Shown here piece by piece: positions 1 through 64,000 of a stretch of DNA of 64,000 nt. A program made the position numbers and the translations under genes. The stretch's first letter is position 1. Every line of letters begins with the position of its first letter. The notes under the pieces are model-generated. The model was not told the DNA's origin. It made no database searches and saw only the letters and a list, made by a program, of their open reading frames with translations. The stretch is from Patescibacteria group bacterium (GTDB lineage Bacteria > Patescibacteriota > Minisyncoccia > Phycocordibacterales > Phycocordibacteraceae), in NCBI GenBank assembly GCA_040390125.1, contig JAZJYZ010000001.1:374402-438401 (forward strand). The letters run 5' to 3'.

Positions 1-131
1 ATCACGGTCGACGCAAACCCAAAGCAGTTCGCTATGAGGCAGCCGTCAATCCTGAAGGGGAGAGCCACGAAGCTTCTCGGAGACATCTGCGTGTAAAACT
101 GCAGCCTCTCGTTAAAGCAAAGCTTCCTGAT

Positions 132-593
132 ATGCTTCGTGCGGCTGAAGCGATATTCACCGATCCTGCAGATTTCGAGAAAATACAAGAACACTATGCA
201 ATGAGCTTGAAGCCAAAGTCTTCTGCGAAAAAGTTTGCACAAGAGGGTATAGCCCGTATGAAGTATTGGTTTATTGCCGATGTGGAAGATGTAGACAAAG
301 TGCTAGGTATTGGAGGTTTGTATACAGAGGTTGCGGATCCCGACACTGTTGGTTGGATCGGGTGGTTTGGCGTGTCACCCGATGCTCGCGGGAAAGGGAT
401 AGGCAAATCTCTTCTTGCACGACTTATATCAAAAGCTCGCAAAATTGGTTTCAAGAAACTTCGCTTATGGACGACAAGTGCTCCTGAAGAAATAAACGCA
501 CAAGCTCTCTACGATGAATTTGATTTTCGCCTTACAAGAGAAGATGACTTTCCCGGTAATCAACAGATACTCTATCGGGAAAAGATCCTTTAG
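132..593 (+). CDS. GNAT-family N-acetyltransferase (reading frame is open back to the window start, so it may be 5'-partial)
   Basis: 153-aa ORF; acetyl-CoA binding motif RGKGIGKSLL (Q/RxxGxG/A); no stop in frame upstream of nt 132. Confidence 0.55.
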   Translation: MLRAAEAIFTDPADFEKIQEHYAMSLKPKSSAKKFAQEGIARMKYWFIADVEDVDKVLGIGGLYTEVADPDTVGWIGWFGVSPDARGKGIGKSLLARLISKARKIGFKKLRLWTTSAPEEINAQALYDEFDFRLTREDDFPGNQQILYREKIL

Positions 594-640
594 AGCTTTG
601 ATTTCTCTCACTCCTTTCATTGCTCGATCAGTTTTTGTTA

Positions 641-1429
641 CTATGCATGTGGCATTGGTACCACCAGAGGCAATTCTTTTGTTTGTTTCAGAAAACTTGG
701 GATAAATCGTCGCCCGTACAGCATGAGTCCGGTTTGTGCCGCACCGATAAGATATCTGTTTGCTTTGTTTGAAACTTTGTATAATTTTCGCACTTGTCGT
801 ATTCCTGCATTAGCTCTTTGCAATGCCCACGTCTTACTTTTGCCATCCGCCTTATAGTCCATCACATCATCTCCAAAATTGCCCAATGAGGTAAGAGCAC
901 CTAAAACGGGAGTTAAATGTTTGTTTCTTTCTGTGTCTTTTGAGACTGCTACTGCTATAGCTTTACCAAGATAGAGTGCTTCTCTGTGTCGATCTTTTAA
1001 AGAATCTTTTCCTGAGTATGATAGTGCACGTATCGCTGCAGAACGATAGGAGGGAAAATTTCCATGTTTTTCTATGAGGCTTCTAAGCTCGGAGAGTGCA
1101 GAATTTAGAGAAGGAAAATTTGATTTTTCCGTGGTAATAAATTCATTTAGTTTTGATTTGTCATGTTTCATATTATCGAGCATAAAGTCGATAACTGACA
1201 TTACTATAAAAATTCGTTCAATGATTTCTTTTTTTTCTTTATTAAACCGTAATCCTTCGGCCTTTTCTATGAGTGATGTAAAGATACCTCCGGCTTTTCG
1301 ATAATAGAATTGCCGATTGGCAAACACTGGATACTTTTCAAATTCAGGTATTGTAACGTAAGCAGGTGTGGTTTCTGTTTGAGGTGATCCCCTACGTTTT
1401 TCTTGTCCCATATTATAGATGCATTGCAA
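641..1429 (-). CDS. hypothetical protein (predicted all-alpha; one DDxxD-like motif GNFGDDVMDY)
   Basis: 262-aa ORF; no confident family recognition. Confidence 0.3.
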   Translation of the reverse strand: MQCIYNMGQEKRRGSPQTETTPAYVTIPEFEKYPVFANRQFYYRKAGGIFTSLIEKAEGLRFNKEKKEIIERIFIVMSVIDFMLDNMKHDKSKLNEFITTEKSNFPSLNSALSELRSLIEKHGNFPSYRSAAIRALSYSGKDSLKDRHREALYLGKAIAVAVSKDTERNKHLTPVLGALTSLGNFGDDVMDYKADGKSKTWALQRANAGIRQVRKLYKVSNKANRYLIGAAQTGLMLYGRRFIPSFLKQTKELPLVVPMPHA

Positions 1430-1510
1430 TTAGGTATTGCAATTGCGGGCATAAATCCTATCACAGTATTTTTAAATATTACAGACTCGAATTTAGCGGT
1501 AGGCTGAGTT

Positions 1511-2593
1511 TCATTTCTTCCTAAAAAGCCTTTCCACTGCCTTGTGCAAGATCCAGGCTAGCCCTAATAGGATGGGAAGATAAAGTGCCGTTGCGAGCCA
1601 TGCGGGTAGGTGAGAGTAGAGAATGTCATATCGTGACATTAAAGGCCAGTGAATGAGGTAGAGCTCATAGGAGTAAAGCCCAAAGACATAGAGCATTCCG
1701 ATACGGAAACGCTTCAGTGTGAAAAGGGCGAAAAGGAGCGACATTAGAAGGAGGCTTATGTATTGCTGAGAGGGTGTGCCAACACCTGAAAAATAGGCAA
1801 AATAGGAAAAGATTCCTGCGAGGCAAAGTATGCTCAGTCCTCGGCCTCTGATATTCATTTTGTTAATTTTTTGCTCAATCCGTTCTCTCTGTTTTGGATA
1901 GTTGTTATACAGGGCACCCACCGCTACGCCAAAGGGAAACGCTATTGCGTGGAGGGTGTAAAGAAATTCAACATTCTTCAAAAAAGGCAGGTGTAAAAAG
2001 ATAACGATTTGCACGGCAACGTATATAAGAAGGGCTGAAAGTAGTGGCTTTTTTTTGAAGAATAAAATAGGAAAAGTGAGATAGAAGAAAAGAATAAATG
2101 TGAAATACCAGAGCGGCGAGTTGATGTCAGTGAAAAGGTTGGCACTGGGAAAGAAGCCTGCGAGTGACTGTGCGACGTAGCCCCAGGAGTAATTGAGATG
2201 AAGTATCCCTGCATCCATAATTAAAAGTACTCCGAGCACTATGGAGAGAGGGAAGTAGAGCTTTGGTAGATGGCGGAGATAGAAGTCTTTTGTTGGAAGA
2301 TTTTTTTTGAGTGTAGATACGGCGAGCCCAAAGCCGGAAAGGAATAGGAACATATCGACACCAACGCCTGCGAGAATTGATAGGGGAAATAGAAACCGAT
2401 GGTCGTTCGCCAGAAAATATCCGATGTGGGCTAAAATAATAGCAAGCATCGCAAAGCCTTTGAGCTCTTGCGAGAGCCACACTGGCAGGAGTGAGATATC
2501 TTCTTTTTTCTTCAGGAACAGCAAAAGACCTGCAAAAAGTAGTAGTGCAAAAATGTATGTTGATGAAACAGGATTGAGTATCTCTATAGGCAT
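1511..2593 (-). CDS. acyltransferase family 3 (OatA/OafA-like) integral membrane protein
   Basis: 360 aa, ~10 TM segments; motifs KGFAMLAIILAHIGYF and FLFLSGFGL typical of PF01757. Confidence 0.6.
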   Translation of the reverse strand: MPIEILNPVSSTYIFALLLFAGLLLFLKKKEDISLLPVWLSQELKGFAMLAIILAHIGYFLANDHRFLFPLSILAGVGVDMFLFLSGFGLAVSTLKKNLPTKDFYLRHLPKLYFPLSIVLGVLLIMDAGILHLNYSWGYVAQSLAGFFPSANLFTDINSPLWYFTFILFFYLTFPILFFKKKPLLSALLIYVAVQIVIFLHLPFLKNVEFLYTLHAIAFPFGVAVGALYNNYPKQRERIEQKINKMNIRGRGLSILCLAGIFSYFAYFSGVGTPSQQYISLLLMSLLFALFTLKRFRIGMLYVFGLYSYELYLIHWPLMSRYDILYSHLPAWLATALYLPILLGLAWILHKAVERLFRKK

Positions 2594-2633
2594 CGTTTAC
2601 AATTTACCATTTTTGCTTAGAGCCTGTATTCCC

Positions 2634-2675
2634 CTGTATAGTATAAAATCACGGTCGTGATTTTATACTATACAG
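2634..2675. promoter_or_regulatory. 42-bp perfect palindrome (20-bp arms, 2-bp centre) in divergent intergenic region
   Basis: ctgtatagtataaaatcacg gt cgtgattttatactatacag; arms are exact reverse complements. Confidence 0.6.
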
Positions 2676-2874
2676 ATGGTTTATGGGTTATTGTGGATTA
2701 GGGGAAGTTTTTTTAAAATTTAATTTTCTTCGAAGGTCTGCTTCGTGAGCAAGTAAGAAAAAAAGTGGAGGGCTTGGAAATGAAATTTACTTCTCGTCTG
2801 TAGTGTTTGGCTTTATACTGGAGTTTTTAGGACTGTCAGCGCCGTTTCAGGTAATTTAAAATAATCAATAAAAC

Positions 2875-3558
2875 ATGGAAAAAAATTATAAATATTTAGG
2901 CACCATTAGTGTCTTTTTTGTTTCGGTGCTCTTGATTTCTAATATTGCTTCCACAAAGATAGTGGACTTTGGATGGTTTACGTTCGATGGGGGAACGCTC
3001 TTATTCCCCCTCACCTACATCTTTGGGGACATTCTTACAGAAGTCTATGGCTATCAGAGGTCTCGAAGTGTTGTGTGGCTTGGGTTTCTTTCAGCAGCAC
3101 TGATGTCTCTTGTATTCTTCGTTGTTGGCATTCTTCCTGCCGCTTCAGATTGGACTAACCAATCTGCATACGACCTAATTTTGGGACAAGCACCACGCAT
3201 AGTACTTGCAAGCTTGATTGCCTATCTTGCAGGTGAGTTTTCAAATTCTTTCGTTCTTGCGAAGATGAAAATACTCTCCAAAGGCAAACATTTGTGGATG
3301 CGCACTATCGGCTCCACTGTGGTGGGGGAGCTGGTCGACAGCACTTTGTTCATACTCATTGCCTTTGCAGGTGTATTGCCAGCGTCCTTGCTCCTCACGT
3401 TGATAGTTTCAAATTACATCTTTAAGACTCTCATTGAAATTATTTTCACTCCGCTTACCTACAAAGTGATTCGTTTCCTCAAGAAAAACGAGCAAGAGGA
3501 TTACTACGACCACAAAACAAATTTCAATCCGTTTGCGTGGGGCAACCGAAACAGCTAG
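2875..3558 (+). CDS. yhhQ: queuosine-precursor transporter YhhQ/DUF165 family
   Basis: 227 aa, polytopic; hallmark FPLTYIFGDILTEVYGY motif. Confidence 0.75.
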   Translation: MEKNYKYLGTISVFFVSVLLISNIASTKIVDFGWFTFDGGTLLFPLTYIFGDILTEVYGYQRSRSVVWLGFLSAALMSLVFFVVGILPAASDWTNQSAYDLILGQAPRIVLASLIAYLAGEFSNSFVLAKMKILSKGKHLWMRTIGSTVVGELVDSTLFILIAFAGVLPASLLLTLIVSNYIFKTLIEIIFTPLTYKVIRFLKKNEQEDYYDHKTNFNPFAWGNRNS

Positions 3559-3837
3559 TTGCTAGTTTGTATGGAAGAGCGAATTGAAAAAATAGAAAAA
3601 GAGCTGAGCGAAATTCGTGAACGCAACGTTCGTGTTGAAGCTGAAAAAGCATGGGAGCGTAGCTCGCTTCGGGTAGTTGCTATTGCGGTAATTATCTACA
3701 GCGTCTCCTGTTTTATGCTTTTCGTGCTCAAAGCAGATCGCATTTTCTTGGCAGGGCTTCTTCCGGCAATAGGTTACTTTCTTTCCATGCAGTCACTCTC
3801 CTTCATCAAGAAAGCCTGGATGCAGAATCATAAATAA
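3559..3837 (+). CDS. small membrane protein, hypothetical
   Basis: 92 aa; coiled-coil N-terminus plus 2 TM; abuts yhhQ stop. Confidence 0.35.
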   Translation: MLVCMEERIEKIEKELSEIRERNVRVEAEKAWERSSLRVVAIAVIIYSVSCFMLFVLKADRIFLAGLLPAIGYFLSMQSLSFIKKAWMQNHK

Positions 3838-3862
3838 AAAAACGCCCTCAAGGGCGGTTTTA
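3838..3862 (+). terminator. rho-independent terminator
   Basis: hairpin cgccctcaagggcg followed by TTTT. Confidence 0.6.
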
Positions 3863-3896
3863 TATGAAACGTTATTAATTCTTTTTAGGACTTTCT

Positions 3897-4280
3897 CTAT
3901 TTTGCTCCTCCGTTCGCTTGAGCCACCACTCTACCCCCCGCCGACCCACCTCCTTTCTGTTGACCACCGTTTGCTCCATCTCCCCTATTCATACGCTCCA
4001 AATTTAATCTATATATTTCATTCGGTACATCGTCGGAGCTACATAAATTTCCCCCATTCAGAGGTCTACCTTCTTTTACCGCTTTAATTTCATTTGCCGC
4101 AGCTCTTTCGCAGGCTTTTGCATCTGCAGGACTCAAATCTCCATATTCCCAAGATCTTTTTGGAACATCTGGACTCTGTGCTCCAGCATTAGTTGCCCAC
4201 GCAAGCGAAAGTGCACCTAGAAGTGCAGGACCCCAGCGGGACTTAGGATTTCTGACTCTTTCTACTCCCTCATGTTTCAT
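3897..4280 (-). CDS. secreted Gly-rich hypothetical protein
   Basis: 127 aa with N-terminal signal peptide (ALLGALSLAWATNAGAQ). Confidence 0.35.
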   Translation of the reverse strand: MKHEGVERVRNPKSRWGPALLGALSLAWATNAGAQSPDVPKRSWEYGDLSPADAKACERAAANEIKAVKEGRPLNGGNLCSSDDVPNEIYRLNLERMNRGDGANGGQQKGGGSAGGRVVAQANGGAK

Positions 4281-4438
4281 ATTGAGAAAAGACTAACTAA
4301 CAGGATAATGGTACCTTCCGAGTTCAAAATGTCAATGTACATGGTGTGTGGGTGTGGATTCTTCAATGAGCTAATTACGGCTCTAGTTCTAGGTGTATAA
4401 GGCTCTCTGTGCAGTTTTTGAAGGTATACTAGTACTGT

Positions 4439-5377
4439 GTGAAAAAGAAAGCCTTTCTTATAGTCGTTGCACTGGTTCTTATTTTTATTCCGCTCGCAGT
4501 ATTTGCGGCTGATTCTAATCCATCGAGTCTTTTGAGTGGCGCCGGCGGAGGTTTGGTCCCCCAATGTGAAGGACCTGAATGTAAAGCTTGCGATTTAACT
4601 GATCTCGCTAACAACGTTATCAACTTTGGCGTTGCTTTTTCTGTAATCGTGGCAACACTCATGTTTGCCTATGCGGGAGTTCTCTACGTAACGGCCGCTA
4701 GTAGCCCTGAACAGATTAAAAAAGCTCACGGGGTATTTACTAATGTATTTGTCGGGTTGTTATTGGTCCTGCTTGCCTGGCTTTTGGTGAACATACTGTT
4801 TTCAGTACTTACAGGGAGGGGGTTGGCTGTATGGAGTCATGTAGATTGTATTGAAAATCCTACAACTGACCCTTTCGCTGATGTTCCGATTCTCCCCCAA
4901 AGCACGTTGGTGACAGGAGGGGCTGGAGCGGGACGACCTTCAACGGTAGCCTCGGTTGGGACTGCATATTCTACGAGTGCTGCAGCAATAGCAGCCTTGG
5001 AACGTGGTGGCGTGTGTGGGGGTGCTGTTCCTTGTACGGACGGCTCTTCACTTGCTGGCTTACGTGTTCAAACTGTAAATCAATTGATTGAACTTCATCA
5101 GGGATGTGGATGTCAGTTTACTGTAACCTCTGGTGTACGTCTTGGCGGTGCTCATGCTACTGGATTGAAAGTCGATGTTCGTATCAACAAGGCTCTTAGT
5201 GATTACATAGAGAGGACGTTTGTTCCTGATCCTAGGTATGGAGGTAAGCGTGTTCCATGGGGCTCTCAAGAGGCATATGTGTATAACGATAGCTGTGGCA
5301 ATGTCTATGCTAGGGAATACGGCTCGCAACCACATTGGGATATAGAGGCAAAACGAGGAAGACTCTGCACATTTTAA
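4439..5377 (+). CDS. VirB2/TrbC-like pilin N-terminal region fused to a LAS/M15-like zinc peptidase C-terminal domain
   Basis: signal peptide plus two hydrophobic helices (VirB2 architecture); C-terminus has AHATGLKVD (SxHxxGxAxD-like) and QPHWD motifs resembling peptidase M15/VanY. Confidence 0.4.
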   Translation: MKKKAFLIVVALVLIFIPLAVFAADSNPSSLLSGAGGGLVPQCEGPECKACDLTDLANNVINFGVAFSVIVATLMFAYAGVLYVTAASSPEQIKKAHGVFTNVFVGLLLVLLAWLLVNILFSVLTGRGLAVWSHVDCIENPTTDPFADVPILPQSTLVTGGAGAGRPSTVASVGTAYSTSAAAIAALERGGVCGGAVPCTDGSSLAGLRVQTVNQLIELHQGCGCQFTVTSGVRLGGAHATGLKVDVRINKALSDYIERTFVPDPRYGGKRVPWGSQEAYVYNDSCGNVYAREYGSQPHWDIEAKRGRLCTF

Positions 5378-5396
5378 TTTTCTGCACAAATACACT

Positions 5397-5984
5397 ATGA
5401 ATTCACAAAAAACCTTCATCCTTGCCATCGCAACCCTGGTCTTAATTGTAGGGACGGGCATTTTATATTTTTTCGCACAAGTGCGCACTTCTTCATCTGT
5501 GCAAGATTCACCTCTTGGAACACTGCCAACTACAAATACCCAAACGGGTGGAAACACATCTTTCCCAAGCAATGCCACTGGGCAAAGTGCTATTTCAAAC
5601 AAGTTTGAAATAGCAACCACCGAGGGAGGGTTACTTGTTTCTGATTTTACTAAAGCCCCCGGCGTGGCTTCTACGACAGGGGCTAGCTTTTCATTATCCT
5701 GGTTCCCCGGTTCAACTTCGGCGACGAGTTCCGATAATGCATCGTACGAAATCTATTATTATCCAGAAGATACTTTTTTCATCGTGGTTATTTTGAAAGA
5801 GCCAATAGGTGAGGTGCGCCGACAGGCCACGGACGACCTCAAAGAGAAGCTTGGTGTTTCAGATAAGGAGTTATGTACTCTAGTGGCGGACGTGAATGTG
5901 CCTTATTTTGTAAATGAATTTTATGCTGGGAAAAATATAGGGTTCCCCGGCTGTACAGGAGCGGTGAAATTTCAAGGTGACTAG
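5397..5984 (+). CDS. membrane-anchored secreted hypothetical protein
   Basis: 195 aa; N-terminal TM anchor then Ser/Thr-rich region. Confidence 0.4.
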   Translation: MNSQKTFILAIATLVLIVGTGILYFFAQVRTSSSVQDSPLGTLPTTNTQTGGNTSFPSNATGQSAISNKFEIATTEGGLLVSDFTKAPGVASTTGASFSLSWFPGSTSATSSDNASYEIYYYPEDTFFIVVILKEPIGEVRRQATDDLKEKLGVSDKELCTLVADVNVPYFVNEFYAGKNIGFPGCTGAVKFQGD

Positions 5985-6010
5985 TTTTATATTTTGAACG
6001 ACTACTCCGA

Positions 6011-6910
6011 TTAATCTGAGTAGTTGGGAGAGAGAGAATTTTTTGTTAACGCAAGAATTTCTTCTTTTTGTTCAGGTTGAAACCAGTGAATTTTTTTGTT
6101 TCGCTTGAACCAGGTCATTTGGCGTTTCGCATAGTGTCGAATTTCTAACTCCAGCTGAACAAGCATTTCTTCATACGAAATATGCCCCTGGAGGTGCCGT
6201 GCCATATAACGATACTCAAGTCCTAAACTCTCCATGCGTTTCCATGAAAGCCCCTCTTTCTGCAGTTGTACTGCTTCTTCAAGCATGCCCATTTGCAGGC
6301 GCTCAAGAAGTCGTGCGTGGATTTTTTTTGCCAGCTCGTCTGTTGGCACACTGAGTCCAATATACAAAACATCATAAAGCGATTCTGATATCGAGGGAGG
6401 AACTTTGCCAAGTGCTCGTGCTATTTCTATGGCACGTATTAAACGCACAGGATTTTTTGTGTCTATTGTTTTTGCTTTTTCCGAATCAAGTTTTTTCAGT
6501 TCTTCATTCAGTTTTTCTAAGCTGAAACCTGACAGCTGAAACCTGACAGCTGAATTCGCCGGTACACCGGGGATGGAAAAATTTCCAAGGAGTGCATCTA
6601 TGTAAAACCCAGTACCCCCTACGATAATCGGTATTTTTTTATTTTTGAGAATGCTTTCTATGGCTTCTCTACCTAATCGTATGTAATCCGCTACAGAAAA
6701 TACCTCAGTAGGGTCTGCAACGTCGAGGAGGTGGTGGGGGACCCCTTTTGTTTCGTTTGGGGTGACTTTCCCACTTCCGATATCTAAGCCTCGATACACC
6801 TGTCTTGAGTCTGCAGAAACCACTTCACCACTCTGAGTGAGGGCAACGTCAATAGAAAGGCTTGTTTTCCCTGATGCGGTGGGGCCAAGAATAACAATAA
6901 CCTTCTCCAT
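6011..6910 (-). CDS. miaA: tRNA dimethylallyltransferase
   Basis: P-loop GPTASGKT; DxxSRQVYRGLDIGSGK; MiaA C-terminal helices. Confidence 0.9.
   Translation of the reverse strand: MEKVIVILGPTASGKTSLSIDVALTQSGEVVSADSRQVYRGLDIGSGKVTPNETKGVPHHLLDVADPTEVFSVADYIRLGREAIESILKNKKIPIIVGGTGFYIDALLGNFSIPGVPANSAVRFQLSGFSLEKLNEELKKLDSEKAKTIDTKNPVRLIRAIEIARALGKVPPSISESLYDVLYIGLSVPTDELAKKIHARLLERLQMGMLEEAVQLQKEGLSWKRMESLGLEYRYMARHLQGHISYEEMLVQLELEIRHYAKRQMTWFKRNKKIHWFQPEQKEEILALTKNSLSPNYSD
6519..6557. repeat. tandem 14-nt repeat (gctgaaacctgaca x2.4) inside the miaA coding sequence, in frame overall
   Basis: direct reading; member of the dispersed agctgaaacctg… repeat family. Confidence 0.8.
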
Positions 6911-6963
6911 AAGTATTTAGTCTTTAGGGGTTAGTGTTTAGATTGATTTTCAGACAAGCTGGA

Positions 6964-6988
6964 AGCTGACAGCTGAAACCTGTAAGCT
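6964..6988. repeat. dispersed short repeat copy (agctgacagctgaaacctgtaagct)
   Basis: shares the aaacctg(t/a)aa(g/c)ct core with copies at 6519, 7668, 14952 and 25844. Confidence 0.6.
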
Positions 6989-7027
6989 ATCTCATGTTAC
7001 ACTGGACACGTTACCAAACGAAAATTT

Positions 7028-7666
7028 ATGGCAAAAAAACAGGAAGATAATGAAGAAGGAGTATGCTTCACTAGCATGGTGCGTGTGGGACATATGGTCC
7101 CCGATTTTGAGTTTGAGGTGTTCCATAAAGATAAGGTTAAGAAGAATCGTTTGTCTGATTACAAAGGAAAGTGGCTGGTTCTTTTTTTCTATCCAGCTGA
7201 TTTCACATTTGTGTGTCCCACAGAGCTCGAAGAGCTTGCCGATTCCCATAAGTCATTTACAGAATTAGACACTGAGATTGTGAGTGTGAGTGCAGACACG
7301 GTGTTTGCACACAAAGCGTGGCACGATACATCGCCCGCAATAGGGAAAATTGATTTTCCGATGGCTTCAGACACTGCAGGCAGGCTTGCTCGAGCGTTCG
7401 GTACTTTTATAGAAAATGAAGGACTCGAGCATGTGGAGGATGAGGGTCTGTCACTGCGTGGCACATTCATAATTGATCCTGATGGTGTTCTTTCCACGAT
7501 GGAAATCCACGACAACTCGATTGGACGCTCAGCAAAAGAATTACTTCGCAAACTTCAAGCGGCACAGTTTGTACGAGCACACGGAGGTCAGGTGTGCCCG
7601 GCTGAATGGCAACCAGGAGACGATACGTTGAAAGGAGGGGACTTGGATCTTGTAGGAAAGATCTGA
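7028..7666 (+). CDS. peroxiredoxin (AhpC/Prx1-type 2-Cys; the real start may be the internal Met at 7076)
   Basis: FTFVCPTE peroxidatic-Cys motif; resolving Cys near the C-terminus (VCPAEW). Confidence 0.9.
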   Translation: MAKKQEDNEEGVCFTSMVRVGHMVPDFEFEVFHKDKVKKNRLSDYKGKWLVLFFYPADFTFVCPTELEELADSHKSFTELDTEIVSVSADTVFAHKAWHDTSPAIGKIDFPMASDTAGRLARAFGTFIENEGLEHVEDEGLSLRGTFIIDPDGVLSTMEIHDNSIGRSAKELLRKLQAAQFVRAHGGQVCPAEWQPGDDTLKGGDLDLVGKI

Positions 7667-7667
7667 T

Positions 7668-7704
7668 TAGCTTTCAGGTGTCAGGTTCCAGCTTTCAGCT
7701 TTTG
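7668..7704. repeat. dispersed short repeat copy (inverted orientation)
   Basis: reverse complement reads agctggaacctgacacctgaaagct. Confidence 0.5.
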
Positions 7705-7709
7705 GATCG

Positions 7710-8159
7710 ATGAATGCCAAGGAAGAACTTCTAGCAAAACTTCGTGGGGCAGATGTCCTGATTGGGTATTCTCCAATGGGTGACGAACCAGACGTTCATA
7801 GTTTCCTAATAGAACATCAAATATTTAAGCCAGGTCGTTCTATTGTTGCGGATAAAAATATCTCTCCGCATGATTTTGCGTTATCACTCTTAAAAGCACA
7901 TGAAGGTGAGAAGGTTTGTATTTTTGTTCCTGGAAGAGAATTTGATACATTCGGCACTCGGCATGGGCGTGGTGGAGGGTGGTACGACAGATTTCTCAAA
8001 GAGTTACCACGCACTTGGTTGCGGATAGGTGTTTTGCACCCAACTCAACTTTCTGAAGAAAAACTAAAACGAGAACCCTGGGACGAGCCGGTGGACTATC
8101 TTTTGGTTACAAAAAATAACGATTGGGATATTTTTGCAACCAATGCAAGGGGAAAATAA
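7710..8159 (+). CDS. 5-formyltetrahydrofolate cyclo-ligase family protein
   Basis: 149 aa; GTRHGRGGGWYDRFL matches the 5-FCL GxGxGYYDR motif. Confidence 0.6.
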   Translation: MNAKEELLAKLRGADVLIGYSPMGDEPDVHSFLIEHQIFKPGRSIVADKNISPHDFALSLLKAHEGEKVCIFVPGREFDTFGTRHGRGGGWYDRFLKELPRTWLRIGVLHPTQLSEEKLKREPWDEPVDYLLVTKNNDWDIFATNARGK

Positions 8160-8324
8160 GTGTGCCGGAGGAGCTCGGTCACAGATAATTGTTCGCCGTC
8201 GCTCACAATTTCTGCGACCCCACCTCACGGTTTTTCGTAACGAAAAACATCGTTCCGGCTTTCGAGTCCCTCCCGCACGCCAGAGCAGTCTGGCGTGCTT
8301 CCGGCCTGTTCACTTTGTTCACTG

Positions 8325-8405
8325 TGCCGGAGGAGGGACTCGAACCCTCATCCCTTGCGAGACACGATTTTGAGTCGTGCGTGTATACCATTCCACCACT
8401 CCGGC
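8325..8405 (-). tRNA. tRNA-Leu (anticodon CAA), type II with long variable arm
   Basis: reverse complement GCCGGAG…CACGA CTCAAAA TCGTG…GGGTTCGAGTCCCTC CTCCGGC A folds into a cloverleaf with anticodon CAA. Confidence 0.8.
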
Positions 8406-8458
8406 AATGAGGGAATCCTATCGCAGTTTTTGTATCTTCGCCATGTTAGAATCGGTGC

Positions 8459-9421
8459 ATGTCACAGTTTCAAGGAGATGCAATTTTCTGGGTGGAGGTT
8501 GAAAAAATACGCCCAAACCAGTATCAGCCACGTACTGAATTTGATGAAGCAAAACTAAAAGATTTGTCTGACTCAATACGCCAGTACGGTATCTTGCAGC
8601 CGCTCATGGTGACACGCTATGAAGAGTCACGAGAAGACGGGGGCCTTTCAACCTACTATGAGCTTATTGCGGGTGAGCGAAGGCTCCGGGCGTCAAAACT
8701 CGCAGGCCTTTCTCAAGTGCCGGTTATTATTCGCTCCACCGAGGAGCAGAGCAGGGTGCGGTTGGAGCTCGCCATCATTGAAAACTTACAACGTGAAGAT
8801 TTAAATGCAATCGATAGAGCACGTGCATTTGATCGTCTGCAAAAGGAATTTAGTTTAAATAATTCCGAGATTGCTGTGAAGGTGGGGAAGAGTCGTGAGT
8901 ATGTTTCAAACTCAATTCGTCTGCTTGCACTTCCCGCCGAGATGCAACAAGCGGTCATTGGGGGCGCTATATATGAAGGTCATGCTCGTGCGCTTTTGAT
9001 GCTGATCGATAGACCGGAAGAACAAAAAACAGTGTTTCGTGACATCATGGTGCGCAAGTTATCGGTGCGTGATGTTGAGAAGATTACTCGTGAAATTGCA
9101 ACTGAGAAAGCACGTAAACGTGACGTCACTCCTGAAATTGAAGCACTTGAGCGTGCATTTGCAGAGTCTCTTGGAACAAAAGTTGAAATTAAAGCCCAAG
9201 AAAAAGGAGGGAAGCTCATTATTGATTTCTTCTCGACGGAAGATTTGGAGGGAATGCTTGCGCACATGGAGCGTCGTGGAATCACACCTCAAGCACAGAG
9301 CACTCTCCCAGAAGCTCCAGAGAAAAGAAACGACATGGTGGATGTTCCCTCAACACTTGCGTCGGTGCCTCCAACCTCCTCAGTTGATGACGGTTTTTCT
9401 CTAGAGCATTTCTCTATTTAG
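8459..9421 (+). CDS. parB: chromosome partitioning protein ParB/Spo0J
   Basis: ParB box GERRLRASKLAGL; HTH; 320 aa. Confidence 0.9.
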   Translation: MSQFQGDAIFWVEVEKIRPNQYQPRTEFDEAKLKDLSDSIRQYGILQPLMVTRYEESREDGGLSTYYELIAGERRLRASKLAGLSQVPVIIRSTEEQSRVRLELAIIENLQREDLNAIDRARAFDRLQKEFSLNNSEIAVKVGKSREYVSNSIRLLALPAEMQQAVIGGAIYEGHARALLMLIDRPEEQKTVFRDIMVRKLSVRDVEKITREIATEKARKRDVTPEIEALERAFAESLGTKVEIKAQEKGGKLIIDFFSTEDLEGMLAHMERRGITPQAQSTLPEAPEKRNDMVDVPSTLASVPPTSSVDDGFSLEHFSI

Positions 9422-10940
9422 ACTGTTCTTTCTTTTTCAAAGTAGCTCGGATGTAGCGTCTGGCGGATGCTGTTTTTGCGTAGTCGAGCCATTTTTTATT
9501 AGGGCTACCGAGCTTCTTTGTTTGTATTTCAACGATATCTCCTTTACGTAGTGGTGTATCAAGTCCTACTAATTTTCCGTTCACTTTGGCACCAGCCATT
9601 AGGTCAACAAGGTTGGTATGCACCGCATAGGCAAAGTCTATTGGAGTTGCTCCTATGGGTAGGTCGATAACGTCGCCTTTTGGTGTAAACACAAACATGC
9701 GTCGTGCAAAAAAATCTTCACGAAGTGCGTCTTGGAATGCTTGTTCGCCCTGAAATTCTTCAGCCGCACTATTCAAATCCGTAAGCCAGCGCGGCGTCGG
9801 TGCAGTTGAAGGCGCATCGGTTTTTTGTCCTCGTGCGACTTTCATCAAAGAAGGGACGAATCGCCACGCCCATGGAATTTTTGATGCATGTTCAGTGCCT
9901 TTGTGTTGATTCTTATATAAAAAATGAGCGGCAACACCAAATTTACTTTCTTGTTGCATTTCTTCAGAGCGAATTTGTATTTCGATGATGAGCTTGTGCG
10001 GAGTGATGATAGTGGTATGGAGCGTCCGGTAGCCATTCGGTTTTGGGCTTGCAATGTAATCCTTGATGCGTCCCGGAATAGGCCTCCAGATGTTGTGAAT
10101 AACCCCGAACACTCGGTAGCAGTCTTCAAGTGTTGGCACAACGATGCGTATTGCAAAAATGTCATACACCTTATCAGGATCGTTGTCTTTGCGGATTAGC
10201 TTTGTTGCAAAGCTGTGCACGTTCTTTACACGTGCTTCCGTTCGGAAATTGCGTATATTCGCTTCCGCAAGTGCTTTGCGGAGGTCGTTTAATGCACGGT
10301 CCAATGCTTCTTTTTCTGTTTCTTTCTTCTCCGTCAAGAATTGATGGATTTTTTTATACCGCTCAGGTTCTAGGGTTTTAAATGCTAAGTCTTCTAGTTG
10401 TGCCTTAATAACACCGATACCGAGCCTCTCCGCAATAGGGACGTACACCTCTTTGGTTTCAAGGGCAATACGCATGCGTTTCTCAATAGGTTCCACGAAA
10501 TGGATTGTTTCCATGTTGTGGAGTCTGTCAGCGAGCTTAATGATGATCACTCGAATATCGTTTGCCGTTGCAACAAGTAAACGGCGTAAACTTTCGACGT
10601 GTCGCTCTACTCCTCGATATTTTAATTTTGAAAGCTTAGTGACGCCCTCAACTAAAAATCGTACTGTGGCGCCGAATTCTTTTTCTATTTCTTCAATAGT
10701 GACGGGTGTGTCTTCAACGGTGTCGTGAAGGATGCCTGCAATGATGGTGTCACGGTCCATTCCAAGTTTCGCAAGTGTCAATGCAATTGCATTAGGGTGG
10801 ATGATGTATGGCTCGCCTGATTTTCTTTTTTCTTCACCGTGCGCCACTTTCGCAAATTCGTATGCATTTTGAATTGCCTTCTGATCTTCCGAAGAGTGGG
10901 ACTGCATTGCGCGTATGATGTCGTCGGTGGGATGAGGCAT
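9414..10940 (-). CDS. rel: bifunctional (p)ppGpp synthetase/hydrolase RelA/SpoT family
   Basis: HD domain (HD…ED), synthetase domain (RxKxxxSFxxK-like), TGS domain; 508 aa. Confidence 0.9.
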   Translation of the reverse strand: MPHPTDDIIRAMQSHSSEDQKAIQNAYEFAKVAHGEEKRKSGEPYIIHPNAIALTLAKLGMDRDTIIAGILHDTVEDTPVTIEEIEKEFGATVRFLVEGVTKLSKLKYRGVERHVESLRRLLVATANDIRVIIIKLADRLHNMETIHFVEPIEKRMRIALETKEVYVPIAERLGIGVIKAQLEDLAFKTLEPERYKKIHQFLTEKKETEKEALDRALNDLRKALAEANIRNFRTEARVKNVHSFATKLIRKDNDPDKVYDIFAIRIVVPTLEDCYRVFGVIHNIWRPIPGRIKDYIASPKPNGYRTLHTTIITPHKLIIEIQIRSEEMQQESKFGVAAHFLYKNQHKGTEHASKIPWAWRFVPSLMKVARGQKTDAPSTAPTPRWLTDLNSAAEEFQGEQAFQDALREDFFARRMFVFTPKGDVIDLPIGATPIDFAYAVHTNLVDLMAGAKVNGKLVGLDTPLRKGDIVEIQTKKLGSPNKKWLDYAKTASARRYIRATLKKKEQSK

Positions 10941-11056
10941 TGAATTAGTGTATAGGGTTTAGTGGGCAGTGTATAGCTTTTAAGCACAAAAACATGAAGG
11001 GATGTTTGGAATTGAGTTTGACATCAACTATAAAATGTGATATTTAATTTACACAT

Positions 11057-11233
11057 ATGCCACATGAAGATCGAGTTCCGCCTGGAGTTGGCACATCTGA
11101 AGGTTCTAGGGTGCGTGTCGGGTATTGTGGGTTTTGTGGTTCCGCCGTGTATGAAGATGAATCTTACGAGAAAATCCCCATGGGGATTTTAAGGTGTTGG
11201 CGGGAAGACTATAAAGACGCCTACAAATCTTAA
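11057..11233 (+). CDS. small Cys-containing hypothetical protein (58 aa, not in the supplied ORF track)
   Basis: MPHEDRVPPGVGTSEGSRVRVGYCGFCGS…; preceded by a TTGACA-17-TATTTA-like promoter. Confidence 0.25.
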   Translation: MPHEDRVPPGVGTSEGSRVRVGYCGFCGSAVYEDESYEKIPMGILRCWREDYKDAYKS

Positions 11234-11248
11234 TTTGAAAAATTTCAT

Positions 11249-11512
11249 ATGAACACTAAAGTAGAAGGTAAAGGAAATAGACGTGGTTTTCTCGATGTGA
11301 CCGAAAAGATGCTACGACCTTTTCGTATAAAAGTTCTTGAATGGAGAATCAGACAGGTGGGTTTGAGTGCATATGATCTCGCTACATCAAGTTTAAATTT
11401 TTCTCCTGACTCGCAAGAAGTGAAAAGACTTCTCGGGCTGGCTGGTGCTAGATATGATAGGAGGGATCGTTTAACGAGGAAACTTTCCAACCTAAAGGCC
11501 AAAACCTCTTAA
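11249..11512 (+). CDS. hypothetical small protein
   Basis: 87-aa ORF converging on the topA stop; no family recognised. Confidence 0.2.
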   Translation: MNTKVEGKGNRRGFLDVTEKMLRPFRIKVLEWRIRQVGLSAYDLATSSLNFSPDSQEVKRLLGLAGARYDRRDRLTRKLSNLKAKTS

Positions 11513-13914
11513 GCGGTTTTCAAAAGCTCTAATGCTTCGGGTATAGTAAGTTTTTCCGGATCCATAGATTCAGGAATGCGTACGTGTTTGAATCCTTTTT
11601 TTAAGAAGAATCCGCTTTTTGATTTGTAGAGATAAATCTTTTTCTTGGTACGTGGGTGTGTTCCTACTTCACGTGCGATTGCAATGCCAGGGCGTCCTTT
11701 CTTTGGCTCTTTTAATATTTCGAGTGCTCGTTCATAAGTAATTCCGTACGGTTCGTCTGCGCCCTTGAGCGAGCGGAAGTCGCCATTGTGTACGATGAAT
11801 GGACCAAATTTTCCGATGGCGGCAGTAATGGGCATACTCGAGTCAGGGTGAATGCCTAATTCTCTTGGGAGCGAAAGGAGTTTCACTGCCTGTTCCATAC
11901 TGATTGTTTCAGGTTGAATATCAGGCGGGATGCTTGCTTTTCTTGTGTCTGGTTTTTTTACTTTCTTTTTCTTCTTCTTACTGTCCACTGTTCCCTGTAC
12001 ACTGTCCACTTTTTCATCCATCTTTTCTCCCATCTCTAGGTACGGACCAAAGCGACCGACTCGAACATGTATTGGATGTCCGGTTTCTGGGTGATTACCG
12101 ATGGACTCACTCTCCTTGATGACTTCACCTTTTTCGGTGCGTGAGCCTTTGCACTCCGGGAATGTGGAGCAACTCATAAACACGCCGGTGCGTGATAATT
12201 TCATTACCATTAAAGCGCCACATAGGGGGCAGGGGAACTCTTTCGGCACATCGCCTAGAGTGGTGAGTTTCGGAATGTCTTCTTTTGATGCAACATCTTT
12301 TGAAAACGGTCCGTAGAAGTCGCTCAGGGTTTTTGTGTATTCACGTTCTCCTGAAGCAATTTGGTCGAGCTCGTCTTCCATTTCTGCTGTAAAAGAATCG
12401 CTAATATATTTTTCAAAGTTTTCTTCCAAAAAGGTTGAAACCACTTCGCCTACTGCGGTCGGATGGAGAGCCCGGCCTATTTTTTCAACATAGCCACGGT
12501 CGACAACAGTTTTTATGATTGATGCATATGTGGATGGTCGGCCAATACCACGCTTTTCAAGTTCTTTCACAAGACCAGCTTCCGTATAACGTGCCGGAGG
12601 TTGAGTGTACTTTTCTTCGCTCTTAATATCTGCCAATGTTAATTTTTCTCCTTTTTTTGCTTCAGGTAAAATCGTTTCTTCACCCTTAGCGTCCGTATCT
12701 GCTCTGAGCCAGCCGTCGAATTGCACTGTGGAGCCAGTGACGCCAAATTCGGGCACGCCTTCCGTGATTGCAGTGATTTTCGCACGGGTCATTATTGCGT
12801 CTGCCATTTGTGAAGCGGTAGTACGTGCGTGAATAAGTGCGTAGAGGCGTTCCTCTTCGTCAGTTGCACCCGCTCTTTTCACAGAAATATCTGTGGGACG
12901 CACTGCTTCGTGTGCCTCCTGTGCGTTTTTACTTTTTGTTTTATAGGTGCGGGCTTCGAGGTAGTTTGCACCATATTCTTTTTTTATGTGAGTTGCGATT
13001 GCGGAGACGGCTACTTCGGCAAGGTTGGTGCTGTCGGTACGCATGTAGGTTATGTGTCCCGCTTCGTAGAGCCTTTGCGCAGTACGCATGGTGCGTGATG
13101 GGGAGAAACCAAGACGTGAGCTTGCCGCTTGTTGTAGGGTAGAGGTCGTGAATGGAGCTTTCGGAGAGCGTTTTACTGGAGAGGAGGTTACATCAGCGAC
13201 AACCCACGCACCTTTCTTTCCGTTCTCTACAATTTTTTCTGCTTCTTCTGCTGTCGCAGGCTCTGTGGAGCACGTTGCGGTAAACGTGTCACCACGAGGT
13301 GTTTGTAGGTCTGCAGTGATGACGAAATATTGGTCGGGCTTGAATGCACGAATTTCCCGCTCCTTTTCGACGAGAATGCGAAGTGCTGGCGACTGCACTC
13401 TTCCAGCTGAGAGACCATAGCGAACCTTTTTCCAAATAAGCCCTGAAAGGTCATATCCAACGAGGCGGTCAAGAACACGCCGTGCTTCTTGGGCTTTTCG
13501 GAGATCTTGGTCAATTTTTCGAGGATGTGCAATTGCTTCTGTTACAGCATCTTTAGTGATTTCATTGAAAACAACACGTTTTGCACCTTTAAGATGTGCC
13601 GCTTCATTTAAGTGCCAGGCAATAGCTTCTCCTTCACGGTCAGGGTCGGTTGCAAGTAGTACTTCGTCAGCTTTTTCTGCAGCGTCTACGATTTTTTTGA
13701 TAACGTCTGCTTTACCGGGAACCGTCACGTAGCGGGGTATAAATCCACCCTCAATGTCTATGGCGTCTTTGCTGGATTTTGGTAAGTCACGCACGTGACC
13801 AACGGACGCAAGCACCTTGTAGCCAGGCCCAAGATATTTTTCTATTGTCTTCGCCTTTGCTGGCGACTCAACAATAACGAGCGTATTTTTTGCACTCAGT
13901 CCTTTTGTTGCCAT
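11509..13914 (-). CDS. topA: DNA topoisomerase I
   Basis: TOPRIM (ESPAKAKTI), active-site Tyr region, C-terminal C4 zinc ribbon and Lys-rich tail; 801 aa. Confidence 0.95.
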   Translation of the reverse strand: MATKGLSAKNTLVIVESPAKAKTIEKYLGPGYKVLASVGHVRDLPKSSKDAIDIEGGFIPRYVTVPGKADVIKKIVDAAEKADEVLLATDPDREGEAIAWHLNEAAHLKGAKRVVFNEITKDAVTEAIAHPRKIDQDLRKAQEARRVLDRLVGYDLSGLIWKKVRYGLSAGRVQSPALRILVEKEREIRAFKPDQYFVITADLQTPRGDTFTATCSTEPATAEEAEKIVENGKKGAWVVADVTSSPVKRSPKAPFTTSTLQQAASSRLGFSPSRTMRTAQRLYEAGHITYMRTDSTNLAEVAVSAIATHIKKEYGANYLEARTYKTKSKNAQEAHEAVRPTDISVKRAGATDEEERLYALIHARTTASQMADAIMTRAKITAITEGVPEFGVTGSTVQFDGWLRADTDAKGEETILPEAKKGEKLTLADIKSEEKYTQPPARYTEAGLVKELEKRGIGRPSTYASIIKTVVDRGYVEKIGRALHPTAVGEVVSTFLEENFEKYISDSFTAEMEDELDQIASGEREYTKTLSDFYGPFSKDVASKEDIPKLTTLGDVPKEFPCPLCGALMVMKLSRTGVFMSCSTFPECKGSRTEKGEVIKESESIGNHPETGHPIHVRVGRFGPYLEMGEKMDEKVDSVQGTVDSKKKKKKVKKPDTRKASIPPDIQPETISMEQAVKLLSLPRELGIHPDSSMPITAAIGKFGPFIVHNGDFRSLKGADEPYGITYERALEILKEPKKGRPGIAIAREVGTHPRTKKKIYLYKSKSGFFLKKGFKHVRIPESMDPEKLTIPEALELLKTA

Positions 13915-13938
13915 CAGCGCACACTAGTACGGGATAAA

Positions 13939-13962
13939 ACGTTCTCTGTCAACAGAGAACGT
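13939..13962. promoter_or_regulatory. perfect 11-bp inverted repeat (acgttctctgt ca acagagaacgt) in the topA upstream region
   Basis: direct reading; the minus-strand sense contains TTGACA within the palindrome. Confidence 0.5.
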
Positions 13963-14057
13963 AAAATTATCAATTTTCAATTACCAATTATCAAGCAACT
14001 TTAAGAATTAATTTTCACGGATGCAGATTTGAAAATTGAAAATTGGTATTTGGAAAT

Positions 14058-14912
14058 TTAGACGTTTCGTCTCACTTCTCCCATTGATTCAGTAATGATT
14101 CCCCGGAGTTCCATTTGTGCTAGAAGGATGTTTGCACTCCCTATCGCTATATCTAAGGTGCGTATTACCTCATCTCGGGGCATTGGCGAGTGCAGTAGTT
14201 CCATAACACGCATCTCTTCTTCTGTGAGTTCAATATTCTTTTGTATCTCTTCTTTTTTCAGGCCGAGCGTATCTAAGATGTCGTCTGCACTTCTGACCGG
14301 TTTGGCTCCAAGTCCCATAAAGAGGTGCCCGCCCGCTCCGCCATCTGAAAATATAGAGTGGGGAACGATGAGGAGTTCTCGATTGTATTCAGTGGCTAAC
14401 CTCGCCGTGATGAGTGTCCCTGATTTCAGGGTGGCTTCTATAATAAGGACCGCATGACTCATTCCCGCCATGAGGCGGTTTCGTTTAGGAAATGTGTAGG
14501 GTGTTGCTCGTTCTTCCGGTTCCATTTCGGACATCAACGCTCCTCCTGCACTGATGATGTCTCTCGAGAGTCCTAGGTGTGCTCGTGGGTACAGCACCTC
14601 TTCAGAGAGACCAGAGCCCGGGACTGCAGTAGTGTGAAGATTGGCAGTGAGTGCAGCTTTGTGAGCAACGCCATCAATGCCGAGCGCCAAGCCTGAAACG
14701 ATTGAGATAGGGTAGCCGGCTAGCCCCTGTATCAAATGCTCGCAAGCATCTTGCCCGTATCTGCTCATACGTCTTGAACCAACCACTGCAAGGAGTTTTG
14801 TTTCAGGTGGTGGTAAGCTCCCTCTAAGATAGAGCGTTTCCGGCGGATCGTTGATCTCCTGTAACAGCGGAGGAAAGCTCTTTGGAGAAAGTTTCCGTAT
14901 TTCTACCGTCAT
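14058..14912 (-). CDS. dprA: DNA processing protein DprA (Smf)
   Basis: Rossmann-like DprA core (GxAxGIDxxAH, LLIVPHS); topA–dprA synteny. Confidence 0.85.
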   Translation of the reverse strand: MTVEIRKLSPKSFPPLLQEINDPPETLYLRGSLPPPETKLLAVVGSRRMSRYGQDACEHLIQGLAGYPISIVSGLALGIDGVAHKAALTANLHTTAVPGSGLSEEVLYPRAHLGLSRDIISAGGALMSEMEPEERATPYTFPKRNRLMAGMSHAVLIIEATLKSGTLITARLATEYNRELLIVPHSIFSDGGAGGHLFMGLGAKPVRSADDILDTLGLKKEEIQKNIELTEEEMRVMELLHSPMPRDEVIRTLDIAIGSANILLAQMELRGIITESMGEVRRNV

Positions 14913-14951
14913 CTTGAAATTATAGCCCGTGTTATTCTGCTGTATGATTTT

Positions 14952-14993
14952 GCTGTTAAAGCTAAAACCTGTAACCTATAAGCTATAACCTGT
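14952..14993. repeat. dispersed short repeat copy (gctaaaacctgtaacctataagctataacctgt)
   Basis: aaacctgtaacct core. Confidence 0.6.
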
Positions 14994-14997
14994 TTTT

Positions 14998-16281
14998 ATG
15001 TTGGACATCAAATTCATTCAAGATAATCCGGACATCGTCCGTGCCGCCATTCTCAATAAGAAAGGCAAACCAGTCGACATAGATGAAGTCTTGAAACTGC
15101 ATGAAGAACGCAAGGGTGTTAAGCAGAGAATGGATGAAGTGAATCGGAAAAGAAATGAAGCCGCTACCTCTCGTGATATTGAAACAGGTAAACTTTTAAA
15201 AGAAGAGTTGCAGGCACTCGAAGTGCGTCACGGAGCATTAGAGAAAGAGCTAGTTGCACTTCTTCTCAAGATTCCAAACATTCCATCTCCTGACACACCT
15301 GTGGGAGTAGATGAGAAAGAAAATGTTGTCTTACGTGAAGTCGGCGAGAAAAGAAGCTTTGGTTCTTTTTCACCTCGCCCGCATTTCGAGATAGGGGAGG
15401 CACTCAATATTATTAATACCGAGAAAGCCGGAGCAGTTTCTGGTGCACGCTTCGCCTACATCATGGGAGATTTGGCACTCATGCAATTTGGGCTTCTGAA
15501 CCTTGCGATGAAGGTTCTCACTGACGAGGATATTCTCAAAGGAATTATTGAGCGTTCCGGGTTGAAGGTCTCATCCAAGCCATTCATTCCCGTCATCCCT
15601 CCTTATATGGTGCGTTCCGCTGTGATGAACAGAATGGCACGCCTCGACCCTATAGATGAGAGGTACTATTTCGAGAAAGACGATGAGGTGCTCATTGGAA
15701 GTGCCGAGCATACCTTGGGACCACTCCACATGGATGAGGTTATTCCTGAAGAGTTGTTGCCAATTCGCTACGTTGGCTATTCACCGTCATTTCGTCGTGA
15801 AGCAGGCTCCTACGGCAAAGATACCCGTGGACTTATTCGTATGCATCATTTCGACAAGGTGGAAATGGAGACATTCGCAAAGCCTGAAGAGGGTTATCAA
15901 GAGCAAGACTTCATGGTGGCTATTCAGGAGCATTTTTTGCAACTCTTAGGCTTACCGTACCGTGCGGTATCTATTTGTACTGGCGACATGGGATTTCCTG
16001 ATCATCGGCAGTTCGATATGGAAACGTGGATGCCGGGGCAGAGTGCATACCGAGAAACGCATACATCAGACTACATGGGTGGTTTTCAGGCACGCCGTTT
16101 GAATACAAGAACAAAGCGTGCGGACGGGGGCATGGAGTTTGTGCACATGAACGACGCAACCCTGGTAGCAATGGGACGCACACTCGCTGCGATTCTTGAG
16201 AACTATCAAGAGTCGAATGGCACAGTTCGTGTTCCAAAAGCGCTTCAGCAATACGTAGGGAAGGCTATACTAAAGGCTTAG
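14998..16281 (+). CDS. serS: seryl-tRNA synthetase
   Basis: N-terminal coiled coil; class II motifs; 427 aa. Confidence 0.9.
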   Translation: MLDIKFIQDNPDIVRAAILNKKGKPVDIDEVLKLHEERKGVKQRMDEVNRKRNEAATSRDIETGKLLKEELQALEVRHGALEKELVALLLKIPNIPSPDTPVGVDEKENVVLREVGEKRSFGSFSPRPHFEIGEALNIINTEKAGAVSGARFAYIMGDLALMQFGLLNLAMKVLTDEDILKGIIERSGLKVSSKPFIPVIPPYMVRSAVMNRMARLDPIDERYYFEKDDEVLIGSAEHTLGPLHMDEVIPEELLPIRYVGYSPSFRREAGSYGKDTRGLIRMHHFDKVEMETFAKPEEGYQEQDFMVAIQEHFLQLLGLPYRAVSICTGDMGFPDHRQFDMETWMPGQSAYRETHTSDYMGGFQARRLNTRTKRADGGMEFVHMNDATLVAMGRTLAAILENYQESNGTVRVPKALQQYVGKAILKA

Positions 16282-16286
16282 GTTAT

Positions 16287-17120
16287 ATGCCCAACTCTCC
16301 TCAACCAAAACTTCGTCTCAAAGATAGGCGGCGGAGACTTATGTGGGTTAAGGTTGCCGCCGGAAGCACTGTGGTTGTGGTGTCTCTTGTCCTCATGTGG
16401 TTTGTGGTGCGCCTGCCGGCAATCACTATTGCTTCTGTTGAAGTGAAGGGTACGAGTGCAGTATCGGCAGATGCGTTGAAAAGTATTGCAGAAGAGAAAT
16501 TAAATGGTTCCTATGCATTTTTAATTCCGCATCGAAACTCACTAGTATTTCCAAAACAAAAAATTGAGAGTGCGATTACTGATGCACTTCCTCCGCTAGC
16601 GAAAATAACAATTTCCAGAAATGGTTTCAATGCGCTTACTATCACTGCAGAAGAACGCATGGCGGTTGCTCTGTGGTGTGAAAGCACTTCGGCAGATGTC
16701 GAAACTGTTTCAAGTGATGTAGGTGCCCCTTGTTACAGCATGGATAAGAATGGATTCATTTTTGCATCAGCAGATAATTCTTCGGCACTCGTGCGTTTTT
16801 ATGGAGTCATTCCGGGGACACCTATTAGCAGTACGTATCTCGGTGGTGATTTTGCTTCACTTAACACTTTAGTTACAGACATTGCTTCTTCGATCAACCG
16901 CATCCCGAACTCCGTTGCTGTTGATACTGAATCAAACGATGTAGTTGTAGCACTTAAAGATGGCGGACTGTTGAAATTTGTTCGCACCTCTGACAGGTTG
17001 GCAACGCTCGCAAACATCGCATCTGTTTTCGCTTCTCAGAGCTTCAAAGCTAATAAAGAATTTGAATACGTGGATTTTCGTTTTGGCGATAAGGTATACG
17101 TGAAGTTTAGGGGGCAGTAG
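16287..17120 (+). CDS. cell division protein FtsQ/DivIB-like (POTRA)
   Basis: Arg-rich N-terminus, single TM, periplasmic POTRA-like domain; 277 aa. Confidence 0.5.
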   Translation: MPNSPQPKLRLKDRRRRLMWVKVAAGSTVVVVSLVLMWFVVRLPAITIASVEVKGTSAVSADALKSIAEEKLNGSYAFLIPHRNSLVFPKQKIESAITDALPPLAKITISRNGFNALTITAEERMAVALWCESTSADVETVSSDVGAPCYSMDKNGFIFASADNSSALVRFYGVIPGTPISSTYLGGDFASLNTLVTDIASSINRIPNSVAVDTESNDVVVALKDGGLLKFVRTSDRLATLANIASVFASQSFKANKEFEYVDFRFGDKVYVKFRGQ

Positions 17121-17192
17121 CAGGAAGCGTTTAGTCTTCAGGGAGGGTCGGAGAAAACTTGACAATAATATCTGATGTAGTAGGGTGCAAGA

Positions 17193-17423
17193 ATGAGTCT
17201 TGAAGGAGTCACAGATGGGAGAGTCGGTCGCAAGAGAGGTTTATTCTCTAGGAAGTTTAAAGAAAAAAAACTCGTGCATCTTCCTTCATCGCGAGAGAGA
17301 TGGCAGGGAGTTCCTAAGCTCTGGAGGATTGCTAAGGAGAAGAGTACCGTCGCTCGCACTTTTGTAGATTATTACAATATACTTACTGGTGAGGTTCAGA
17401 AGGTAACTCATATACATCTTTAA
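17193..17423 (+). CDS. hypothetical basic small protein
   Basis: 76 aa; followed by a terminator. Confidence 0.3.
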   Translation: MSLEGVTDGRVGRKRGLFSRKFKEKKLVHLPSSRERWQGVPKLWRIAKEKSTVARTFVDYYNILTGEVQKVTHIHL

Positions 17424-17430
17424 AAATCTA

Positions 17431-17456
17431 TCCGCCTTAATTAAGGCGGATTTTTT
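17431..17456 (+). terminator. rho-independent terminator
   Basis: tccgccttaattaaggcgga followed by TTTTTT. Confidence 0.7.
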
Positions 17457-17534
17457 ATTTAAGCACTACGATTACGTATCGACATACGTAAGAGCATCAC
17501 CCCCCCCAGGCAGGTTTTGTGATAGGCTCGCCCT

Positions 17535-18554
17535 ATGAACCGAGGATTTTGGGACAAACTGCCTAAGCCATTTTTGGTGCTCGCACCTATGGCGGATGTT
17601 ACGGATCCGGCGTTTCGCCGAATCATCGCCAAATACTCAAAACTGTCTGGCAATTCTGTGCAACCTCCGGAGGTTGCACAGAAGGGTGGGCCGGATGTGA
17701 TATGGACGGAGTTTGTTTCTGCAGATGGACTAGTTAGAGCACCTGAAGAGGGAAAGAAAAAACTTCTTGCTGATTTAATTTATTCAGAAGCTGAGCGTCC
17801 AATAGTTGCACAGTTTTTTACTGGCAACCCTGAACACATGGAGAAAACCGCCGAGCTTGCGAGAGAGCTTGGTTTTGATGGTATTGACATAAACATGGGG
17901 TGCCCGGATAAATCAATTGAAAAGCAGAAAGCAGGGGCTGCGATGATGAAAGATCCAGCTCGTGCGAAGGCGGTGATTGAGGGGGCTATAAGAGGTGGTG
18001 GAGGTTTGCCGGTGTCAGTGAAGACAAGGATTGGCTACAACAAAAACGAACTTGATACGTGGCTCCCGCATCTTTTGGAAACTAGTGTTTCTGCAATTAC
18101 TATTCATGCACGTACACGTAAAGAAATGTCGAAGGTTCCTGCAAGATGGGAAGAGGTTGCTCATGCAGTCACCATTCGAAATCGCATAAACCCTAATGTA
18201 TTTATTTTAGGTAACGGGGACATAGTGGACGTTGAGGATGCTCGAGCAAAAATTGAAGAGTCTGGCGCCGACGGCGCCATGCTCGGCCGTGCCATCTTCG
18301 GCAACCCGTGGCTCTTCTCAAATGGCAGACATACGATGTCTGCCATTTCAACTGAAGAACGGTTGCGGGTGATGGTGGAGCACACGAAACTCTATGAAGA
18401 ACTTTTGCCTCACAAGAGTTTCGCTATTATGAAAAAACACTATAAAGCGTATGTGAATGGTTTTGATGGTGCGGCGGAGTTGCGTGGAGAACTCATGAAT
18501 GCACTCGACGCTACTGGTGTAGAGCAAGCGGTAGAGGCATTCCTTCGTAGATGA
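17535..18554 (+). CDS. dus: tRNA-dihydrouridine synthase
   Basis: LAPMADVTDxAFR and FMN-binding TIM-barrel motifs; 339 aa. Confidence 0.9.
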   Translation: MNRGFWDKLPKPFLVLAPMADVTDPAFRRIIAKYSKLSGNSVQPPEVAQKGGPDVIWTEFVSADGLVRAPEEGKKKLLADLIYSEAERPIVAQFFTGNPEHMEKTAELARELGFDGIDINMGCPDKSIEKQKAGAAMMKDPARAKAVIEGAIRGGGGLPVSVKTRIGYNKNELDTWLPHLLETSVSAITIHARTRKEMSKVPARWEEVAHAVTIRNRINPNVFILGNGDIVDVEDARAKIEESGADGAMLGRAIFGNPWLFSNGRHTMSAISTEERLRVMVEHTKLYEELLPHKSFAIMKKHYKAYVNGFDGAAELRGELMNALDATGVEQAVEAFLRR

Positions 18555-18569
18555 TAGAATGAGGCATAT

Positions 18570-19205
18570 ATGCAGGCTTCTGGTTCTCTGTATCTCATTC
18601 ATGGTGCTGCACTTGATGCTGGTGCGGTTAAGTTTGATTTCGAAAAAGGATTTCCTTTCGTCTCAGGAATCGTTGCTCCTATCTACATAGACACACGTAA
18701 ATTGTGGTTTGATCCAGCAATACGTGAAAAAGCGGTGAACGCTCTTGCTGAATATATTGATCAGGAACGTCTCGAATTTGATACGATTGCCGGGGTTGAA
18801 AGTGGTGCCATAGCACCAGCAGCACTTCTTGCCTCAAAACTTCAAAAGCGTTTTGTGTACGTTAAGAAAAAAGCGAAGGAGCATGGTTTGAAGCGTATGA
18901 TCGAGTGTGGCGATGTGGAAGGTTCGAATGTTCTCCTTCTCGAGGATTTGGTATCCACAGGTGGAAGTAGTGTTAATGGAATAGAGGTATTGAGAAGTGC
19001 CGGAGCTATTGTGCATGACTGCCTTGCCGTTCACTCCTACGATTTTGGAATGGCGACGGAGAATTTTTCAAAAGCCGACGTACGTTTACATCCATTGGTT
19101 CTGGTAGGAGAAATTGCTCACGAGGCAGCTGTTCGCTCTGTTATCTCTCTTCCTGAGGAAGAGAGGGTAGTTGCATGGCTTAAAAACCCTCATCAACCCT
19201 GGTAA
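18570..19205 (+). CDS. pyrE: orotate phosphoribosyltransferase
   Basis: type I PRTase PRPP motif VLLLEDLVSTGGS; N-terminal GAVKFDFEKG. Confidence 0.7.
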   Translation: MQASGSLYLIHGAALDAGAVKFDFEKGFPFVSGIVAPIYIDTRKLWFDPAIREKAVNALAEYIDQERLEFDTIAGVESGAIAPAALLASKLQKRFVYVKKKAKEHGLKRMIECGDVEGSNVLLLEDLVSTGGSSVNGIEVLRSAGAIVHDCLAVHSYDFGMATENFSKADVRLHPLVLVGEIAHEAAVRSVISLPEEERVVAWLKNPHQPW

Positions 19206-20263
19206 TGTACAAAACTCTCGTTTCTTTTTTCTTTCTGTTTTTTAAAGATCCGGAAACGGCGCATCATGTTGCGCTTGTTTTTTTGAGAATCATTGGGTTT
19301 CCACCTTTCAAGCAAATACTCTCATTGTTTACTCGTGTGAACGACCCCGCACTTTCACAAAAAATATTTAAACTCACATTTAAAAATCCTATAGGCCTTG
19401 CTGCAGGGCTTGATAAAGAGGGGCAGGCGATCCCAGGTATTGAGGCTCTGGGTTTTGGATCTATTGAAGTAGGTACGGTTACGAGTCATGCACAGCCTGG
19501 CAATCCTCGCCCGAGGCTTTTCCGTTTCGAGGAAGATAAAGCAATCATAAATAGGATGGGTTTTAACAACAAAGGCGTTGCCGTCATGAAAGAGCATCTG
19601 GGGATTGTGCGTGTGAAGGTGCCAATCGGAGTATCTATCGGGAAGTCGAAAGTCACAGAGCTCAAAGATGCCGCAGAAGATTACCTCTATTCATTTTCAG
19701 CCTTGTATGATGTTGGAAATTATTTTGTCGTGAACGTGAGTTCGCCAAACACACCCAATCTTCGACAGCTTCAAGACACAGATTTTCTCGCAAACATTTT
19801 GGGACGTTTAAATCACTTCCGTGATATCCAACCAGTTCGGAAACCTATACTACTGAAAATAGCTCCCGACACAGCACTTAAAGCCATTGATGAAATACTT
19901 CACGTATGTAAAGAGCAGAAGGTTGACGGAATTATTGCCGTAAATACGAGTGTCGGCCGTGAAGGATTACATGCTCCTACAGAAGAAAGTGGAGGGTTAA
20001 GTGGTCTTCCCATTCAGAAACGCTCCACAGAAATCATTCGCCATATCCACGAACAGGCCCCAACGCTTCCCATCATTGGCGTGGGTGGAGTATTTACCGC
20101 AGAGGATGCGTACGAAAAAATTAAAGCAGGTGCGAGCCTCGTTCAGATTTATACAGCATTTATCTACGAAGGCCCGATGGTGGTAAAAGAAATAAATAAA
20201 GGTTTGGCTGGGCTTTTAAAAAGGGACGGGTTTAAAAATATTTCAGAGGCCGTAGGGAAATAA
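19205..20263 (+). CDS. pyrD: dihydroorotate dehydrogenase (quinone), class 2
   Basis: N-terminal membrane-association helix; NPIGLAAGLDK and GFGSIEVGTVT motifs. Confidence 0.85.
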   Translation: MYKTLVSFFFLFFKDPETAHHVALVFLRIIGFPPFKQILSLFTRVNDPALSQKIFKLTFKNPIGLAAGLDKEGQAIPGIEALGFGSIEVGTVTSHAQPGNPRPRLFRFEEDKAIINRMGFNNKGVAVMKEHLGIVRVKVPIGVSIGKSKVTELKDAAEDYLYSFSALYDVGNYFVVNVSSPNTPNLRQLQDTDFLANILGRLNHFRDIQPVRKPILLKIAPDTALKAIDEILHVCKEQKVDGIIAVNTSVGREGLHAPTEESGGLSGLPIQKRSTEIIRHIHEQAPTLPIIGVGGVFTAEDAYEKIKAGASLVQIYTAFIYEGPMVVKEINKGLAGLLKRDGFKNISEAVGK

Positions 20264-20272
20264 AGAGGGCTA

Positions 20273-20301
20273 TTGACAAACTCAATATATAATGATATAT
20301 T
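20273..20301 (+). promoter_or_regulatory. sigma70-like promoter (TTGACA-17-TATATT)
   Basis: direct reading, ~50 bp upstream of the ORF at 20351. Confidence 0.4.
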
Positions 20302-20350
20302 GAAAGGGCGTTTCAAAAGCGGACTTATTTAGTGAAATAGTCATAAAAAT

Positions 20351-20827
20351 ATGGGATTTGAAAGAGCTGTCAAAAGAATAACTCATCTTGCTGCGCCTGT
20401 GGCGGCTTTATCACTTGCAAGTTCCGTACCGTTTTCAACGGCCCCTGAACTCAACTTTGACGACCCTAAAATGATGATTGCATTTGCGAGCTCAAGAGGG
20501 TGGCAAGATAAAGAAATTCATTCTTTCGCCCAGAGGTGCGCTGACGGAGCTTTAGATGGTGGCTCTATCATCGATCATACCTATGCATTTCCTTGTCTTG
20601 GTGAACCACTTAGAGAGGCGACTCATTTAGTTAAACGAACACTAAATTCTCAAGATGGCCCTAAGGTGTGTGACCCTAAGATCCTCGCGGAGTATGGACC
20701 TGTCGAAAATACTGATGGTGCGTATGTAATGACCGGATGGGTGGATTACCCAGTAAAAAACACTGCCGGCGATTGTGTTACAAAACCTAATCCTCTCACT
20801 GAAGTCCTTACATCGGATTCTAAATAA
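20351..20827 (+). CDS. secreted hypothetical protein
   Basis: 158 aa with signal peptide (AAPVAALSLASS). Confidence 0.4.
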   Translation: MGFERAVKRITHLAAPVAALSLASSVPFSTAPELNFDDPKMMIAFASSRGWQDKEIHSFAQRCADGALDGGSIIDHTYAFPCLGEPLREATHLVKRTLNSQDGPKVCDPKILAEYGPVENTDGAYVMTGWVDYPVKNTAGDCVTKPNPLTEVLTSDSK

Positions 20828-20973
20828 AAAGTTATAGTTACGCTTAGAGACGACTAGTATGTGGATAAAGTTTGCATAGATCTGTAACCTGCCGTATACT
20901 CTCTCTAATTTATGCAGCAATTTCCAAACACTATTTTCCGCCACAAGAAGAGTAGTAGTGTTTCTGTTTCATC

Positions 20974-20997
20974 CCTCCCATTGGAGGGTATTTTTTT
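20974..20997 (+). terminator. rho-independent terminator
   Basis: ccctcc catt ggaggg followed by TATTTTTTT. Confidence 0.6.
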
Positions 20998-21003
20998 ATC
21001 TCT

Positions 21004-21981
21004 ATGGAAATAAACCCTTGGGACTTGAAGGCACAAATGCTTACCGCAATTAAAGCAAAGGGAGGCTTTGCAAATTGCCATGCTCATTTTGATAAAGCGT
21101 ATTACATATCCAAAGACGGACTCGACAAGGCGATGGTGGACATGGAGGTGAAGTGGCGAATGTCTGACGATATCAAGCGCAATTCTACTCAAACCGAAAT
21201 AGAGGAGAGAATTCGCCGAGGGTTCGACATGTTGGTTGCCCAAGGATGCACGTATACCTGCACGTTTGTTGATGCATACGATGCAGTTGGACATAAAGCC
21301 ATTGATGCCGCCCTCAAGGTTCGCGAAGAATACAAAGGGAAAATCGAAGTAAAGCTCATCACGCAACCTTTAGGTGGATTGGTGGATGAAACCGCACGAA
21401 AACTTTTTGAAGAAATCAGTGCAAAGGCTGACATCGTGGGCGGACTTCCTTCTAAAGATCGACCAAATGATGCGGAAAATTATGATCTCTTGTTTGGCAT
21501 CGCAAAGAAATTAAATAAGCCAGTGCATGTGCACATTGATCAAGAAAACAATCCTGATGAAAAAGACTCTGAAAAACTCATTGCGGCAGTGAAGAAACAC
21601 GGCTACGAAGGACGTACTGTGGCCATTCACGCAATCTCTGTTTCTGCACAGCCAGCTCCATATAGGAAAGAGATATACAAACAGTTTGCTGAGCTAGGAA
21701 TTGCGGTTGTGGTGTGTCCAACAGCCGCAATTTCAATGCGTCAACTTGATGACAAACTAGCTCCCGTGCATAACTCAATTGCAAACGTTCCTGAAATGCT
21801 CGAGGCAGGTGTTCTTGTGGGGCTTGGAGTCGACAACGTCTGCGATTTTTATGAACCGTTTGTTGATGGAGATATGTGGACGGAGCTCCGATTCCTTCAA
21901 GAAGCTTGTCGATTTTATGCCTTCGATCCATTAGTAGCCATCGCATCGGAAAACGGTCGCAAAATCCTCAACTATGCTTAA
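21004..21981 (+). CDS. metal-dependent amidohydrolase, cytosine-deaminase-like
   Basis: metal-ligand motifs CHAHFD, VHVHID, AIHAIS, GVDNVCD. Confidence 0.55.
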   Translation: MEINPWDLKAQMLTAIKAKGGFANCHAHFDKAYYISKDGLDKAMVDMEVKWRMSDDIKRNSTQTEIEERIRRGFDMLVAQGCTYTCTFVDAYDAVGHKAIDAALKVREEYKGKIEVKLITQPLGGLVDETARKLFEEISAKADIVGGLPSKDRPNDAENYDLLFGIAKKLNKPVHVHIDQENNPDEKDSEKLIAAVKKHGYEGRTVAIHAISVSAQPAPYRKEIYKQFAELGIAVVVCPTAAISMRQLDDKLAPVHNSIANVPEMLEAGVLVGLGVDNVCDFYEPFVDGDMWTELRFLQEACRFYAFDPLVAIASENGRKILNYA

Positions 21982-22021
21982 TTACTACTTTCTACCTTCT
22001 ACTTACTAATAACTAATCACC

Positions 22022-23308
22022 ATGGCAAAACTCTGGCAAGCACCAACAACAAAACTTCATCCTCTCGTCGAAAAATATACTGTCGGTAGTGACTATGAGC
22101 TCGACAAACGTCTTTTGCCGTACGACATAGAGGCTTCCATTGCTCATGCAGAAGCGCTCGTTAAATTAGGCATCCTTACGGAAGATGAGTTTAAACAGCT
22201 CAAAGGTGCATTAGGCGAAATTTTGGCGCTCCATAAGGAGGGCAAATTTGAAATCACTCAAGCTGATGAAGATTGCCACACGGCGATTGAAAACTATCTC
22301 GTTCAAAAATTGGGACAGCTCGGTAAGAAAATTCATACCTGTCGTTCTCGTAACGACCAAGTGTTGGTGGCGACACGCCTCTACACTCGGAAGAAGTTGA
22401 AACAAATCAGTGAAGAAATAATAAAAACACAGAAAGTATTTCTTGAAATGGCAAAGAAGTATGAGTTTATGCCAATGCCGGGCTACACCCACACACGCCG
22501 AGCAATGCCCTCATCTGTTGGACATTGGGCAGCCGCATACGTGGAAGAGCTTATTAACGACCACATGCTCCTCGAGTCTGCATACAAATTGAACGATCAA
22601 AATCCAATGGGTGCAGCCGCAGGGTTTGGTATTAACCTTCCTCTCGATAGGGAACTCACCACGAAGCTTCTTGGCTTTCAACGACTCCAAGTGAATTCGC
22701 TCTATGCAGTGAATAGTCGAGGGCCAACGGAAAGCTACATTTTGTCAGTGTTGACGAAAGCAGTGATGACCTTGGGACGCCTTGCCAACGAAATGATTTG
22801 GTTTACGACGCCTGAATTTAATTTCTTTTTCCTTCCAAACGAATTCACTACAGGTTCTTCAATCATGCCTCAGAAAAAGAATCCCGATGTATTCGAGATT
22901 CTGCGTTCCAACGTGAATGTCATCGTTGCCTTGCAGACGCAGGTTAAAGACATTTCTAAAAATCTCATCTCCGGCTACAACCGTGACACCCAGCTCACCA
23001 AAGAGCCTCTTATAAAAGGAATGGGTATTGCACGAAGAAGTTTTGAAATAGTTGCGCTCGTGATGGCAGAAGTAAAGCCAAACGAAGAGAAACTGATGAA
23101 GTCACTAGAACCAGAGTTCTTTGCAGTACATGAAGCCAACCGTCTTGTGAAGGAAGGTATGACATTCCGTGATGCGTACCAACACGTGAAAGAGCATCTT
23201 GCAGAGCTCGAAGTGCCAGATCCGGTAAAGGCCATTAAAGAAGTGGTGTCGATTGGAGGTCCGGGGAACCTTCAACTCGATAAATATGTTCTCTCCACAC
23301 CGCTTTAA
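22022..23308 (+). CDS. argH: argininosuccinate lyase
   Basis: fumarate-lyase signature GSSIMPQKKNPD; 428 aa. Confidence 0.9.
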   Translation: MAKLWQAPTTKLHPLVEKYTVGSDYELDKRLLPYDIEASIAHAEALVKLGILTEDEFKQLKGALGEILALHKEGKFEITQADEDCHTAIENYLVQKLGQLGKKIHTCRSRNDQVLVATRLYTRKKLKQISEEIIKTQKVFLEMAKKYEFMPMPGYTHTRRAMPSSVGHWAAAYVEELINDHMLLESAYKLNDQNPMGAAAGFGINLPLDRELTTKLLGFQRLQVNSLYAVNSRGPTESYILSVLTKAVMTLGRLANEMIWFTTPEFNFFFLPNEFTTGSSIMPQKKNPDVFEILRSNVNVIVALQTQVKDISKNLISGYNRDTQLTKEPLIKGMGIARRSFEIVALVMAEVKPNEEKLMKSLEPEFFAVHEANRLVKEGMTFRDAYQHVKEHLAELEVPDPVKAIKEVVSIGGPGNLQLDKYVLSTPL

Positions 23309-23321
23309 AAGCGGTGTTTTT
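23296..23321 (+). terminator. rho-independent terminator overlapping the argH stop
   Basis: acaccgctttaaaagcggtgt followed by TTTTT. Confidence 0.6.
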
Positions 23322-23373
23322 ATTAGAGAGGTTCTTACATTATCAAATTAAAAATTAAAATTAAATAAAACAT

Positions 23374-24219
23374 ATGCATCCAGCAATTGATCTCATCGAG
23401 CCAAAAGACTATGACGCAGCCGTCACAAAACTTCGTGAATTTTTTAGAATGAAAGGTTTCATTGAAACGCCAATTCAGCATCGCTTGAGTATTCTTGCCG
23501 CATGCGAAGACCCGTTTACCATCGCAACCTTTAATTACGCAGGTAACGTGTGGCCTCTTCCGCAAACAGGGCAGATGTGGCTCGAATACGAATTACTTAC
23601 GAAGCCCGATGTGCCAGGCTACTACTGCATCACCACGAGCTTCCGCAATGAAGCAAAACCCATTCCAGGGCGTCACAACCTCATCTTCCCGATGTTTGAG
23701 TTTGAAACCCACGGAGGTTTGGATGTACTCCAAAAGCTTGAGACCGAACTTCTAGAGTTTATGGGCTTTGGCACCGCTTCTTCGTTTAAGGAACTTGAGT
23801 ACGCTGATGCTACCGCCAAATACGGCACAAAAGATTTGACTGCTGTCGAGGAGATAAAAATGCAGGAGGATTTTGGACCAGTGGTGTTTCTGCGAAATTT
23901 TCCACAATACACATCGCCATTCTGGAATATGAAGAAGGAAGGGGAGTTTGCGAAGAAAATTGACGTTATTCTCTACGGCATTGAAACCATAGGTTCAGCT
24001 GAGAGAAGTATTGACCCGAAGGAAATGCGTGAGCTCTTTAACACCATTTCGGACGGTATGTACGCAAAGACAATCTTTGCACAATTCGGGCAGGCGAGAG
24101 TTGAAGAAGAGCTTGATAAGTTCTTGTCCTACAAATTCTTTCAACGCTGTGGTGGAGGTATTGGGCTCACTCGTATGATTCGTGCCATGAAATTAGCGAA
24201 GCTCATTCCAAGCTCTTAG
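23374..24219 (+). CDS. class II aaRS catalytic-core paralog, archaeal-type asparagine synthetase A (AsnA)-like
   Basis: 281 aa without an anticodon-binding domain; motif 2 (SFRNE) and motif 3 (GGGIGLTRM) of class IIb aaRS. Confidence 0.5.
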   Translation: MHPAIDLIEPKDYDAAVTKLREFFRMKGFIETPIQHRLSILAACEDPFTIATFNYAGNVWPLPQTGQMWLEYELLTKPDVPGYYCITTSFRNEAKPIPGRHNLIFPMFEFETHGGLDVLQKLETELLEFMGFGTASSFKELEYADATAKYGTKDLTAVEEIKMQEDFGPVVFLRNFPQYTSPFWNMKKEGEFAKKIDVILYGIETIGSAERSIDPKEMRELFNTISDGMYAKTIFAQFGQARVEEELDKFLSYKFFQRCGGGIGLTRMIRAMKLAKLIPSS

Positions 24220-24263
24220 TACTTATTGACTCGTTTGTATACTGGTCGTATATTATTTCCATT

Positions 24264-24479
24264 ATGCCAAGAACTAGTGAATCTGCGTCTGTCAGAAGAA
24301 TTCTACCTTCTGGAGAAAAACTTGTTCGAGTGGTCTTAGGAGAAAAAATCATAGAATTTAAAGTAAAAGGTCCTGTTGTAAAAACATTAGATCGCAGAGA
24401 TTCATCTATAACAGACGCAGAAATTCATAGAGGATGGAGGGTTGCTGCTGGACTTGAGGCTCGAAATGCAGGAGCTTAA
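24264..24479 (+). CDS. hypothetical small ORF within a long non-coding stretch
   Basis: 71-aa ORF only; weak. Confidence 0.15.
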   Translation: MPRTSESASVRRILPSGEKLVRVVLGEKIIEFKVKGPVVKTLDRRDSSITDAEIHRGWRVAAGLEARNAGA

Positions 24480-24763
24480 TTGCGTGCTCGCAGGTGATAT
24501 CCATTGCCTAATTCGCACGAATGGTGGAATAGTTTGGGAATTTGACCTCTAGGGGTATGAGTTTTATAATTAAAAGATGATTGGAGAGGGAGTTACCAGA
24601 GAAGTATTGCTAGGCAGGCTCACAAAAGCCGCTCGAAGAGGTCGTGGTGCACGTACTCCTGTGCAGGAATCCGCACGAAAAGTAGAAATAAACCAGGTAC
24701 TTCGACAGTTGGACTCCTCTTTGCGAGTGCAATAAATCTTTCGTAATCAGTTATACTTGAGCG

Positions 24764-25804
24764 ATGTCAGGTGATTTATCGCTGTACAGAAAATACCGTC
24801 CTCAGGTCTTTAAGGATGTCTTGGGGCAAGACCATGTGGTTAAGGTGCTTGAGGGAGCGCTTAAAGAAAAGCACCCTGCACATGCATATCTTTTTATAGG
24901 TTCTCGAGGAACAGGAAAGACCAGCGTGGCTCGCATCCTTGCACGAGAGCTCGGTGCAACTGAGCGTGATATTTATGAAATGGATGCAGCATCGAACACG
25001 GGCGTTGATAACATTCGCCAGCTTCGTGAAGAAGCGTTTGTGATGCCGTTTGAGTCTCCTCGAAAGGTATACATCATCGACGAAGTGCACATGCTCTCAA
25101 AAGGTGCTTTCAATGCGTTTTTGAAACTTCTTGAAGAGCCCCCTTCGCATGTGGTGTTTATTCTTGCAACTACTGAACTGGAAAAAGTTCCTGAAACTAT
25201 TCAGTCACGTTGCCAAGTGTTCACATTCAAAAAACCAACGCAAAAAGTATTGGTGGAAATGGTAACAAGGGTGGCAAAAGCGGAAGGCTTTACGCTTGAG
25301 CCCGCCGCAGCTGAGCTTATTTCACTTCTTGCTGACGGATCATTCCGTGATGCTCATGGCACCTTGCAAAAAATTCTTGCCTCTTCTTCGGACAAAAAAG
25401 TAAGTGTTGAAGAAGCAGTGCTAGTTACGGGGGCACCCCGTTTGGAGCTTGTAGAAAAAGTTATTACCGATTTGAGTGAAGGAAAAGCTGATGGTGCACT
25501 TCAAGCAGTGGGGGAGGCAACGAAGGCGAATGCTGACATGAATGTGTTTGCAATGCTTCTTCTTCAGCGCTTGCGCATTCTTCTTATGCTTCGCTACTCG
25601 CCTGAATTTGGCAAAGAACTTTCGAGCGACCTTGCCGATACTGACCGAGCATTTCTTGAATCTCTCGCAAAAGACGCAAAATCAAAAATAAATTCAGAAA
25701 CCTTGCGTAAATTCATTCTTGCCTCTATCGAAATCCCTCGCTCTCCCGTTCCTCAGTTGCCTTTAGAGCTTGCAATAATGGAGCTCTCAGCACCGAAGGT
25801 GTGA
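24764..25804 (+). CDS. dnaX: DNA polymerase III subunit gamma/tau (short form)
   Basis: AAA+ Walker A GSRGTGKTS; YRPQxFxDVxGQ start; 346 aa. Confidence 0.9.
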   Translation: MSGDLSLYRKYRPQVFKDVLGQDHVVKVLEGALKEKHPAHAYLFIGSRGTGKTSVARILARELGATERDIYEMDAASNTGVDNIRQLREEAFVMPFESPRKVYIIDEVHMLSKGAFNAFLKLLEEPPSHVVFILATTELEKVPETIQSRCQVFTFKKPTQKVLVEMVTRVAKAEGFTLEPAAAELISLLADGSFRDAHGTLQKILASSSDKKVSVEEAVLVTGAPRLELVEKVITDLSEGKADGALQAVGEATKANADMNVFAMLLLQRLRILLMLRYSPEFGKELSSDLADTDRAFLESLAKDAKSKINSETLRKFILASIEIPRSPVPQLPLELAIMELSAPKV

Positions 25805-25805
25805 G

Positions 25806-25877
25806 GTTGTAGGTGATAGGGAATAGTTAAAACTGGAAATTTCAGCCTAAAACCTGTAACCTATCACCTGTAACCTA
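25806..25877. repeat. dispersed short repeat copy with inverted partner (gttgtaggtgatagg … cctatcacctgtaacct)
   Basis: aaacctgtaacctatcacctgtaacct; the upstream segment is its near reverse complement. Confidence 0.5.
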
Positions 25878-25889
25878 GAAGTTAGGTAA

Positions 25890-25960
25890 TGGGGAATCGT
25901 CTAATGGTAGGACAGAGGCCTTTGAAGCCTTTAATTGGGGTTCGAATCCCTGTTCCCCAG
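25890..25960 (+). tRNA. tRNA-Gln (anticodon UUG)
   Basis: U1:A72 acceptor TGGGGAA/TTCCCCA; anticodon stem GAGGC/GCCTT with loop CTTTGAA; T-loop TTCGAAT; discriminator G; close to E. coli tRNA-Gln. Confidence 0.8.
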
Positions 25961-26147
25961 CAATGACATAAAACAGGCCACTCTATGTGGCTTTTGTTTT
26001 ATGTAATCATTGCGTGGGAAAGAAAGCGAATAGTTTCGCTTTCGTCAGGATTCGAAAAGCGGAGGTATACTTTTGTTTGTGCCTCACAAGGCAAAAGTAC
26101 CGAGCTGGGGTCGCGAGAAATTTCAGTCAAGAAATTTACTTGTGACC

Positions 26148-26162
26148 GAATCCCTGTTCCCC
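26148..26162 (+). repeat. att-like copy of the tRNA-Gln 3' end (gaatccctgttcccc)
   Basis: 15/15 identity to tRNA 25944-25958. Confidence 0.6.
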
Positions 26163-26189
26163 CTAGAAATCTTGGCTGTCTCCATTCCT

Positions 26190-26206
26190 GAATCCCTCTT
26201 CCTCAG
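26190..26206 (+). repeat. degenerate att-like copy (gaatccctcttcctcag)
   Basis: 15/17 identity to the tRNA 3' end. Confidence 0.45.
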
Positions 26207-26279
26207 TTAGTAGAGTTGGAGTTCTGGACGCCCCAAGAGCGTCATTTTAAATGCTATTATTTGTAGTAACTAAAGTGCT

Positions 26280-27665
26280 ATGCAAAAAAAGATAGCTTTT
26301 CTGAAGACCTCCGATTTAGTCTTGGACATTGATAATCCTAGATTTGGTGAACTTTATACGGGAAGTAATAAGGAAGAAGATCTCATAGAATATTTACTAT
26401 TCAACGAGTCGGCAATTACTTTAGTCGATCGACTAGCTTCAACAAAGGAATTCTATACAGATAAACCATTACTAGTTTTTGATAACGGTAAAAAGAAAAT
26501 AGTCAAAGATGGAAATAGAAGATGCGCCGCAGTGAAAGCTTTGCTGAACCCTACCAAATTCGGTATCACTTCTCCCGCATATAAAATTAAGGAGCTCCCG
26601 GTCGTTGTGTATACAAATAAAGCAGAAATAGATAAACGAATTATTGAAGAACATACCAACAGTATGTTCAGAGAATGGGACAGAATTGCAAAAGCAATTG
26701 AAGTTTATAGGCAGTTTGAATCTGGCTCCTCTATAGAATCCATGGAGGAGATTGACAGTAAGCCTGCGGATTTAATTAAATTAGCAAGTTTCTACTATGA
26801 AGCTGTAAAAATCGGAGGTGATGATTTGAAAAAGCTTCTGCGAAAAGGTAGGGGTGGTACTGGAGGAAAAACAACTATATTTGAAAGATTATTTAAATAC
26901 TCAAACGCTTGTGGTTATCGATTTAAAAATAAACCTGACTATGTTGTTGAAATAACCGATAACAAGAAGTTTAAAAGTTACATCAAAAAAGTAGTTGGGT
27001 ATTTGACGAAGAACCCTTCAACTACATATAGAGATGTTGATGAAAAGAACCCAAAGTTTTTTACAGAAATAGGCCTTTCCAATCTTGCTACTCAAAACTC
27101 TTCTGGATCATCTACGCCAACCACAGTAAGCACATCGCAAACAAAAGGCGCCGCTCTCGCCGCAGCATCAATTCCAAAACATACAAATAAAGCCCAACCT
27201 AAACCTGAGTACAATCGAACAATACCTGGGCCATTAAAAAAAGTTATTGACGAATGTTACGGACTAAACGAACTAACTTTTACTAATTCAAAAATTGCCA
27301 TGACCCGGGTGGTTTTTGAATGTTGTTTAAAATATATTGTGGAAGAAACGAAATATAACGGCATTCTTTTAAAAGATTACAGCTATTTTAATAATATTTT
27401 TCCAAATGGAACTCCAACAGGTAGAAAGTGGACAAATTTTACAAAATTAAAAAATTTGTTTGAGGAGCTAATAAAAAACGCGGGGAAAAAGCAAGCATTT
27501 AAGAGCTTTGATATAGAGATACCTCATCAAATAATTCATAACTACAATATTGCAGGTCTTGTGAAAGAGGCAAAAACTCTCTGTGACAACTTAATACCTC
27601 TAGTCGAATTCATGCTGGAAACAGAAGCCAACCTTCTAAATAGTATTGATACACAAAAATTATAG
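26280..27665 (+). CDS. ParB-like nuclease (ParBc/Srx-fold) domain protein with a large uncharacterised C-terminal region
   Basis: N-terminal LVLDIDNPRF and KDGNRRCAAVKAL (DGxxR ParB/DUF262-type motif); Ser/Thr/Pro linker; 461 aa; AT-rich. Confidence 0.5.
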   Translation: MQKKIAFLKTSDLVLDIDNPRFGELYTGSNKEEDLIEYLLFNESAITLVDRLASTKEFYTDKPLLVFDNGKKKIVKDGNRRCAAVKALLNPTKFGITSPAYKIKELPVVVYTNKAEIDKRIIEEHTNSMFREWDRIAKAIEVYRQFESGSSIESMEEIDSKPADLIKLASFYYEAVKIGGDDLKKLLRKGRGGTGGKTTIFERLFKYSNACGYRFKNKPDYVVEITDNKKFKSYIKKVVGYLTKNPSTTYRDVDEKNPKFFTEIGLSNLATQNSSGSSTPTTVSTSQTKGAALAAASIPKHTNKAQPKPEYNRTIPGPLKKVIDECYGLNELTFTNSKIAMTRVVFECCLKYIVEETKYNGILLKDYSYFNNIFPNGTPTGRKWTNFTKLKNLFEELIKNAGKKQAFKSFDIEIPHQIIHNYNIAGLVKEAKTLCDNLIPLVEFMLETEANLLNSIDTQKL

Positions 27666-27666
27666 T

Positions 27667-28530
27667 ATGACTTCAAGATTTTATTCACCACTACGTTATC
27701 CTGGAGGGAAAAATAAACTAGCAAAATTTGTAGCTTTGATATGTGAAAAAAATAATATTAATGGACACTATGTTGAGCCTTATGCAGGCGGAGCTTCTGT
27801 CGCTCTATATTTATTGCTAAATGGATATGTAAAAGAGGTCACAATTAATGATTATGATCGTGCAGTTTATGCTTTTTGGTATTCAATTTTGAATTATACA
27901 GAAGAGTTTTGTAAAAAAATATCTTCAACAGAGATAAATGTTGAAAATTGGAAAAAGTTTAAACAGGTTCATTTAAATAAAGAAAAAGCTCCTTTATTTG
28001 ATTTAGGATTTGCTACATTTTTTCTAAATCGTACAAATAGATCTGGAATTATAAACGGAGGAATTATTGGAGGGATCAATCAGCAAGGAGAATATAAAAT
28101 AGATTGTCGTTTCAATAAAGAAGAGTTGATTAAACGCATACGTTTAATTGAGAAGAATCGTGCCAATATACATCTATCTAAATTAGATGCGTTAGATCTT
28201 ATAACTAAAATCCAAAAAAATAAAGGAAATAAAAACACTATTTTCTATTTTGATCCACCTTATTACTTAAAAGGTCCTTCGCTATACATGAACCACTATA
28301 AGCATGAAGACCATAAAGCAGTAAGTGCAGAAATACAAAAAATAAAAAATACCAGATGGATTGTTTCTTATGACAATACTCCTGAGATTAAAAAATTGTA
28401 CTCGATTTCTAAGAAAAAAGAGTATACATTTTTTCATACTGCTTACGAAATAAGGGAAGGTAAAGAAATATTATTTTTTAGTAAAGGATTATCTATTCCT
28501 AGAGTGAGTCGACCAACCATGTTGGCTTAA
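27667..28530 (+). CDS. DNA adenine methyltransferase, Dam (D12 class, alpha group); alternative start at 27646 overlapping the upstream gene
   Basis: motif I LRYPGGK…EPYAGGAS, motif IV DPPY, FxNRxxRSG region. Confidence 0.85.
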   Translation: MTSRFYSPLRYPGGKNKLAKFVALICEKNNINGHYVEPYAGGASVALYLLLNGYVKEVTINDYDRAVYAFWYSILNYTEEFCKKISSTEINVENWKKFKQVHLNKEKAPLFDLGFATFFLNRTNRSGIINGGIIGGINQQGEYKIDCRFNKEELIKRIRLIEKNRANIHLSKLDALDLITKIQKNKGNKNTIFYFDPPYYLKGPSLYMNHYKHEDHKAVSAEIQKIKNTRWIVSYDNTPEIKKLYSISKKKEYTFFHTAYEIREGKEILFFSKGLSIPRVSRPTMLA

Positions 28531-28728
28531 TGTTGACTAGAGAGCTAGAAAAATTTCTTTGTTCTCAAAAATTAACGAGTTTTATTGATTAATTAAGATT
28601 CCAACTTCGTACCAAATTCCCAGTCAGTTTGAGATAGGTTCGGACTCCGAGGAGCATCCATTTTACTATTTACAAAGTTCATCCCATCTGACAGGGTTAA
28701 GAGGTGGTTTATTAGTTAAGAAAATAAA

Positions 28729-28941
28729 ATGGCAAAAACTTATCACTCAAAAGAAGAAATGATTAAACGAATGACTGAAGTTCAGAACGAACTGTCGATT
28801 TTGGCAAGTAAAGGCTCTCTCAGTGAAAATGGTTCAAGAACCGCTGACGAAGAGCTCAGGTTTCAAGAACTTTCTCAAGAACTATCTGCTCTCGATATGA
28901 CTCTTAAAGCTATGTCAGGGAACGGAGGTTCAGCCTTATAG
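28729..28941 (+). CDS. hypothetical small coiled-coil protein
   Basis: 70-aa ORF. Confidence 0.3.
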   Translation: MAKTYHSKEEMIKRMTEVQNELSILASKGSLSENGSRTADEELRFQELSQELSALDMTLKAMSGNGGSAL

Positions 28942-28942
28942 T

Positions 28943-29158
28943 ATGCGGAAGAATACATTTCTAATCATAATTGGCGTTATAATTGTTGGATCGGCTTTTT
29001 ATTGGTATTCATATCGTCCGTCACACATAAGGTCTCAATGTTTAGCAGAGGGAGAACTAAATCCAACTGCGATTGGTATTTCTGATGATGCCGCTAGAAC
29101 CAAATTTATAAATGACTACTACCAAACCTGCCTTCACAGATTCGGCTTGGATAAATAA
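28943..29158 (+). CDS. hypothetical small membrane-anchored protein
   Basis: 71 aa; N-terminal TM; 1-bp gap from the previous ORF. Confidence 0.3.
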   Translation: MRKNTFLIIIGVIIVGSAFYWYSYRPSHIRSQCLAEGELNPTAIGISDDAARTKFINDYYQTCLHRFGLDK

Positions 29159-29235
29159 TCATTTCGAGGAGCGTCAAAATATTAATCTTAAAAGCATCAG
29201 GGAGGGCTTGTGTGGGACTCGGTGGAGAATTATCT

Positions 29236-29253
29236 GAATCCCTGTTCCCCAGC
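29236..29253 (+). repeat. att-like copy of the tRNA-Gln 3' end (gaatccctgttccccagc)
   Basis: 18/18 identity to tRNA 25944-25961. Confidence 0.7.
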
Positions 29254-29368
29254 TGATTTTTAGGCGTAAAAATCATGTCGAAATTAGCAAATTTCGACCA
29301 GGTGGTTTTTGACATAGGTTCCCCCGCCCGAGACCCATGAATCAAGGTTTGACAAGAGAGTATCTGAA

Positions 29369-30340
29369 TTGTACGGTGAAAGAATTATGGTAGGCGAATC
29401 GTCTAAGGAAACCCGCTCCAAAGTCAGCCTGACGGGAATGGAAGATTGGAAGTGGACTGAGGCGGACGTTGATCACTGGTCTCGAGAGCAAAAACCCAAG
29501 CGCTCGTATCAGGACGAAGTTGTTGACAGAGTCTTAGAGCTGAGGGGCAGATTCGAAGTTCAGCAATACGGAGCACTCTCTCAGGATCCAAAGCGTTACC
29601 CACTCTACGTTTTAAGATCTCCAAATTTTTCTCCCGACAAAAAAACGATTCTGATCACGGGTGGTGTACACGGTTATGAGACCAGCGGTGTTCAGGGTGC
29701 GCTCGGATTTCTCGAGCGTGCGGCTGGACAGTTTGACGGAAAGTTTAATTTTGTGTGCGTGCCTTGTATCAGTCCCTGGGCGTACGAGACGATTAATCGT
29801 TGGAATGCGCAGGCATTTGACCCGAATCGTTGGTTCCGTGACGGGAGTCCGGTTGAGGAGTGTCAGCTTTTCTTGCGTGCGATGAAGGACGTCAAGCCCT
29901 TTGCGCATTTTGATCTTCACGAGACGACCGACACCGACAACAGCGTTTTCCGACCAGCGAAAGGCGAGCGGGATGGAAAGGTCGAGGAGTGGTCAGAGAT
30001 TCCCGACGGATTTTATGCCGTTGGCGATAGCAAGAATCCGCAGGCAGGTTTTCAGAAAGCTATCATCGAGTCGGTTAGGAAGGTAACCCACATCGCCAAA
30101 GCTGATGAAAATGGGAACATTATCGGAACTCCGCTCGAGCAAGAGGGAGTGGTCAACTATGATTTGAAGGAGCTCAATTTGTGCGCCGGCTTTTCAGACG
30201 CTGCATATACTACGACCACAGAAGTATATCCCAATAGCCCCGGGGTCACCGATGAGATCTGCATTGATGCTCAGATTGCCGCTATCGTGGGTGGCTTAAA
30301 CTATCTTTTGAAGCAGGAAGAATCCTCTGATGCACAGTGA
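29369..30340 (+). CDS. succinylglutamate desuccinylase/aspartoacylase (AstE/AspA, M14-like) family zinc hydrolase
   Basis: ITGGVHGYETSG (GGxHGxE) and HFDLHET metal-ligand motifs; 323 aa; noticeably GC-rich. Confidence 0.6.
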   Translation: MYGERIMVGESSKETRSKVSLTGMEDWKWTEADVDHWSREQKPKRSYQDEVVDRVLELRGRFEVQQYGALSQDPKRYPLYVLRSPNFSPDKKTILITGGVHGYETSGVQGALGFLERAAGQFDGKFNFVCVPCISPWAYETINRWNAQAFDPNRWFRDGSPVEECQLFLRAMKDVKPFAHFDLHETTDTDNSVFRPAKGERDGKVEEWSEIPDGFYAVGDSKNPQAGFQKAIIESVRKVTHIAKADENGNIIGTPLEQEGVVNYDLKELNLCAGFSDAAYTTTTEVYPNSPGVTDEICIDAQIAAIVGGLNYLLKQEESSDAQ

Positions 30341-30351
30341 GAGTGATGACC

Positions 30352-30369
30352 GAATCTCTGTTACCCAGC
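30352..30369 (+). repeat. degenerate att-like copy (gaatctctgttacccagc)
   Basis: 16/18 identity to the tRNA 3' end. Confidence 0.5.
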
Positions 30370-30507
30370 TGAATTGGAGTTTTTATAAAAACGAAGTTTT
30401 TCAATAAAAAGCTTCAATTCATGTCACGGACGTCCCACAAGACGCCAAGACCAGCGTGATACACGTTCCGACTCCAAGGAAGGTCACTGAGGTACAATGA
30501 CGGATAG

Positions 30508-30939
30508 ATGGAAACCTACAACTGGTACTCACAGCTTATTAAGCCGACATGGGCTCCACCTGCATGGCTTTTTGGACCAGTGTGGACAGTGCTTTATGCA
30601 ATTATTGCGGTTACGTACGGAACCATATTTTATAAAGTATTCACTAAAGAGATTCCGTGGATCGTGGCGCTTCCGTTCGCTCTCAATCTTATTTTCAATT
30701 TTGCATTTACACCAATACAATTTGGACTAAAAAATAATTTGCTTGCCTCGATAGATATTTTACTTATTGTTGGCACACTTATCTGGGCGCTCTATGCACT
30801 CTATTCTTTTGGTCTCACACTTCACATTGAGACTGGCGCTCCCACGTATGCGTGGATCATCTACGCCAATATTCCATATCTTTTGTGGGGAATTTTCGCT
30901 ACATGTTTGCAGCTCACGATTACGTATATGAACAAATAA
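30508..30939 (+). CDS. tspO: TspO/MBR family translocator protein
   Basis: KPxWxPPxWxFGPVWTxLY motif; 5 TM; 143 aa. Confidence 0.8.
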   Translation: METYNWYSQLIKPTWAPPAWLFGPVWTVLYAIIAVTYGTIFYKVFTKEIPWIVALPFALNLIFNFAFTPIQFGLKNNLLASIDILLIVGTLIWALYALYSFGLTLHIETGAPTYAWIIYANIPYLLWGIFATCLQLTITYMNK

Positions 30940-30942
30940 TCT

Positions 30943-31293
30943 ATGCGTGTATGGGATATACACCCAAAGCATTTGTGTAGAAAGCACCTACTCGCAGAAC
31001 ATCGAGAGCTTCATGGACTTTGGAATATTCTTACAAAACATAAAGGCACAGGGGGATATTCGCGCCATCCGGAGACATTGCGCTGGGTAGGAAAACAAAA
31101 AGCACTCTACAATCGGCACGAGGCATTAGTTAAGGAATTCACTCGTCGTGGCTATAAGCATCACACGCCTCTCAATAAACAGTTTGCAAAAGGGTCTGGT
31201 AGTCAGAAGGTATTTATTAACACTCTCAAAGAGCAGGAGGCAATACTTAAACAGAAGTCATGCGAATGTCTCCTTCGAGAGGTATCGAAATAG
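30943..31293 (+). CDS. pyrimidine dimer DNA glycosylase (T4 endonuclease V / DenV-like)
   Basis: HLLAEHRELHGLW and ALYNRHEALVKEFTRRGY align to T4 EndoV HLMAEYRELPRVF and [20 protein letters not shown]; 116 aa. Confidence 0.6.
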   Translation: MRVWDIHPKHLCRKHLLAEHRELHGLWNILTKHKGTGGYSRHPETLRWVGKQKALYNRHEALVKEFTRRGYKHHTPLNKQFAKGSGSQKVFINTLKEQEAILKQKSCECLLREVSK

Positions 31294-31351
31294 TTCCTGA
31301 TGTTCCAAAAGACAAAAGAGCACCTGAGTTAGGCTCAATAAATTCCACCCC

Positions 31352-31393
31352 CCCCAACAAAGCTAGACTTAGCTTATGAATGATAGAAAATCT
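31352..31393 (+). repeat. left copy of a 42-bp imperfect direct repeat (includes a truncated duplicate of the gene start ATGAATGATAGAAAATCT)
   Basis: 37/42 identity with 41727-41768. Confidence 0.7.
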
Positions 31394-31397
31394 CTCC

Positions 31398-31874
31398 TTA
31401 ACCCCGCCTTGCTGCATCAATAGCAGCGACGTCTATTTTTTGCATTGTCATCATTGCATCGAAAGCACGCTTTGCTTCGGCGCCACCAGCTGCAAGGGCT
31501 TCAGTAAGGGTGCGTGGCGTTATTTGCCACGATAGTCCCCAGCGGTCCTTGCACCATCCGCATTCACTTTCTTTGCCACCGTTTTCCACTATTGCGTTCC
31601 AGTAGCGGTCGGTTTCTTCCTGACCGTCCGTCGCAATCTGAAAGGAAAATGCCTCACTTTGTTTAAATACAGGGCCACCATTCAAGCCGATGCAGGGAAT
31701 TCCGCAGACACTGAACTCTACCGTTAGCACATCGCCTTTCTTGCCACTCGGAAAATCACTAGGCGCATAAAAGACATTAGTTACCTTACTATCAGGGAAA
31801 GTAGCGGCATAAAAGTTCGCTGCGGCTTCCGCATTCTTATCAAACCAGAGGCAAATTGTATTTTTTGGTGTCAT
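31398..31874 (-). CDS. VOC-family protein (PhnB / '3-demethylubiquinone-9 3-methyltransferase'-like, PF06983)
   Basis: CGWCKDRWGLSWQI motif; 158 aa. Confidence 0.7.
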   Translation of the reverse strand: MTPKNTICLWFDKNAEAAANFYAATFPDSKVTNVFYAPSDFPSGKKGDVLTVEFSVCGIPCIGLNGGPVFKQSEAFSFQIATDGQEETDRYWNAIVENGGKESECGWCKDRWGLSWQITPRTLTEALAAGGAEAKRAFDAMMTMQKIDVAAIDAARRG

Positions 31875-32009
31875 TTTTGTGTGCAGTATTATTTTAGTAT
31901 TTTACAGCGTTTCAGTACAATGTACAAAATAAATAAAGATGTCTCATTTTCGAAGAACCGACCGAGACGCTCATTTAGTTTGGATTCTGTGCCATGATGA
32001 GTAGTAGCT

Positions 32010-32531
32010 ATGAATAAATTCTTTCCTCTTATTGCATTGGCACTTCTCCTCATCATTGGTGGGGGAGTCTGGTATTACAATGACGCACAAAAGACTCCGT
32101 CCGTAATCGGCTGCACCATGGAAGCAAAGATTTGCCCCGATGGTTCAGCTGTTGGACGCACAGGCCCGCAATGTGAATTTTCTGCCTGTCCAGAAGCTGG
32201 AGGAGTGACATCTTATTCATCGGGTATCCGAGGAATAGTGTTAGCGGGGCCAGTGTGCCCAGTGGAGCGTAATCCTCCCGACCCAAACTGTGCTGACAGA
32301 CCAATTGAAACAAATGTTTCTGTATACAAAGCATCAGATATTACCCGTGCGCTCGTTGTAACAACAGGCGCACAGAATGGCACATTTGAGATGAAGCTAC
32401 CGGCAGGTGAGTATGTGGTGATGAGTGGCCCATATGGAGTACCGCTTCCACGATGTAGCGATGTTTCAGTAAGTGTCAAAGAAAATGCGTATACGAACGT
32501 ACAAGTATCGTGCGACACAGGAATACGGTAA
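32010..32531 (+). CDS. membrane-anchored secreted hypothetical protein (Cys-rich, beta-rich)
   Basis: 173 aa; N-terminal TM. Confidence 0.4.
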   Translation: MNKFFPLIALALLLIIGGGVWYYNDAQKTPSVIGCTMEAKICPDGSAVGRTGPQCEFSACPEAGGVTSYSSGIRGIVLAGPVCPVERNPPDPNCADRPIETNVSVYKASDITRALVVTTGAQNGTFEMKLPAGEYVVMSGPYGVPLPRCSDVSVSVKENAYTNVQVSCDTGIR

Positions 32532-32650
32532 GGCACGAGAGTTGTGATTAACTCGACGTCCCTAATTTCAATAAAATTTTTGGAAATGAGGAACGCTATA
32601 TATTGATAATAGGGGTAAGTGGCCGATAGTGTTACCCTACCCTTACTTTC

Positions 32651-33091
32651 ATGGCTATCATACAACCGACCCCAGTGAACGGGTTTTATAGAATTTTGCG
32701 TTGGTGCATAGGAATACCTGTTGTGTATCTTATGCTGGTACCTATCGTGATTGCCGATATTTTTTTGGAAATCTACCACCATGTAGCATTCCCCATGTTT
32801 GGTATTAAAAAAGTCAATCGACATGAATATATTCGCATACGGGATCGGGCAGAACTCTCGTACCTTACCTGGTATGAGAAATTAAATTGTGCCTATTGTG
32901 GTTATGTGAACGGCTGGCTTCATTACGCATCAGTTATTGCAGGACGTACGGAAAATTACTTTTGCGCAGTGGCACACCTTGAAACACGAGGATACGTTCC
33001 TTCAGAACACGAAAAATCATTTGTTAAGTATGGCGATGAGGCCGCACTCCGTCGTCGTTATGCACGCCACGAGGAAGATTTTGGTGGATGA
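32651..33091 (+). CDS. hypothetical membrane protein with CxxC
   Basis: 146 aa; preferred over the antisense 203-aa ORF. Confidence 0.35.
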   Translation: MAIIQPTPVNGFYRILRWCIGIPVVYLMLVPIVIADIFLEIYHHVAFPMFGIKKVNRHEYIRIRDRAELSYLTWYEKLNCAYCGYVNGWLHYASVIAGRTENYFCAVAHLETRGYVPSEHEKSFVKYGDEAALRRRYARHEEDFGG

Positions 33092-33239
33092 AATAAGAAA
33101 CTGTCTGCCATCTGGTAGTTGTGACCAAATACCTACCTCAAATCAAAAATGAAATTAATGTCGTTTTTGAGTGTATTAGCTAGGGTGAGTGGGCATGGCT
33201 CCCTCACACCATGGTCATTACTTACTAAATCATACAATA

Positions 33240-33803
33240 ATGAAAAATAAATTAATGCACATATCAAAGAAGTCTCGAATGATTGCAGCAACAGCTTTTG
33301 CTCTTGGACTTGCAGTAGTTGGAGGAAACTTCGCGTACGCTAATACTGTTTCGACTGGAGACAAGCACAATCCGATGAGTTCTCTTGTGTCTGCTATTGC
33401 AACCAAGTTTAATCTGAACTCGGCAGAGGTGCAGACTGTCGTTGACGATGTCATGAAGACAGAACGCACCACGCACAGGCTTCAGATGCAGACAAATCAA
33501 GCAACCAGGCTTGCTAAAGCAGTAACAGATGGAAAGCTTACACAAGCGCAGGCTACTCTTATTACTGCAAAAGTGGCGGAAATGAAAGCTTCAATGGAAG
33601 CGAATCGAACCGCCAATGAAAATCTGACTCAAGCGGAGCGTAAGACTAAGATGGAGGCTGAGCAGGCAAGTCTTAAAGCATGGGCAACTGCAAACAATAT
33701 TCCCATGAACTTTCTTTCTCAGTTTGGAGGAAAAGGACACGGAGGATTTGACGGACATAGGGGTCCTGGTGGAAACGGCGACGCACCAAGGCAAGGTAAT
33801 TAA
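33240..33803 (+). CDS. secreted alpha-helical hypothetical protein (start at internal Met; the track ORF begins at 33189)
   Basis: signal peptide MKNKLMHISKKSRMIAATAFALGLAVVG; Gly-rich tail. Confidence 0.4.
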   Translation: MKNKLMHISKKSRMIAATAFALGLAVVGGNFAYANTVSTGDKHNPMSSLVSAIATKFNLNSAEVQTVVDDVMKTERTTHRLQMQTNQATRLAKAVTDGKLTQAQATLITAKVAEMKASMEANRTANENLTQAERKTKMEAEQASLKAWATANNIPMNFLSQFGGKGHGGFDGHRGPGGNGDAPRQGN

Positions 33804-33916
33804 ATACTTTCTCTCGGACCTCTCTAATAACAGCTTTTCTACAAAGCTTGTACACAAAACCCCCGTGAGGGGGTTTTGTGGTGTACCTATTAGGTGTAAT
33901 AAAAGTGGGATGCCAG

Positions 33917-34495
33917 ATGTATTATGAAGTTGTGGGTCAACCAGATTCACCGATATGCGATGAACAAATCGCCAAACAGGTACAAGAAGGAGATAGAGAG
34001 GCCTTTGGCTTTTTGGTCGACCGCTATCAAAGCAAGTTGCAGCGGTATGGAACTAAGTTTCTCTCAAGGAAAGAAGACATTGAAGATATTGTGCAGGACG
34101 TTTTTATGAGTGCATATAAGAACATAAAAAGTTTTCATACCGACGAGCGTTTTAGTCCATGGATATATCGCATTGCACATAATGCCTTTGTAAATGGCTT
34201 ACGAAAAAAAGAAAGATCACCACTTATAACAATCGACTTCGACACCCTTGTGTCGCATGCAATCTACGAAGACCCAGCAGAATCAGAACGTGAACAAAAG
34301 GAAACACGAGATATGTTAGACAAGGTGCTGACACGTATCAATCCACGGTATCGAGAAATTTTAGTTCTACATTACTTTGAGGAAATGCCGTATCGGGACA
34401 TTGCGGAGGTTTTAAAGATTCCTATAGGTACCGTTGGGGTACGCATTCGACGAGCAAAGGAAGCGCTCAAAAAAATACTTACAAAAACTATATGA
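33917..34495 (+). CDS. ECF-type RNA polymerase sigma factor (sigma-70 family); the track ORF starts at 33878
   Basis: region 2 (FGFLVDRYQSKLQRYG…DIVQDVF) and region 4 HTH (MPYRDIAEVLKIPIGTVGVRIRRA). Confidence 0.85.
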   Translation: MYYEVVGQPDSPICDEQIAKQVQEGDREAFGFLVDRYQSKLQRYGTKFLSRKEDIEDIVQDVFMSAYKNIKSFHTDERFSPWIYRIAHNAFVNGLRKKERSPLITIDFDTLVSHAIYEDPAESEREQKETRDMLDKVLTRINPRYREILVLHYFEEMPYRDIAEVLKIPIGTVGVRIRRAKEALKKILTKTI

Positions 34496-35247
34496 ACCAG
34501 CAAAAAAAACCTATAAGTATTAAAGATAAAATTCTTACTGATATCAAATCAGGGGAAATTACAATGCGTCCGAAGATTTACTTTACGCTCAAAATCGCAG
34601 CTCTCATTGTAGGTGCGTTTGCAGTGGTGGCTATTTCAATCTTTATCTTCAATTTTATTCTCTTTACTATCCGTATCAGCGGTCAGGACAATCTACTTGG
34701 GTTTGGCCCTAGAGGATGGGAAGTGTTTGTACGTCATTTTCCCTGGCACTTGCTCGTGCTCGATATCGCACTAATTATTGGTTTGCAATGGCTTCTTCGA
34801 CAATTTAAATTTGGTTATAAAATTCCGATACTGTATCTCCTCCTTGGTCTTTTATGCGTTACTGCTGTTGCCGGTTTTGCACTAGAGAGAGGGACACCTT
34901 TTAATGATCGCCTGTATCAGATGCGTGGGCAGGGGCTACCTTCACCTCTCGGAGGTTTCTATGACCGGGCCAATCGACCACCCCCTCTTGGTGGCGGTGT
35001 GTGTAGATGCACTATTACCGCCATCACGGGCAATATACTCACTGTGCAGGATAGTCGGAGTACCACTACTCTTTCAGTTATCCTTCCTGCAAATGACCCA
35101 AGAGCTACGACAACATCTCTTAAGGTTGGAGATATAGTGCTCGTAGCAGGAGACCAACAAGACGGAGTAATTAACGCTTTCGGGGTACGAAAGATATCGC
35201 CTGATGACCCCGGCCCTCGCCGGTTTACTCCTCCTTCTCCTCGTTAA
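34492..35247 (+). CDS. putative anti-sigma factor / membrane protein cotranscribed with the ECF sigma
   Basis: stop/start overlap with the sigma gene; 3-4 TM; Pro/Gly-rich C-terminus. Confidence 0.35.
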   Translation: MNQQKKPISIKDKILTDIKSGEITMRPKIYFTLKIAALIVGAFAVVAISIFIFNFILFTIRISGQDNLLGFGPRGWEVFVRHFPWHLLVLDIALIIGLQWLLRQFKFGYKIPILYLLLGLLCVTAVAGFALERGTPFNDRLYQMRGQGLPSPLGGFYDRANRPPPLGGGVCRCTITAITGNILTVQDSRSTTTLSVILPANDPRATTTSLKVGDIVLVAGDQQDGVINAFGVRKISPDDPGPRRFTPPSPR

Positions 35248-35416
35248 CGCAAACTTCTCAGATGAAATAAATCCGAGGGGGTTTTTGTATTAAAGAATGT
35301 GAGTAGTAGAACAGTAGGAATTATCGCACTAGCAGTTGTAATCATCGTCACTTTGGTCTTGTTTTTCAATAGTCCGATCGAAATATAGATTTATTTTAAT
35401 TAATGTACTACGTCCG

Positions 35417-37219
35417 ATGAAAAGCATAAAAAATCTCGCTGGTGCGTACGGCACGAAACTCTTGGGCTTCAGAGTTCACTCAAAACAGTGGGCTATGAAA
35501 CATAAATTCATTAGCGTTGTTCTGCTGGTGGTTGCTCTTGGTGGCGCTTGGTGGGCATATGGACTTGCAACCACGGCAAGCGCTGAGACACGCTATGTAC
35601 TTAGTGTAGTGGGGAGAGGCACCGTCATATCCTCTGTTTCTGCAAGCGGGCAAGTATCATCTTCTAATCAATTGGATATCCAAGCCAAAGTTTCAGGGGA
35701 AATACTATCTGTTAATGTCACTCCAGGTCAAAAGGTATACGCCGGCCAGATGATAGCCATTATTGATCCGACGAGTGCCGAAAAAGCAGTACGTGATGCA
35801 GAGGCGAACCTTGAAAGTGCACAGATATCTTTAGAAAAATTACAAAAACCCGCTTCTGCACTCACTGTTACACAAGCGCAAAACGCTCTTACGAATGCAG
35901 AGGATGCGCTGGTAAAACTGTATAGCGACAGTAACACCGATGTAGTAAATGCATTTCTCGATTTGCCGGGGATCATCACAAACCTGGAGGATATTCTCAC
36001 TGGCACCGATGCGTGCGGGGGTGGGCAGTGGAACGTGGATTGTTACACCAACGCCATGAGTGGTTATGATTCAGAAGTAGAAGCGTACAGTCGCACCGCA
36101 CAGAACGATTATACTGCGGCAAAAAAAGCATACGAGTCGGCATTCGTGGACTATCAAGCACTTGGTACCACAGCAGACAATGCGTCGATAGAGAAAGCCT
36201 TGAGCAAGGCATACACCGCTGTTCAATCGGCCAGCAAAGCGGTCAAAAGTGCGAACGCCTTCATACAGCTCTATGAAGACACGCTCGAAACCCATAACCG
36301 CATCCCTGCCGCTGCGGCCGGTGCTGCACTCGATGAACTGAGCACGTTCACCGGCCAGTTGAACTCCCACTTCTCTTCGCTCCTTTCGGATACTAATTCT
36401 CTAAAACAAGACAAGCAAAACATTGTTGAAAAACAACAATCGCTTGCAGAAACTATGGCAGGCACCGACTCTCTTGACCTTCGGAGTTCAAAGTTGAGCG
36501 TGACGAAAGCACAAAATTCTTTAGAAGACGCTAAAACTACCTTGGCGGATTATTATGTGCGTGCCCCTTTTGCGGGCACCATTGCGGCGGTCGATGCGAA
36601 GAAATATGAAACAGCGAGCGGAGTACTTGCAACGCTCATCACGACTCAGAAAATCGCCGAACTTTCTCTTAACGAAGTTGATGCCGCAAAAGTTAAACTC
36701 GGTAATAAAGCAACCCTTACCTTTGACGCACTGGAAGATCTTACGTTAACGGGAGAAGTTGTAGAGATAGATACTATTGGCGCAGTTGAACAAGGAGTGG
36801 TGAGTTACAGTCTCAAGATAGCATTCGACAGTCAGGACGAGAGAATCAAGTCTGGAATGACGGTAAATTCGAGCATACAAACAGCAGTGAAGCAGGATGT
36901 GCTGACGGTGCCAACGAGTGCAGTGAAAACCCAAAACGGAGTAAGTTATGTACAAGTTTTTGACCCAGCACTCGGGGATACTGGCGGTACCCAAGGAGTC
37001 ATTTCAAAAATTCCACCACAGCAAGTCATGGTTGAAGTGGGGATCTCCGATGACACAACAGTCGAAATACTTTCTGGTCTGACGGAAGGGCAACAAATTG
37101 TAACTCGCACCGCTTCTGGTGCCGCCACCACACAATCAACAACGCAAGGCGCACCTTCTTTACTTGGTGGGGGAGCCGTGCGAACCAGTACCGGAGGAGG
37201 AGGTTTTGCGCCACGATAA
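35417..37219 (+). CDS. efflux pump periplasmic adaptor subunit (HlyD/MacA family) with extended coiled-coil hairpin; likely real start near 35495
   Basis: biotinyl/lipoyl-like half motifs (VSGEILSVNV…GQMIAIID, RAPFAGTIAAVD); long coiled coil; 600 aa. Confidence 0.8.
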   Translation: MKSIKNLAGAYGTKLLGFRVHSKQWAMKHKFISVVLLVVALGGAWWAYGLATTASAETRYVLSVVGRGTVISSVSASGQVSSSNQLDIQAKVSGEILSVNVTPGQKVYAGQMIAIIDPTSAEKAVRDAEANLESAQISLEKLQKPASALTVTQAQNALTNAEDALVKLYSDSNTDVVNAFLDLPGIITNLEDILTGTDACGGGQWNVDCYTNAMSGYDSEVEAYSRTAQNDYTAAKKAYESAFVDYQALGTTADNASIEKALSKAYTAVQSASKAVKSANAFIQLYEDTLETHNRIPAAAAGAALDELSTFTGQLNSHFSSLLSDTNSLKQDKQNIVEKQQSLAETMAGTDSLDLRSSKLSVTKAQNSLEDAKTTLADYYVRAPFAGTIAAVDAKKYETASGVLATLITTQKIAELSLNEVDAAKVKLGNKATLTFDALEDLTLTGEVVEIDTIGAVEQGVVSYSLKIAFDSQDERIKSGMTVNSSIQTAVKQDVLTVPTSAVKTQNGVSYVQVFDPALGDTGGTQGVISKIPPQQVMVEVGISDDTTVEILSGLTEGQQIVTRTASGAATTQSTTQGAPSLLGGGAVRTSTGGGGFAPR

Positions 37220-37222
37220 TTC

Positions 37223-37933
37223 ATGATTGAAATCAAAGACATTACTAAGACCTACGGCTCAGGCGATAACGCCTTCCAAGCTCTAAAAGGAGTCTCTTTC
37301 ACCATCAATGATGGAGAGTTTGTGGCGATTATGGGCCCATCGGGCTCAGGCAAATCTACTCTTATGCATATCCTTGGGTGCCTCGACACGCCAACTTCCG
37401 GTTCATATTTTCTTGACGCTAAAGATGTTTCAAAACTTAATGACGAAGAGTTGGCGGATATCCGTAAAGACAAAATTGGTTTCGTCTTTCAAGCGTTTAA
37501 CCTTCTCCCTCGCACGACAGTGCTCCGTAACGTAATGCTCCCTTTGGTGTATGCAGGTGTGGGAGAAAAAGAGAGAGAAGAGCGTGCCATCGAATCTCTA
37601 ACATCTGCCGGACTTACCTCAACACATTTTTTACACCGCTCCAACGAGCTATCCGGTGGTCAAATTCAGCGGGTTGCCATTGCTCGGGCATTGGTAAATC
37701 AACCTTCTCTTATTTTGGCAGACGAGCCTACTGGTAACCTTGATAGCAAAACTGGCGAGATAGTGCTCGGCACTTTTCAAAAACTCAACCGTGAACATGG
37801 ACGTAGCGTGATTCTTATTACTCACGAACCAGAGGTAGCCGCATACGCTGAGCGCATCATTACACTAAGAGACGGTGAAATTTTATCTGACGAAAAGAAC
37901 CGCTCTCGTAAACACGCCCATTATGACGCTTAA
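37223..37933 (+). CDS. MacB/LolD-type ABC transporter ATP-binding protein
   Basis: Walker A GPSGSGKST, signature LSGGQIQRVAIARAL, Walker B ILADEPTGNLD. Confidence 0.9.
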   Translation: MIEIKDITKTYGSGDNAFQALKGVSFTINDGEFVAIMGPSGSGKSTLMHILGCLDTPTSGSYFLDAKDVSKLNDEELADIRKDKIGFVFQAFNLLPRTTVLRNVMLPLVYAGVGEKEREERAIESLTSAGLTSTHFLHRSNELSGGQIQRVAIARALVNQPSLILADEPTGNLDSKTGEIVLGTFQKLNREHGRSVILITHEPEVAAYAERIITLRDGEILSDEKNRSRKHAHYDA

Positions 37934-39152
37934 AGACACACTTCAAGAAACCTACACTGCTCTGTCGGCGAATAAAGTTCGCTCGGGTCTCACTATCCTC
38001 GGTATAGTCATTGGCATTTCATCAGTTATAGCAATGGTGTCGATTGGCACTGGCGCTTCTAACTCTATTTCTTCAAGCATTAATTCGCTCGGCTCCAATC
38101 TTTTACAAATATCTCCAGGTGCTCAGCGTACTGCCGGAGGATTTGGTGCATCTGCCGGAAGAGGTAATGCTAAGACACTGACTCAAGCCGACGCCGACGC
38201 TATTAGCTCAAACGTCACAGGCGTAGTTGCTGTCGCAAGTGAGGTTTCTGGTCGCTATCAAATAACTGCTAAAGGCACTAACACCAATACGACGGTTAAT
38301 GGCGTTAGTAGTAATTATCCGGAGGTTCGTAATATTGAAGTAGCGGAAGGTTCATTTATAAGTGATACACAAAATAATTCAGCTTCTAAAGTGGCGGTAT
38401 TGGGGCCCACCACGCGAGACGATCTTTTTGGAGAAAATGCAGAAGGTGTCGTTGGTCAGTCGATTCGTATCAAGGGTATGGAGTTTAAGGTAATTGGTGT
38501 GACGGTTGCAAAAGGAGGCAGTGGGTTTAGTAATGCAGACGACATTATATATATCCCCACGAAGAGTGCTCAGCGTTTTCTTTCGGGCGATCAATATCTC
38601 ACCACTATAGATGTGCAAACGACAGACGCTGACGCTATGACTCAAGTACAAGCCGATGTGACCGCACTACTTTTGGACCGCCATAATATTTCTGATGCAA
38701 CACAAGCGGACTTTAGTGTATTGAACCAGGCAGATCTTCTTTCAAGTGCATCGAGTATTACTACTACTCTTACGTATCTCCTCGCCGCTATCGGTGGTAT
38801 ATCGCTTTTGGTAGGGGGTATTGGCATCATGAACATGATGCTAACTACGGTGACGGAGCGTACCCGTGAGATAGGTTTACGCAAAGCAATAGGGGCTCGA
38901 AAGAGTGACATCAGTAAACAATTTCTTATCGAAGCCATTATGCTCACTCTTATCGGTGGAACTATAGGTATTGCTCTGGGTTGGCTTATTTCCTTTGGAG
39001 TGAATCTGACCGGATTAGTCGCTACAAGTGTTTCTCTTCCTTCGATCGTTATCGCTTTTGGAGTCTCAGCTCTTATAGGCATCGTGTTTGGGTACTACCC
39101 AGCACGACGTGCCGCAGGGCTCAATCCGATTGAGGCGTTGCGATATGAGTAA
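37923..39152 (+). CDS. ABC transporter permease, MacB/FtsX-like (start chosen at the internal Met overlapping the ATPase stop)
   Basis: N-terminal TM, large periplasmic domain, C-terminal 3-TM FtsX domain. Confidence 0.85.
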   Translation: MTLKDTLQETYTALSANKVRSGLTILGIVIGISSVIAMVSIGTGASNSISSSINSLGSNLLQISPGAQRTAGGFGASAGRGNAKTLTQADADAISSNVTGVVAVASEVSGRYQITAKGTNTNTTVNGVSSNYPEVRNIEVAEGSFISDTQNNSASKVAVLGPTTRDDLFGENAEGVVGQSIRIKGMEFKVIGVTVAKGGSGFSNADDIIYIPTKSAQRFLSGDQYLTTIDVQTTDADAMTQVQADVTALLLDRHNISDATQADFSVLNQADLLSSASSITTTLTYLLAAIGGISLLVGGIGIMNMMLTTVTERTREIGLRKAIGARKSDISKQFLIEAIMLTLIGGTIGIALGWLISFGVNLTGLVATSVSLPSIVIAFGVSALIGIVFGYYPARRAAGLNPIEALRYE

Positions 39153-39178
39153 TTATTATTTATTAAATAAATATACGT

Positions 39179-39613
39179 ATGAATAAAAAAATTATTGTAG
39201 GAATAGTAGTAGTTGTACTTTTAGCAGGTAGCTTCTACGGTGGAATGGTATACGGGAAAAGCAGCACACCCGTCAGAGGTCAATTTGGTAATGGTCAATT
39301 TTCGGGTAATCCGGCCGGCATGGGAGGAATGCGAGCAGGTATGGGCGGAGGGCTCACCGCAGGCGAAATTATTTCGAAGGATGCGACGAGTGTGACTATA
39401 AAGATGCAGGACGGTAGCACCAAGATTGTTCTTATTGGTGAATCAACTCAAGTAATGAAAACCTCTGCAGGCTCAGCTGATGACCTATCAGTAGGTACAA
39501 ATGTTGCGGTTACCGGTACAACAAATAGCGACGGTAGTATCACTGGACAGTCTGTACAAATCCGCCCTGCAGGTTCAGCACCTCTCGGTGGCACTCCTCC
39601 GATAGCTCAATAG
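39179..39613 (+). CDS. membrane-anchored secreted Gly-rich hypothetical protein
   Basis: 144 aa; N-terminal TM. Confidence 0.4.
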   Translation: MNKKIIVGIVVVVLLAGSFYGGMVYGKSSTPVRGQFGNGQFSGNPAGMGGMRAGMGGGLTAGEIISKDATSVTIKMQDGSTKIVLIGESTQVMKTSAGSADDLSVGTNVAVTGTTNSDGSITGQSVQIRPAGSAPLGGTPPIAQ

Positions 39614-39633
39614 TATAAGTTAGAGAAAGTTGA

Positions 39634-39695
39634 ATCCCGATGCAATGAGCATTGGGATTTTATGAATCCTAAAGGTACACTGCCTTTAGGATTCA
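39634..39695 (+). terminator. two consecutive hairpins (the first followed by TTTT) separating the pump operon from the R-M operon
   Basis: atcccgatgc…gcattgggat TTTT, then gaatcctaaagg tacactg cctttaggattc (11-bp perfect stem). Confidence 0.5.
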
Positions 39696-39710
39696 CTGTA
39701 AGGTACAACG

Positions 39711-40682
39711 ATGAAAAAAAAGTTCTCTATTGTCTCACTTTTTGCAGGTTGTGGAGGTTTGGACCTTGGGTTTGTCGGTGGTTTTGAATTTTTAGGGAAA
39801 AAATATTCAAAAAGAAATTTTCAGATTGCTTGGGCGAATGATATTGATGAGGCTTCGTGTGTAACTTTTAAAAAGTATTTTAAACACGACATTGCTTGTG
39901 ACGATATCGGGAATATCCTAGGCGGTAAGGGTGTTCGTGGTCTTTTTGAAAAACCAATACCTAAAAAAATAGACATAGTGCTTGGTGGTTTTCCTTGTCA
40001 GGATTTTAGTCATGCGGGGAAGCGGAGTGGATTTAATAGCAAGCGGGGCTTGCTCTATCAAAGCATGGCCGAGGTTATCAAGAGAACTAAACCAACGTTG
40101 TTTATTGCCGAAAACGTTCGTGGTCTTATTACTATGAACGGCGGGCAAGCTCTAAAAAAAATTATTGAGGATTTTGAAGCACTTGGTTACCATGTTGTAT
40201 ATAAATTACTTACTGCCGCAGATTATGGTGTACCTCAGGTAAGGCAGAGAATTATTATTGTCGGAACTAGAAAAGATGTACTGCCACCTTTTGAATACCC
40301 AAAGCCGATCTTAGAGGAAAAAAATTGGATTAACCTAAAGAGGGCAATCGGTGATCTAGAGAAATTAAAGGAAGGTGAGTTACCCAATCACTTTTGGTCA
40401 AAAGCGAAAAAAAATAAAGGTCAAGGGAACACAACTGTCTCAGCAAATAAGCCAGGGCCAACGATGCGAACTGAGCACCATGGGAATATCGAATACCATT
40501 GGAATGGAAAACGAAGGTTGTCAGCAAGAGAAGCCGCACGAATTCAATCTTTTCCTGATGACTTTATTTTCTATCCATCCACTTCTGCTGCGTATAAGCA
40601 AATTGGGAATGCCGTACCCCCTGTTTTGGCGTGGCATATTGCTAGTGCGGTTGAAAAATTTTTAAATAAGCATTTAAAATAA
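39711..40682 (+). CDS. DNA (cytosine-5)-methyltransferase
   Basis: motif I LFAGCGG, motif IV GGFPCQDFS, motif VI ENV, C-terminal QIGNAVPP; AT-rich. Confidence 0.95.
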   Translation: MKKKFSIVSLFAGCGGLDLGFVGGFEFLGKKYSKRNFQIAWANDIDEASCVTFKKYFKHDIACDDIGNILGGKGVRGLFEKPIPKKIDIVLGGFPCQDFSHAGKRSGFNSKRGLLYQSMAEVIKRTKPTLFIAENVRGLITMNGGQALKKIIEDFEALGYHVVYKLLTAADYGVPQVRQRIIIVGTRKDVLPPFEYPKPILEEKNWINLKRAIGDLEKLKEGELPNHFWSKAKKNKGQGNTTVSANKPGPTMRTEHHGNIEYHWNGKRRLSAREAARIQSFPDDFIFYPSTSAAYKQIGNAVPPVLAWHIASAVEKFLNKHLK

Positions 40683-40684
40683 AC

Positions 40685-41719
40685 ATGGCTGATGCTTTGA
40701 AACCCGCTACAGAAGAAGATTTTCTACTGTTGCTTGAAAAATCAAAACAGCTAGCTTTAGCTTTTTTGAGTAATACGCAAAACATCTCGCCAACTGATTT
40801 TGAAAAAATAATTTTTGAACAGGTATGTAATGCAGCACAAGGTACTGCTTTTGAGGGAGCTGTTACTCAAACTGGAACAAATACTTTCCCAGACATTATT
40901 GTTGGTAATTTTGGCATTGAGGTAAAAATGACTATTAGTGATCATTGGACATCAACGGGGAATAGCGTTTTGGAATCTTCACGAGTTGAAGATGTTGAAA
41001 AAATTTATATCGTATTTGGAAAATTTGGCGGCGCATTAGACATTCGTTACCGACTCTATCAAGAATGTTTGCCTGAAATTAGTGTTACCCATTCTCCTCG
41101 TTACCGAATCAATATGGAGCTGCCTTCGGGGGACTCAATTTTCGATAAAATCGGTGTTGAATATGAAGCACTGCGAAACGATTCCCATTCAATTAAAAAA
41201 ATTAAGAACTACTACCGCTCACAGCTTAAAGAAGGTGAGGAATTGTGGTGGATAGATCAAGAGGAAGAAGAGAAAGCAGTGAGTCCTATAATTAAATCTT
41301 TCGCAGGCTTAAGTGAAGCGGAAAGAGAAAATTTTATTGTTGAAGTAATGATTTTGTTTCCTGAAATATTTGGTAATGCCCAAAAGAAATATGAACGGCC
41401 TGCAGCGTATCTTATTGCTGCATACAGCGCACTATGTACTAACTTACGAGACATATTCAGTGCTGGTGGACAAAGGGAGTTAGAGGTTAAAGGTACTAGT
41501 GTCATGGTGCCTCAATCGGCACATGGTTTATACGAGGCAGCTAAGGCGATTGAAAAGAGAATTCAAGAATTAGATGCTGAAACTCTTCTCTACTATTGGC
41601 GAGTCGACAAACTCCAAGACGATCGTTTAAAACAGTGGAAAGAACTGCTGAATGCTAAATGTACTCCTCTTAGTTCTGGCATAACCCTATCGGATATTTT
41701 TGATGCAGGGCTGTTATAA
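40685..41719 (+). CDS. putative Type II restriction endonuclease (PD-(D/E)xK) cognate to the upstream C5-MTase
   Basis: 3-bp gap after the MTase; FPDIIVGNFGIEVK fits PD…(E)xK; 344 aa; AT-rich. Confidence 0.5.
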   Translation: MADALKPATEEDFLLLLEKSKQLALAFLSNTQNISPTDFEKIIFEQVCNAAQGTAFEGAVTQTGTNTFPDIIVGNFGIEVKMTISDHWTSTGNSVLESSRVEDVEKIYIVFGKFGGALDIRYRLYQECLPEISVTHSPRYRINMELPSGDSIFDKIGVEYEALRNDSHSIKKIKNYYRSQLKEGEELWWIDQEEEEKAVSPIIKSFAGLSEAERENFIVEVMILFPEIFGNAQKKYERPAAYLIAAYSALCTNLRDIFSAGGQRELEVKGTSVMVPQSAHGLYEAAKAIEKRIQELDAETLLYYWRVDKLQDDRLKQWKELLNAKCTPLSSGITLSDIFDAGLL

Positions 41720-41726
41720 AAATACC

Positions 41727-41768
41727 GCCCCAACAATGCTAGAATGACCTTATGAATGATACAAAATC
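41727..41768 (+). repeat. right copy of the 42-bp direct repeat (contains the native start of the ORF at 41752)
   Basis: 37/42 identity with 31352-31393. Confidence 0.7.
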
Positions 41769-42804
41769 TTCTCTAAAAAATATTCTTCCGTGGGGTATGT
41801 CGTGGCTTACCTTTGCACTCGGCATACTCGCTATAGGTACTTTTTTTGCTGTTTCCAGTCCCGGTATAAATTACATAACTCCTATGATGGGAGGTGGAGT
41901 GGTGGGCACTACACAAGCAGTACCACCAACAGCTGCTGGTATGCCTGAAAGGGATGCCAGTGTGTCCAATGTTTCTGCACCAGATATGGGAGGGAACAGT
42001 ATGTACTACCCATACCCATACCAAAATCCTGATGTTCCTGTAGACGACACCCGAGAGTTTTTGAAAATGTATTACAACGCATACATGCAGACTCGTGATG
42101 TTCCTGCTCTTACACGCCGAGTGGAGACGACAGTGCGAGGGCATAGTGGTCGCATTGATCAGCAATCCAGCTCTTCCAAGTATGGCTCGGTGAGTTTTGC
42201 GGTTCCCCAGGCTAAGTATGATGCGTTTCGCACTGAACTTGAGAGTCTAGTGGGTAGCCGATTCATTTCTGTAAATATTTCGTCTCAAAATTTGTTATCA
42301 CAAAAGGTGAGTATAGAGGAACAACAAAAACAGGCGGACACGTCGCTTTCAGGTTATAAAACTACACGTCAAAAAATAGTGAGTGCTCATGCCAGCGCTG
42401 CGAGCTCGCTCCAGTCGAAGATAGATGCTGACCTACAACAACTCGCAACCCTTCGTGCGCAAACACAAACGCCTCAAGTGGTGGCAGAGATAGTAACTGT
42501 ATCTCAGCATCAATTGTCGTTGGAGAAGCAACTTGCAAGTGAGAATGCTTCCTACACAGTGCAATTACGAAATATAGATGAGAATATAAAGTACGCAGAA
42601 GAGTGGCAGAAGGCGGTAGACACGCAAGATCAGACACTTCTTGATAATGTAGCAACAGTGACGGGAACAGTGTCTATCCAATGGATAAGCCTTTGGGGAA
42701 TCGCACTTCTCTATCTACCTGGCTACTGGATTCCTGCTATCTTTGCCATGCTGGCAATTCTCTCCTTCATGAGAGATCGTCGGAGAGAAGGTGTACGTGC
42801 TTGA
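41752..42804 (+). CDS. DUF4349-like membrane-anchored protein (N- and C-terminal TM, central coiled coil)
   Basis: 350 aa; architecture only. Confidence 0.35.
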   Translation: MNDTKSSLKNILPWGMSWLTFALGILAIGTFFAVSSPGINYITPMMGGGVVGTTQAVPPTAAGMPERDASVSNVSAPDMGGNSMYYPYPYQNPDVPVDDTREFLKMYYNAYMQTRDVPALTRRVETTVRGHSGRIDQQSSSSKYGSVSFAVPQAKYDAFRTELESLVGSRFISVNISSQNLLSQKVSIEEQQKQADTSLSGYKTTRQKIVSAHASAASSLQSKIDADLQQLATLRAQTQTPQVVAEIVTVSQHQLSLEKQLASENASYTVQLRNIDENIKYAEEWQKAVDTQDQTLLDNVATVTGTVSIQWISLWGIALLYLPGYWIPAIFAMLAILSFMRDRRREGVRA

Positions 42805-42827
42805 TTTGGTGATCTAGGTTTGAATTC

Positions 42828-43163
42828 CTATTTCAATTCCTCAGCTTTCAAATCAAGACCTTCTTTTTCTGCGTACTTTTTCGCTTCTTTATTTATAGAA
42901 TGAGCTTGAAAAGTATGGTAGAGACTTAAAGAGGCAGTGCCTGTAGCTGCAAGTGCAAATGTAAAACCAACCGCAGTGGGAGCGGATGCGAGTGCTAAAA
43001 TGAGTAGTGAGATCGCATACATCTGCTCATTCCATGCTGTCGTGCTGTAAGTATCGGATCTACCTTGCAGTTGACCCAATTTGCGTTCTTTCATAGCTCT
43101 CAAAACAGCTATTGCTTGCTCGCCTTCGACGGTTGGGGCCTGTATTGGAGATGTTTCAGTCAT
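42828..43163 (-). CDS. hypothetical small membrane protein
   Basis: 111 aa; 2 TM. Confidence 0.3.
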   Translation of the reverse strand: MTETSPIQAPTVEGEQAIAVLRAMKERKLGQLQGRSDTYSTTAWNEQMYAISLLILALASAPTAVGFTFALAATGTASLSLYHTFQAHSINKEAKKYAEKEGLDLKAEELK

Positions 43164-43266
43164 TCTTATATGATATCACACAAATTCTATATTGTCAAGT
43201 TACGTTTCCAAATAAAGATGAACATAAAATCGCCAGAGCCCTTCGAGTTTCTTGTACAATGAATGC

Positions 43267-43602
43267 ATGGCAACTATTGAAGACTTTCATACCCTAGACA
43301 TTAGAGTCGGGAAAATCATTGAAGTGAATGATTTTCCCGAAGCAAGAAAGCCTGCGTACAAGCTGAAGATAGATTTCGGTTCAGACATTGGTATTAAAAA
43401 TTCCTCTGCACAGATAGTGGCACTCTATAGTAAAGAAGATTTGCTCGGGAGGTTAGTGCTCGCAGTAGTTAATTTTTCGCCTCGGCAGATAGGGTCTTTT
43501 ATGTCCGAAGTGTTAACGCTCGGAGTGCCTGACCAAGAGGGCAACGTCATACTCATCACACCTGACACGGGGCATGCGGTTGTAGGCGGACGCCTGTTCT
43601 GA
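43267..43602 (+). CDS. csaA: tRNA-binding protein CsaA (EMAP/Trbp111-like OB fold)
   Basis: MATIEDFHTLDIRVGKIIEV…; 111 aa from the internal Met (the track ORF begins at 43252). Confidence 0.75.
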   Translation: MATIEDFHTLDIRVGKIIEVNDFPEARKPAYKLKIDFGSDIGIKNSSAQIVALYSKEDLLGRLVLAVVNFSPRQIGSFMSEVLTLGVPDQEGNVILITPDTGHAVVGGRLF

Positions 43603-43696
43603 TCGGAGTACCGCAACGTTGCTTGTATTAAAGGTAGGTTCTCGTTGAGGATTCTTGAATATTGACTTTTCTATATTAATATGGTAATATATAAAA

Positions 43697-44197
43697 ATGG
43701 CGTTAGGTTTCGGCGAACAAATATCTCTTCCTAGAAATACCTCAAAAGTCAGGTCTGAATTACTGAATCCTAGCAAACCTCTTTCGAAGATGATCGCTGA
43801 AGCGATTGCAGAAATCGATAAGCTTTGTTTTGGAGCTACTGATGCACAATTAAGGCGCATGCAGAGAGAAATACAAGATCCGACAGCAATTGTATCGATA
43901 CTGAAAAGAGGTAAGAAAGTTGTTGGTTATTCGTATGCCTTGCCCGACCCAGCAGTTGAAGGTGCTGTATATATTCATTCGACTGCGATTCATCCTTCGG
44001 AGCAACATAAAGGTCTTGTAGGGAAACTTATGGCGAAAATGGAAGCCGAGATGCGTCGACGTGGATTCTCCTCTTTCACAAGAGATTGCATGATAGACAA
44101 CGGCTATGCCGATACAGTGCAACGGCACTATGGGGATAGGATTATAAAAATGTTTGATCGATTTTTTAATCGACGTTCTTTTCAAATTACATTGTAA
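43697..44197 (+). CDS. GNAT-like acetyltransferase (weak)
   Basis: IHPSEQHKGLVGKLM resembles the Q/RxxGxG/A motif; 166 aa. Confidence 0.3.
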   Translation: MALGFGEQISLPRNTSKVRSELLNPSKPLSKMIAEAIAEIDKLCFGATDAQLRRMQREIQDPTAIVSILKRGKKVVGYSYALPDPAVEGAVYIHSTAIHPSEQHKGLVGKLMAKMEAEMRRRGFSSFTRDCMIDNGYADTVQRHYGDRIIKMFDRFFNRRSFQITL

Positions 44198-44245
44198 GTG
44201 TAAGTAAATATACAGATTGCATCTAATAGGATAAGGTAGGTTGTT

Positions 44246-45706
44246 ATGGCACAGGACGAGACGATTTTACGCTTTGAGGACGTCTCGCACGAATTCAGTG
44301 CGAAGAAGCCTATTCTTGATGAGGTGAGTTTTTCGGTGCGCCGTGGTAAGAAAATTACCTTGATGGGGCAAAATGGAGCGGGTAAGAGTACTATCTTCAA
44401 GCTCATCGTCGGAGCCGAGAAACCTGAAGCAGGAACTATTCATCTTCCGCCCAAGATGAGTATCGCAACGTCACGACAGGTCATTCCAAGGACTGAAATG
44501 GAATTGACGATTCGTGAGTTTTTCCAAAAAATGTTCGATAAACCTGTCTATGATATCGATCCACGCATCGATGCTGTCTTGGAGGTAGTGAACTTGAAGC
44601 ACCCAGAGAAATTACACGATAGAATTGTTGGTTCATTTTCCGGTGGTCAGCAGGCGCGTATACTTCTCGCTTCTGCGCTTATCCAGAATCCTGACCTACT
44701 TCTTTTAGACGAGCCAACCAACAACCTCGATAAAGCAGGCATCGCACATCTCACGGATTTTCTCATCAAGTACGACAAGACCTGCATTGTTATTTCCCAC
44801 GATGCACATTTTTTGAATTCCTTCTCTGACGGCGTTTTGTATCTGGACGTACACACGAAGAAGGTCGAGCAATACGCAGGCAATTACAACGACGTCTTGA
44901 AAGACATCACCGCGCGGGTAGAGAAAGAGAATATGAAGAACGCACAGCTTGCAAAGGCCATAATTGCCAACAAAGAGAAGGCGAACTTCTTTGCTCAGAA
45001 AGGAGGCGGTATGCGAATGGTAGCCAAGCGTATGCGTAAAGCGGCGGAAGAGATGGAGGAGTCTAAGGTGGATGTTCGTCGTGAGGATAAAACTATTAAA
45101 GCGTTTACTATTCCCGTGCAAGAGAATGTAGGAGGTGAAGTGCTTACCATCACTTCGTATACGACTCTCAAGGATCATAAGCCGAAAGTTCACAAGAAAA
45201 ACCTCGTGCTCAGGCGTGGCGAGCACTTGATACTCGTGGGACCGAACGGCATCGGGAAGAGTACGTTACTGGAGTCAATCGCAAAGAACGCTTCTGATGG
45301 AGTCACTATTAATAAAGGTGTCACGGTGGGTTATTACCGGCAGGATTTCTCGAACCTTGATTTCGAATCCACAGTGTTTCAAGAATTGGCAGGAGCCATG
45401 AAAGAACAGAAGGAAGACAAGCTTCGCTCAGTTGCGGCAAGTTTTCTTATCACGGGGGATTTGATACACACAAAAATTAGCCATCTTTCAGAGGGACAAA
45501 AAGGGCTGGTGGCGTTTGCCAGACTCGTGCTTTTACAGCCAGGGCTTCTTATTCTTGATGAGCCCACTAATCACATAAACTTCCGTCACTTGCCTGTGAT
45601 TGCCTCAGCACTCGACAAGTTTCAAGGTGCAATGATTTTGGTGAGTCACGTGCCAGAATTTGTGTCGAAGATTCGTATTGACGAGACTTTAGACCTCACG
45701 AAATAA
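44246..45706 (+). CDS. ABC-F family ATPase (two ABC domains, no TM)
   Basis: two Walker A (GQNGAGKST, GPNGIGKST) and two signature motifs (FSGGQQAR, LSEGQKG). Confidence 0.85.
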   Translation: MAQDETILRFEDVSHEFSAKKPILDEVSFSVRRGKKITLMGQNGAGKSTIFKLIVGAEKPEAGTIHLPPKMSIATSRQVIPRTEMELTIREFFQKMFDKPVYDIDPRIDAVLEVVNLKHPEKLHDRIVGSFSGGQQARILLASALIQNPDLLLLDEPTNNLDKAGIAHLTDFLIKYDKTCIVISHDAHFLNSFSDGVLYLDVHTKKVEQYAGNYNDVLKDITARVEKENMKNAQLAKAIIANKEKANFFAQKGGGMRMVAKRMRKAAEEMEESKVDVRREDKTIKAFTIPVQENVGGEVLTITSYTTLKDHKPKVHKKNLVLRRGEHLILVGPNGIGKSTLLESIAKNASDGVTINKGVTVGYYRQDFSNLDFESTVFQELAGAMKEQKEDKLRSVAASFLITGDLIHTKISHLSEGQKGLVAFARLVLLQPGLLILDEPTNHINFRHLPVIASALDKFQGAMILVSHVPEFVSKIRIDETLDLTK

Positions 45707-45714
45707 AATTCAGT

Positions 45715-45957
45715 TTGACAGTGTGTCGCTCTAGAGTACTCTGGTTTAGTATGAGACAAGGCGAATTGGAGCCTTCAAAGGCCGACATTGATCGGGCGTT
45801 TGAAGATAAAGGGGACGATATTGTGGCTGCCATGAGGAGGGATGATGTCTCTCACCAATTCTTTGGAAAGACGTGGAAATTGTTATTTCCTGGGGAAAAA
45901 ACTAAAGTGATGGAAGTGCTCAGAGCAGAAAACCAGACTCACAAGAATCTACATTGA
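45715..45957 (+). CDS. hypothetical small protein
   Basis: 80-aa ORF. Confidence 0.25.
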   Translation: MTVCRSRVLWFSMRQGELEPSKADIDRAFEDKGDDIVAAMRRDDVSHQFFGKTWKLLFPGEKTKVMEVLRAENQTHKNLH

Positions 45958-45981
45958 CCGTTAAGCTTTTCTCCACTTCCG

Positions 45982-47277
45982 ATGCAAAATAAGCTGGGCA
46001 AATCTAATTTCCAAACTCCGTACGACCTCATTGTCGTCGGAGGCGGAGCGTCTGGCCTTATGGCCGCAGGGAGAGCGGGAGAGTGCGGTAAGCGAGTATT
46101 ACTTTTGGAAAAGAACAAACGGCTTGGAGAGAAGCTCAAAATTTCAGGTGGAGGACGTTGCAACATTACTAATGCGGAATTTGATGCACGGGTACTTTTG
46201 CAGGCATATGGAAAGGCCGAGCAGTTTTTGTATTCTGTATTCTCGCAGTTCGGAGTGAAGGATACCTTCTCTTTCTTCGAGTCCCGTGGGCTTCCGCTCG
46301 TCGTGCAAGGGAAGAAGCGTGCGTTTCCTCATACTGAAAAAGCAGAAGACGTGTTGAAAGTGCTTCAAAAATATTTAGCGGACGGTCGAGTTACTGTGCG
46401 GGTTGGTTCTCCAGTTACAAAAATTCATTTTGATGTGAACGGTATAACCAGGGTGTCGTCAGGCAAAGAAACCTATCGTGCGACTAACTATCTTTTCTCA
46501 ACTGGAGGTGTATCGCATCCAGAAACTGGTTCGACAGGTGACGGCTTTGGCTGGCTTCGAGAGCTTGGACACAGCGTTGTTAAACCTACTCCGACAGTCG
46601 TTCCGCTTAAGGTTGATGATGCATGGAGCAAAAAGCTTGCGGGAGTGTCAGTTGAATCAATGAAGATAACTTTTTTTTCAGAAACTAAAAAAGCATTTTC
46701 TGAAACGGGAAAAATACTTTTTACTCATTTTGGTATCTCCGGGCCTCTCATTTTAAACAGTGCACACAAAGTTGCTGACTTATTGCAGGAAGGGGCTGTT
46801 ATGGCCGGCATAGATCTTTTCCCGGGCACTGACCACGGAGCGCTTGAGAAAAATATTATTGCGATATTTGATAGTAATAAAAATAAAACACTTAAGAACA
46901 TTCTTAAAGAATTGGTGCCAGCAGGTACGGCTAAAGGTATCGTCACATTGCTTGCCGAACGTGTAGACACTTTAAAAAAAGTTCACTCTATCAGCAAAGA
47001 AGAGCGTAAATACATTGTGCGGACACTTAAAGCTCTTCCGCTCACCATTACTGGACTCATGGGTTTTGACAGAGCTGTTATTGCGGATGGGGGTGTACAG
47101 CTTGAAGAAATTGATATGAGAACGATGCGTTCAAAGAAAGTCTCTAATCTCTACGTGACGGGAGATTTACTTCACATCAATAGGCCGTCTGGTGGTTTTT
47201 CATTACAGCTTTGCTGGTCTTCAGGCTACGTGGCTGGAAGTCATGCGGGGGAGCGGGGTCGGGTCGGGGATGCGTAG
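45982..47277 (+). CDS. NAD(P)/FAD-dependent oxidoreductase, HI0933/BaiN-like flavoprotein
   Basis: DLIVVGGGASGLMAA dinucleotide fold; ISGGGRCNITN motif; 431 aa. Confidence 0.85.
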   Translation: MQNKLGKSNFQTPYDLIVVGGGASGLMAAGRAGECGKRVLLLEKNKRLGEKLKISGGGRCNITNAEFDARVLLQAYGKAEQFLYSVFSQFGVKDTFSFFESRGLPLVVQGKKRAFPHTEKAEDVLKVLQKYLADGRVTVRVGSPVTKIHFDVNGITRVSSGKETYRATNYLFSTGGVSHPETGSTGDGFGWLRELGHSVVKPTPTVVPLKVDDAWSKKLAGVSVESMKITFFSETKKAFSETGKILFTHFGISGPLILNSAHKVADLLQEGAVMAGIDLFPGTDHGALEKNIIAIFDSNKNKTLKNILKELVPAGTAKGIVTLLAERVDTLKKVHSISKEERKYIVRTLKALPLTITGLMGFDRAVIADGGVQLEEIDMRTMRSKKVSNLYVTGDLLHINRPSGGFSLQLCWSSGYVAGSHAGERGRVGDA

Positions 47278-47318
47278 GGGTTTTTGAATTTTTTTGGACA
47301 CCATTTATACTGTGTGTC

Positions 47319-47519
47319 ATGGGAGTAGAGGTGCGAATGGATCTTGGATCTAGTGACGGGTTTGATTTTGAGGACATCACTACAGTAATGAAGCGTGCTT
47401 TCAAAAGGCGCAATAAGCTTGCAAGGCGACTTTTTGGAGCGCCTTATAAAAATTTGTCTTCCGCAGAACAAAGACAAGTTGGTTTTGCTCTCTCGATAGA
47501 AAATCAAGGTCTCCATTAA
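47319..47519 (+). CDS. hypothetical small protein (internal-Met version of the track ORF 47211-47519)
   Basis: weak; converges on the rsuA-like gene. Confidence 0.15.
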   Translation: MGVEVRMDLGSSDGFDFEDITTVMKRAFKRRNKLARRLFGAPYKNLSSAEQRQVGFALSIENQGLH

Positions 47520-48301
47520 AGGCTCAAGCTTTTCAAAAACAACTCAAGCTCGGTGCTTTTAAGTTCTCGATGTTGCCCTGATTTCAATGTGCCCAGATCT
47601 ATGTTCATCACACGCATACGTTCCAATGTTTCGATATTTACGCCGACCGCTACGCACATCCGGCGTATCTGATGTTTCTTTCCTTCGATAAGGGTAATGG
47701 TGAATGAGGTGTCACTCTCGATCTCAATCTTAGAAGGTTTCGTCACATATCCTTCGATATCGACGCCCGCCTCCATTCTTTTTTTGAAATTCTTGGGTAA
47801 TTCATCTGTGGTTGTTACCCGGTATTCTTTCTCGTGCTCATATTCTGGATTGAGTAGTTTGTCAGTGATGCGTCCATCGTCGGTAAGAATAATGAGTCCT
47901 GTCGATTTTTTATCGAGTCTACCAACAGGGAATACTCCTTTAAGTGATGTTGCCATTGCGATATCTTTCTCACCCTCTTGTGCTGAGTGGGTAACAATGC
48001 CGATTGGCTTGTTGTAGGCATAATAGCGATATTCCTTTCGAGTGCCTTTCACCTCGACTACATCTTTTTCTTCCACTTTGTCTCCAAGGACTGCCTGTCT
48101 ACCATTAATGAATACCAACCCTTGTGAAATCAGGGCATCCGCTCCTTTCCTAGTCGAATATCCCTTTACAGCGAGGTATTTGTTAATCCGAAGTGGCGAT
48201 TTAGCGAAATCGTGTGATTCAACAGAATCATGTCGGGCAGTGTCCATTGAAGCCCGACCAGAATCGATTGAAGCACGGCTCTTTGGAGTGAGCTGAGACA
48301 T
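47516..48301 (-). CDS. pseudouridine synthase, RsuA/RluB family (start at internal Met MSQLTPKS; the track ORF extends to 48496, overlapping the divergent cupin gene)
   Basis: S4 domain (INKYLAVKGYSTRKGADALI) and catalytic PVGRLDKKSTGLIILTDDG. Confidence 0.85.
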   Translation of the reverse strand: MSQLTPKSRASIDSGRASMDTARHDSVESHDFAKSPLRINKYLAVKGYSTRKGADALISQGLVFINGRQAVLGDKVEEKDVVEVKGTRKEYRYYAYNKPIGIVTHSAQEGEKDIAMATSLKGVFPVGRLDKKSTGLIILTDDGRITDKLLNPEYEHEKEYRVTTTDELPKNFKKRMEAGVDIEGYVTKPSKIEIESDTSFTITLIEGKKHQIRRMCVAVGVNIETLERMRVMNIDLGTLKSGQHRELKSTELELFLKSLSL

Positions 48302-48354
48302 CTGTGTGCAGTATATAATGGAGGGAGAGTTATCAATAATGACTTCGCATATAT

Positions 48355-48759
48355 ATGAATGGATTTGTAACGAACATTGAAAAGGAATCGCTCGAAAATG
48401 AAAATTTCCGCACGGTTTTGTATACCGATAATCGATTGCAGTTAGTGGTGATGAACTTAAAACCCAACGAAGATATTGGGGAGGAGGTGCATACACTCGA
48501 TCAATTTATTCGAGTAGAAAAAGGAGAAGGGAAATCAGTATTGGACGGTGAAGAGAAAGCACTCGCTGATGGGTTTGCGGTCATTATTCCTGCAGGTGCT
48601 CGTCATAATATTGTAAACACGTCTTCAGTGAATCCTTTGAAGCTCTACACGCTTTACGCTCCGCCTAATCATCGAGAGGGGACTGTGCACAAAACGAAGG
48701 CCGATGCTATAGCCGACGAAGGCGAGCATTTTGTACCAAAGACCCAGGAATTTGATTGA
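48355..48759 (+). CDS. cupin domain protein
   Basis: two-His cupin motifs (GEEVHTLDQF…, AGARHNIVN); 134 aa. Confidence 0.7.
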   Translation: MNGFVTNIEKESLENENFRTVLYTDNRLQLVVMNLKPNEDIGEEVHTLDQFIRVEKGEGKSVLDGEEKALADGFAVIIPAGARHNIVNTSSVNPLKLYTLYAPPNHREGTVHKTKADAIADEGEHFVPKTQEFD

Positions 48760-48771
48760 TATACTGCACGC

Positions 48772-49197
48772 ATGAATGTTTCGAGAGGTACCCAAAAGAT
48801 ATTTTGGATTACAGGAATTATTTTCTGTGTTGTGACGACTTTCACTTTTCTCACGGGAACCGTTACGAGCGTACCTAGCGTCCCAGTGCCTTCGGTCGCA
48901 GTGCCATCTGAAGGCCCTATCGCTATTTCTGGAGTCATGCTTTGCTTGCCACATAATAATGTCGAAGGACCCCAGACGAGCGAATGTGCCTATGGGCTCA
49001 AAGACGATTCCGAGAGATATTTCATGCTATTAGATTCCGATCCGAACTACCTCAACATCATTCGAGTTCCCATGAACGTGCGTGTGAAAGTGGAGGGGAT
49101 GTTCGGGCCGCACAATAGCTCGAAGTACCGGGATATCGGAATCATCTCGGCTACGAAGGTAACGGCACTTGACGTACTAACGGCCTCCGGGGAGTAG
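48772..49197 (+). CDS. membrane-anchored hypothetical protein
   Basis: 141 aa; N-terminal TM, Pro/Val-rich linker. Confidence 0.35.
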   Translation: MNVSRGTQKIFWITGIIFCVVTTFTFLTGTVTSVPSVPVPSVAVPSEGPIAISGVMLCLPHNNVEGPQTSECAYGLKDDSERYFMLLDSDPNYLNIIRVPMNVRVKVEGMFGPHNSSKYRDIGIISATKVTALDVLTASGE

Positions 49198-49204
49198 AAA
49201 GCCT

Positions 49205-49726
49205 TCAGGCATTCTTGAGTACCTGTCTTTTTATTTGAGACATGCGTACGATTTCAAATGCACCGAATAGGGCAAGGCTGTAAGTAATATCTCCAAGAAG
49301 CATGTTTCGGAGGAACGGGAGACCGAGCGTGTAGGCATAGAGGAGTCCTTCGATGCTTTTTTCGTACCACGGAGAGAAGAGCCATACGGAAAAATTGGTG
49401 ACGAGGAAGAAAAGTAACGACGCACTGAGGAGTACAAAGCCAGTGGGAAGTATTTTTCGATATTTTTGAGCAACAATACCAAGGAGACTGATAAAAATGA
49501 AAGATGCATACACACTGATGAGTATTCTCCAGTCGTAGAAACCTATAATCGCATCTGTAATGAGTATGGTAATGATTGGGATGAGGATTGCAGAGAGACG
49601 TCCGACATATTTGCTGGCAGTGAGTGTTACTGCTGTTATTGGTGTTGCGTTGGGGTTATGAGGAATTAAGCGACCAACTATGCCCACTCCTATAAGACTC
49701 ACTATAGAAAGAATTTTTGTTGGCAT
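49205..49726 (-). CDS. ECF-transporter S-component-like membrane protein (candidate cobalamin/cofactor uptake)
   Basis: ~6 TM, 173 aa from the internal Met; genomic context with DUF4430, PduO and nrdJ. Confidence 0.35.
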   Translation of the reverse strand: MPTKILSIVSLIGVGIVGRLIPHNPNATPITAVTLTASKYVGRLSAILIPIITILITDAIIGFYDWRILISVYASFIFISLLGIVAQKYRKILPTGFVLLSASLLFFLVTNFSVWLFSPWYEKSIEGLLYAYTLGLPFLRNMLLGDITYSLALFGAFEIVRMSQIKRQVLKNA

Positions 49727-49728
49727 AT

Positions 49729-50166
49729 TTATTCTTTTGAAGTCGCAAAGAACCACTCAATGTAATCTCCGGCCTTGAGGATGTATTGATCAGATCCAAT
49801 TTGAGGCACCGTGCCATTTACTGTGTACTGCCAGTATTTTTTATTCATCCCATTTTTATGAGTGCCTATTCCCTCAATTAAAACACCGAGCCCTTTGTAG
49901 GTTTTTGTGGAAAGTTGGAGCTGTGTATCTTCCTCATTTAATCTTTCAAGCACTGCGAGCACGGTTTCACCTTCAGCAATAGCAATCTGTTTGCCCACGT
50001 AGACATCTTGAATGGAGAGCGAGATTGTTGCAGTTTTTGTCTCCGAAACTTGAGTGGGCGACGAGGTTGTTTGGTTAATCAAAAATGATACTCCTCCAAT
50101 GAGAACGAGCGCAAAAACTATAAGGAGGGAGAGTTTGAGAAAATCTTTTTTCATATGATAGGTCAT
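49729..50166 (-). CDS. DUF4430-like secreted protein (family often adjacent to ECF S components / B12 uptake)
   Basis: 145 aa; N-terminal TM anchor; context. Confidence 0.4.
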   Translation of the reverse strand: MTYHMKKDFLKLSLLIVFALVLIGGVSFLINQTTSSPTQVSETKTATISLSIQDVYVGKQIAIAEGETVLAVLERLNEEDTQLQLSTKTYKGLGVLIEGIGTHKNGMNKKYWQYTVNGTVPQIGSDQYILKAGDYIEWFFATSKE

Positions 50167-50175
50167 TTAGATTAA

Positions 50176-50706
50176 TTAATATGAGGGTGAGGATTCTTTA
50201 GCTTTTGCTTTTGTTGCAACATAGCGGGCCATAGCATAGAGAAAGCTCGACAGGCGATTGAGGTATGCCAGGGATGCGGGCGAGATGGTGTGGTTAGTGT
50301 GCACACCAACAACGACACGTTCGGTTCTGCGTGACACAGCACGAGCGTAATCTAAGAGTCCCGAAAGCTCTGTGGCACCGGGAATGACAAATGCATTAGG
50401 TGTCTCGATTAACTTTTCAATTGAGTTCACGGCGTTTTCAAGTATGTCTACATGCTCTTGTGGGAGGACTTTCTCTGCTCCAGCAAGCTCCGCTTGGATA
50501 ATGAAGAGCGATTCTTGCGATTTTTGTACGGCATCATGTAATTGAAAAAGGCTGTACGAGACGAGCCTGGCTCGGCACATACCCAAGAGGGAATTGAGTT
50601 CATCAAGTGTTCCGAGTGCTTCGTATATAGGGCTGTTTTTAGGTAATCGATCCTTGGTACCGAAGAGTCCTGAAGTGCCGTTGTCTCCTTTCCGTGTGTA
50701 GAGCAT
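50176..50706 (-). CDS. pduO: ATP:cob(I)alamin adenosyltransferase, PduO type
   Basis: N-terminal MLYTRKGDNGTSGL hallmark; ~176 aa from the internal Met (the track ORF starts at 50772). Confidence 0.85.
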   Translation of the reverse strand: MLYTRKGDNGTSGLFGTKDRLPKNSPIYEALGTLDELNSLLGMCRARLVSYSLFQLHDAVQKSQESLFIIQAELAGAEKVLPQEHVDILENAVNSIEKLIETPNAFVIPGATELSGLLDYARAVSRRTERVVVGVHTNHTISPASLAYLNRLSSFLYAMARYVATKAKAKESSPSY

Positions 50707-50708
50707 AT

Positions 50709-53036
50709 TTATAGTGCTGAAACAGTTTCTACTGCAACAAACTCGTCTATCTCGCAGGTTCCGCCAACGCATGCGAGTTCTTTCTTCTGCTCTGTCTCGT
50801 CAGTATGTTCGTACGTGACGAGTTTTGAATAGTCTATTCTCGGAAACTTCGCAGTCATTTCTTCGTATCGCTCTTTATCTATCGCTTCGTAGGGTGCAAG
50901 TTGATACACATGGTCGAACCGTGGCAAGAAGGAAAGTCCACCAATAATTTCCCAATTTTTTTGTATCCAATCCACCACGGCAATCCACTCATTTTCGCCA
51001 ACAGAAATGGTGGCGGACGGATTGTGTTCTGTGTAATTGAGTTTTACTAGCTTCCAATATTCTAGTTGCTCTAGGGCTGAGAAATCATCTTTGAACACTG
51101 AACCTTTTGGTGACGCTACAGGGAACTCTAAAACATAGGTGCTTGCACTTTCTCTACTTTGTCCAACCTCAGGATAATAGGGGACGCCTTGATCTTTGAG
51201 CATCTTAAAAAGAGAGTCGGTTGCAGATATTCGTATGCGTCGTATGTAGTACTTTGAGTGGCGTGGATGAATGCCTGAAGAGCAGTTAAATGTTTGCGAA
51301 ACAGTACCTGAGGGTTTTACGGCAGTGACCGAAAGCGATGCTTTCACGCCGAATCTTTTTGCATAGACGGCATTTGTTTTCACGGCTATATCACGCATGG
51401 CACGCAAGGTTTCTGGTTCTCGTGCGACTTCGCTATCCCACTGACCTGTGACTGATACGCCGAGGAGTCGTTCATCTTCGCAGTGTTTCGTCCACTCTTT
51501 TGATATGTAGTTGAACTTCGTGAGCGTTGACTGGTATGTGCCAATAAGAGAGGCTATTCGTGTCTTTCGTATTAAGCTTTCATGAGTGTCATCTGAACGA
51601 GCAATTACTTCTGAAAGGTTACAAAATTCCTTTGACTGAAGAATGATTTCTCCACACGGGTTGGTGCCGATTGATCCCTGCACGACGCCGTCTTCGCCAA
51701 GAAACCCAACTTTTTTAAAATATGATTCCCTGCGTTTTGGTAGTGTATTTCCAAGGGCTCCTCTGTTGAAAATACCTCGCTCTCCTGAACCTGATTTCAT
51801 GAGTGCTACCCACTCCTCCATAAGCTCAGTGTTTGAAGGCTTTGTTTCATACACCGCTGAGTTGTTTGCTACTGAGCGGTACGGTTCGTTAAGGAAGAAC
51901 TGGCCTTTCTTCGCATCACGCAAATCGGTGTCATCAAGGTCAGAGAGGCTAATCATCGCTGTTCTGCGAACACCACCCGACACAACGCATTCACCGATTT
52001 TGCAGATGATGTCGTGTGCGTCAATACTGCGTAGGCGTCGTCCTTGCCTGCGAAGAATTTTTTCACGAGTAAACGCAAGAAGTGAACGCAAAGGTTCAGG
52101 ACCTGACGCTTTTCCGCCCATGGTCTTCAGTCGTGCACCTGAAGGGCGAATCTTTGAATAATCAAACTCAACGTCATCCCCTCTGTACCATGCTTTTAAT
52201 CCGAGTGTAAGCGCATCGCACCAGCCTTCTTTTGAATCGAGGACAACATGGGTGGCTATTTTTTTCTTTGTTTGTTTTTGAATTTGTGGCAATTGTTCTA
52301 TGTTTTGGCTTTCAACTGAAAATCCAACACCGCATCCCTGCATAGAGAGGTACATTATTTCTGCAAAATCTTCGAGCTTTGTTGGGGCAGTAAATGTACA
52401 GTTATATGCGCAGGTGTTGCATCTTCGTGCAGGTTCTCCTGAAAACTGCATAAGTCGCATTGATGGCATTACTTCCTGACGAAGAATTGCCTCGCGCACC
52501 TCAGCGTATTCTTCGTCACCAAGTTTTGCGCACAGATTTTCTTTCATGAACGCCACATAGCGGTCAACGGTTTCTATCCATGTTTCGCGACGATTTTCTG
52601 ACTCAATCCATCGTGCGTAGGTTCGAAGATATACAAATTCTCCCAAGGGATTTCCTTTGAAATATTTTTTACTCTCTTCGGCAAGTTTTCTAACATGTTC
52701 AGGCACTTCGCCTTGTGTGTTACGTAAGCGAGTGTGCTCCGCTCGATATAAAATGTAGGCTTTTGCAGTCGCAGGGAAGTTTTGTAGCATGAGTATTCTC
52801 TCAACCGCATCTTGCACTCCTTCTACTGTTGGCACGAACGTTGCATCATTGGTCTTTTTTGTATACAGACTTTTTTCCACCTCTTCAGCAATACTCGAGC
52901 CGACGCCATCCGTAAATTCTCCCGCCGCACGCATGGCTCGCTCTATGGCAACCGCAATTTTTTTAATCGCAAAGGGTACTCGTGTCCCGTTTCGTTTAAC
53001 GATGTGAGTGAGCAGTGTGGATTGTGTAGGTGACAT
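50709..53036 (-). CDS. nrdJ: adenosylcobalamin-dependent ribonucleotide reductase (class II), with N-terminal ATP-cone
   Basis: ATP-cone (VKRNGTRVPFAIKKIAVAIERA), RNR barrel motifs, class II-type C-terminus; 775 aa. Confidence 0.9.
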   Translation of the reverse strand: MSPTQSTLLTHIVKRNGTRVPFAIKKIAVAIERAMRAAGEFTDGVGSSIAEEVEKSLYTKKTNDATFVPTVEGVQDAVERILMLQNFPATAKAYILYRAEHTRLRNTQGEVPEHVRKLAEESKKYFKGNPLGEFVYLRTYARWIESENRRETWIETVDRYVAFMKENLCAKLGDEEYAEVREAILRQEVMPSMRLMQFSGEPARRCNTCAYNCTFTAPTKLEDFAEIMYLSMQGCGVGFSVESQNIEQLPQIQKQTKKKIATHVVLDSKEGWCDALTLGLKAWYRGDDVEFDYSKIRPSGARLKTMGGKASGPEPLRSLLAFTREKILRRQGRRLRSIDAHDIICKIGECVVSGGVRRTAMISLSDLDDTDLRDAKKGQFFLNEPYRSVANNSAVYETKPSNTELMEEWVALMKSGSGERGIFNRGALGNTLPKRRESYFKKVGFLGEDGVVQGSIGTNPCGEIILQSKEFCNLSEVIARSDDTHESLIRKTRIASLIGTYQSTLTKFNYISKEWTKHCEDERLLGVSVTGQWDSEVAREPETLRAMRDIAVKTNAVYAKRFGVKASLSVTAVKPSGTVSQTFNCSSGIHPRHSKYYIRRIRISATDSLFKMLKDQGVPYYPEVGQSRESASTYVLEFPVASPKGSVFKDDFSALEQLEYWKLVKLNYTEHNPSATISVGENEWIAVVDWIQKNWEIIGGLSFLPRFDHVYQLAPYEAIDKERYEEMTAKFPRIDYSKLVTYEHTDETEQKKELACVGGTCEIDEFVAVETVSAL

Positions 53037-53095
53037 ATGCGACGGAGATGATATATTGATAATGGTCTATGAATTTAACATATAGATAGAGGTCT

Positions 53096-53461
53096 ATGGG
53101 TAAAAAACAACTGGGGATAAAAAGTTCAAAAACAAAAACAACAAAGAGTAAAGGGGCTTTCGTGTATGCGCGACCAGCATGGGTCAAAAGTGGCGAAGAA
53201 GAGCTCTGCCCTGACTGCTTTAAGGTGGTGGGAGATAAGAGTCGCTATAACCTTGTGTGCTTACTTGGAAAAACCAAAGAAGGTATGACGGTTGGTGAGC
53301 TTACTGACCAGATGCAGTTGCGCCAACCAACAATATCGCATCACCTGAACATACTTCGCTCGGTTGATGCGGTGGAGAGTGAAGATCGTGGGCGTGAGAG
53401 GGTTTACACACTCAACCGGAGTGCGCATTGTTTTGAAGACTGTCAAATACCTTTTAAATAA
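53096..53461 (+). CDS. ArsR/SmtB-family transcriptional regulator
   Basis: wHTH MTVGELTDQMQLRQPTISHHLNILRSVDAV; 121 aa. Confidence 0.8.
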   Translation: MGKKQLGIKSSKTKTTKSKGAFVYARPAWVKSGEEELCPDCFKVVGDKSRYNLVCLLGKTKEGMTVGELTDQMQLRQPTISHHLNILRSVDAVESEDRGRERVYTLNRSAHCFEDCQIPFK

Positions 53462-53472
53462 TTATATAACAT

Positions 53473-54696
53473 ATGGTTTTACTCTCGCTTCTCTCATATA
53501 TACTCGTGCAGACGCTAGGTCTTATTATTGCGTTTGTAGCGGCGGGGGTATTGCTTTACATACTGTTGCGGAGGTTTCATTCACGGCTCGCTACCATAGC
53601 AATATGCCTTCTTTTTTTAGGAATTTCTGTTTTCTTTTATGTACCGAACGGTCTTCCCAATGGTGTTGACTATACATCGTTTCTAAAAAGCTATGGTCCC
53701 GCAGGCTCTCCGTCACTTCCTTTTAGTAATGTAATTCAGTTTTTCTTGCACTTTAATCAGTTTGAACAGGTCAAAGATATCGCACGCGATCCTAATGAAA
53801 TTCCTCCACCGATTACACGCACCGCACCACAGACAGTCAACATTGAAATCACCGCTAAAGAAGTGATAGCTGAAGTTGCACCTGGCGTATTTCTCAACGA
53901 TTGGACATTTGATGGGAAAATTCCAGGGCCATTCTTTCGTGTCATGGAAGGAGATATGGTGACGGTGACATTCCATAATGACAAAACGAGTCTGCATCAT
54001 CACACGGTAGATTTTCACGCAGTGATTGGCCCTGGTGGGGGTGCTTCTGTTCTTCGGGCAATGCCAGGCGAAACAAAAACACTTACCTTTAAAGCACTGC
54101 ATGCGGGGCTCTTCGTGTATCACTGTGCAGAGATGGCTCCTGCAGTGCATATGGCACATGGGCAGTACGGATTAATTCTCGTTGAACCAAAAGGGGGATT
54201 GCCAAAAGTCGATAAGGAGTTCTATGTTATGCAGGGCGAATTTTATACTACAGGTACCTTAGGCAAACAAGGTCTTCAAATATTTGATTCGCGGGCACTG
54301 CTTGATGGAAAGCCACAATACATAGTATTCAATGGAAAGGTTAGATCACTCACTGCAGAAAATATGCATGCTGAGGTAGGGCAAAAAGTTCGCATCTATT
54401 TTGGCAACGGAGGTGTCAATCTTATTTCTTCTGTTCACATGATAGGGGAGATATTTGAACGTGTGTGGGTGGAGGCGTCACTCACCAGTGCTCCGTTAAC
54501 TGATGTGCAGACAACGCTGGCACCAGCTGGAGGTGCAACTGTTGTAGAGTTCACCCCATTAGTGCCGGGGAATTATATGTTGGTAGATCACGCACTTGCA
54601 CGCATAGACCGTGGTGCGTGGGGTGTGCTTGGTGTAACGGGTCCTGAAAATAAGGAAATCTTTGACGGTATCACCCAGCCGATGACTGGTCACTAG
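53473..54696 (+). CDS. copper-containing nitrite reductase (NirK)-like two-domain multicopper oxidase, N-terminally membrane-anchored
   Basis: HTVDFHAV (H…DFHA) and LFVYHCAEMAPAVHMAHGQYGLILVEP (YHCA…H…M…G cupredoxin ligands); 407 aa. Confidence 0.65.
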   Translation: MVLLSLLSYILVQTLGLIIAFVAAGVLLYILLRRFHSRLATIAICLLFLGISVFFYVPNGLPNGVDYTSFLKSYGPAGSPSLPFSNVIQFFLHFNQFEQVKDIARDPNEIPPPITRTAPQTVNIEITAKEVIAEVAPGVFLNDWTFDGKIPGPFFRVMEGDMVTVTFHNDKTSLHHHTVDFHAVIGPGGGASVLRAMPGETKTLTFKALHAGLFVYHCAEMAPAVHMAHGQYGLILVEPKGGLPKVDKEFYVMQGEFYTTGTLGKQGLQIFDSRALLDGKPQYIVFNGKVRSLTAENMHAEVGQKVRIYFGNGGVNLISSVHMIGEIFERVWVEASLTSAPLTDVQTTLAPAGGATVVEFTPLVPGNYMLVDHALARIDRGAWGVLGVTGPENKEIFDGITQPMTGH

Positions 54697-54752
54697 AGCA
54701 TGCTCGAAAACCACATGGTCTGCCGGAATGGGGTTTATCGGCACAATGCCGG

Positions 54753-55766
54753 ATGAAGTTGTACAATAGGTGCGTGTTCAAAGGAAAGGCATTTCTCCCT
54801 ATTCTGGTTCTCTTTGCAGTATCTCTGCCCGTGGTTCTTGCGTATTTCATATTTCCTAGCGGATATGACTGGGGGCGTACTGCACTTATTTTCAAAACTC
54901 ATTCTCTCGCATCAGTACTACCGGGAGTTGTGGTGGCTCTTACTAATACTGATCGTGTAAGAAACAACGTTTCGCTTCTCGTTCTAAATCCATTGCTCAC
55001 GAAGGCGGCACAAATGAAAGCAGATGATATGCTCGCCCGTCAGTATTATTCGCACACCACTCCTGAAGGCAATACTCCACTGTATTTTCTTGACGCTGTA
55101 GGGTACACATATCTTAACGTTGGCGAAAATCTTGACCTCACGTACGTGAGTACTGCGGATGATGTGCACACCGCATGGATGAACTCTCCGTCACATCGGG
55201 CGAATTTGCTTTTGCCTCAGTTTACCGAGATAGGTGTGGGAGTTGCAGAGGGTGAATATCAAGGCAACCACGTGAGCTTCGTTGTGGAGATACTGGCGAC
55301 TCCTCGACCGCCCGCTCTTCCTGCAATACTCACGGCACCAGCTTCTATTCCGACCCCACAACCACAACCAACCTCAACTCCAACTCTAACTCAAAAACCA
55401 ACTTCGACTCCAAAAAAACAGGAAACTAAAAAATTTACACCAGTTATTCCTGTCTCTTCACCTGTATCCGTACAAACCCCTCTAGAGACCTTTGTCTCCA
55501 CTTCGACAGAAGCACTTCCTCCTGTACTCGAAAGAGTGTTGGCCAAAAACGCTTCAAGTTCCTCATCCACTCCGAACCTCGTCCTCTCTGCGTCGAGTAC
55601 TGAAAGTGCCGTGGAGCTCCTTACACTTTTTGGCCAGAGTGAAAACCCCTTGCAGGCATCACTTCGTTCATTTGTCCGTAGCTTCAAAGTAATGACACAG
55701 GAACTTCTTCTGCGAATATATTTCGGAGCATCGTTTCGTGACCAACAGAGAAGCGTTTTGAGGTAA
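54753..55766 (+). CDS. CAP/SCP (PR-1/YkwD-like) domain secreted protein with Pro/Thr-rich linker
   Basis: SCP motifs …MLARQYYSHTTPEG… and WMNSPSHRANLL…IGVGV; 337 aa. Confidence 0.65.
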   Translation: MKLYNRCVFKGKAFLPILVLFAVSLPVVLAYFIFPSGYDWGRTALIFKTHSLASVLPGVVVALTNTDRVRNNVSLLVLNPLLTKAAQMKADDMLARQYYSHTTPEGNTPLYFLDAVGYTYLNVGENLDLTYVSTADDVHTAWMNSPSHRANLLLPQFTEIGVGVAEGEYQGNHVSFVVEILATPRPPALPAILTAPASIPTPQPQPTSTPTLTQKPTSTPKKQETKKFTPVIPVSSPVSVQTPLETFVSTSTEALPPVLERVLAKNASSSSSTPNLVLSASSTESAVELLTLFGQSENPLQASLRSFVRSFKVMTQELLLRIYFGASFRDQQRSVLR

Positions 55767-55922
55767 GTAGGGAAGGAGAATAGTGTTTAGTGAACAGAGG
55801 ACAGTGAACAGTTGACCCTTGGTCAGATCCGCAGGCGATGTCTCATCGGGTCCGTAGGGACCATATCACACAGTTAAAAGCTAGCCGCTAGAAGCGTTGG
55901 TTTGCACTGTATAATTAGAGTC

Positions 55923-56585
55923 ATGCATACAAAAGCTATTGTTGGAGTGATTTTTGCTACAGTTTTTGCACTCGTTATTGGCGGATGGTGGTGGTATGCC
56001 GAAGAGCGTGGTGCACTGCCGTTTGTTGTAGAAGAACCAACAGCCACTTCCACTCCAAACGTAGAGGTAACTCGACCGTATGGTGTAGTGACCCTTGCGT
56101 TAGGCGAGCATGCTTTATTTGAAGATATGAGCATCCGCCCGATTTCCATCGAAGAAGAAAGCCGATGTCCTACGGGGGTGCAATGCATACAAGCGGGGAC
56201 GGTGCGTGTGAAGGTTGAGGTTACATCGGCAATGGGCACGAGCACGAATGTTATGACTTTAGGAAAATCAGTTACGACTGAGGCGGAAACAATAACATTT
56301 AGTTCTGCTACTCCTCACCCAGCACGGGATGTTTCTATTTTGCCAAGTGAATACCGCCTTACTTTTAACGTCATGAAGCGTACGGATAGCGTTGGTGGTT
56401 GTTTTGTTGGCGGGTGTTCGGGGCAGATCTGTAGCGATCAAGTAGGGGTTGTATCTAGTTGTGAATTTCGCAGCGAGTACGCTTGCTATAAAAGTGCTGC
56501 GTGTGAACGGCAGGTTAGTGGCAAGTGTGGTTGGACAGAAACCCCCGCTTTCAGAGCATGCCTTCTTAATCCTCCTTCGCTTTGA
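55923..56585 (+). CDS. Cys-rich secreted hypothetical protein (start at internal Met; the track ORF begins at 55902)
   Basis: TM anchor; TATAAT at 55911-55916 immediately upstream (possible leaderless transcript). Confidence 0.35.
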   Translation: MHTKAIVGVIFATVFALVIGGWWWYAEERGALPFVVEEPTATSTPNVEVTRPYGVVTLALGEHALFEDMSIRPISIEEESRCPTGVQCIQAGTVRVKVEVTSAMGTSTNVMTLGKSVTTEAETITFSSATPHPARDVSILPSEYRLTFNVMKRTDSVGGCFVGGCSGQICSDQVGVVSSCEFRSEYACYKSAACERQVSGKCGWTETPAFRACLLNPPSL

Positions 56586-57589
56586 TGCACCCGGCATACG
56601 CACACGTGGGGGGCAAAGCACGATACAAGGTCCTCGAGAAGAAAATCGGAGATACACCGCTTCAGGCACTTGAGGAATTGCGAAGAAAGAATGACTGGCT
56701 TCAGAGTGTCCCGCTCACGTACGCAGGCAGGCTTGATCCGATGGCGGAAGGAAAATTACTTATTCTTATAGGCGATGAATGCAAGGTGCGTGAACGGTAC
56801 GACGGACTAGATAAAGAGTATGAGTTTGAAGTGTTGCTCGGTTTTTCGAGCGATACAGGAGACGTGCTTGGCATGGCTGAAGCGAGTGGAGAAAGTTATA
56901 TAGAGCATTCAAAAAAAGAGCTGGAGCATGTCTTAAAACCCCGTCCTGCCTGCAATGCATGTCTCCGGGCTACGACACACTCGTCTCATCCTCTATGTAC
57001 TTGCAGTACATTTCGGATTCCGACTCGATGTCTCGCCTGCGGAAACATGCATCTCGGCTCGGACACCCCGGTTTTTAGACATACTCTAGAAAAAATTGCA
57101 CGCTCGTTTGTAGGCACCCATGAGCTTAACTATCCAGCGTTTTCGTCAAAGACTATAAATGGTAAACCTCTTTTCCAGCATGCACTTGAAGGTACTCTTC
57201 CGCACAATACGCCAACTACCAAGGTGCATATATATAGAATGAAGTATTTGGGGAAAGAGAGCGTAGAGAGGGGGGAGCTGATAGAGAGGATAGTCAAGAA
57301 AATAAACACACTACAGGCTCCGGCGGATTCAGGAAAAATAGGAGCGGATTTTAGAAAAAATGAAATTGTAGAGAGGTGGCATAGCTTTAAAAATGCACAG
57401 GAAAAAGGATGCACGCTCCTGAGATTTAAGGCAGTCGTGTCTTCCGGCACATATATTCGTGTCCTCGCACCCTTGATTGCCGAAAGACTAGGAACGTCAG
57501 GATTGGCATACTCTATACGCCGGACGGAGATAGGTCGCTATCGGAGCGTATTCTCGAGCTTAGGATTCTGGAGCCGGATTTTCAAATGA
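56582..57589 (+). CDS. truB: tRNA pseudouridine(55) synthase TruB, with an in-frame ~48-aa Cys-rich insertion
   Basis: catalytic YAGRLDPMAEGKLLI; FVGTHELNYPAFSSKTINGKPL aligns to TruB F.G.I.Q.PP.YSA.K..GK; insertion CNAC…CTC…CLAC. Confidence 0.85.
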   Translation: MMHPAYAHVGGKARYKVLEKKIGDTPLQALEELRRKNDWLQSVPLTYAGRLDPMAEGKLLILIGDECKVRERYDGLDKEYEFEVLLGFSSDTGDVLGMAEASGESYIEHSKKELEHVLKPRPACNACLRATTHSSHPLCTCSTFRIPTRCLACGNMHLGSDTPVFRHTLEKIARSFVGTHELNYPAFSSKTINGKPLFQHALEGTLPHNTPTTKVHIYRMKYLGKESVERGELIERIVKKINTLQAPADSGKIGADFRKNEIVERWHSFKNAQEKGCTLLRFKAVVSSGTYIRVLAPLIAERLGTSGLAYSIRRTEIGRYRSVFSSLGFWSRIFK

Positions 57590-57639
57590 CATGCCGTATC
57601 TTCAGACGTTTTGCGTTATAGTTAGGGCATAGGATTCCA

Positions 57640-58743
57640 ATGAAAACTCCTCACACACACAAAGCCAAGAAACCCGAGAAGAAGATACATTTCTTAGGGA
57701 TCTTGGGCATATCCGCTGGCTCGCTCCTCCTCCTGTATCTCGTTGGATTCATAAATATATCTAACACGACATATTCAGCACTAGAGGCAGATGCAGAAAC
57801 TGTTACCACCCCTGCCAAAAAACCAAAAGTATTAGATAAAGTTGCGTACGATGCGAAGCTCATACAGATTGCGAACTACGCAAGCTCTACCTTAGCGCTC
57901 CGCACCGCCTCATCGAGTCCGCTCTTGTGGCCCCCAAAGACCGTCTATCCGAACGCCGAAGCAATACTCCCATTCAAGCGTATCGTCGCATATTATGGAA
58001 ATTTCTATTCGAAAGGCATGGGAGTCTTGGGTGAGTACCCGAAGTCAGAGATGATACAGAAGCTGAAGGCAGAGGTAGCAGTGTGGAATGCGGCAGACCC
58101 CACGACCCCTGTCGTGCCCGCTATCAACTATATCGCCATCACTGCACAAGGATCAGCAGGCAAGGATGGAAAATACCGCCTGAGGATGCCGGATACACAG
58201 ATCGACTATGCACTTGAGCTCGCCAAAGAAGTTGAGGGGATAGTTATCCTTGATGTGCAGGTGGGCTTGAGCAACCTTCAGACGGAACTGCCCATCTACG
58301 AAAATTATTTCAAAATGCCACAAGTGCATCTTGGTATTGATCCAGAATTTGCGATGCATAACGGCGTGCGTCCTGGTAGAGTCATTGGGTCGTTTGATGC
58401 GTCTGATATAAATTACGCTATCAACTATCTCTCAAAACTTGTCAAAGATAATAACCTTCCGCCGAAAGTTCTCGTTGTACATCGATTCACTGAGGATATG
58501 GTGACAAACTATAAACAGATAAAGCCCACGCCGGAAGTACAGGTAATTATGGATATGGACGGGTGGGGCTTTGGGGCGAAGAAGTTTAATACGTATAACA
58601 CCGTCATTTATCCAGAACCAGTTCAGTTCACTGGTTTCAAACTTTTTTATAAGAATGATTTGAAACCACCTTCTACTCGCATGCTCACACCGGCGGAGAT
58701 TCTCGAATTAACCCCACAGCCCCTGTTTATTCAATATCAGTGA
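57640..58743 (+). CDS. membrane-anchored hypothetical protein, possibly a glycoside-hydrolase-like TIM barrel
   Basis: 367 aa; N-terminal TM; alternating beta/alpha pattern only. Confidence 0.3.
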   Translation: MKTPHTHKAKKPEKKIHFLGILGISAGSLLLLYLVGFINISNTTYSALEADAETVTTPAKKPKVLDKVAYDAKLIQIANYASSTLALRTASSSPLLWPPKTVYPNAEAILPFKRIVAYYGNFYSKGMGVLGEYPKSEMIQKLKAEVAVWNAADPTTPVVPAINYIAITAQGSAGKDGKYRLRMPDTQIDYALELAKEVEGIVILDVQVGLSNLQTELPIYENYFKMPQVHLGIDPEFAMHNGVRPGRVIGSFDASDINYAINYLSKLVKDNNLPPKVLVVHRFTEDMVTNYKQIKPTPEVQVIMDMDGWGFGAKKFNTYNTVIYPEPVQFTGFKLFYKNDLKPPSTRMLTPAEILELTPQPLFIQYQ

Positions 58744-58914
58744 TTTTTTGGACTTTGACGACATAGAAGAAATTTGGGTTGTGTGTAATAAAGGGCTTTC
58801 TAGAGCGTCATATTCTTAAGATCCCCTTAGAGTAGGTTACACGAGTGACGGTTGTGCGTTACTCTGTAATATGGATGCTAGTTTCATTATCATTTATATA
58901 AATCGATTAATTAT

Positions 58915-59478
58915 ATGACCCAAAGAAATATACTCATCGGAGTTGTTGTTATTGCACTCATTGCGTTAGGCGTTTGGTACTTTTCATCAAAGAATACTGC
59001 CCCTCTGGAGACAGATACTGATGTAACCGTCGATACGTCGACGACCGGCACAGATACTACTGCCACTCCAGGCACTGTTCCTGTAAAGGGAACAGGAGCT
59101 CTTAAGACGGCGTTTGCACAAGGTGGGAACTACACTTGCACACTTAATGCACTGGCTGATGACAATGGGAAGACTACGGGAACAGTCTACGCATCTGCTG
59201 GAAAAACACGCACAGACTTTCGTGCACAAGCAGCGGACGGTGTAGTAACAGAGTTACATATTATTCGTGATGGTGCATTTGCGTACACATGGGTTTCAGG
59301 TCAGGTAACTGGTACCAAGACTGCAATAACTGCCAATAGCGCATTCGTTCCTCGTCAACCATCGGGAGCGGGCATCGTTATCACTGACGAATCTTCGGTG
59401 AATTGGGATTGTCATCCATGGTTGACCGACAAATCACAATTTGTTCCACCAGTCAGTATTACGTTTATCGCAGGATAG
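58915..59478 (+). CDS. membrane-anchored Thr/Gly-rich secreted hypothetical protein
   Basis: 187 aa. Confidence 0.35.
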   Translation: MTQRNILIGVVVIALIALGVWYFSSKNTAPLETDTDVTVDTSTTGTDTTATPGTVPVKGTGALKTAFAQGGNYTCTLNALADDNGKTTGTVYASAGKTRTDFRAQAADGVVTELHIIRDGAFAYTWVSGQVTGTKTAITANSAFVPRQPSGAGIVITDESSVNWDCHPWLTDKSQFVPPVSITFIAG

Positions 59479-59499
59479 ATTTCACGGTGATCTGATTGT

Positions 59500-59536
59500 G
59501 AACAGAAAAACCGCCCTTCGGGCGGTTTTTCTGTTC
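59500..59536. terminator. bidirectional rho-independent terminator (17-bp perfect stem)
   Basis: gaacagaaaaaccgccc ttcg ggcggtttttctgttc. Confidence 0.75.
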
Positions 59537-59559
59537 GGTATCTCTGATATCCTATAGAC

Positions 59560-60216
59560 ATGGAGAATTCAGTTCAAAAGCACGCAGATGCTGAGCTACA
59601 AAAAAGCGGTGCTTTAAACACTGCACGCATTCAATCACTTGGCGATAACATATTTGGCTTTGCCATGACTCTTCTCGTTTTGAATTTTCTCGTACCTGAA
59701 CTGGGACATGGAAACCCGCTGGGAGAAGAATTGCTAGCGTTGGGACTTAACTTCCTCACCTACATGATGAGCTTTATTGTGCTCGGAATTATGTGGGTGA
59801 GCCAACAGAATCAATATCATTTTATTGAGCGCTCAGACAGATTTTTCCTTTGGATAAATATTTTCTTCCTTTCATGTGTTGTGTTCGTTCCTTTTTCTAC
59901 ACACGTACTTGCACTCTACTACCAGAGCACACTTGCAGTGGTGCTCTACGGTGTTAATTTACTTGTTTGTGGAGCGCTACTGTATTTTCACTGGTCATAT
60001 GCAACAACTAATCGTCGTCTGGTTTCAGAAGACTTGGGTGAGCGGATCGTACACCTCGTTAAATTTCGTTTTCTGCTCATCATTGCGTGGGTGTCCGTCG
60101 CAGTGCTCATTTCTTTTGTCTCTATACCGGTAGCATTTTTGCTTTTTGTGCCAGGAATGATTCTCGGCATGATGCCTGCTGTGATGGATAGGCTTGCCCA
60201 TCGGTGGCTCTCCTGA
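59560..60216 (+). CDS. TMEM175/DUF1211-family putative potassium channel
   Basis: RIQSLGDNIFGFAMTLLVLNF matches the TMEM175 helix-1 RxxxFSD…TLLV motif; 6 TM. Confidence 0.6.
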   Translation: MENSVQKHADAELQKSGALNTARIQSLGDNIFGFAMTLLVLNFLVPELGHGNPLGEELLALGLNFLTYMMSFIVLGIMWVSQQNQYHFIERSDRFFLWINIFFLSCVVFVPFSTHVLALYYQSTLAVVLYGVNLLVCGALLYFHWSYATTNRRLVSEDLGERIVHLVKFRFLLIIAWVSVAVLISFVSIPVAFLLFVPGMILGMMPAVMDRLAHRWLS

Positions 60217-60252
60217 TGGCTTTTTCGGTCAATTTATGATATACTGCTAGTA

Positions 60253-60438
60253 TTGCTCTCCTCGGACCCTATGAAAAAACAACCTTTAAAGCCACTTCGT
60301 GTGAAGCCACCGTACGCACCCAAGCTGACAAAAAGTGCTATTTTGCTGTGCACATGCGGTGTTCGTTACATTAAAACTCGGACTGGCCAGACCGTTTGTA
60401 TTACGTGCCTTGTACAAGAACGCGATTTACAGAAGTAA
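60253..60438 (+). CDS. small putative zinc-ribbon protein
   Basis: 61 aa; CTCG…x14…CITC. Confidence 0.2.
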   Translation: MLSSDPMKKQPLKPLRVKPPYAPKLTKSAILLCTCGVRYIKTRTGQTVCITCLVQERDLQK

Positions 60439-60457
60439 AGTCGACTCTCGAATTCTT

Positions 60458-61018
60458 ATGAAGAATGCGCTGATACTCCACTGTACTGGCGGTTCACCGG
60501 AAGGGAACTGGTATCCCTGGCTCGGTGAAAATCTGGAAGAGAGAGGATGGAAAGTGTGGGCTCCCAAGCTTCCGAAGAATGACTTTCCGGATATACGGAG
60601 GTACAACGATTTTCTTTTCTCGTCAGATTGGGAATTCAACAGCGAGTCGGTTATCATCGGCCATTCTTCAGGAGCTGTTGCGATATTGGGAATGCTTGAG
60701 CTCCTTCCAGAGGATGTCATTATCGACACTGCGATACTTGTTGGTGCCTTCAAGGACGACTTGGGGCGGGACGACCTGAAAGGTCTTTTTGAAAAACCAT
60801 TCGATTTTGAAAAAATAAAAACAAAGGCACGACGATTTACGTTCCTTCATGGCGCCGATGATCCTATCTGCCCGCTTGACGGTGCTAAATATCTGACAGA
60901 GCGATTAGAGGGCGAATTGATTGTCGTTCCCGATGCGAAACATTTTAGCCTTGGCACTGGCGGAGCACAGTTTACTAAGTTGCCGGAGATCCTTGAAATT
61001 CTGGATGAAGAAGACTAA
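60458..61018 (+). CDS. alpha/beta serine hydrolase, YdeN/RBBP9-like (start at internal Met; the track ORF begins at 60335)
   Basis: nucleophile elbow GHSSGAV; ILHCTGGSPEGNWYPWL N-terminus; acid/His motifs near the C-terminus (HGADD…DAKHF). Confidence 0.65.
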   Translation: MKNALILHCTGGSPEGNWYPWLGENLEERGWKVWAPKLPKNDFPDIRRYNDFLFSSDWEFNSESVIIGHSSGAVAILGMLELLPEDVIIDTAILVGAFKDDLGRDDLKGLFEKPFDFEKIKTKARRFTFLHGADDPICPLDGAKYLTERLEGELIVVPDAKHFSLGTGGAQFTKLPEILEILDEED

Positions 61019-61424
61019 AACAGGAATGGTATTCGGAGTGTTTGACGGATTGCACGAAGGGCATCGGTATTTTTTAGAATCAGCATCAGAGAAGTGCGAG
61101 AAATTTATTGTGGTTGTTGCACAGAACGGTGCGTCCGCAACTCTTAAGGGACGAATGCCAAAGTATTCACTTGAAGACCGCATAGAAGCAATAGAAAAAC
61201 TTAACTCCGCATGGACGGTAGTTTCTGGAGACTCTGTACAAGGAGAGTGGAATGCATTGAAAAAATATCAACCCGACGTGGTGTTTTTAGGTCATGATCA
61301 AAGTGCAGTTGCTGATGAGCTTGAAAAAATACACATATTTTTTTCATTTATAGAAGCGTATCGTCCGGAGCAGTTCAAATCGAGCATTTTGCATCAAAGT
61401 GAAGGAGTAAGTAAAGAGGATTAA
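61005..61424 (+). CDS. cytidylyltransferase-like nucleotidyltransferase (HxGH family; RibL/TagD/FAD-synthetase-N-like)
   Basis: GVFDGLHEGH ((T/H)xGH motif); ~139 aa from the Met at 61005 overlapping the previous stop. Confidence 0.6.
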   Translation: MKKTKTGMVFGVFDGLHEGHRYFLESASEKCEKFIVVVAQNGASATLKGRMPKYSLEDRIEAIEKLNSAWTVVSGDSVQGEWNALKKYQPDVVFLGHDQSAVADELEKIHIFFSFIEAYRPEQFKSSILHQSEGVSKED

Positions 61425-61594
61425 AGTTCTTGACCTGCTATATAAAAGGAGTAGTATCTCACTAAACGGCAACAATGCTTCGCAAGGGTTCAGAATCCCT
61501 CCTCGCATATACGGTCGTTTGGCCCAAACAAAGCCTCTATAGGCTTCTAAGGGTATAGGTCGATTTTTAAAAATATTTAACTACATTTCGACAT

Positions 61595-61714
61595 ATGGGA
61601 CTTGAGCGAACGATGGGCAGAGCGAGGATATCCTTGTTTAGTTGCCCGAAATGCGGTCAAAAATTTGATGACCCATCGGAAGTTGGTGCACACGCTAGAA
61701 CTTGTACGAGCTAG
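61595..61714 (+). CDS. 39-aa putative zinc-finger small protein (not in the ORF track)
   Basis: MGLERTMGRARISLFSCPKCGQKFDDPSEVGAHARTCTS; terminator downstream. Confidence 0.2.
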   Translation: MGLERTMGRARISLFSCPKCGQKFDDPSEVGAHARTCTS

Positions 61715-61780
61715 TTTCTAAGTAACTAGATAAAAGAATAAAACCTACAAGCCCCGATTGGGGGCATCTAAAAGAAAGTA

Positions 61781-61805
61781 AAACTGCTAAAGGCAGTTTT
61801 TTTAT
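61781..61805 (+). terminator. rho-independent terminator
   Basis: aaactgc taaa ggcagttt followed by TTTTTT; preceded by hairpin gcccc gatt ggggc. Confidence 0.55.
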
Positions 61806-61828
61806 TTTCCCATTGCTATACTGTATCG

Positions 61829-62788
61829 ATGAGTCTTCATACTACTGTCCAGACACTTATGCGGGATGGCAAAGGCATACTTGCTCTCGATGACAGCGTG
61901 GCGATTCTTGAGAAGCGTTTCTCTACTTTTAATATTCCTTACACAGAAGAGTCACGACGTTTGTACCGTGAAGTAGTACTCGGGGCAGTAGGGATTGAAA
62001 AGTTTTTATCGGGAGTCATTCTTTCCGAAGAAGCAATGCGACAGAGCGGGCAGGGCGGTTTAATTTTCCCAGAGCTCCTTGCTTCAAAAAATATTCTTGT
62101 TGGTGTGCATCTCGATGGAAATATTTCTGAAAACTTAGAGCAACGCATGCAGGAATACAAATCGCTTGGAGTTGTGTGTGCGAAGCGAAGCATTGAGGTT
62201 GCAGTAACGAGCGCACCTGCTGGCGAAGATTTTCATGCACGCACACGAGAGCTTGCAGACTTTGCACGTGTGTCTCAAAAAAAAGAAATCATTCCGATTA
62301 TCGGACTCCAATTAGTGCACACGGACTCTTCTACCGCTTCAGAGATGGAGGACGCCCTCATTGCACATCTGTCTTTAATTGTAGATTTTCTAAAAAAAGA
62401 GGGAATCGATCCGAAAGGGGTCATACTTGAGACGAGTATGACGTCTGGGGCTGGCGACACTCTGTCTATCACATCTCATGAAGTTGCCGAGAGGACTGTG
62501 CGTGCGCTTACTACTTCAATTCCTGAAAACATAGCAGGAGTGTTGCTTTCTGGGAGCGGAGAAACACCAGAAGTTGCTACTGCAGATCTAAATGCAATTG
62601 CTCGCTTAGAGCCGTTCCCGTGGCCTGTGGCGTTTTGTTTCTCTCGTGCTCTTCAAGAGCCCGTACTTGCCGTCTGGGAGGGAAAGAAGGAGAATGTAGC
62701 AGAGGCACAGGCAGCACTTTTTGAACGGCTTTCGCTAAATGTTCGGGCAGATGTTGGAGGGTACGGATCAGGAATGGAATCTCGTTGA
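61829..62788 (+). CDS. fba: fructose-bisphosphate aldolase, class I
   Basis: GKGILALDDSVAILEKRF…TEESRRLYRE matches the class I FBA N-terminal signature (GKGILAADES…ENRR.YR). Confidence 0.75.
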   Translation: MSLHTTVQTLMRDGKGILALDDSVAILEKRFSTFNIPYTEESRRLYREVVLGAVGIEKFLSGVILSEEAMRQSGQGGLIFPELLASKNILVGVHLDGNISENLEQRMQEYKSLGVVCAKRSIEVAVTSAPAGEDFHARTRELADFARVSQKKEIIPIIGLQLVHTDSSTASEMEDALIAHLSLIVDFLKKEGIDPKGVILETSMTSGAGDTLSITSHEVAERTVRALTTSIPENIAGVLLSGSGETPEVATADLNAIARLEPFPWPVAFCFSRALQEPVLAVWEGKKENVAEAQAALFERLSLNVRADVGGYGSGMESR

Positions 62789-63147
62789 GTTTTGTGTTGT
62801 ATTTTGTTTTTGAGGTTTAGTTAGTTTTCTTTCAACAAGAATCGATGCTTTTGTGTGTCCCGCAAAACGGCTCTTATGGGTACTTTTGGGACGACGCCCC
62901 ACCAAAAAGTTTGACAGAAACGTTCTTTGTTACTTTTCGATTTTTATATTAATTATCCACAAGATTTTTTTAGGGTGCCGATGTCCACAGACATGTAGAA
63001 TGCTCTATACCTCCTGTGATTCCTGTTGTAATCTGTACATCCGACTTACATTTTGATTTACCGGATTCGTGAGGATCACTTCTCATCGGCGCCGTAGAAA
63101 AAACCATTAATAATTATTCCGCTCTCGGGCGGGCACATCTCTCGACC

Positions 63148-64000
63148 ATGACCACATTGCAGAAAACAAAGAAACGAAACGGAACTATAGTTGATTTCAA
63201 TAAAGAAAAGATTGTTTCTGCAGTCTCTAAGGCATTTCTTGAAGTCATTCAAGATACGCACAGCGATGAGTCGCATGCGATAGGCGAGGCTGTGGCAAGC
63301 GCACTGAAACTTCGCTATGCGGGGACCGCCTCTATCCCTTCGGTTGAGGAAATTCAAGACCTCGTGGAGCATTCGTTGATGGAGCGTTCTTACTTTGATG
63401 TCGCAAAAGCATATATCATCTACCGCTATGAGCATGCAAAGATTCGTGAAGAAAAACAGGAAGAAGTTGTAAAGAAAATTGAAGAACGAGGGCTTTTGAT
63501 TCTGAAAAGAAATGGTGAGCGAGAGATTTTTTCAATTGATAAAATTAGAAAGACAATTGAGTTCAGCGTACTTCCTGAGAATGCACGTGCAGTCGACATT
63601 GATGGATTTATTTCACAAGTACAACGCGAAGTGTATGACGGCATCTCAACAAAAGAAATTGAGCGCACACTCATCATGGTTGCACGTTCGATGATTGAAC
63701 GTGACCCTGCGTACAATCAGCTTGCTGCTCAGCTTCTTTTGAACTCGCTCTACAACGATGTTCTTCACACGGATGCAATTTCTATTGTGTCTGGTGATTT
63801 TGACACAACGTATCGTGCTGCATTCATAAAGAATGTAAAAACTGCAACTGAATTGAAACAACTCGATGAGCGAATGCTTTCGTTTGATCTTTCAAAAATT
63901 GCAGCAGCGCTTCGACCTGAGCGTGATCGCTTGCTGAAATATATTGGTGTTGCAACACTCTCTGACCGCTACCTCATTCACAGCAGAGAAAACAAACAAC
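63148..64000 (+). CDS. ribonucleotide reductase large subunit, 5' part only (two ATP-cones; runs off the window end; class undetermined)
   Basis: open frame from ATG 63148 to the window end; ATP-cones (RNGTIVDFNKEKIVSAV and KRNGEREIFSIDKIRKTIEF); …DRDRLLKYIGVATLSDRYL RNR N-domain motif. Confidence 0.75.
   Translation, partial: MTTLQKTKKRNGTIVDFNKEKIVSAVSKAFLEVIQDTHSDESHAIGEAVASALKLRYAGTASIPSVEEIQDLVEHSLMERSYFDVAKAYIIYRYEHAKIREEKQEEVVKKIEERGLLILKRNGEREIFSIDKIRKTIEFSVLPENARAVDIDGFISQVQREVYDGISTKEIERTLIMVARSMIERDPAYNQLAAQLLLNSLYNDVLHTDAISIVSGDFDTTYRAAFIKNVKTATELKQLDERMLSFDLSKIAAALRPERDRLLKYIGVATLSDRYLIHSRENKQ

Follow-up and report, generated by a model that had tools for sequence, protein, structure and literature searches.

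A structured mini-element at a probable tRNA-Gln insertion hotspot in a Paceibacteria (Patescibacteria) genome

Results

The tRNA-Gln locus and its repeated 3′ ends

The window analyzed here, a stretch of 64,000 nucleotides from a Patescibacteria contig, carries a tRNA-Gln(ttg) gene at 25890-25961 that was called by ARAGORN and Rfam alike (Rfam tRNA, 61.5 bits). It follows dnaX, an order that is kept in nearly all of approximately 80 related Paceibacteria loci. The features at and downstream of the gene are given below (L numbers denote loci of relatives).

24764-25804, + strand: dnaX (clamp-loader gamma/tau; Pfam DNA_pol3_delta2, E = 1.6e-33), the conserved left anchor
25890-25961, + strand: tRNA-Gln(ttg), the target gene, with the repeated core in its last 18-19 nt (25943-25961)
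25966-26003, + strand: terminator-like hairpin and T-run directly 3′ of tRNA-Gln (terminator scan: stem 25975-25993 plus TTGTTTTATG); in relatives, an analogous hairpin of other sequence stands here
26012-26165, + strand: structured mini-element, or 'stub' (fold, covariation, CM match)
26190-26207, + strand: copy 3 of the tRNA-Gln 3′ end (15/18), 42 nt past copy 2
26280-27665, + strand: PD-Lambda-5 gene A-like protein, 461 aa, with a ParB-like N-terminus (PADLOC, PHROG)
27667-28530, + strand: PD-Lambda-5 gene B, a D12-class N6-adenine DNA methyltransferase (PADLOC, Pfam)
28606-28624, + strand: sixth copy, decayed, TTCGTACCAAATTCCCAGT (aligned against L007, L004 and the tRNA end of L019)
28625-28655, + strand: conserved post-tRNA flank CAGTTTGAGATAGGTTCGGACTCCGA, after the decayed sixth copy
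28729-29158, + strand: two small ORFs (70 and 71 aa), of no family
29236-29253, + strand: copy 4 (18/18 match to GAATCCCTGTTCCCCAGC)
29254-29346, + strand: two small hairpins and the motif TTTGACATAGG, homologous to the sequence directly 3′ of the L022 tRNA-Gln
29347-30351, + strand: M14-family metallocarboxypeptidase cassette (gene 29387-30340, GC ~0.50)
30351-30369, + strand: copy 5 (CGAATCTCTGTTACCCAGC); the sequence ahead of it, GTGATGACC, is similar to GTGACC at the scaffold end
30370-44245: remainder of the flexible region (gene families from profile matches)
44246-45706, + strand: ABC-F ATPase, the conserved right anchor (orthologues in L047 and L009)

At up to three mismatches, the 3′ end GAATCCCTGTTCCCCAGC is matched five times, every time on the + strand, with starts (mismatches) at 25944 (0), 26148 (3), 26190 (3), 29236 (0) and 30352 (2). 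The four further copies in direct orientation reported in a preliminary description of this DNA are thereby borne out. They exceed chance: 0.01 matches are expected, five were reached in 0 of 100 shuffles, and a separate repeat search returned the identical five-member family. Copy 2 matches over 16/16 nucleotides (26147-26162) once the preceding C is included (CGAATCCCTGTTCCCC). Copy 3 is ambiguous in origin and fits the tRNA 3′ end and a dnaX 3′-end motif equally well (local alignment scores of 24 and 23, respectively, the dnaX score being reached by 7 of 500 shuffles). The first 26 nt of the flank behind the decayed sixth copy are identical to L007 15745-15770, directly after the last L007 copy, and a near-identical version stands after the last copy in L004 and straight after tRNA-Gln in L019.

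The copies share the T-loop start, and their left contexts recur: GTGACC in most, GTGATC at L007 15727, and AATTATC[T/C] at both window copy 4 and the L006 copy at 13287. The context of copy 4, GAGAATTATCT, tentatively resembles that of the L006 copy (GAAAATTATCC) and the 3′ arm of P5 in the tRNA-Leu element described below; the scaffold remnant at copy 4 amounts to a 9-nt resemblance. At copy 5, nhmmer finds a partial scaffold match (30342-30369), and homology to L006 ends within the copy, past CGAATC.

Composition and gene content downstream of tRNA-Gln

The sharp contrast in base composition attributed to the segments holds in 300-nt windows, with a GC content of 0.27-0.39 over 26.3-28.9 kb and 0.48-0.55 over 29.3-30.3 kb; the upstream core (20-26 kb) lies at 0.39-0.49, mostly 0.42-0.46. 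The protein at 26280-27665 had been named a ParBc protein, of which the ParB-like N-terminus stands, but it has zero Pfam matches, and the 21 PADLOC PD-Lambda-5_A models that match it (best E = 7e-11) cover its N-terminal ~100 aa only; it also matches PHROG 3694 (E = 6e-19). The adjacent gene matches PADLOC PD-Lambda-5_B with E = 7e-120 and Pfam MethyltransfD12 with E = 1e-17. On these profile matches, the two genes are predicted to form a PD-Lambda-5 restriction/abortive-infection-like defence pair, with its right boundary at the decayed copy. The AT-rich segment of ~3 kb, formerly taken as one unit, is thus better read as two, the defence pair ending at 28606-28624. The 70- and 71-aa ORFs have no match in Pfam, PADLOC or PHROG, and a terminator-like hairpin was found at 29277-29298 by terminator scan.

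The GC-rich segment had been described as an AstE/AspA-family hydrolase delimited by copies 4 and 5. The family name is not retained, the Pfam match being below threshold (E = 0.003) and the database homologues being named M14 metallocarboxypeptidase; as to the limits, the right edge does fall within copy 5, but the left edge (29347) lies neither at copy 4 nor at any other repeat copy. The cassette shares 90.5% nucleotide identity with L006 18103-19115 and is missing at the equivalent place in L005, a clean indel between the two. The M14 gene lies upstream of tRNA-Gln in L012 and between unrelated genes in L006, and because of these placements and the off-copy left edge, processes besides att recombination appear also to move the cassette. 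Its dS is 0.32, a third of that of dnaX (0.91), and most named homologues outside Patescibacteria belong to Bdellovibrionota (64-71% identity). As previously described, the window holds no tyrosine or serine recombinase detectable by motif scan, ORF inspection or Pfam search of 10 unassigned ORFs, and no integrase was found in the flanks of relatives either.

Empty and filled sites in relatives

Within the ~80 loci, extra copies of the tRNA-Gln end are confined to a closer clade, and the content downstream of tRNA-Gln is different in every close relative; the comparison set amounts to ~12 genomes from MAGs. Empty-like states are seen in L019, where the tRNA passes without inserts into the flank CAGTTTGAGATAGG, and in L047, where tRNA, stub and ABC-F gene lie within 0.6 kb. 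L004 and L007 show the order tRNA, inserts, copy and L019-type flank, as does the window, where the series ends in the decayed copy; in L004, L006 and L010 the modules are permuted, with breaks at copy boundaries. A second tRNA-Gln copy without its first ~16 nt is present in L014 and L017, and internal tRNA fragments are present in L006 and L004. The variable content, the tRNA-flank junction of L019 and the permuted modules agree with the serial-insertion hotspot that had been proposed.

An empty site with tRNA-Gln followed directly by tspO had also been envisaged. The empty-like states exist, but the right flank in L047 and L009 is the ABC-F gene, whose orthologue lies ~0.6 kb past tRNA-Gln in L047 and ~5 kb past it in L009, versus 18.3 kb in the window. 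Because this flank corresponds to window position 44246, the flexible region spans ~18 kb (25962-44245), and tspO and denV, earlier regarded as resumed housekeeping genes, are rather cargo. The remainder beyond copy 5 encodes TspO, a DenV-like glycosylase, a PhnB-like protein, ECF sigma/anti-sigma factors, MacAB-type efflux genes and others, as well as a Dcm methylase with a 344-aa partner. It contains no further tRNA-Gln end copies, none of its genes has a counterpart in L004-L006 within 10 kb of tRNA-Gln, and synteny with L007 and L009 returns only at 44.2-46.0 kb. The repeats thus probably mark the 4.4 kb nearest the tRNA in a flexible island of ~18 kb that runs from tRNA-Gln to the ABC-F gene.

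A structured mini-element behind tRNA-Gln and other targets

The 186-bp stub next to tRNA-Gln had been counted among segments that are either decayed elements or satellites mobilised in trans. It is not a decayed islet or scar; it has a conserved, folded scaffold that occurs in at least 10 species and also behind tRNA-Leu and topA. The mini-element is ~150 nt long, with a scaffold of ~130 nt. Its IR-L (26012-26053) is an inverted copy of the tRNA-Gln 3′ end split by a hairpin (GGGAA at 26016-26020, hairpin at 26022-26043 and CAGGATTC at 26046-26053), followed by the junction AAAG, a P2/P3 hairpin and then P4 (GGTCG/TGACC) around a long P5 hairpin. Last comes IR-R, the direct copy at 26147-26162 (copy 2), and the helix of IR-L and IR-R closes the scaffold. 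In the window, L010, L012 and L047, IR-L has a minihelix-like layout of acceptor 5′ strand, hairpin and T-stem 5′ strand.

The MFE fold of the tRNA-Gln mini-element has an energy of −60.6 kcal/mol, with z = −5.6 on the + strand versus −3.6 on the − strand. The consensus structure comprises 29 pairs, 94% paired, with compensatory changes in 18, a level reached by 0 of 500 shuffles; slid controls show ~35% pairing, and RNAalifold and the single-sequence MFE recover the consensus fold independently. Cells of the consensus alignment contain G.U 19 times versus A.C 5 times, the apical hairpins are always present with unrelated sequences, and there are invariant unpaired nucleotides. As judged from these folding models, selection appears to act on single-strand folding of the scaffold (RNA or ssDNA) in the tRNA sense. 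The CM match of the tRNA-Gln copy scores 95 bits; the mini-element matches no Rfam family, and no consistent promoter was found for it. It stands behind tRNA-Gln in L003/L012, L004, L005, L007, L009, L010 and L040, keeping its position across dnaX identities of 52-97%, and is patchily distributed among relatives. The scaffold is also present at a second target in the window:

8324-8405, − strand: tRNA-Leu(caa), the second target gene (ARAGORN, Rfam)
8158-8283, − strand: second mini-element copy, retargeted to tRNA-Leu (nhmmer E = 7e-5; CM 91.8 bits)

The ends of this copy (IR-L GTGCGGGAGGGACTCG and IR-R CGAG-CTCCTCCGGCACA) match the tRNA-Leu 3′ end, the 13-mer CTCCTCCGGCACA being found at 8161 and 8323 only. 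It folds with z = −5.5, carries no cargo and has matching 3-nt deletions in IR-L and IR-R that preserve the helix; in L148 the tRNA-Leu element is conserved and co-varying. L025 has the same scaffold behind the protein gene topA, with a ~25-nt duplication of the topA end. The termini follow their respective targets (T/C66 variants of tRNA-Gln, L040, tRNA-Leu in both the window and L148, and topA in L025), and since the target end is carried each time in inverted as well as direct orientation, the helix reproduces the sequence of the target duplex. In L040, a perfect 39-nt direct repeat flanks the mini-element, duplicating 18 nt past the tRNA end. No free element with the scaffold was found in two viral-contig scans, in the second among the matches listed.

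Discussion

The sequence comparisons suggest that the tRNA-Gln locus is probably an insertion hotspot, with the repeated 3′ ends as att-type direct repeats. Small modules would have inserted serially at the T-loop-to-3′-end segment, either that of the tRNA itself or one copied from it earlier. Each would have brought a replacement 3′ end and displaced the old one downstream; their cargo would comprise the PD-Lambda-5 pair, the two small ORFs and the M14 cassette. As the modules are without a recombinase, any such enzyme would have to act in trans. The most likely role of the scaffold is that of attachment-site arm for its element family, and remnants of it may precede several downstream copies. 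Hotspots of this kind are already known, as tRNA-adjacent islands with scattered partial tRNAs have been ascribed to successive integrations (bioRxiv 10.1101/2020.12.28.424599). The mini-element appears new. A point against the att-type reading is that the classical integrase model predicts neither an inverted core copy nor base-pair covariation across an attP arm.

It is unlikely, taken as a whole, that the mini-element is instead a host non-coding RNA (tRNA-trailer-derived or minihelix-like, and matured by tRNA-processing enzymes), with termini that are tRNA-like by descent from a tRNA and by gene-conversion homogenisation, and with downstream islets that come otherwise, for example by transformation and then homologous recombination. 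Such an RNA would fit the strong strand-specific covariation with invariant unpaired nucleotides, the better folding of the tRNA-sense strand, the minihelix-like IR-L, the place kept despite dnaX divergence, and the cargo-free tRNA-Leu copy with its matching deletions and intact helix. It is at odds with the scaffold and duplication behind topA, in which the tRNA-like helix is not involved, with the DNA-level signature of the L040 duplication, with the patchy occurrence, and with the terminator-like hairpin between tRNA and element, the lack of a consistent promoter and the lack of an Rfam match. It is likewise doubtful that the scaffold serves as a programmable recombination module, in which the closing helix of a folded single strand or guide-like RNA would display the target sequence and a trans-encoded recombinase would recombine the scaffold, once recognised, with whichever duplex matches the helix. 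This explanation likens the folded scaffold to an integron attC site or a CTX-phage attP hairpin, and a conserved scaffold with termini re-matched to three targets, selection on pairing rather than sequence, the absence of a cis recombinase and partial scaffolds ahead of several downstream copies all speak for it. However, there is no recombinase candidate, no GTTRRRY-type core and no IntI; the complete scaffold is absent from most downstream copies, this explanation gives no account of how IR-L would be re-templated, and the examples number only ~12.

Serial insertion with the scaffold as attachment-site arm also has to be weighed against two explanations of the repeats themselves. That the copies are remains of tandem tRNA-Gln duplications decayed from the 5′ side, with variable content acquired by homologous recombination between conserved flanks and no site-specific step, is very improbable. 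The second, truncated tRNA-Gln of L014/L017, the tRNA fragments inside the L006 and L004 loci and the independently moving M14 cassette speak for this reading, but a 5′-truncated target copy is also the product of site-specific integration when the identity block is longer. Furthermore, the shared T-loop start behind recurring left contexts (GTGACC, AATTATC[T/C]), the identical architecture at tRNA-Leu and topA and the precision of the insertions relative to L019 argue against it. Chance similarity or an assembly chimera is hardly credible. Logan contigs from the same sample do stop at 29303 and resume at 30289, with the M14 join in no single independent contig, as a chimera might show, but the window is matched by the ends of both contigs: contig 1 has copy 4 plus 50 nt, and contig 2 begins inside the M14 3′ end, ahead of copy 5. 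The chance expectation given above is equally contrary, and the same architecture is found in about 10 independent assemblies.

Repeat copies and base composition at tRNA-Gln

Searching the 64-kb window with the last 18 nt of the tRNA-Gln gene, at up to three mismatches, gave five matches, all on the + strand (starting at 25944, 26148, 26190, 29236 and 30352; copies 1 to 5), where 0.01 is expected by chance from dinucleotide-preserving shuffles. The same repeat family, with CGAATCCCTGTTCCCCAGC as its core, was recovered by a separate repeat search of the window.

25890–25961, + strand: tRNA-Gln(ttg) gene (ARAGORN, Rfam)

The GC content in 300-nt windows is 0.27–0.39 at 26.3–28.9 kb and 0.48–0.55 at 29.3–30.3 kb, compared with 0.39–0.49 in the upstream core. 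Both the repeat coordinates and the composition contrast of the preliminary description, which a model had drawn from the sequence alone, are thus correct. A further, decayed copy, formerly unnoticed, lies at 28606–28624, and the locus thus has an intact target tRNA at one end followed by displaced direct repeats of its 3' end (five copies and one decayed); the same arrangement is present in L004, L006, L007, L010 and L040 (L numbers denote loci of related genomes, read around an anchor gene). The dnaX 3' end (25731–25758) contains AATCCCTC...TTCCTCAGTT, matching copy 3 (26190–26209) save for a 9-nt insertion; as the likeness is only marginally above chance (7/500 shuffles), the idea that copy 3 was duplicated from the end of dnaX was rejected. 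ORFs often open within a repeat copy (MTESLFPS...; L005 12215, L006 12324, L009 12123, L007 15721 and window 30346–30372) since ATGACCGAATCCCTGTTCCCCAGC can be translated as a start codon with seven codons after it, and these starts are probably spurious N-terminal extensions of real genes.

A flexible region between tRNA-Gln and ABC-F

Relatives were collected by a dnaX-based scan, taking one genome per species, which returned 80 Paceibacteria/Patescibacteria loci, all from metagenome-assembled genomes and compared over ±10 kb around the anchors. The tRNA-Gln gene follows dnaX in nearly all 80. Extra copies of its 3' end are limited to the closer clade (L004–L007, L009, L010, L012, L014 and L017; dnaX amino acid identity ~74–97%), with one also present in the more distant L040. 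The genes behind tRNA-Gln are unlike in every close relative (toxin–antitoxin-like, MazG-like, protease-like and RhuM-like ORFs, named by sequence inspection alone), and synteny with the window is regained only at 44.2–46.0 kb.

44246–45706: ABC-F gene

The distance from tRNA-Gln to ABC-F is 18.3 kb in the window versus 0.6 kb in L047, which holds tRNA-Gln, the mini-element described below, an 82-aa GIY-YIG-like ORF and ABC-F in that span; in L009 the ABC-F gene lies ~5 kb past the tRNA. As synteny and ABC-F resume only there, the flexible region was taken to be 25962–44245. It includes tspO, denV, a PhnB-like gene, an ECF sigma pair, MacAB-type efflux genes and a Dcm methylase pair, so that tspO and denV, previously considered to mark resumed housekeeping sequence, are inside the region, which ends at ABC-F. 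The empty site foreseen in the preliminary description, with tspO next to tRNA-Gln, was not found either: TspO in L037 is 1.1 kb past the tRNA with a phosphotransferase-like ORF between them, and close relatives have no tspO there. The proposal of an integration hotspot at tRNA-Gln is itself upheld by the differing downstream genes and by empty-like states in L019 and L047. The GIY-YIG-like ORF of L047 (11423–11671) directly follows the mini-element in this near-empty hotspot; its family was judged from the N-terminal sequence alone. Scattered tRNA-Gln fragments (the first 20 nt; internal ~17–50) around the intact gene in L006 (11920–11939, 12133–12165) and L004 (12310–12345) indicate repeated rearrangement. 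A second tRNA-Gln copy without the first ~16 nt is present in both L014 and L017.

Repeat copies as probable insertion scars

In L019, tRNA-Gln runs directly into the conserved flank CAGTTTGAGATAGGTT..., whereas in L004 and L007 a flank of this type sits behind the last repeat copy; in the window, 28625–28655 (26 nt identical to L007) lies behind the decayed copy at 28606–28624. From this order of flanks, the PD-Lambda-5 islet and the stub that precedes it (25962–28624) were therefore inserted behind the tRNA, ahead of the flank that usually follows it, and the core was duplicated. The presence/absence polymorphism includes both the direct tRNA–flank junction of L019 and the ABC-F distance in L047. 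Further along, 29254–29346 (after copy 4) is homologous to L022 sequence directly behind the tRNA, and L004, L006 and L010 contain the same small modules in differing orders, switching at repeat copies.

Logan contigs of run SRR26324623 are identical to the window over 17654–29303 and from 30289 onward. The contigs of this source sample end 50 nt past copy 4 (29303) and restart within the M14 gene (30289); the breaks were rejected as evidence of excision polymorphism, as they sit in unique sequence and in the M14 gene, not at the copies. An M14 variant that is 90% identical (P0001) is present in the Logan data, and co-occurring M14 cassette variants probably broke the assembly graph.

Gene content of the islets

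The GC-rich gene of the cassette at 29347–30351, earlier noted as AstE/AspA, belongs to a large family that the sources name M14 metallocarboxypeptidase. Its homologues share 78–90% identity in a few Patescibacteria and 64–71% outside, where the named ones are mostly Bdellovibrionota. Window 29347–30359 and L006 18103–19115 are 90.5% identical (dnaX, 84%), with the homology stopping within copy 5, past CGAATC. L005 is collinear with L006 around the cassette but lacks the cassette itself at precisely this position. The synonymous divergence of 0.32 for M14 versus 0.91 for dnaX implies that M14 was transferred after the lineages split. As there is no repeat copy at the left edge of the cassette, and the M14 gene of L012 is upstream of tRNA-Gln, recombination at the copies does not account for all M14 moves.

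In the AT-rich islet, the D12 methyltransferase matches PADLOC PD-Lambda-5_B (PDLC04018, E = 7.4e-120, 279/291 positions). The adjoining 461-aa protein, in which no Pfam domain was found, matches 21 PD-Lambda-5_A models (best E = 7e-11) over ~100–120 N-terminal residues and is comparable to them in length. PD-Lambda-5 is a compact system resembling restriction–modification and abortive infection, with broad protection (Vassallo et al. 2022; PMC9519451). The islet pair shares its two-gene layout, a D12-type methyltransferase (gene B) adjoining a ~460-aa gene A-like partner, but its gene A matches in the N-terminal ~100 residues alone, its host is of another phylum, and the assignment here is a prediction from sequence. 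The two small ORFs of the islet gave no match in Pfam, PADLOC or PHROG. Elsewhere in the flexible region, at 39711–41719, a 344-aa ORF without a Pfam hit comes after a Dcm-type cytosine methylase (PF00145), and the two may form a second restriction–modification pair.

The mini-element is a conserved structured element

The 186-bp stub that the preliminary description placed between the first copies is not a decayed islet but a conserved structured element (mini-element, 26012–26165), and its alignment with L003 shows compensatory substitutions. The order, 5' to 3', is tRNA, a terminator-like hairpin, IR-L, AAAG, P2 (with a GGA/GA internal loop and apical P3), GG, P4 enclosing the long hairpin P5, and IR-R. 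IR-L is the reverse complement of the last ~19 nt of the tRNA and IR-R, the direct copy, is copy 2; together they close a scaffold of ~130 nt. P4 is GGTCG/TGACC, the P3 hairpins are always present and unrelated in sequence, and IR-L is split by a hairpin between its acceptor-strand and T-stem parts in the window, L010, L012 and L047.

RNAalifold predicted the fold from seven tRNA-Gln examples with 97% of cells paired, which none of 500 shuffles reached. In a nine-sequence alignment, both partners have changed in 18 of the 29 pairs, and the proportion of paired cells is 94% (0/500 shuffles; ~35% in slid controls). The architecture also emerges when sequences are folded singly (z = −5.6 and −5.5, compared with −3.6 for the opposite strand), and G.U cells outnumber A.C cells by 19 to 5; both results point to the tRNA-sense strand as the one that folds.

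No Rfam 15 family matches the mini-element: only tRNA genes were matched at E ≤ 1 over 25700–30600, and at E ≤ 10 over 8100–8420 the other matches overlap the tRNA or fall far below gathering scores. A tmRNA or tmRNA fragment, suggested by the GGATTCGAA motif and by the GGGGGTG start in L014, was rejected, as there is no ARAGORN or Rfam match, tag frame or T-arm, and the motif is explained as an inverted T-loop/T-stem. Hammerhead and other small ribozymes and a canonical K-turn were rejected because the junction sequences misfit and Rfam is silent, and a primer-binding-site analogy (complement of a CCA-tailed 3' end) because the copies follow the genomic sequence and the duplication in L040 runs 18 nt past the tRNA.

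The scaffold at other targets

A profile search located a second mini-element in the window.

8158–8283, − strand: mini-element behind tRNA-Leu(caa)

Its IR-L (GTGCGGGAGGGACTCG) and IR-R (CGAG-CTCCTCCGGCACA) match the tRNA-Leu 3' end, and they co-vary, down to matched 3-nt deletions; in L148 (80% ParB identity), where the tRNA-Leu acceptor and T stems differ, both track the change. In L040, a perfect 39-nt repeat flanks the mini-element, reaching 18 nt past a divergent tRNA-Gln. The covariance model matched at full length at the topA 3' end in L025, flanked by a ~25-nt repeat of the gene end, and in part in L047, L014, L006 and L004. Partial scaffolds also precede downstream copies (L004 12377–12471, L007 15686–15745, L010 11572–11619 and window 30342–30369). 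The immediate neighbours are tRNA and PD-Lambda-5A (window, Gln), 5-FTHF cyclo-ligase (window, Leu), relA/topA (L025), and the GIY-YIG ORF and ABC-F (L047).

The target in L025 (1776–1960, − strand) is a protein-coding gene, not a tRNA, and its direct repeat is TTGCCCCAA[C/A]CACAA[C/T]CCACA; the relA–topA spacer of the window, the site occupied in L025, shows no scaffold remnant. The tRNA-Leu unit (8158–8405, − strand) carries no cargo, and both tRNA genes of the window bear a mini-element. Three independent assemblies of relatives break off shortly upstream of parB, where the window has its tRNA-Leu or close to that point (L145 1–96, L146 1–54, L147 1–30). This suggests a repeat there, or variation between strains, and relatives may thus have a second hotspot at tRNA-Leu. 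In viral contigs, the 15-mer GTGACCGAATCCCTG had 59 matches, none running into a tRNA end as sought for a free element, and a gapped scaffold pattern matched at least 120 loci, with no nhmmer match among the loci listed. A 24-mer metagenome scan found only two contigs, one being that of L005.

Recombinase search

A motif scan of the window and the 80 loci, taking in every ORF of at least 120 aa, found no tyrosine or serine recombinase, although this crude scan may miss distant or novel types; its sole match, weak and to box I only (L009 6412–7482, upstream of dnaX), was not taken as an integrase. Inspection of 63 window ORFs, with Pfam searches of the 10 unassigned ones, gave none, and the islet ORFs are otherwise assigned or are <75 aa. 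The absence of a recognisable recombinase from the window, as first described, was thus borne out.

Comparison with known systems and interpretation

As far as the sources describe them, tDNA islands (Islander-type, or tycheposon-shaped as in Prochlorococcus) keep an intact tRNA at one end, and the 3' part of that tRNA recurs as direct repeats that bound successive insertions, with newer elements pushing older ones inward, degenerate remnants, cargo and a streamlined genome (PMC4383910; bioRxiv 10.1101/2020.12.28.424599). The Prochlorococcus islands adjoin tRNA genes, and partial tRNAs left by successive integrations are scattered within them (bioRxiv 10.1101/2020.12.28.424599). The present locus shares the tRNA at one end, the repeat-marked boundaries, the inward push, the remnants, the cargo and the streamlined genome. 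It differs in its very small modules (0.15–2.6 kb) and in its att-proximal arm, a folded scaffold that covaries and includes the core in inverted copy. Tyrosine-integrase tRNA islands carry the integrase gene inside, usually beside the tRNA, whereas no integrase, intact or fragmentary, was found here in the window or in the 10-kb flanks of ~80 relatives. Defence hotspots of E. coli and Pseudomonas are likewise fixed sites between core genes with differing defence and cargo genes per genome, as with PD-Lambda-5 and the second methylase-containing pair here, although the host here is a patescibacterium with a genome of <1 Mb, and tRNA-end copies together with scaffold remnants explicitly delimit its islets. 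Of the 41 defence hotspots mapped in E. coli, 18 lie at tRNA loci, and for some of the 41 no mobile element is detectable in most occupied cases (PMC10121019). By analogy, then, the hotspot is a familiar kind of object and the mini-element is its unusual part.

The systems closest to the mini-element fall into two other groups. In integron attC and CTX phage attP sites, an imperfect inverted repeat lets one strand fold so that its stem presents the recombination core, with variable terminal structure, and CALIN are same-orientation cassette arrays possibly without a local integrase. By description, the mini-element shares the inverted-repeat stem, the variable terminal structure, cassettes in one orientation and the lack of a local integrase, but not the GTTRRRY/RYYYAAC core, IntI or a dif-like site: no GTTRRRY core was found at the copy boundaries and no IntI-like ORF by motif scan and Pfam. 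Its stem is a tRNA or gene 3' end that changes with the target, its internal scaffold is conserved in sequence, and most cassette boundaries here lack a complete site. IS110 bridge RNA, TnpB/IscB omega RNA and retron ncRNA combine a structured scaffold with target-matching segments, and the retron ends pair (a1/a2 repeats). The mini-element resembles these, again by description, in joining a ~150-nt structured scaffold to target-matching segments with ends pairing shut. Unlike them, it has no DEDD or serine recombinase, TnpB/IscB or reverse transcriptase gene beside any copy, and its target-matching segments are 16–20 nt, the same segment in both orientations.

Being tied to target duplications at three unrelated gene ends, the mini-element is best regarded either as one end of an insertion element or as a minimal element complete in itself, and the partial scaffolds ahead of downstream copies support this assignment. 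We therefore prefer to consider it as the structured att arm of putatively trans-mobilised modules, although a classical attP arm shows neither selection for folding as a single strand nor an inverted core co-varying with the direct one. Two alternatives are also held. The mini-element may be a host RNA, in which case its covariation would define a new conserved structured RNA tied to tRNA genes; the occurrence behind topA, a protein-coding gene, sits less easily with this. Or it may be a programmable folded or guide module, in which inverted and direct copies of the last 16–20 nt of a gene would form a target-encoding closing helix, as is consistent with the termini tracking tRNA-Leu in L148. 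In its fullest form, which we rate as rather improbable, the ~130-nt scaffold would be central to a class of patescibacterial insertion modules, as yet undescribed, that are minimal and have no recombinase, its closing helix encoding the target and re-programmable (tRNA-Gln, tRNA-Leu and topA being seen), with a putative trans enzyme reading the folded scaffold as ssDNA or as an RNA guide and loading cargo cassettes behind essential genes.

Patescibacteria have tiny genomes with few recognisable mobile elements and, to our knowledge, their exchange of defence and accessory genes is poorly understood. The tRNA-Gln locus provides a defined gateway for such exchange, a tRNA-anchored flexible region of 0.6 to >18 kb among relatives, whose cargo includes a predicted defence system and a recently transferred peptidase cassette. 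The mini-element is the more interesting result, combining solid base-pair covariation with no Rfam match and termini that mirror the adjoining gene end. If it is a functional attachment or guide module of a trans-mobilised family, it would account for the integrase-less islets and would point to a target-programmable recombination system. The window also encodes a T4SS-pilin-domain protein (4439–5377) and DprA (14058–14912); DprA acts on incoming single-stranded DNA and would be relevant here if the mini-element acts as a folded single strand.

Follow-up and report, generated by a model that had tools for sequence, protein, structure and literature searches.

A probable divergent PD-λ-5-type two-gene defense operon on an integrase-less tRNA-Gln islet in a Patescibacteria genome

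Among described systems, the closest to the locus reported here is PD-λ-5 of Escherichia coli ECOR7 (RCQ13837.1/RCQ13838.1), for which Vassallo et al. (2022; PMC9519451) give the entry "ParB/HEPN, methyltransferase." It is an experimentally validated anti-phage system that gave protection against 9 of 10 phages, its cloning required a Δmrr host, and it was proposed to be a "compacted RM+Abi" (PMC9519451). The need for a Δmrr host implies that the ECOR7 methyltransferase is active and that its mark is not of the Dam type. Our literature searches found no published biochemical mechanism for PD-λ-5. ParB-HEPN fusions and the MAE_28990 HEPN/ParB/DNA-methylase operons had been noted in 2013, by comparative genomics only, and the Saro_3948 and MAE_28990 families were listed as retaining the motif Rx4-6H (Anantharaman et al., 2013; PMC3710099). 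The layout of a ParB-like domain and a HEPN domain is also that of DndB, which has been reported to be an ATP-modulated repressor.

We analyzed a window of 64,000 nucleotides (the whole stretch of DNA under study) from Patescibacteria group bacterium (GCA_040390125.1, JAZJYZ010000001.1:374402-438401), and all positions are counted from its first letter. We put at about 75% the probability that a gene pair in this window, here called genes A and B, is an intact, divergent PD-λ-5-type two-gene defense operon on a 3.3-kb integrase-less islet at a tRNA-Gln gene. The features of the islet are as follows.

25890-25961, + strand: tRNA-Gln (UUG; ttg), the integration target (ARAGORN; Rfam tRNA, 61.5 bits)
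25944-25961, + strand: attL-like repeat, the last 18 nt of tRNA-Gln (GAATCCCTGTTCCCCAGC), from the repeat search
26148-26165 and 26190-26207, + strand: degenerate copies of the 18-mer with 3 mismatches each, from the repeat search
26227-26243, + strand: GC-rich hairpin followed by a T-run, terminator-like, 37 nt upstream of the start of A
26280-27665, + strand: gene A, ATG start, TAG stop at 27663-27665, 461 aa, intact
27667-28530, + strand: gene B, ATG start, 287 aa, intact
28729-29158, + strand: two small ORFs of 70 and 71 aa, nearly abutting, between B and the right repeat
29236-29253, + strand: attR-like exact 18-nt repeat of the tRNA-Gln 3' end, the right border of the 3.3-kb islet with A and B

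A first-pass annotation of the DNA had described an AT-rich two-gene operon with coupled stop and start codons, and this description held: both reading frames are intact where it had placed them, with a 1-nt spacer between the stop of A and the start of B. An alternative TTG start of B at 27646 is possible, and the homologs use ATG. The four motifs that it had quoted were all located in the translations, LVLDIDNPRF and KDGNRRCAAVKAL in A, and LRYPGGK and DPPY (28252-28263) in B. The pair is also more AT-rich than its flanks, as had been stated, with a GC content of 0.28–0.36 over 26250-28750 vs. 0.42–0.47 on either side.

As in ECOR7, a ParB/HEPN gene is followed by a gene for a D12-class adenine methyltransferase in the same orientation and in one operon, the operon measures 2.25 kb here and 2.46 kb in ECOR7, and in both cases it lies on a mobile element. 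Nothing at the locus departs from the PD-λ-5 layout. The two differ in that the host is a member of the Patescibacteria, the location is a tRNA islet and not a P2-like prophage hotspot, and the clade of A is known from sequence alone. Protein A is only ~20–24% identical to canonical PD-λ-5_A, and has a Gly-rich loop (residues 188–198) and an HxxxHN motif of its own. The architecture of a ParB/HEPN protein with a methyltransferase was already known, and what is new here is a divergent, poorly recognized clade of PD-λ-5_A.

The placement of the pair inside a tRNA-Gln islet, also proposed in the first-pass annotation, is borne out by the exact 18-nt tRNA-end repeats at 25944 and 29236 that flank it. 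With a third degenerate copy at 30352, five matches to the 18-mer were observed vs. 0.01 expected, and these repeats indicate that a 3.3-kb insertion at the tRNA carries the pair and forms part of a tandem series of att-like scars; the degenerate copies at 26148 and 26190 are probably scars of earlier insertions. The drop in GC content and the att-like repeats are signs of horizontal acquisition. Because a search of metagenomes for the empty site, in which the tRNA-Gln end would be joined to the right flank, gave no match, we infer the insertion from repeats and composition only. The element contains no integrase gene, and the ORFs in 25962-30369 are A, B, the two small ORFs, and an AstE/AspA-like gene. 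The small ORFs, the second of which (71 aa) has a hydrophobic N-terminus, had no Pfam match and were not found beside other A-B pairs, which places them outside the conserved module. The hairpin at 26227-26243 may be what remains of a terminator, or may have a regulatory role. An Rfam scan of the islet detected the tRNA only, and a promoter scan gave fewer promoter-like sites than in shuffled sequence. The region 25944-30369 of the window has the form of a composite insertion hotspot, in which the five 18-mer copies bound at least three segments; the last of these (29254-30369) has only one gene, at 29369-30340, which is GC-rich (0.52) and gives a weak AstE/AspA-like match.

Protein B matched the Pfam family MethyltransfD12 (E = 1e-17, 65 bits vs. 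a cut-off of 22) and, over residues 4–282, the PADLOC model PD-Lambda-5_B (PDLC04018; profile positions 3–280 of 291, E = 7.4e-120). These profile matches assign B to the PD-λ-5_B family of D12-class N6-adenine DNA methyltransferases. The earlier reading of B as a canonical Dam methyltransferase was an overstatement, as the score against the curated Dam model TIGR00571 was 51.3 bits vs. a cut-off of 114.85.

Protein A, a hypothetical protein in NCBI (V4449_02350), had no significant match in Pfam or NCBIfam. It matched 21 PD-Lambda-5_A models of PADLOC (best E = 7e-11); unlike canonical PD-λ-5, however, it is recognized by the standard models only in its first ~100 residues, to which nearly all of these matches are confined, with one spanning residues 10–292. 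Homology over the whole length was derived from a profile search, bridging sequences, and a paralog with 24% identity, and not from a direct model match. When a profile of the A family was compared with 1.84 billion representative sequences, 1,554 matches were obtained at E ≤ 1e-3, the distant full-length relatives among them were strong members of PD-Lambda-5_A (E = 1e-50 to 1e-100), and two sequences, P0160 and P0164, bridged the group of A and the PD-Lambda-5_A group. In a Sphingobacteriia locus (L001) with the arrangement A'-B-A, the ortholog of A (P0017) is 71% identical to A, and the paralog A' aligns with P0017 along the entire length (24% identity, E = 1e-15) and covers positions 5–464 of 466 of the model PDLC03998 (E = 4.6e-48). 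In an alignment of 21 sequences with ~20% identity, residues L15, D16, N19, R21, G78-N79-R80-R81, K86, H125, W133, R203, R343, and H420 were invariant and N421 was nearly so, and every domain retained invariant residues. By these comparisons, A is linked through intermediates to PD-Lambda-5_A by full-length homology, and represents a divergent clade of it.

The subfamily of A comprises 373 word-indexed homologs with 45–78% identity, from Patescibacteria, Bacteroidota, Omnitrophota, Rickettsiaceae, and other groups. Every member is labeled hypothetical and none has a precomputed Pfam match, and no member was found in the viral contigs of IMG/VR. One homolog, P0026 (63% identical to A), lies on a 12.5-kb contig and is deposited under the rotifer Didymodactylos carnosus; it represents either bacterial contamination or horizontal transfer.

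We collected 22 genome loci of A homologs, 21 of which were assessable. Gene B directly followed A in 19 of the 21 and directly preceded it in one (A'-B-A); in the remaining locus, from Roseivirga, a second A paralog lies between A and B (hhalign probability 99.9%, E = 4e-31). It had been suggested that a defense unit would be doubtful if the two genes stood apart in homologous loci; instead, they were adjacent in 20 of the 21 assessable loci, across phyla, and were tightly coupled: in 20 related loci the stop-to-start spacing ranges from −4 to +8 nt. Two PD-λ-5_A paralogs with a single methyltransferase occur as A'-B-A in Sphingobacteriia (L001/L008, 3747-7377) and as A-A''-B in Roseivirga (L016, 5968-9772). 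This arrangement suggests that specificity comes from B or the methyl mark and not from A; a shared methyltransferase is hard to reconcile with A having a sequence specificity of its own.

Proximity to tRNA genes recurs among the A-B pairs. In a metagenome-assembled Parcubacteria genome (L010, 8318-9796), two 97%-identical copies of tRNA-His lie directly downstream of the pair, and in L016 a tRNA-Thr lies ~1 kb upstream of A. No att-like repeats were found around these two tRNA-adjacent pairs.

The domains of A were delimited as follows, with the aid of an AlphaFold2 model of the full-length protein (mean pLDDT 79.7).

26280-26615, + strand: residues 1–112, N-terminal domain of ParB/Srx fold (Foldseek, N-terminal PADLOC matches, invariant residues)
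26511-26522, + strand: residues 78–81, GNRR, invariant in the superfamily
26616-27092, + strand: residues 113–271, helical middle domain, aligning with the central (HTH) region of ParB/Noc/KorB
27093-27191, + strand: residues 272–304, disordered S/T/P/A-rich linker (pLDDT < 50, alignment gaps)
27192-27662, + strand: residues 305–461, HEPN-fold domain (R343 at 27306-27308, H420-N421 at 27537-27542)

A sequence profile of the A family gave no match in the PDB at E ≤ 10, and folds were compared instead. The top Foldseek matches in the PDB were CTP-bound ParB, Noc, and KorB (263–285 columns, E = 8e-5 to 7e-4, 14–16% identity), and their extent indicates that residues 1 to ~270 of A resemble the N-terminal and central helical domains of ParB. 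Sulfiredoxin matched the core fold of the N-terminal domain. The invariant residues of this domain are L15, D16, N19, R21, G78-N79-R80-R81, and K86, and those of the middle domain are H125, W133, and R203. The GNRR of A is an intact motif of the phosphate-binding type; box II of ParB reads GERRxRAAK, which the GNRRxAAxKA of A resembles. Other members of the superfamily gave weak Pfam matches to HTH, ParB_N, GmrSD_N, and DndB. The label "ParB nuclease domain" given in the first-pass annotation was therefore apt for the ParB/Srx fold; as for the nuclease part, the fold comes closest to ParB, Noc, and KorB, which bind CTP. Since this domain is closer to CTP-switch proteins than to known nucleases, it is only a putative nuclease.

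In the middle domain, the Gly-rich basic loop RGRGxTGGKT (residues 188–198, 26841-26873) is nearly invariant in the subfamily of A and absent from canonical PD-λ-5_A. We considered a Walker A motif and rejected it, because the spacing is Gx5GKT and the loop lies between two helices in the model.

The low-complexity S/T/P linker reported earlier corresponds to residues 272–304, and its length varies from 20 to 100 aa among the homologs. The part left without an assignment was not ~250 aa, as had been proposed, and consists of ~157 aa (residues 305–461), residues 113–270 going with the ParB-like part. Profile and structure searches, which the same annotation had recommended, placed the family in PD-λ-5_A and this C-terminal domain in the HEPN (RNase-type) fold, with the four-helix up-down arrangement that defines it. 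Its conserved residues are R343 on an early helix and the pair H420-N421. The canonical Rx4-6H motif is missing, there being no R 4–6 residues before H420 (FDIEIPHQIIHNYN), and so the domain is only a putative RNase. In RnlA and LsoA, too, the R/E pair that is used lies on an earlier helix, and by analogy the site in A may still be catalytic.

These domains also define the relation of A to the other systems. Like those compiled in 2013, the locus combines a ParB fold and a HEPN domain with a DNA methylase in an RM-like setting; it differs from the Saro_3948 and MAE_28990 families, compared by description only, in that the HEPN domain of A lacks Rx4-6H. Like DndB, A joins a ParB-like N-terminal domain to a HEPN domain, with weak sequence similarity near GNRR; unlike DndB, it has DGNRR instead of DGQHR and its partner is a methyltransferase. 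The fold of its N-terminal and central helical domains is that of ParB, Noc, and KorB, which are CTP-dependent DNA clamps, whereas it has only 14–16% identity to them, no C-terminal dimerization domain, no ParA, and no known parS. As in type II and III restriction-modification (R-M), a methyltransferase is translationally coupled to a putative DNA-targeting partner, and self would be discriminated from non-self by methylation. Unlike those systems, the pair contains no PD-(D/E)xK, HNH, GIY-YIG, or PLD nuclease and no helicase, and the candidate effectors are instead the ParB/Srx and HEPN folds.

The proposal of an atypical RM-like defense module agrees with membership in PD-λ-5, which is validated against phages in E. 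coli. The architecture was said not to be a textbook R-M type; it is indeed atypical, although not uncatalogued, since reports of the fusions and operons date from 2013 and the description of PD-λ-5 from 2022. Nothing was found in support of the anti-restriction function that had been offered as an alternative.

The locus is best read as an RM-like system that is gated by methylation and has a HEPN effector. In such a system, B would methylate a short motif in host DNA, and A, perhaps in a complex with B, would bind DNA through its ParB-like part and be triggered by unmethylated incoming DNA or by a loss of methylation. As for the output, the ParB-fold domain might cleave DNA or act in an NTP-dependent manner, the HEPN domain might cut RNA by means of R343 and H420, or both might act together. 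RNA cleavage by the HEPN domain would combine restriction with an abortive-infection effect, in keeping with the "compacted RM+Abi" of Vassallo et al. (2022). The tight translational coupling would ensure that A is never made without the protective methyltransferase.

A more specific version, which we regard as speculative and rather doubtful, is that the ParB half of A is not a nuclease and acts, in the manner of ParB, Noc, and KorB, as a CTP/ATP-gated DNA clamp or switch that loads on DNA, reads the methylation by B, and allosterically releases a non-canonical HEPN effector. B would then possibly serve as the specificity subunit of A. If the methyltransferase supplies the specificity, a single B could accept different A paralogs, which is the situation in the A'-B-A and A-A''-B loci. 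If this is true, PD-λ-5 would be an immune sensor based on a ParB clamp, a mechanism that to our knowledge is not described for any defense system.

Three other explanations were weighed and are less well supported than defense. The pair could be a selfish, toxin-antitoxin-like addiction module, in which a toxic A is held in check by the methylation by B, so that the islet is stabilized by the consequences of segregational loss and phage defense is secondary or absent here. Small RM-like modules, such as type II R-M, are known as addiction modules; no A without a neighboring methyltransferase was seen in the loci examined, and the islet persists although it has no integrase. However, the homologous E. 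coli system gives broad phage protection, and we consider addiction as the explanation unlikely, although addiction and defense are compatible rather than mutually exclusive.

That A is instead a DndB-like or controller regulator, an NTP-modulated DNA-binding protein of ParB fold that tunes an orphan methyltransferase for epigenetic regulation, appears quite improbable to us. This idea draws on the ParB-like and HEPN layout of the ATP-modulated repressor DndB, on a weak match of A to Pfam DndB (E = 0.03), and on the HTH-type Pfam matches of other superfamily members. However, the DndB score of 13.8 bits is below the cut-off of 29.1, the islet has no dnd genes, and the putative catalytic residues of both domains are invariant across sequences with ~20% identity. 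Moreover, the two genes alone confer defense in E. coli, and so the effector must be one of them. We give very little credence to a partition- or packaging-type ParB accompanied by a phage methyltransferase, left over from a mobile element and without a role in defense. ParB, Noc, and KorB are indeed the top structural matches, and phage ParB-terminase-methylase loci linked to packaging have been described. The first-pass annotation had regarded a match to a plasmid ParB or KorB as an argument against defense; such a match exists at the level of the fold only (14–16% identity). It leaves the defense reading standing, because no ParA was found among the neighbors, the C-terminal dimerization domain of ParB is absent, with a HEPN domain in its place, and A had no match to Pfam ParB_N at E ≤ 1. 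Terminase is also absent, the subfamily of A occurs in no viral contig, and the locus belongs to PD-λ-5.

These results extend PD-λ-5, a system that is validated yet mechanistically unexplained, into Patescibacteria and many other phyla through a highly conserved and previously unannotated clade. Beyond its first ~100 residues this clade escapes the standard defense-finder models, and current counts of such loci may thus be too low. The domain map and the superfamily-invariant residues provide positions for mutation (D16, N19, R21, G78-N79-R80-R81, H125, R343, and H420-N421), and the loci with two sensors and one methyltransferase, together with the ParB-CTPase-like fold, give testable hints on how self is distinguished from non-self.

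Temperate phages also carry the methyltransferase clade of B (45–47% identical), next to their integrases. Its partner in the P2-like Vibrio phage ValB1MD-2 (L007, 1946-3498) is a PD-λ-5_A in two pieces, the ParB half and the HEPN half being separate ORFs with a 4-nt overlap, perhaps through a frameshift or perhaps because the protein is truly split. Citrobacter phage phiNP and Streptococcus prophages (L005, 1631-4340; L006, 1711-4346) have a methyltransferase of this clade beside an integrase, coupled to a PtuA/AriA/AbiLi-like ABC/AAA ATPase of ~570–600 aa, which suggests a methyltransferase with exchangeable effector partners.

Follow-up and report, generated by a model that had tools for sequence, protein, structure and literature searches.

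A Duplicated Gene Start as a Probable Scar of Local Block Transposition in a Patescibacteria Genome

Integrative elements and genomic islands are flanked by duplications of their att sites, and transposons are bordered by target-site duplications that are usually 2-15 bp long. In transformable bacteria, homology-facilitated illegitimate recombination, which combines a homologous anchor with a microhomology junction, can insert foreign or rearranged DNA and duplicate a short overlap. Leaderless genes, in which a -10 box (or an extended -10 box) is found 6-8 nt upstream of the start codon, are present in Actinobacteria and Deinococcus, a pattern referred to as "group C" in GeneMarkS-2. A change of gene order by tandem duplication and random loss (TDRL) has been described for animal mitochondrial genomes (PMC5122201). 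The locus discussed here resembles TDRL in that neighboring blocks are reordered without inversion and with a conserved gene set, that a nonfunctional partial copy is found as a vestige at a junction, and that related lineages display different rotations of the set. It differs from TDRL in mitochondrial genomes in that it is located in a bacterial chromosome, that no intermediate with both copies was seen, and that acquired DNA, i.e., a restriction-modification (R-M) pair and islands, is interspersed; exchange between strains may also contribute.

The window, i.e., the whole stretch of DNA that was analyzed (64,000 nucleotides of an uncultured Patescibacteria group bacterium, GCA_040390125.1 JAZJYZ010000001.1:374402-438401), contains a direct repeat at 31349-31393 and 41725-41769 in which 39 of 45 positions match (87%). 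The two copies are located ~10 kb apart and enclose a block of 10.3 kb. A preliminary description had reported a 42-bp pair; this pair is present, with 37 of 42 matches between 31352-31393 and 41728-41769, but its right start had been placed at 41727, off by one, and in that register only 13 of 42 positions agree. If a 1-nt gap is allowed, the repeat grows by four bases rightwards, to 31397 and 41774, respectively. The gapped local score of the two copies is 61, compared to a mean of 15 and a maximum of 23 upon shuffling, and a 21-mer half of the repeat has two matches in the window where 0.01 is expected. In a self-BLAST of the 64-kb window the repeat is the sole direct repeat with E<1e-3 (E=2e-4), and no third copy was found in the window. 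A 15/16 match on the minus strand (52372-52387) was rejected as a copy; it is found inside a ribonucleotide reductase ORF and lacks flanking similarity.

The right copy (41725-41774, plus strand) comprises a putative working extended -10 promoter, a start codon at 41752 and the first codons of an intact gene (41752-42804, plus strand), which encodes a DUF4349-like protein of 350 aa, as had been proposed in the preliminary description. The protein scores 27.1 bits against PF14257, just below the gathering cutoff of 27.7, and most of its listed homologues (57-92% identical) have precomputed PF14257 matches; the amino-acid identity to the relatives is 83-92%. In the promoter, TGcTAGAAT, the TG is found at 41737-41738 and the -10 hexamer TAGAAT, changed from TAGACT, at 41740-41745. 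As in leaderless genes, the TGnTAnnnT motif ends at -7, near the start codon, and there is no Shine-Dalgarno sequence. The same pattern appears to recur in a quarter of the ORFs of the window, where TANNNT is found at exactly -12 to -7 in 15 of 61 cases (P about 1e-14), eight of these with TG at -15/-14 in addition; a generic -35/-10 promoter scan found nothing. Judging from these motifs, the repeat is predicted to contain a complete promoter, and the right copy would be a working leaderless promoter.

On the left side, the repeat is preceded by a TspO/MBR gene (30508-30939, plus strand; PF03073, E=5e-23) and a gene for a denV-like pyrimidine-dimer DNA glycosylase (30943-31293, plus strand; PF03013, E=3e-25). 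In relatives these two genes, which together define the left-flank block B, are located just upstream of DUF4349. The nucleotide identity of TspO to the relatives compared (loci L002, L005, L006 and L010) is 79.6-88.7%, and denV is 95% identical in amino acids to that of L006-L009. Downstream of denV, the native denV-DUF4349 intergenic spacer (31294-31348, plus strand) is found beside the left copy only; the sequence GCTCAATAAATTCCAC in this spacer is common to L002, L005 and L010, has one mismatch in L006 and is missing from the right copy. The region 30942-31389 is colinear with L006 9577-10014 (89.7% identity) and 41720-42787 aligns with L006 9968-11036, i.e., 47 nt of L006 (9968-10014) align to both 31343-31389 and 41720-41766. 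The left copy runs on from the native spacer, at the exact site of the DUF4349 start in relatives, and the right copy runs into the native DUF4349 ORF.

The left copy (31349-31397, plus strand) consists of a vestigial DUF4349 promoter, a start codon at 31376 and the first 6-7 codons. Its promoter reads AGcTAGACT (31361-31369), such that the TG of the extended -10 is lost. Promoter and six codons are joined to the 3' end of the adjacent VOC gene, a novel junction that yields a relic ORF of 15 codons (31376-31423, product MNDRKSLLNPALLHQ*) overlapping, and antisense to, this 3' end. The earlier view, in which this copy duplicates in truncated form the promoter and start of the right-end gene, is supported. 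From its sequence, the left copy appears to be a dead, decaying relic of the DUF4349 promoter and start. The six differences between the copies are dispersed along the 45 nt, and the longest exact run is 13 nt. From the relatives, the left copy differs at 6-8 positions and the right copy at 9-11, and CTTATG is common to both copies and found in no relative compared. Because the copies share CTTATG and resemble each other more than they resemble the relatives, the data fit a duplication within this lineage.

The intervening block begins with a VOC/PhnB-like gene (31398-31874, minus strand; PF06983, E=1e-48). The left edge of the block is located within 0-4 nt of the VOC stop codon (31398-31400), and homology to VOC of L002 and L005 begins at 31395-31398. 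It is followed by a 1.25-kb segment (31897-33149, plus strand; delimited by blastn breakpoints and tblastx) with p173 (32010-32531) and p146 (32651-33091), which is missing between VOC and p204 in L005; in L015, p173 is found downstream of p144 instead. A native operon from p204 to p144 (33189-39613, plus strand; Pfam and synteny) includes genes for an ECF sigma factor (33878-34495), an anti-sigma factor (34492-35247), a membrane-fusion protein (35417-37219), a MacB ATPase (37223-37933), a MacB permease (37875-39152) and the DUF5666-like p144 (39179-39613), all assigned using Pfam and all on the plus strand. At the right edge, the R-M pair (39711-41719, plus strand) is composed of a C5-cytosine methyltransferase (39711-40682; PF00145, E=9e-77) and a candidate restriction enzyme of 344 aa (40685-41719). 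The gene content is that listed in the preliminary description, except that the restriction enzyme is a candidate only, with distant plasmid homologues that are 33-38% identical, one of them annotated "restriction endonuclease". The GC content of the block is the same as that of the flanks (43-48%), except for the R-M pair (37-41%), of which no counterpart was found in the relatives' loci. The pair, which adjoins the right junction, has clearly been acquired.

An uninterrupted site is found in L006-L009 (one Paceibacteria lineage), where denV is directly followed by a 72-bp spacer and DUF4349; the comparison suggested in the preliminary description thus had a positive outcome. The order in L005 is VOC(-)-p204-sigma-antisigma-cargo-TspO-DUF2177-DUF4349, and in L002 and L003 it is tRNA-Gln-p204-sigma-antisigma-cargo-TspO-DUF2177-DUF4349-VOC(-); the L004 and L011 loci cover only the TspO-to-VOC end of the latter arrangement. 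In L002, L003, L004 and L011, DUF4349 and VOC are arranged tail-to-tail, 12 nt apart. L015 harbors p204-sigma-antisigma-MFP-MacB-MacB-p144-p173, colinear with the window at 86% nucleotide identity over 6.4 kb, L019 has the same sigma-to-permease operon with a p144 that matches only in part, and in L016 the sigma and pump genes are found with different small ORFs between them. Where TspO-DUF4349 is also visible (L002, L005), VOC, p204 and sigma/anti-sigma adjoin it, and in both relative lineages that show both, a distance of 4-5 kb separates p204-sigma-anti-sigma from TspO-DUF4349 downstream, and the two point in the same direction. The two adjacencies of VOC in the window, i.e., after the DUF4349 start and beside p204, occur separately in relatives. 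Because the sigma and anti-sigma factors of L002 and L005 are only 55% and 37-40% identical to those of the window, they are less securely assigned as orthologues than p204 or VOC. Genes that are adjacent in relatives (L002, L005, L015) are found in the window in an altered order with their orientation kept, which supports a duplication-mediated rearrangement, raised as an alternative in the preliminary description. The core genes of the block, i.e., VOC, p204, ECF sigma/anti-sigma and the MacAB operon, which all have orthologues in relatives, are native chromosomal genes.

Backbone synteny resumes at pol III delta'/tRNA-Gln (24773-26162) on one side and at RluA/cupin from 47567 on the other. 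Shuffling is therefore limited to a single interval, and this stretch between tRNA-Gln and RluA is a hot spot of rearrangement. Within it, the synteny of the window breaks on both sides of DUF4349, the 3' flank of which differs across all relatives. The nearest relative varies with the segment: L006 for TspO (and denV), L005/L013 for DUF4349, L002 for VOC and L015 for p204. These mosaic affinities hint that exchange between strains, rather than purely internal events, may have shaped the region. Elsewhere in the window, att-type repeats of the tRNA-Gln 3' end are found, i.e., site-specific integration occurred nearby.

On balance, the repeat is probably the scar of a local block transposition by illegitimate recombination in this Paceibacteria-type genome, and the best reading of the route is that duplication was followed by loss, or that a related strain contributed a rearranged segment. 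For the former route we infer the following order of events. Ancestrally, denV, a short spacer and DUF4349 would have been contiguous, and a VOC/p204/sigma/anti-sigma block, possibly including MacAB, would have preceded TspO-...-DUF4349 by a few kb, with the same orientation. Neighboring blocks would have exchanged places (A-B-C to B-c'-A-c'C) by illegitimate, non-site-specific recombination, most likely by means of a tandem duplication with its right end about 17-25 nt inside DUF4349, which would have created a new junction of the DUF4349 start with the VOC 3' end. Redundant copies would have been lost afterwards. Deletion of the second TspO-denV copy would have ended just short of the extended -10 box, 27 nt ahead of the DUF4349 start codon, so that, as we propose, DUF4349 stayed expressed. 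The 45 nt from -27 to +18 would have been retained on both sides, and it is for this reason that they form a direct repeat. Separate events would have added or moved the R-M pair and the p173-p146 segment.

The kept orientation and the gene orders, which are like cyclic rotations of one gene set, are as predicted by duplication and differential loss. The junction microhomology is short (CT(T)AA on the left, ATAAA on the right) and could be due to chance. Searches of genomes, metagenomes and proteins for an intermediate with both full copies found none, nor were relics of other lost copies found in nonsyntenic spacers using tblastx against all relatives' loci; because identity to even the nearest relatives is only about 82-90%, this absence is weak evidence, and the ancestral order rests on few lineages. 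Against duplication and loss, one duplication and at least two deletions are needed where a single insertion gives the same geometry, and further events are needed to account for where p173 is found and for the replacement of the right flank of DUF4349.

Such a single event is offered by import, which we consider possible but rather unlikely: a segment from VOC to the R-M pair together with the DUF4349 start, possibly the entire gene, would stem from a related strain with a different gene order. Homologous recombination within or close to DUF4349 would anchor its right end, and illegitimate joining about 17-25 nt inside the resident gene would attach its left end, in a Campbell-like or a homology-facilitated illegitimate event by which the short overlap becomes duplicated in a single step. 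The mosaic ancestry of the neighboring segments fits this mechanism, as do the possible microhomology at the left junction and the acquired R-M pair that adjoins the right one. However, the copies, both with the derived CTTATG, resemble each other more closely than they do any relative and look like paralogues within one lineage. Furthermore, the block would already have had to adjoin position -27 of DUF4349 in the donor, so that the question is only shifted there, and a search for a donor-like arrangement found none. It is improbable that DUF4349 itself moved. In this scenario, a copy reaching from -27 to approximately the stop codon would have been inserted 10 kb further downstream, with the R-M pair and p111 as its neighbors, and the original gene, flanked by denV and VOC like that of L002, would then have lost its sequence from +18 onward. 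Deleting the DUF4349 body from the tail-to-tail layout of L002, L003, L004 and L011 does yield the left junction of the window, and synteny with relatives is broken on both sides of the gene, but a prior swap of TspO-denV-DUF4349-VOC upstream of p204 would still be required, which gives more events in total, and the 3' break is present in all relatives, with a flank that is variable everywhere.

The first alternative of the preliminary description, insertion of an element with an att-like target duplication, is not supported. In a reading of this kind, the 45-mers would be attL and attR of a site-specific insertion into the DUF4349 5' end, with a new promoter and start brought in by the element as replacements. 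As in att-flanked islands, direct repeats surround a multi-kb block that is missing between denV and DUF4349 in L006-L009, the right copy restores the gene end with promoter and start, and the tRNA-Gln att-type repeats are found in the same window. Yet no integrase, recombinase or transposase was found in the block ORFs (Pfam and NCBIfam) or by Pfam in 56 ORFs between 641 and 58743, and neither the block nor these ORFs contain excisionase or replication/transfer genes. The best score for terminal inverted repeats of the block, 25, is within the shuffle range (maximum 27), the core genes have native counterparts as chromosomal neighbors in relatives, and the composition is host-like. The copies, with differences throughout, have no identical core and end with at best short microhomology; the motif is absent from viral contigs, where nothing was found, and occurs once per relative genome. 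Site-specific insertion is thereby very unlikely; the 10.3-kb block is not a mobile element and the repeat is not an element boundary. A transposon or insertion sequence, to which the short direct duplication on either side of intervening DNA bears a likeness, was rejected, since 45 nt is far longer than a target-site duplication and there is neither a transposase nor terminal inverted repeats. Explanations by chance, by a generic promoter motif or by an assembly chimera are effectively refuted. A few similar bases near starts are expected with a -10 hexamer at -12 to -7 that is common in this genome, but the identity of the copies spans the first six codons, the self-BLAST singles out this repeat, and the left copy is found at the gene-start site of the relatives. 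In each relative locus the motif occurs once, every time at the DUF4349 start, such that refutation by a generic motif, as envisaged earlier, does not apply. An exact match of only 13 nt would not lead an assembler astray, and over the part compared (30289 to 41874), both copies and junctions included, the window agrees at 100% with a Logan contig (run SRR26324623).

It is highly improbable that the tRNA-Gln-to-RluA interval is a dedicated shuffling zone, in which a remote recombination activity recognizes promoter-proximal sequences and the 45-mers are its sites. If this were true, the gene cassettes moved by this activity would be DUF4349, VOC and p173, each with its own leaderless promoter, and the 45-mers would not be passive scars but part of an integron-like cassette system in Patescibacteria, without an integrase nearby. 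The rearrangement scar itself is real and fairly ordinary.

The repeat lies in an interval that begins with the genes for pol III delta' (24764-25804) and tRNA-Gln (25890-25961), after which an AT-rich ParB-like/Dam pair and an AstE-like gene precede TspO (30508-30939). denV (30943-31293) is followed by the left copy of the repeat (31349-31393), by a VOC/PhnB-like gene, here called VOC (31398-31874, minus strand), and by the small ORFs p173, p146 and p204, the genes for an ECF sigma factor and an anti-sigma factor, a membrane-fusion protein, a MacB ATPase, a MacB permease, p144 and an R-M pair, i.e., a C5 methyltransferase and a 344-aa candidate restriction enzyme. The right copy (41725-41769) leads into the DUF4349 gene (41752-42804), and p111 (minus strand) and genes for a tRNA-binding protein, a GNAT protein, an ABC-F protein and an HI0933-like protein lie between DUF4349 and RluA (47516-48496, minus strand). 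The 344-aa R-M partner gave no match in Pfam, NCBIfam or the PDB; its homologues, 33-38% identical, are found on plasmids of several phyla, and one of them is annotated as a restriction endonuclease.

The pair of copies is the sole direct repeat in the window with E<1e-3 in a self-BLAST of the window (E=2e-4). The two sequences quoted in the preliminary description are accurate, whereas the right copy as defined there starts at 41728 and not at 41727, a shift that changes the number of matching bases from 37/42 in the correct register to 13/42. A repeat finder stretches the pair to the 45-nt limits used here (identity 39/45), and a gapped alignment gains four further bases past a 1-nt gap with a score of 61, compared to 15 on average and 23 at most for shuffled sequences. 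The 21-nt half holding the start codon has 2 matches where 0.01 are expected. A candidate third copy at 52372-52387 on the minus strand (15/16), located within a ribonucleotide reductase (RNR) ORF, has dissimilar flanks and was attributed to chance. An extension to a longer repeat was also rejected: the 3' end of the R-M pair and the native spacer, aligned upstream of the right copy, agree at about 10/19 positions with two gaps, which is not significant, and the local alignment stops short. A 20.9-kb Logan contig from run SRR26324623 is 100% identical over the compared part (30289-41874), which spans both copies. The copies share no exact match longer than 13 nt, so that a chimeric assembly is not credible. 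That the repeat is a product of chance or an artefact can accordingly be given almost no weight.

The preliminary description raised the question of whether denV is directly followed by DUF4349 in relatives, and this order is indeed seen in the related loci L006-L009, where TspO, DUF2177, DUF1295 and denV are followed after 72 bp by DUF4349 (86% aa identity to that of the window) and ornithine decarboxylase. Window positions 30942-31389 align with 9577-10014 of L006 and positions 41720-42787 with 9968-11036; the two alignments overlap, so that 47 nt of the uninterrupted L006 locus are present twice in the window. The spacer before the repeat reads GCTCAA(T/C)AAATTC(C/T) in L002, L005, L006 and L010, with a few extra substitutions in L005. 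This native spacer is kept beside the left copy and is missing beside the right copy; therefore, the left copy lies where the gene originally began, and it is the right copy that leads into the intact DUF4349 gene. The motif occurs exactly once in each related locus, every time at the start of DUF4349, and an exact-pattern scan for a 32-nt motif gave one GTDB genome and two JGI metagenome contigs, all carrying it just once and at the DUF4349 start, and none of the IMG/VR viral contigs. No relative of the anti-sigma factor was found in viral contigs.

The composition and the relatives of the 10.3-kb block indicate that it is native DNA. Its GC content and that of its flanks is 43-48%, only the R-M pair being lower (37-41%); the block ends carry no terminal inverted repeats, and neither the block nor the 56 ORFs scanned in all with Pfam and NCBIfam (641-58743) hold an integrase, a transposase or any other element function. 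Metagenome-assembled genomes of Patescibacteria/Paceibacteria are the source of the DUF4349 homologues and of a 100%-identical membrane-fusion protein; the contig carrying the window is about 749 kb long. Locus L015 is colinear with 33207-39564, i.e., from p204 to p144, at 86% over 6.4 kb, with p173 coming next; L019 carries the same sigma-to-permease operon with a partial match to p144, and in L016 other small ORFs separate the sigma and pump genes. In L005 (DUF4349 91% aa) the order is VOC(-)-p204-sigma-antisigma-DUF2779-ATPase-TspO-DUF2177-DUF4349, and in L002/L003 it is pol III delta'-tRNA-Gln-p204-sigma-antisigma-...-TspO-DUF2177-DUF4349-VOC(-), of which L004 and L011 span just the TspO-to-VOC end. 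In L002 and L005, the two lineages that show both blocks, p204-sigma-antisigma and TspO-DUF4349 share one orientation, the former lying 4-5 kb upstream of the latter; in the window the two blocks have swapped places. The two window neighbors of VOC, the DUF4349 start and p204, occur separately in L002 and L005, and VOC homology to relatives begins 0-4 nt from the VOC stop codon. On the left, synteny with the relatives returns at 24773-26162, and on the right at 47567; thus, the shuffling is limited to the interval between tRNA-Gln and RluA. Within this interval, nothing corresponding to 26163-30458, the p146 region, the R-M pair or 42805-47566 was seen in the relatives' loci, and these four stretches look like accessory insertions.

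Next to an orthologous p204 (81-82% aa), the sigma factor of L002/L005 is 55% and the anti-sigma factor 37-40% identical to those at 33878-35247, and these loci lack the MacAB pump; in L015 the values are 96% and 91%, respectively, and the pump is present. This suggests that the sigma/anti-sigma pair was replaced or evolves very fast. The VOC protein is extremely conserved, with 7996 proteins at E<=1e-40, the best 120 of the 7996 all being 85-92% identical, and its gene context differs in each genome examined (L002, L005 and L017 among the loci), close relatives alone showing three contexts. When VOC was used to look for more contexts, the result was uninformative: the family is so conserved that an unrelated context supplied the best match.

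The copies differ from each other at 6/45 positions and from the relatives at 6-8 (left) and 9-11 (right) positions. CTTATG is common to both copies and absent from every relative, and AAAATCT, present in both, is otherwise found only in L005. These few sites point to a duplication that took place in this lineage rather than to a foreign att-like sequence. DUF4349 is unusually divergent over its first 150 nt (69-75% against all relatives), and the copies may thus differ by 13% without being of great age.

Insertion of an att-like element, one of the two origins considered in the preliminary description, found no support: there is no recombinase among the scanned ORFs and no identical core, and the cargo is native, in contrast to an att-flanked integrative element. 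A transposon does not fit either, as there is no transposase among these ORFs, the block ends carry no inverted repeats and the duplication is 45 nt long. A site-specific mobile element is therefore very improbable. The other origin, a duplication-mediated rearrangement, is supported. With A for the block from VOC through p204 and sigma/anti-sigma (and MacAB), B for TspO-denV, C for DUF4349 and c' for a partial copy of its start, A-B-C has become B-c'-A-c'C; the blocks kept their orientation, and a partial gene copy sits at the novel junction. Tandem duplication followed by loss of redundant copies yields this pattern, and such a model is in routine use for gene order in mitochondria (PMC5122201). 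If the duplicated stretch ran from VOC through TspO-denV to c', with its end about 17-25 nt inside DUF4349, c' would come to abut the VOC 3' end. The window order would follow once the first copy of A and the second copy of B were lost. The -10 box had to survive the second of these deletions, in keeping with an endpoint at -27. The possible junction microhomologies CT(T)AA and ATAAA are compatible with illegitimate recombination and too short to prove it.

We lean modestly toward duplication and loss as the source of this scar. Against it, no intermediate state and no relics of lost duplicates in the spacers were found, at least three events are needed, p173 needs more, and adjacent segments have differing closest relatives: TspO is closest to L006 (88.7%), DUF4349 to L005/L013 (87-88%) and VOC to L002 (88.5%), and p204 is 95% identical (nt) to L015 as compared to 86% for the operon as a whole. 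These mosaic affinities within 30508-42804 suggest recombination between related strains, and they leave room for the import, in one step, of a segment already rearranged in such a strain, with DUF4349 as homology anchor and an illegitimate left join, a scenario that we regard as rather unlikely. Movement of the DUF4349 gene itself, from the position marked by the left copy to that of the right copy, is more doubtful still.

The duplicated segment appears to contain a promoter. TANNNT begins exactly at -12, i.e., spans -12 to -7, in 15/61 window ORFs (background 1.45% per position, P ~1e-14), with TG at -15/-14 in 8 of these 15, and Shine-Dalgarno motifs are rare among the 61 starts. A -10 box that ends at -7 sets the transcription start at the start codon. 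Window genes with such a box would be leaderless and run by extended -10 promoters, and the pattern suggests that mRNAs of this type are widespread in this Patescibacteria genome. The DUF4349 start reads TGcTAGACT in relatives, TGcTAGAAT in the right copy, which is nearer consensus, and AGcTAGACT in the left copy, where the TG is lost; a generic sigma-70 scan gave no -35/-10 pair at either copy. The repeat (-27 to +18) would be a complete minimal expression unit, which would account for the gene working with just 27 native upstream bases. Within the VOC coding region, 16 nt past the left copy, the plus strand carries a hairpin with a T-run (31409-31439) that could end a predicted relic-promoter transcript of ~65 nt, antisense to the VOC 3' end.

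Other repeats are found in the window. The last 16 nt of tRNA-Gln (CGAATCCCTGTTCCCC, 25943-25958) recur at 26147 (exact), 26189 (3 mismatches), 29235 (1) and 30351 (2), with 0.26 expected, and AGC directly follows the copies at 25943, 29235 and 30351. The segment 25890-30369 resembles a series of island remnants that integrated in tandem at tRNA-Gln, composed of a 190-nt piece, the ParB-like and Dam methyltransferase pair (26280-28530, GC 28-38%) and the AstE/AspA-like gene (29369-30340, GC 52%); it ends ~90 nt ahead of the TspO homology that forms the left flank of the rearranged region, and none of the scanned window ORFs encodes an integrase. The likeness of this att repeat to the 45-mer (CCCCAGCAATG and CCCCAACAATG) was judged to be due to chance, and neither junction holds an att copy. 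Between tRNA-Gln and the second att-like copy, 200 nt (25962-26162; L002 3000-3211) match L002 at 96% identity, as compared to 81-88% for nearby protein genes; this stretch may be a small RNA lacking annotation or the conserved remnant of an element, and no Rfam family matched it even at E<=1. A short-repeat family with 7/14-nt periodicity (AAGCTGAAACCTGAC and variants) is found intergenically at 6519-6565, 6956-6988, 14959-14991 and 25851-25883, including sites directly upstream of tRNA-Gln and the seryl-tRNA synthetase gene, and a perfect palindrome at 2634-2675 (20+20 nt, 2-nt spacer; CTGTATAGTATAAAATCACG / CGTGATTTTATACTATACAG) lies between acyltransferase and Vut_1 transporter genes.

From the above discussion, the feature behaves like a duplication-and-loss scar, and it adds one more case, from a little-studied phylum, to a known type of event; it does not overturn current understanding, and its value is that of a clean case study. 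Att-like geometry, i.e., direct repeats around a block together with an empty site in a relative, is by itself insufficient to call a mobile element, which calls for caution when genomic islands are annotated in metagenome-assembled genomes. The window offers a dated, base-resolved case of gene-order change in the small genomes of uncultured Patescibacteria, and illustrates a route by which native neighboring blocks are exchanged via illegitimate recombination with a promoter-plus-start relic remaining. It also suggests that a gene of this organism can stay active with 27 nt before its start codon, since the apparent promoter is an extended -10 box that drives a leaderless mRNA.
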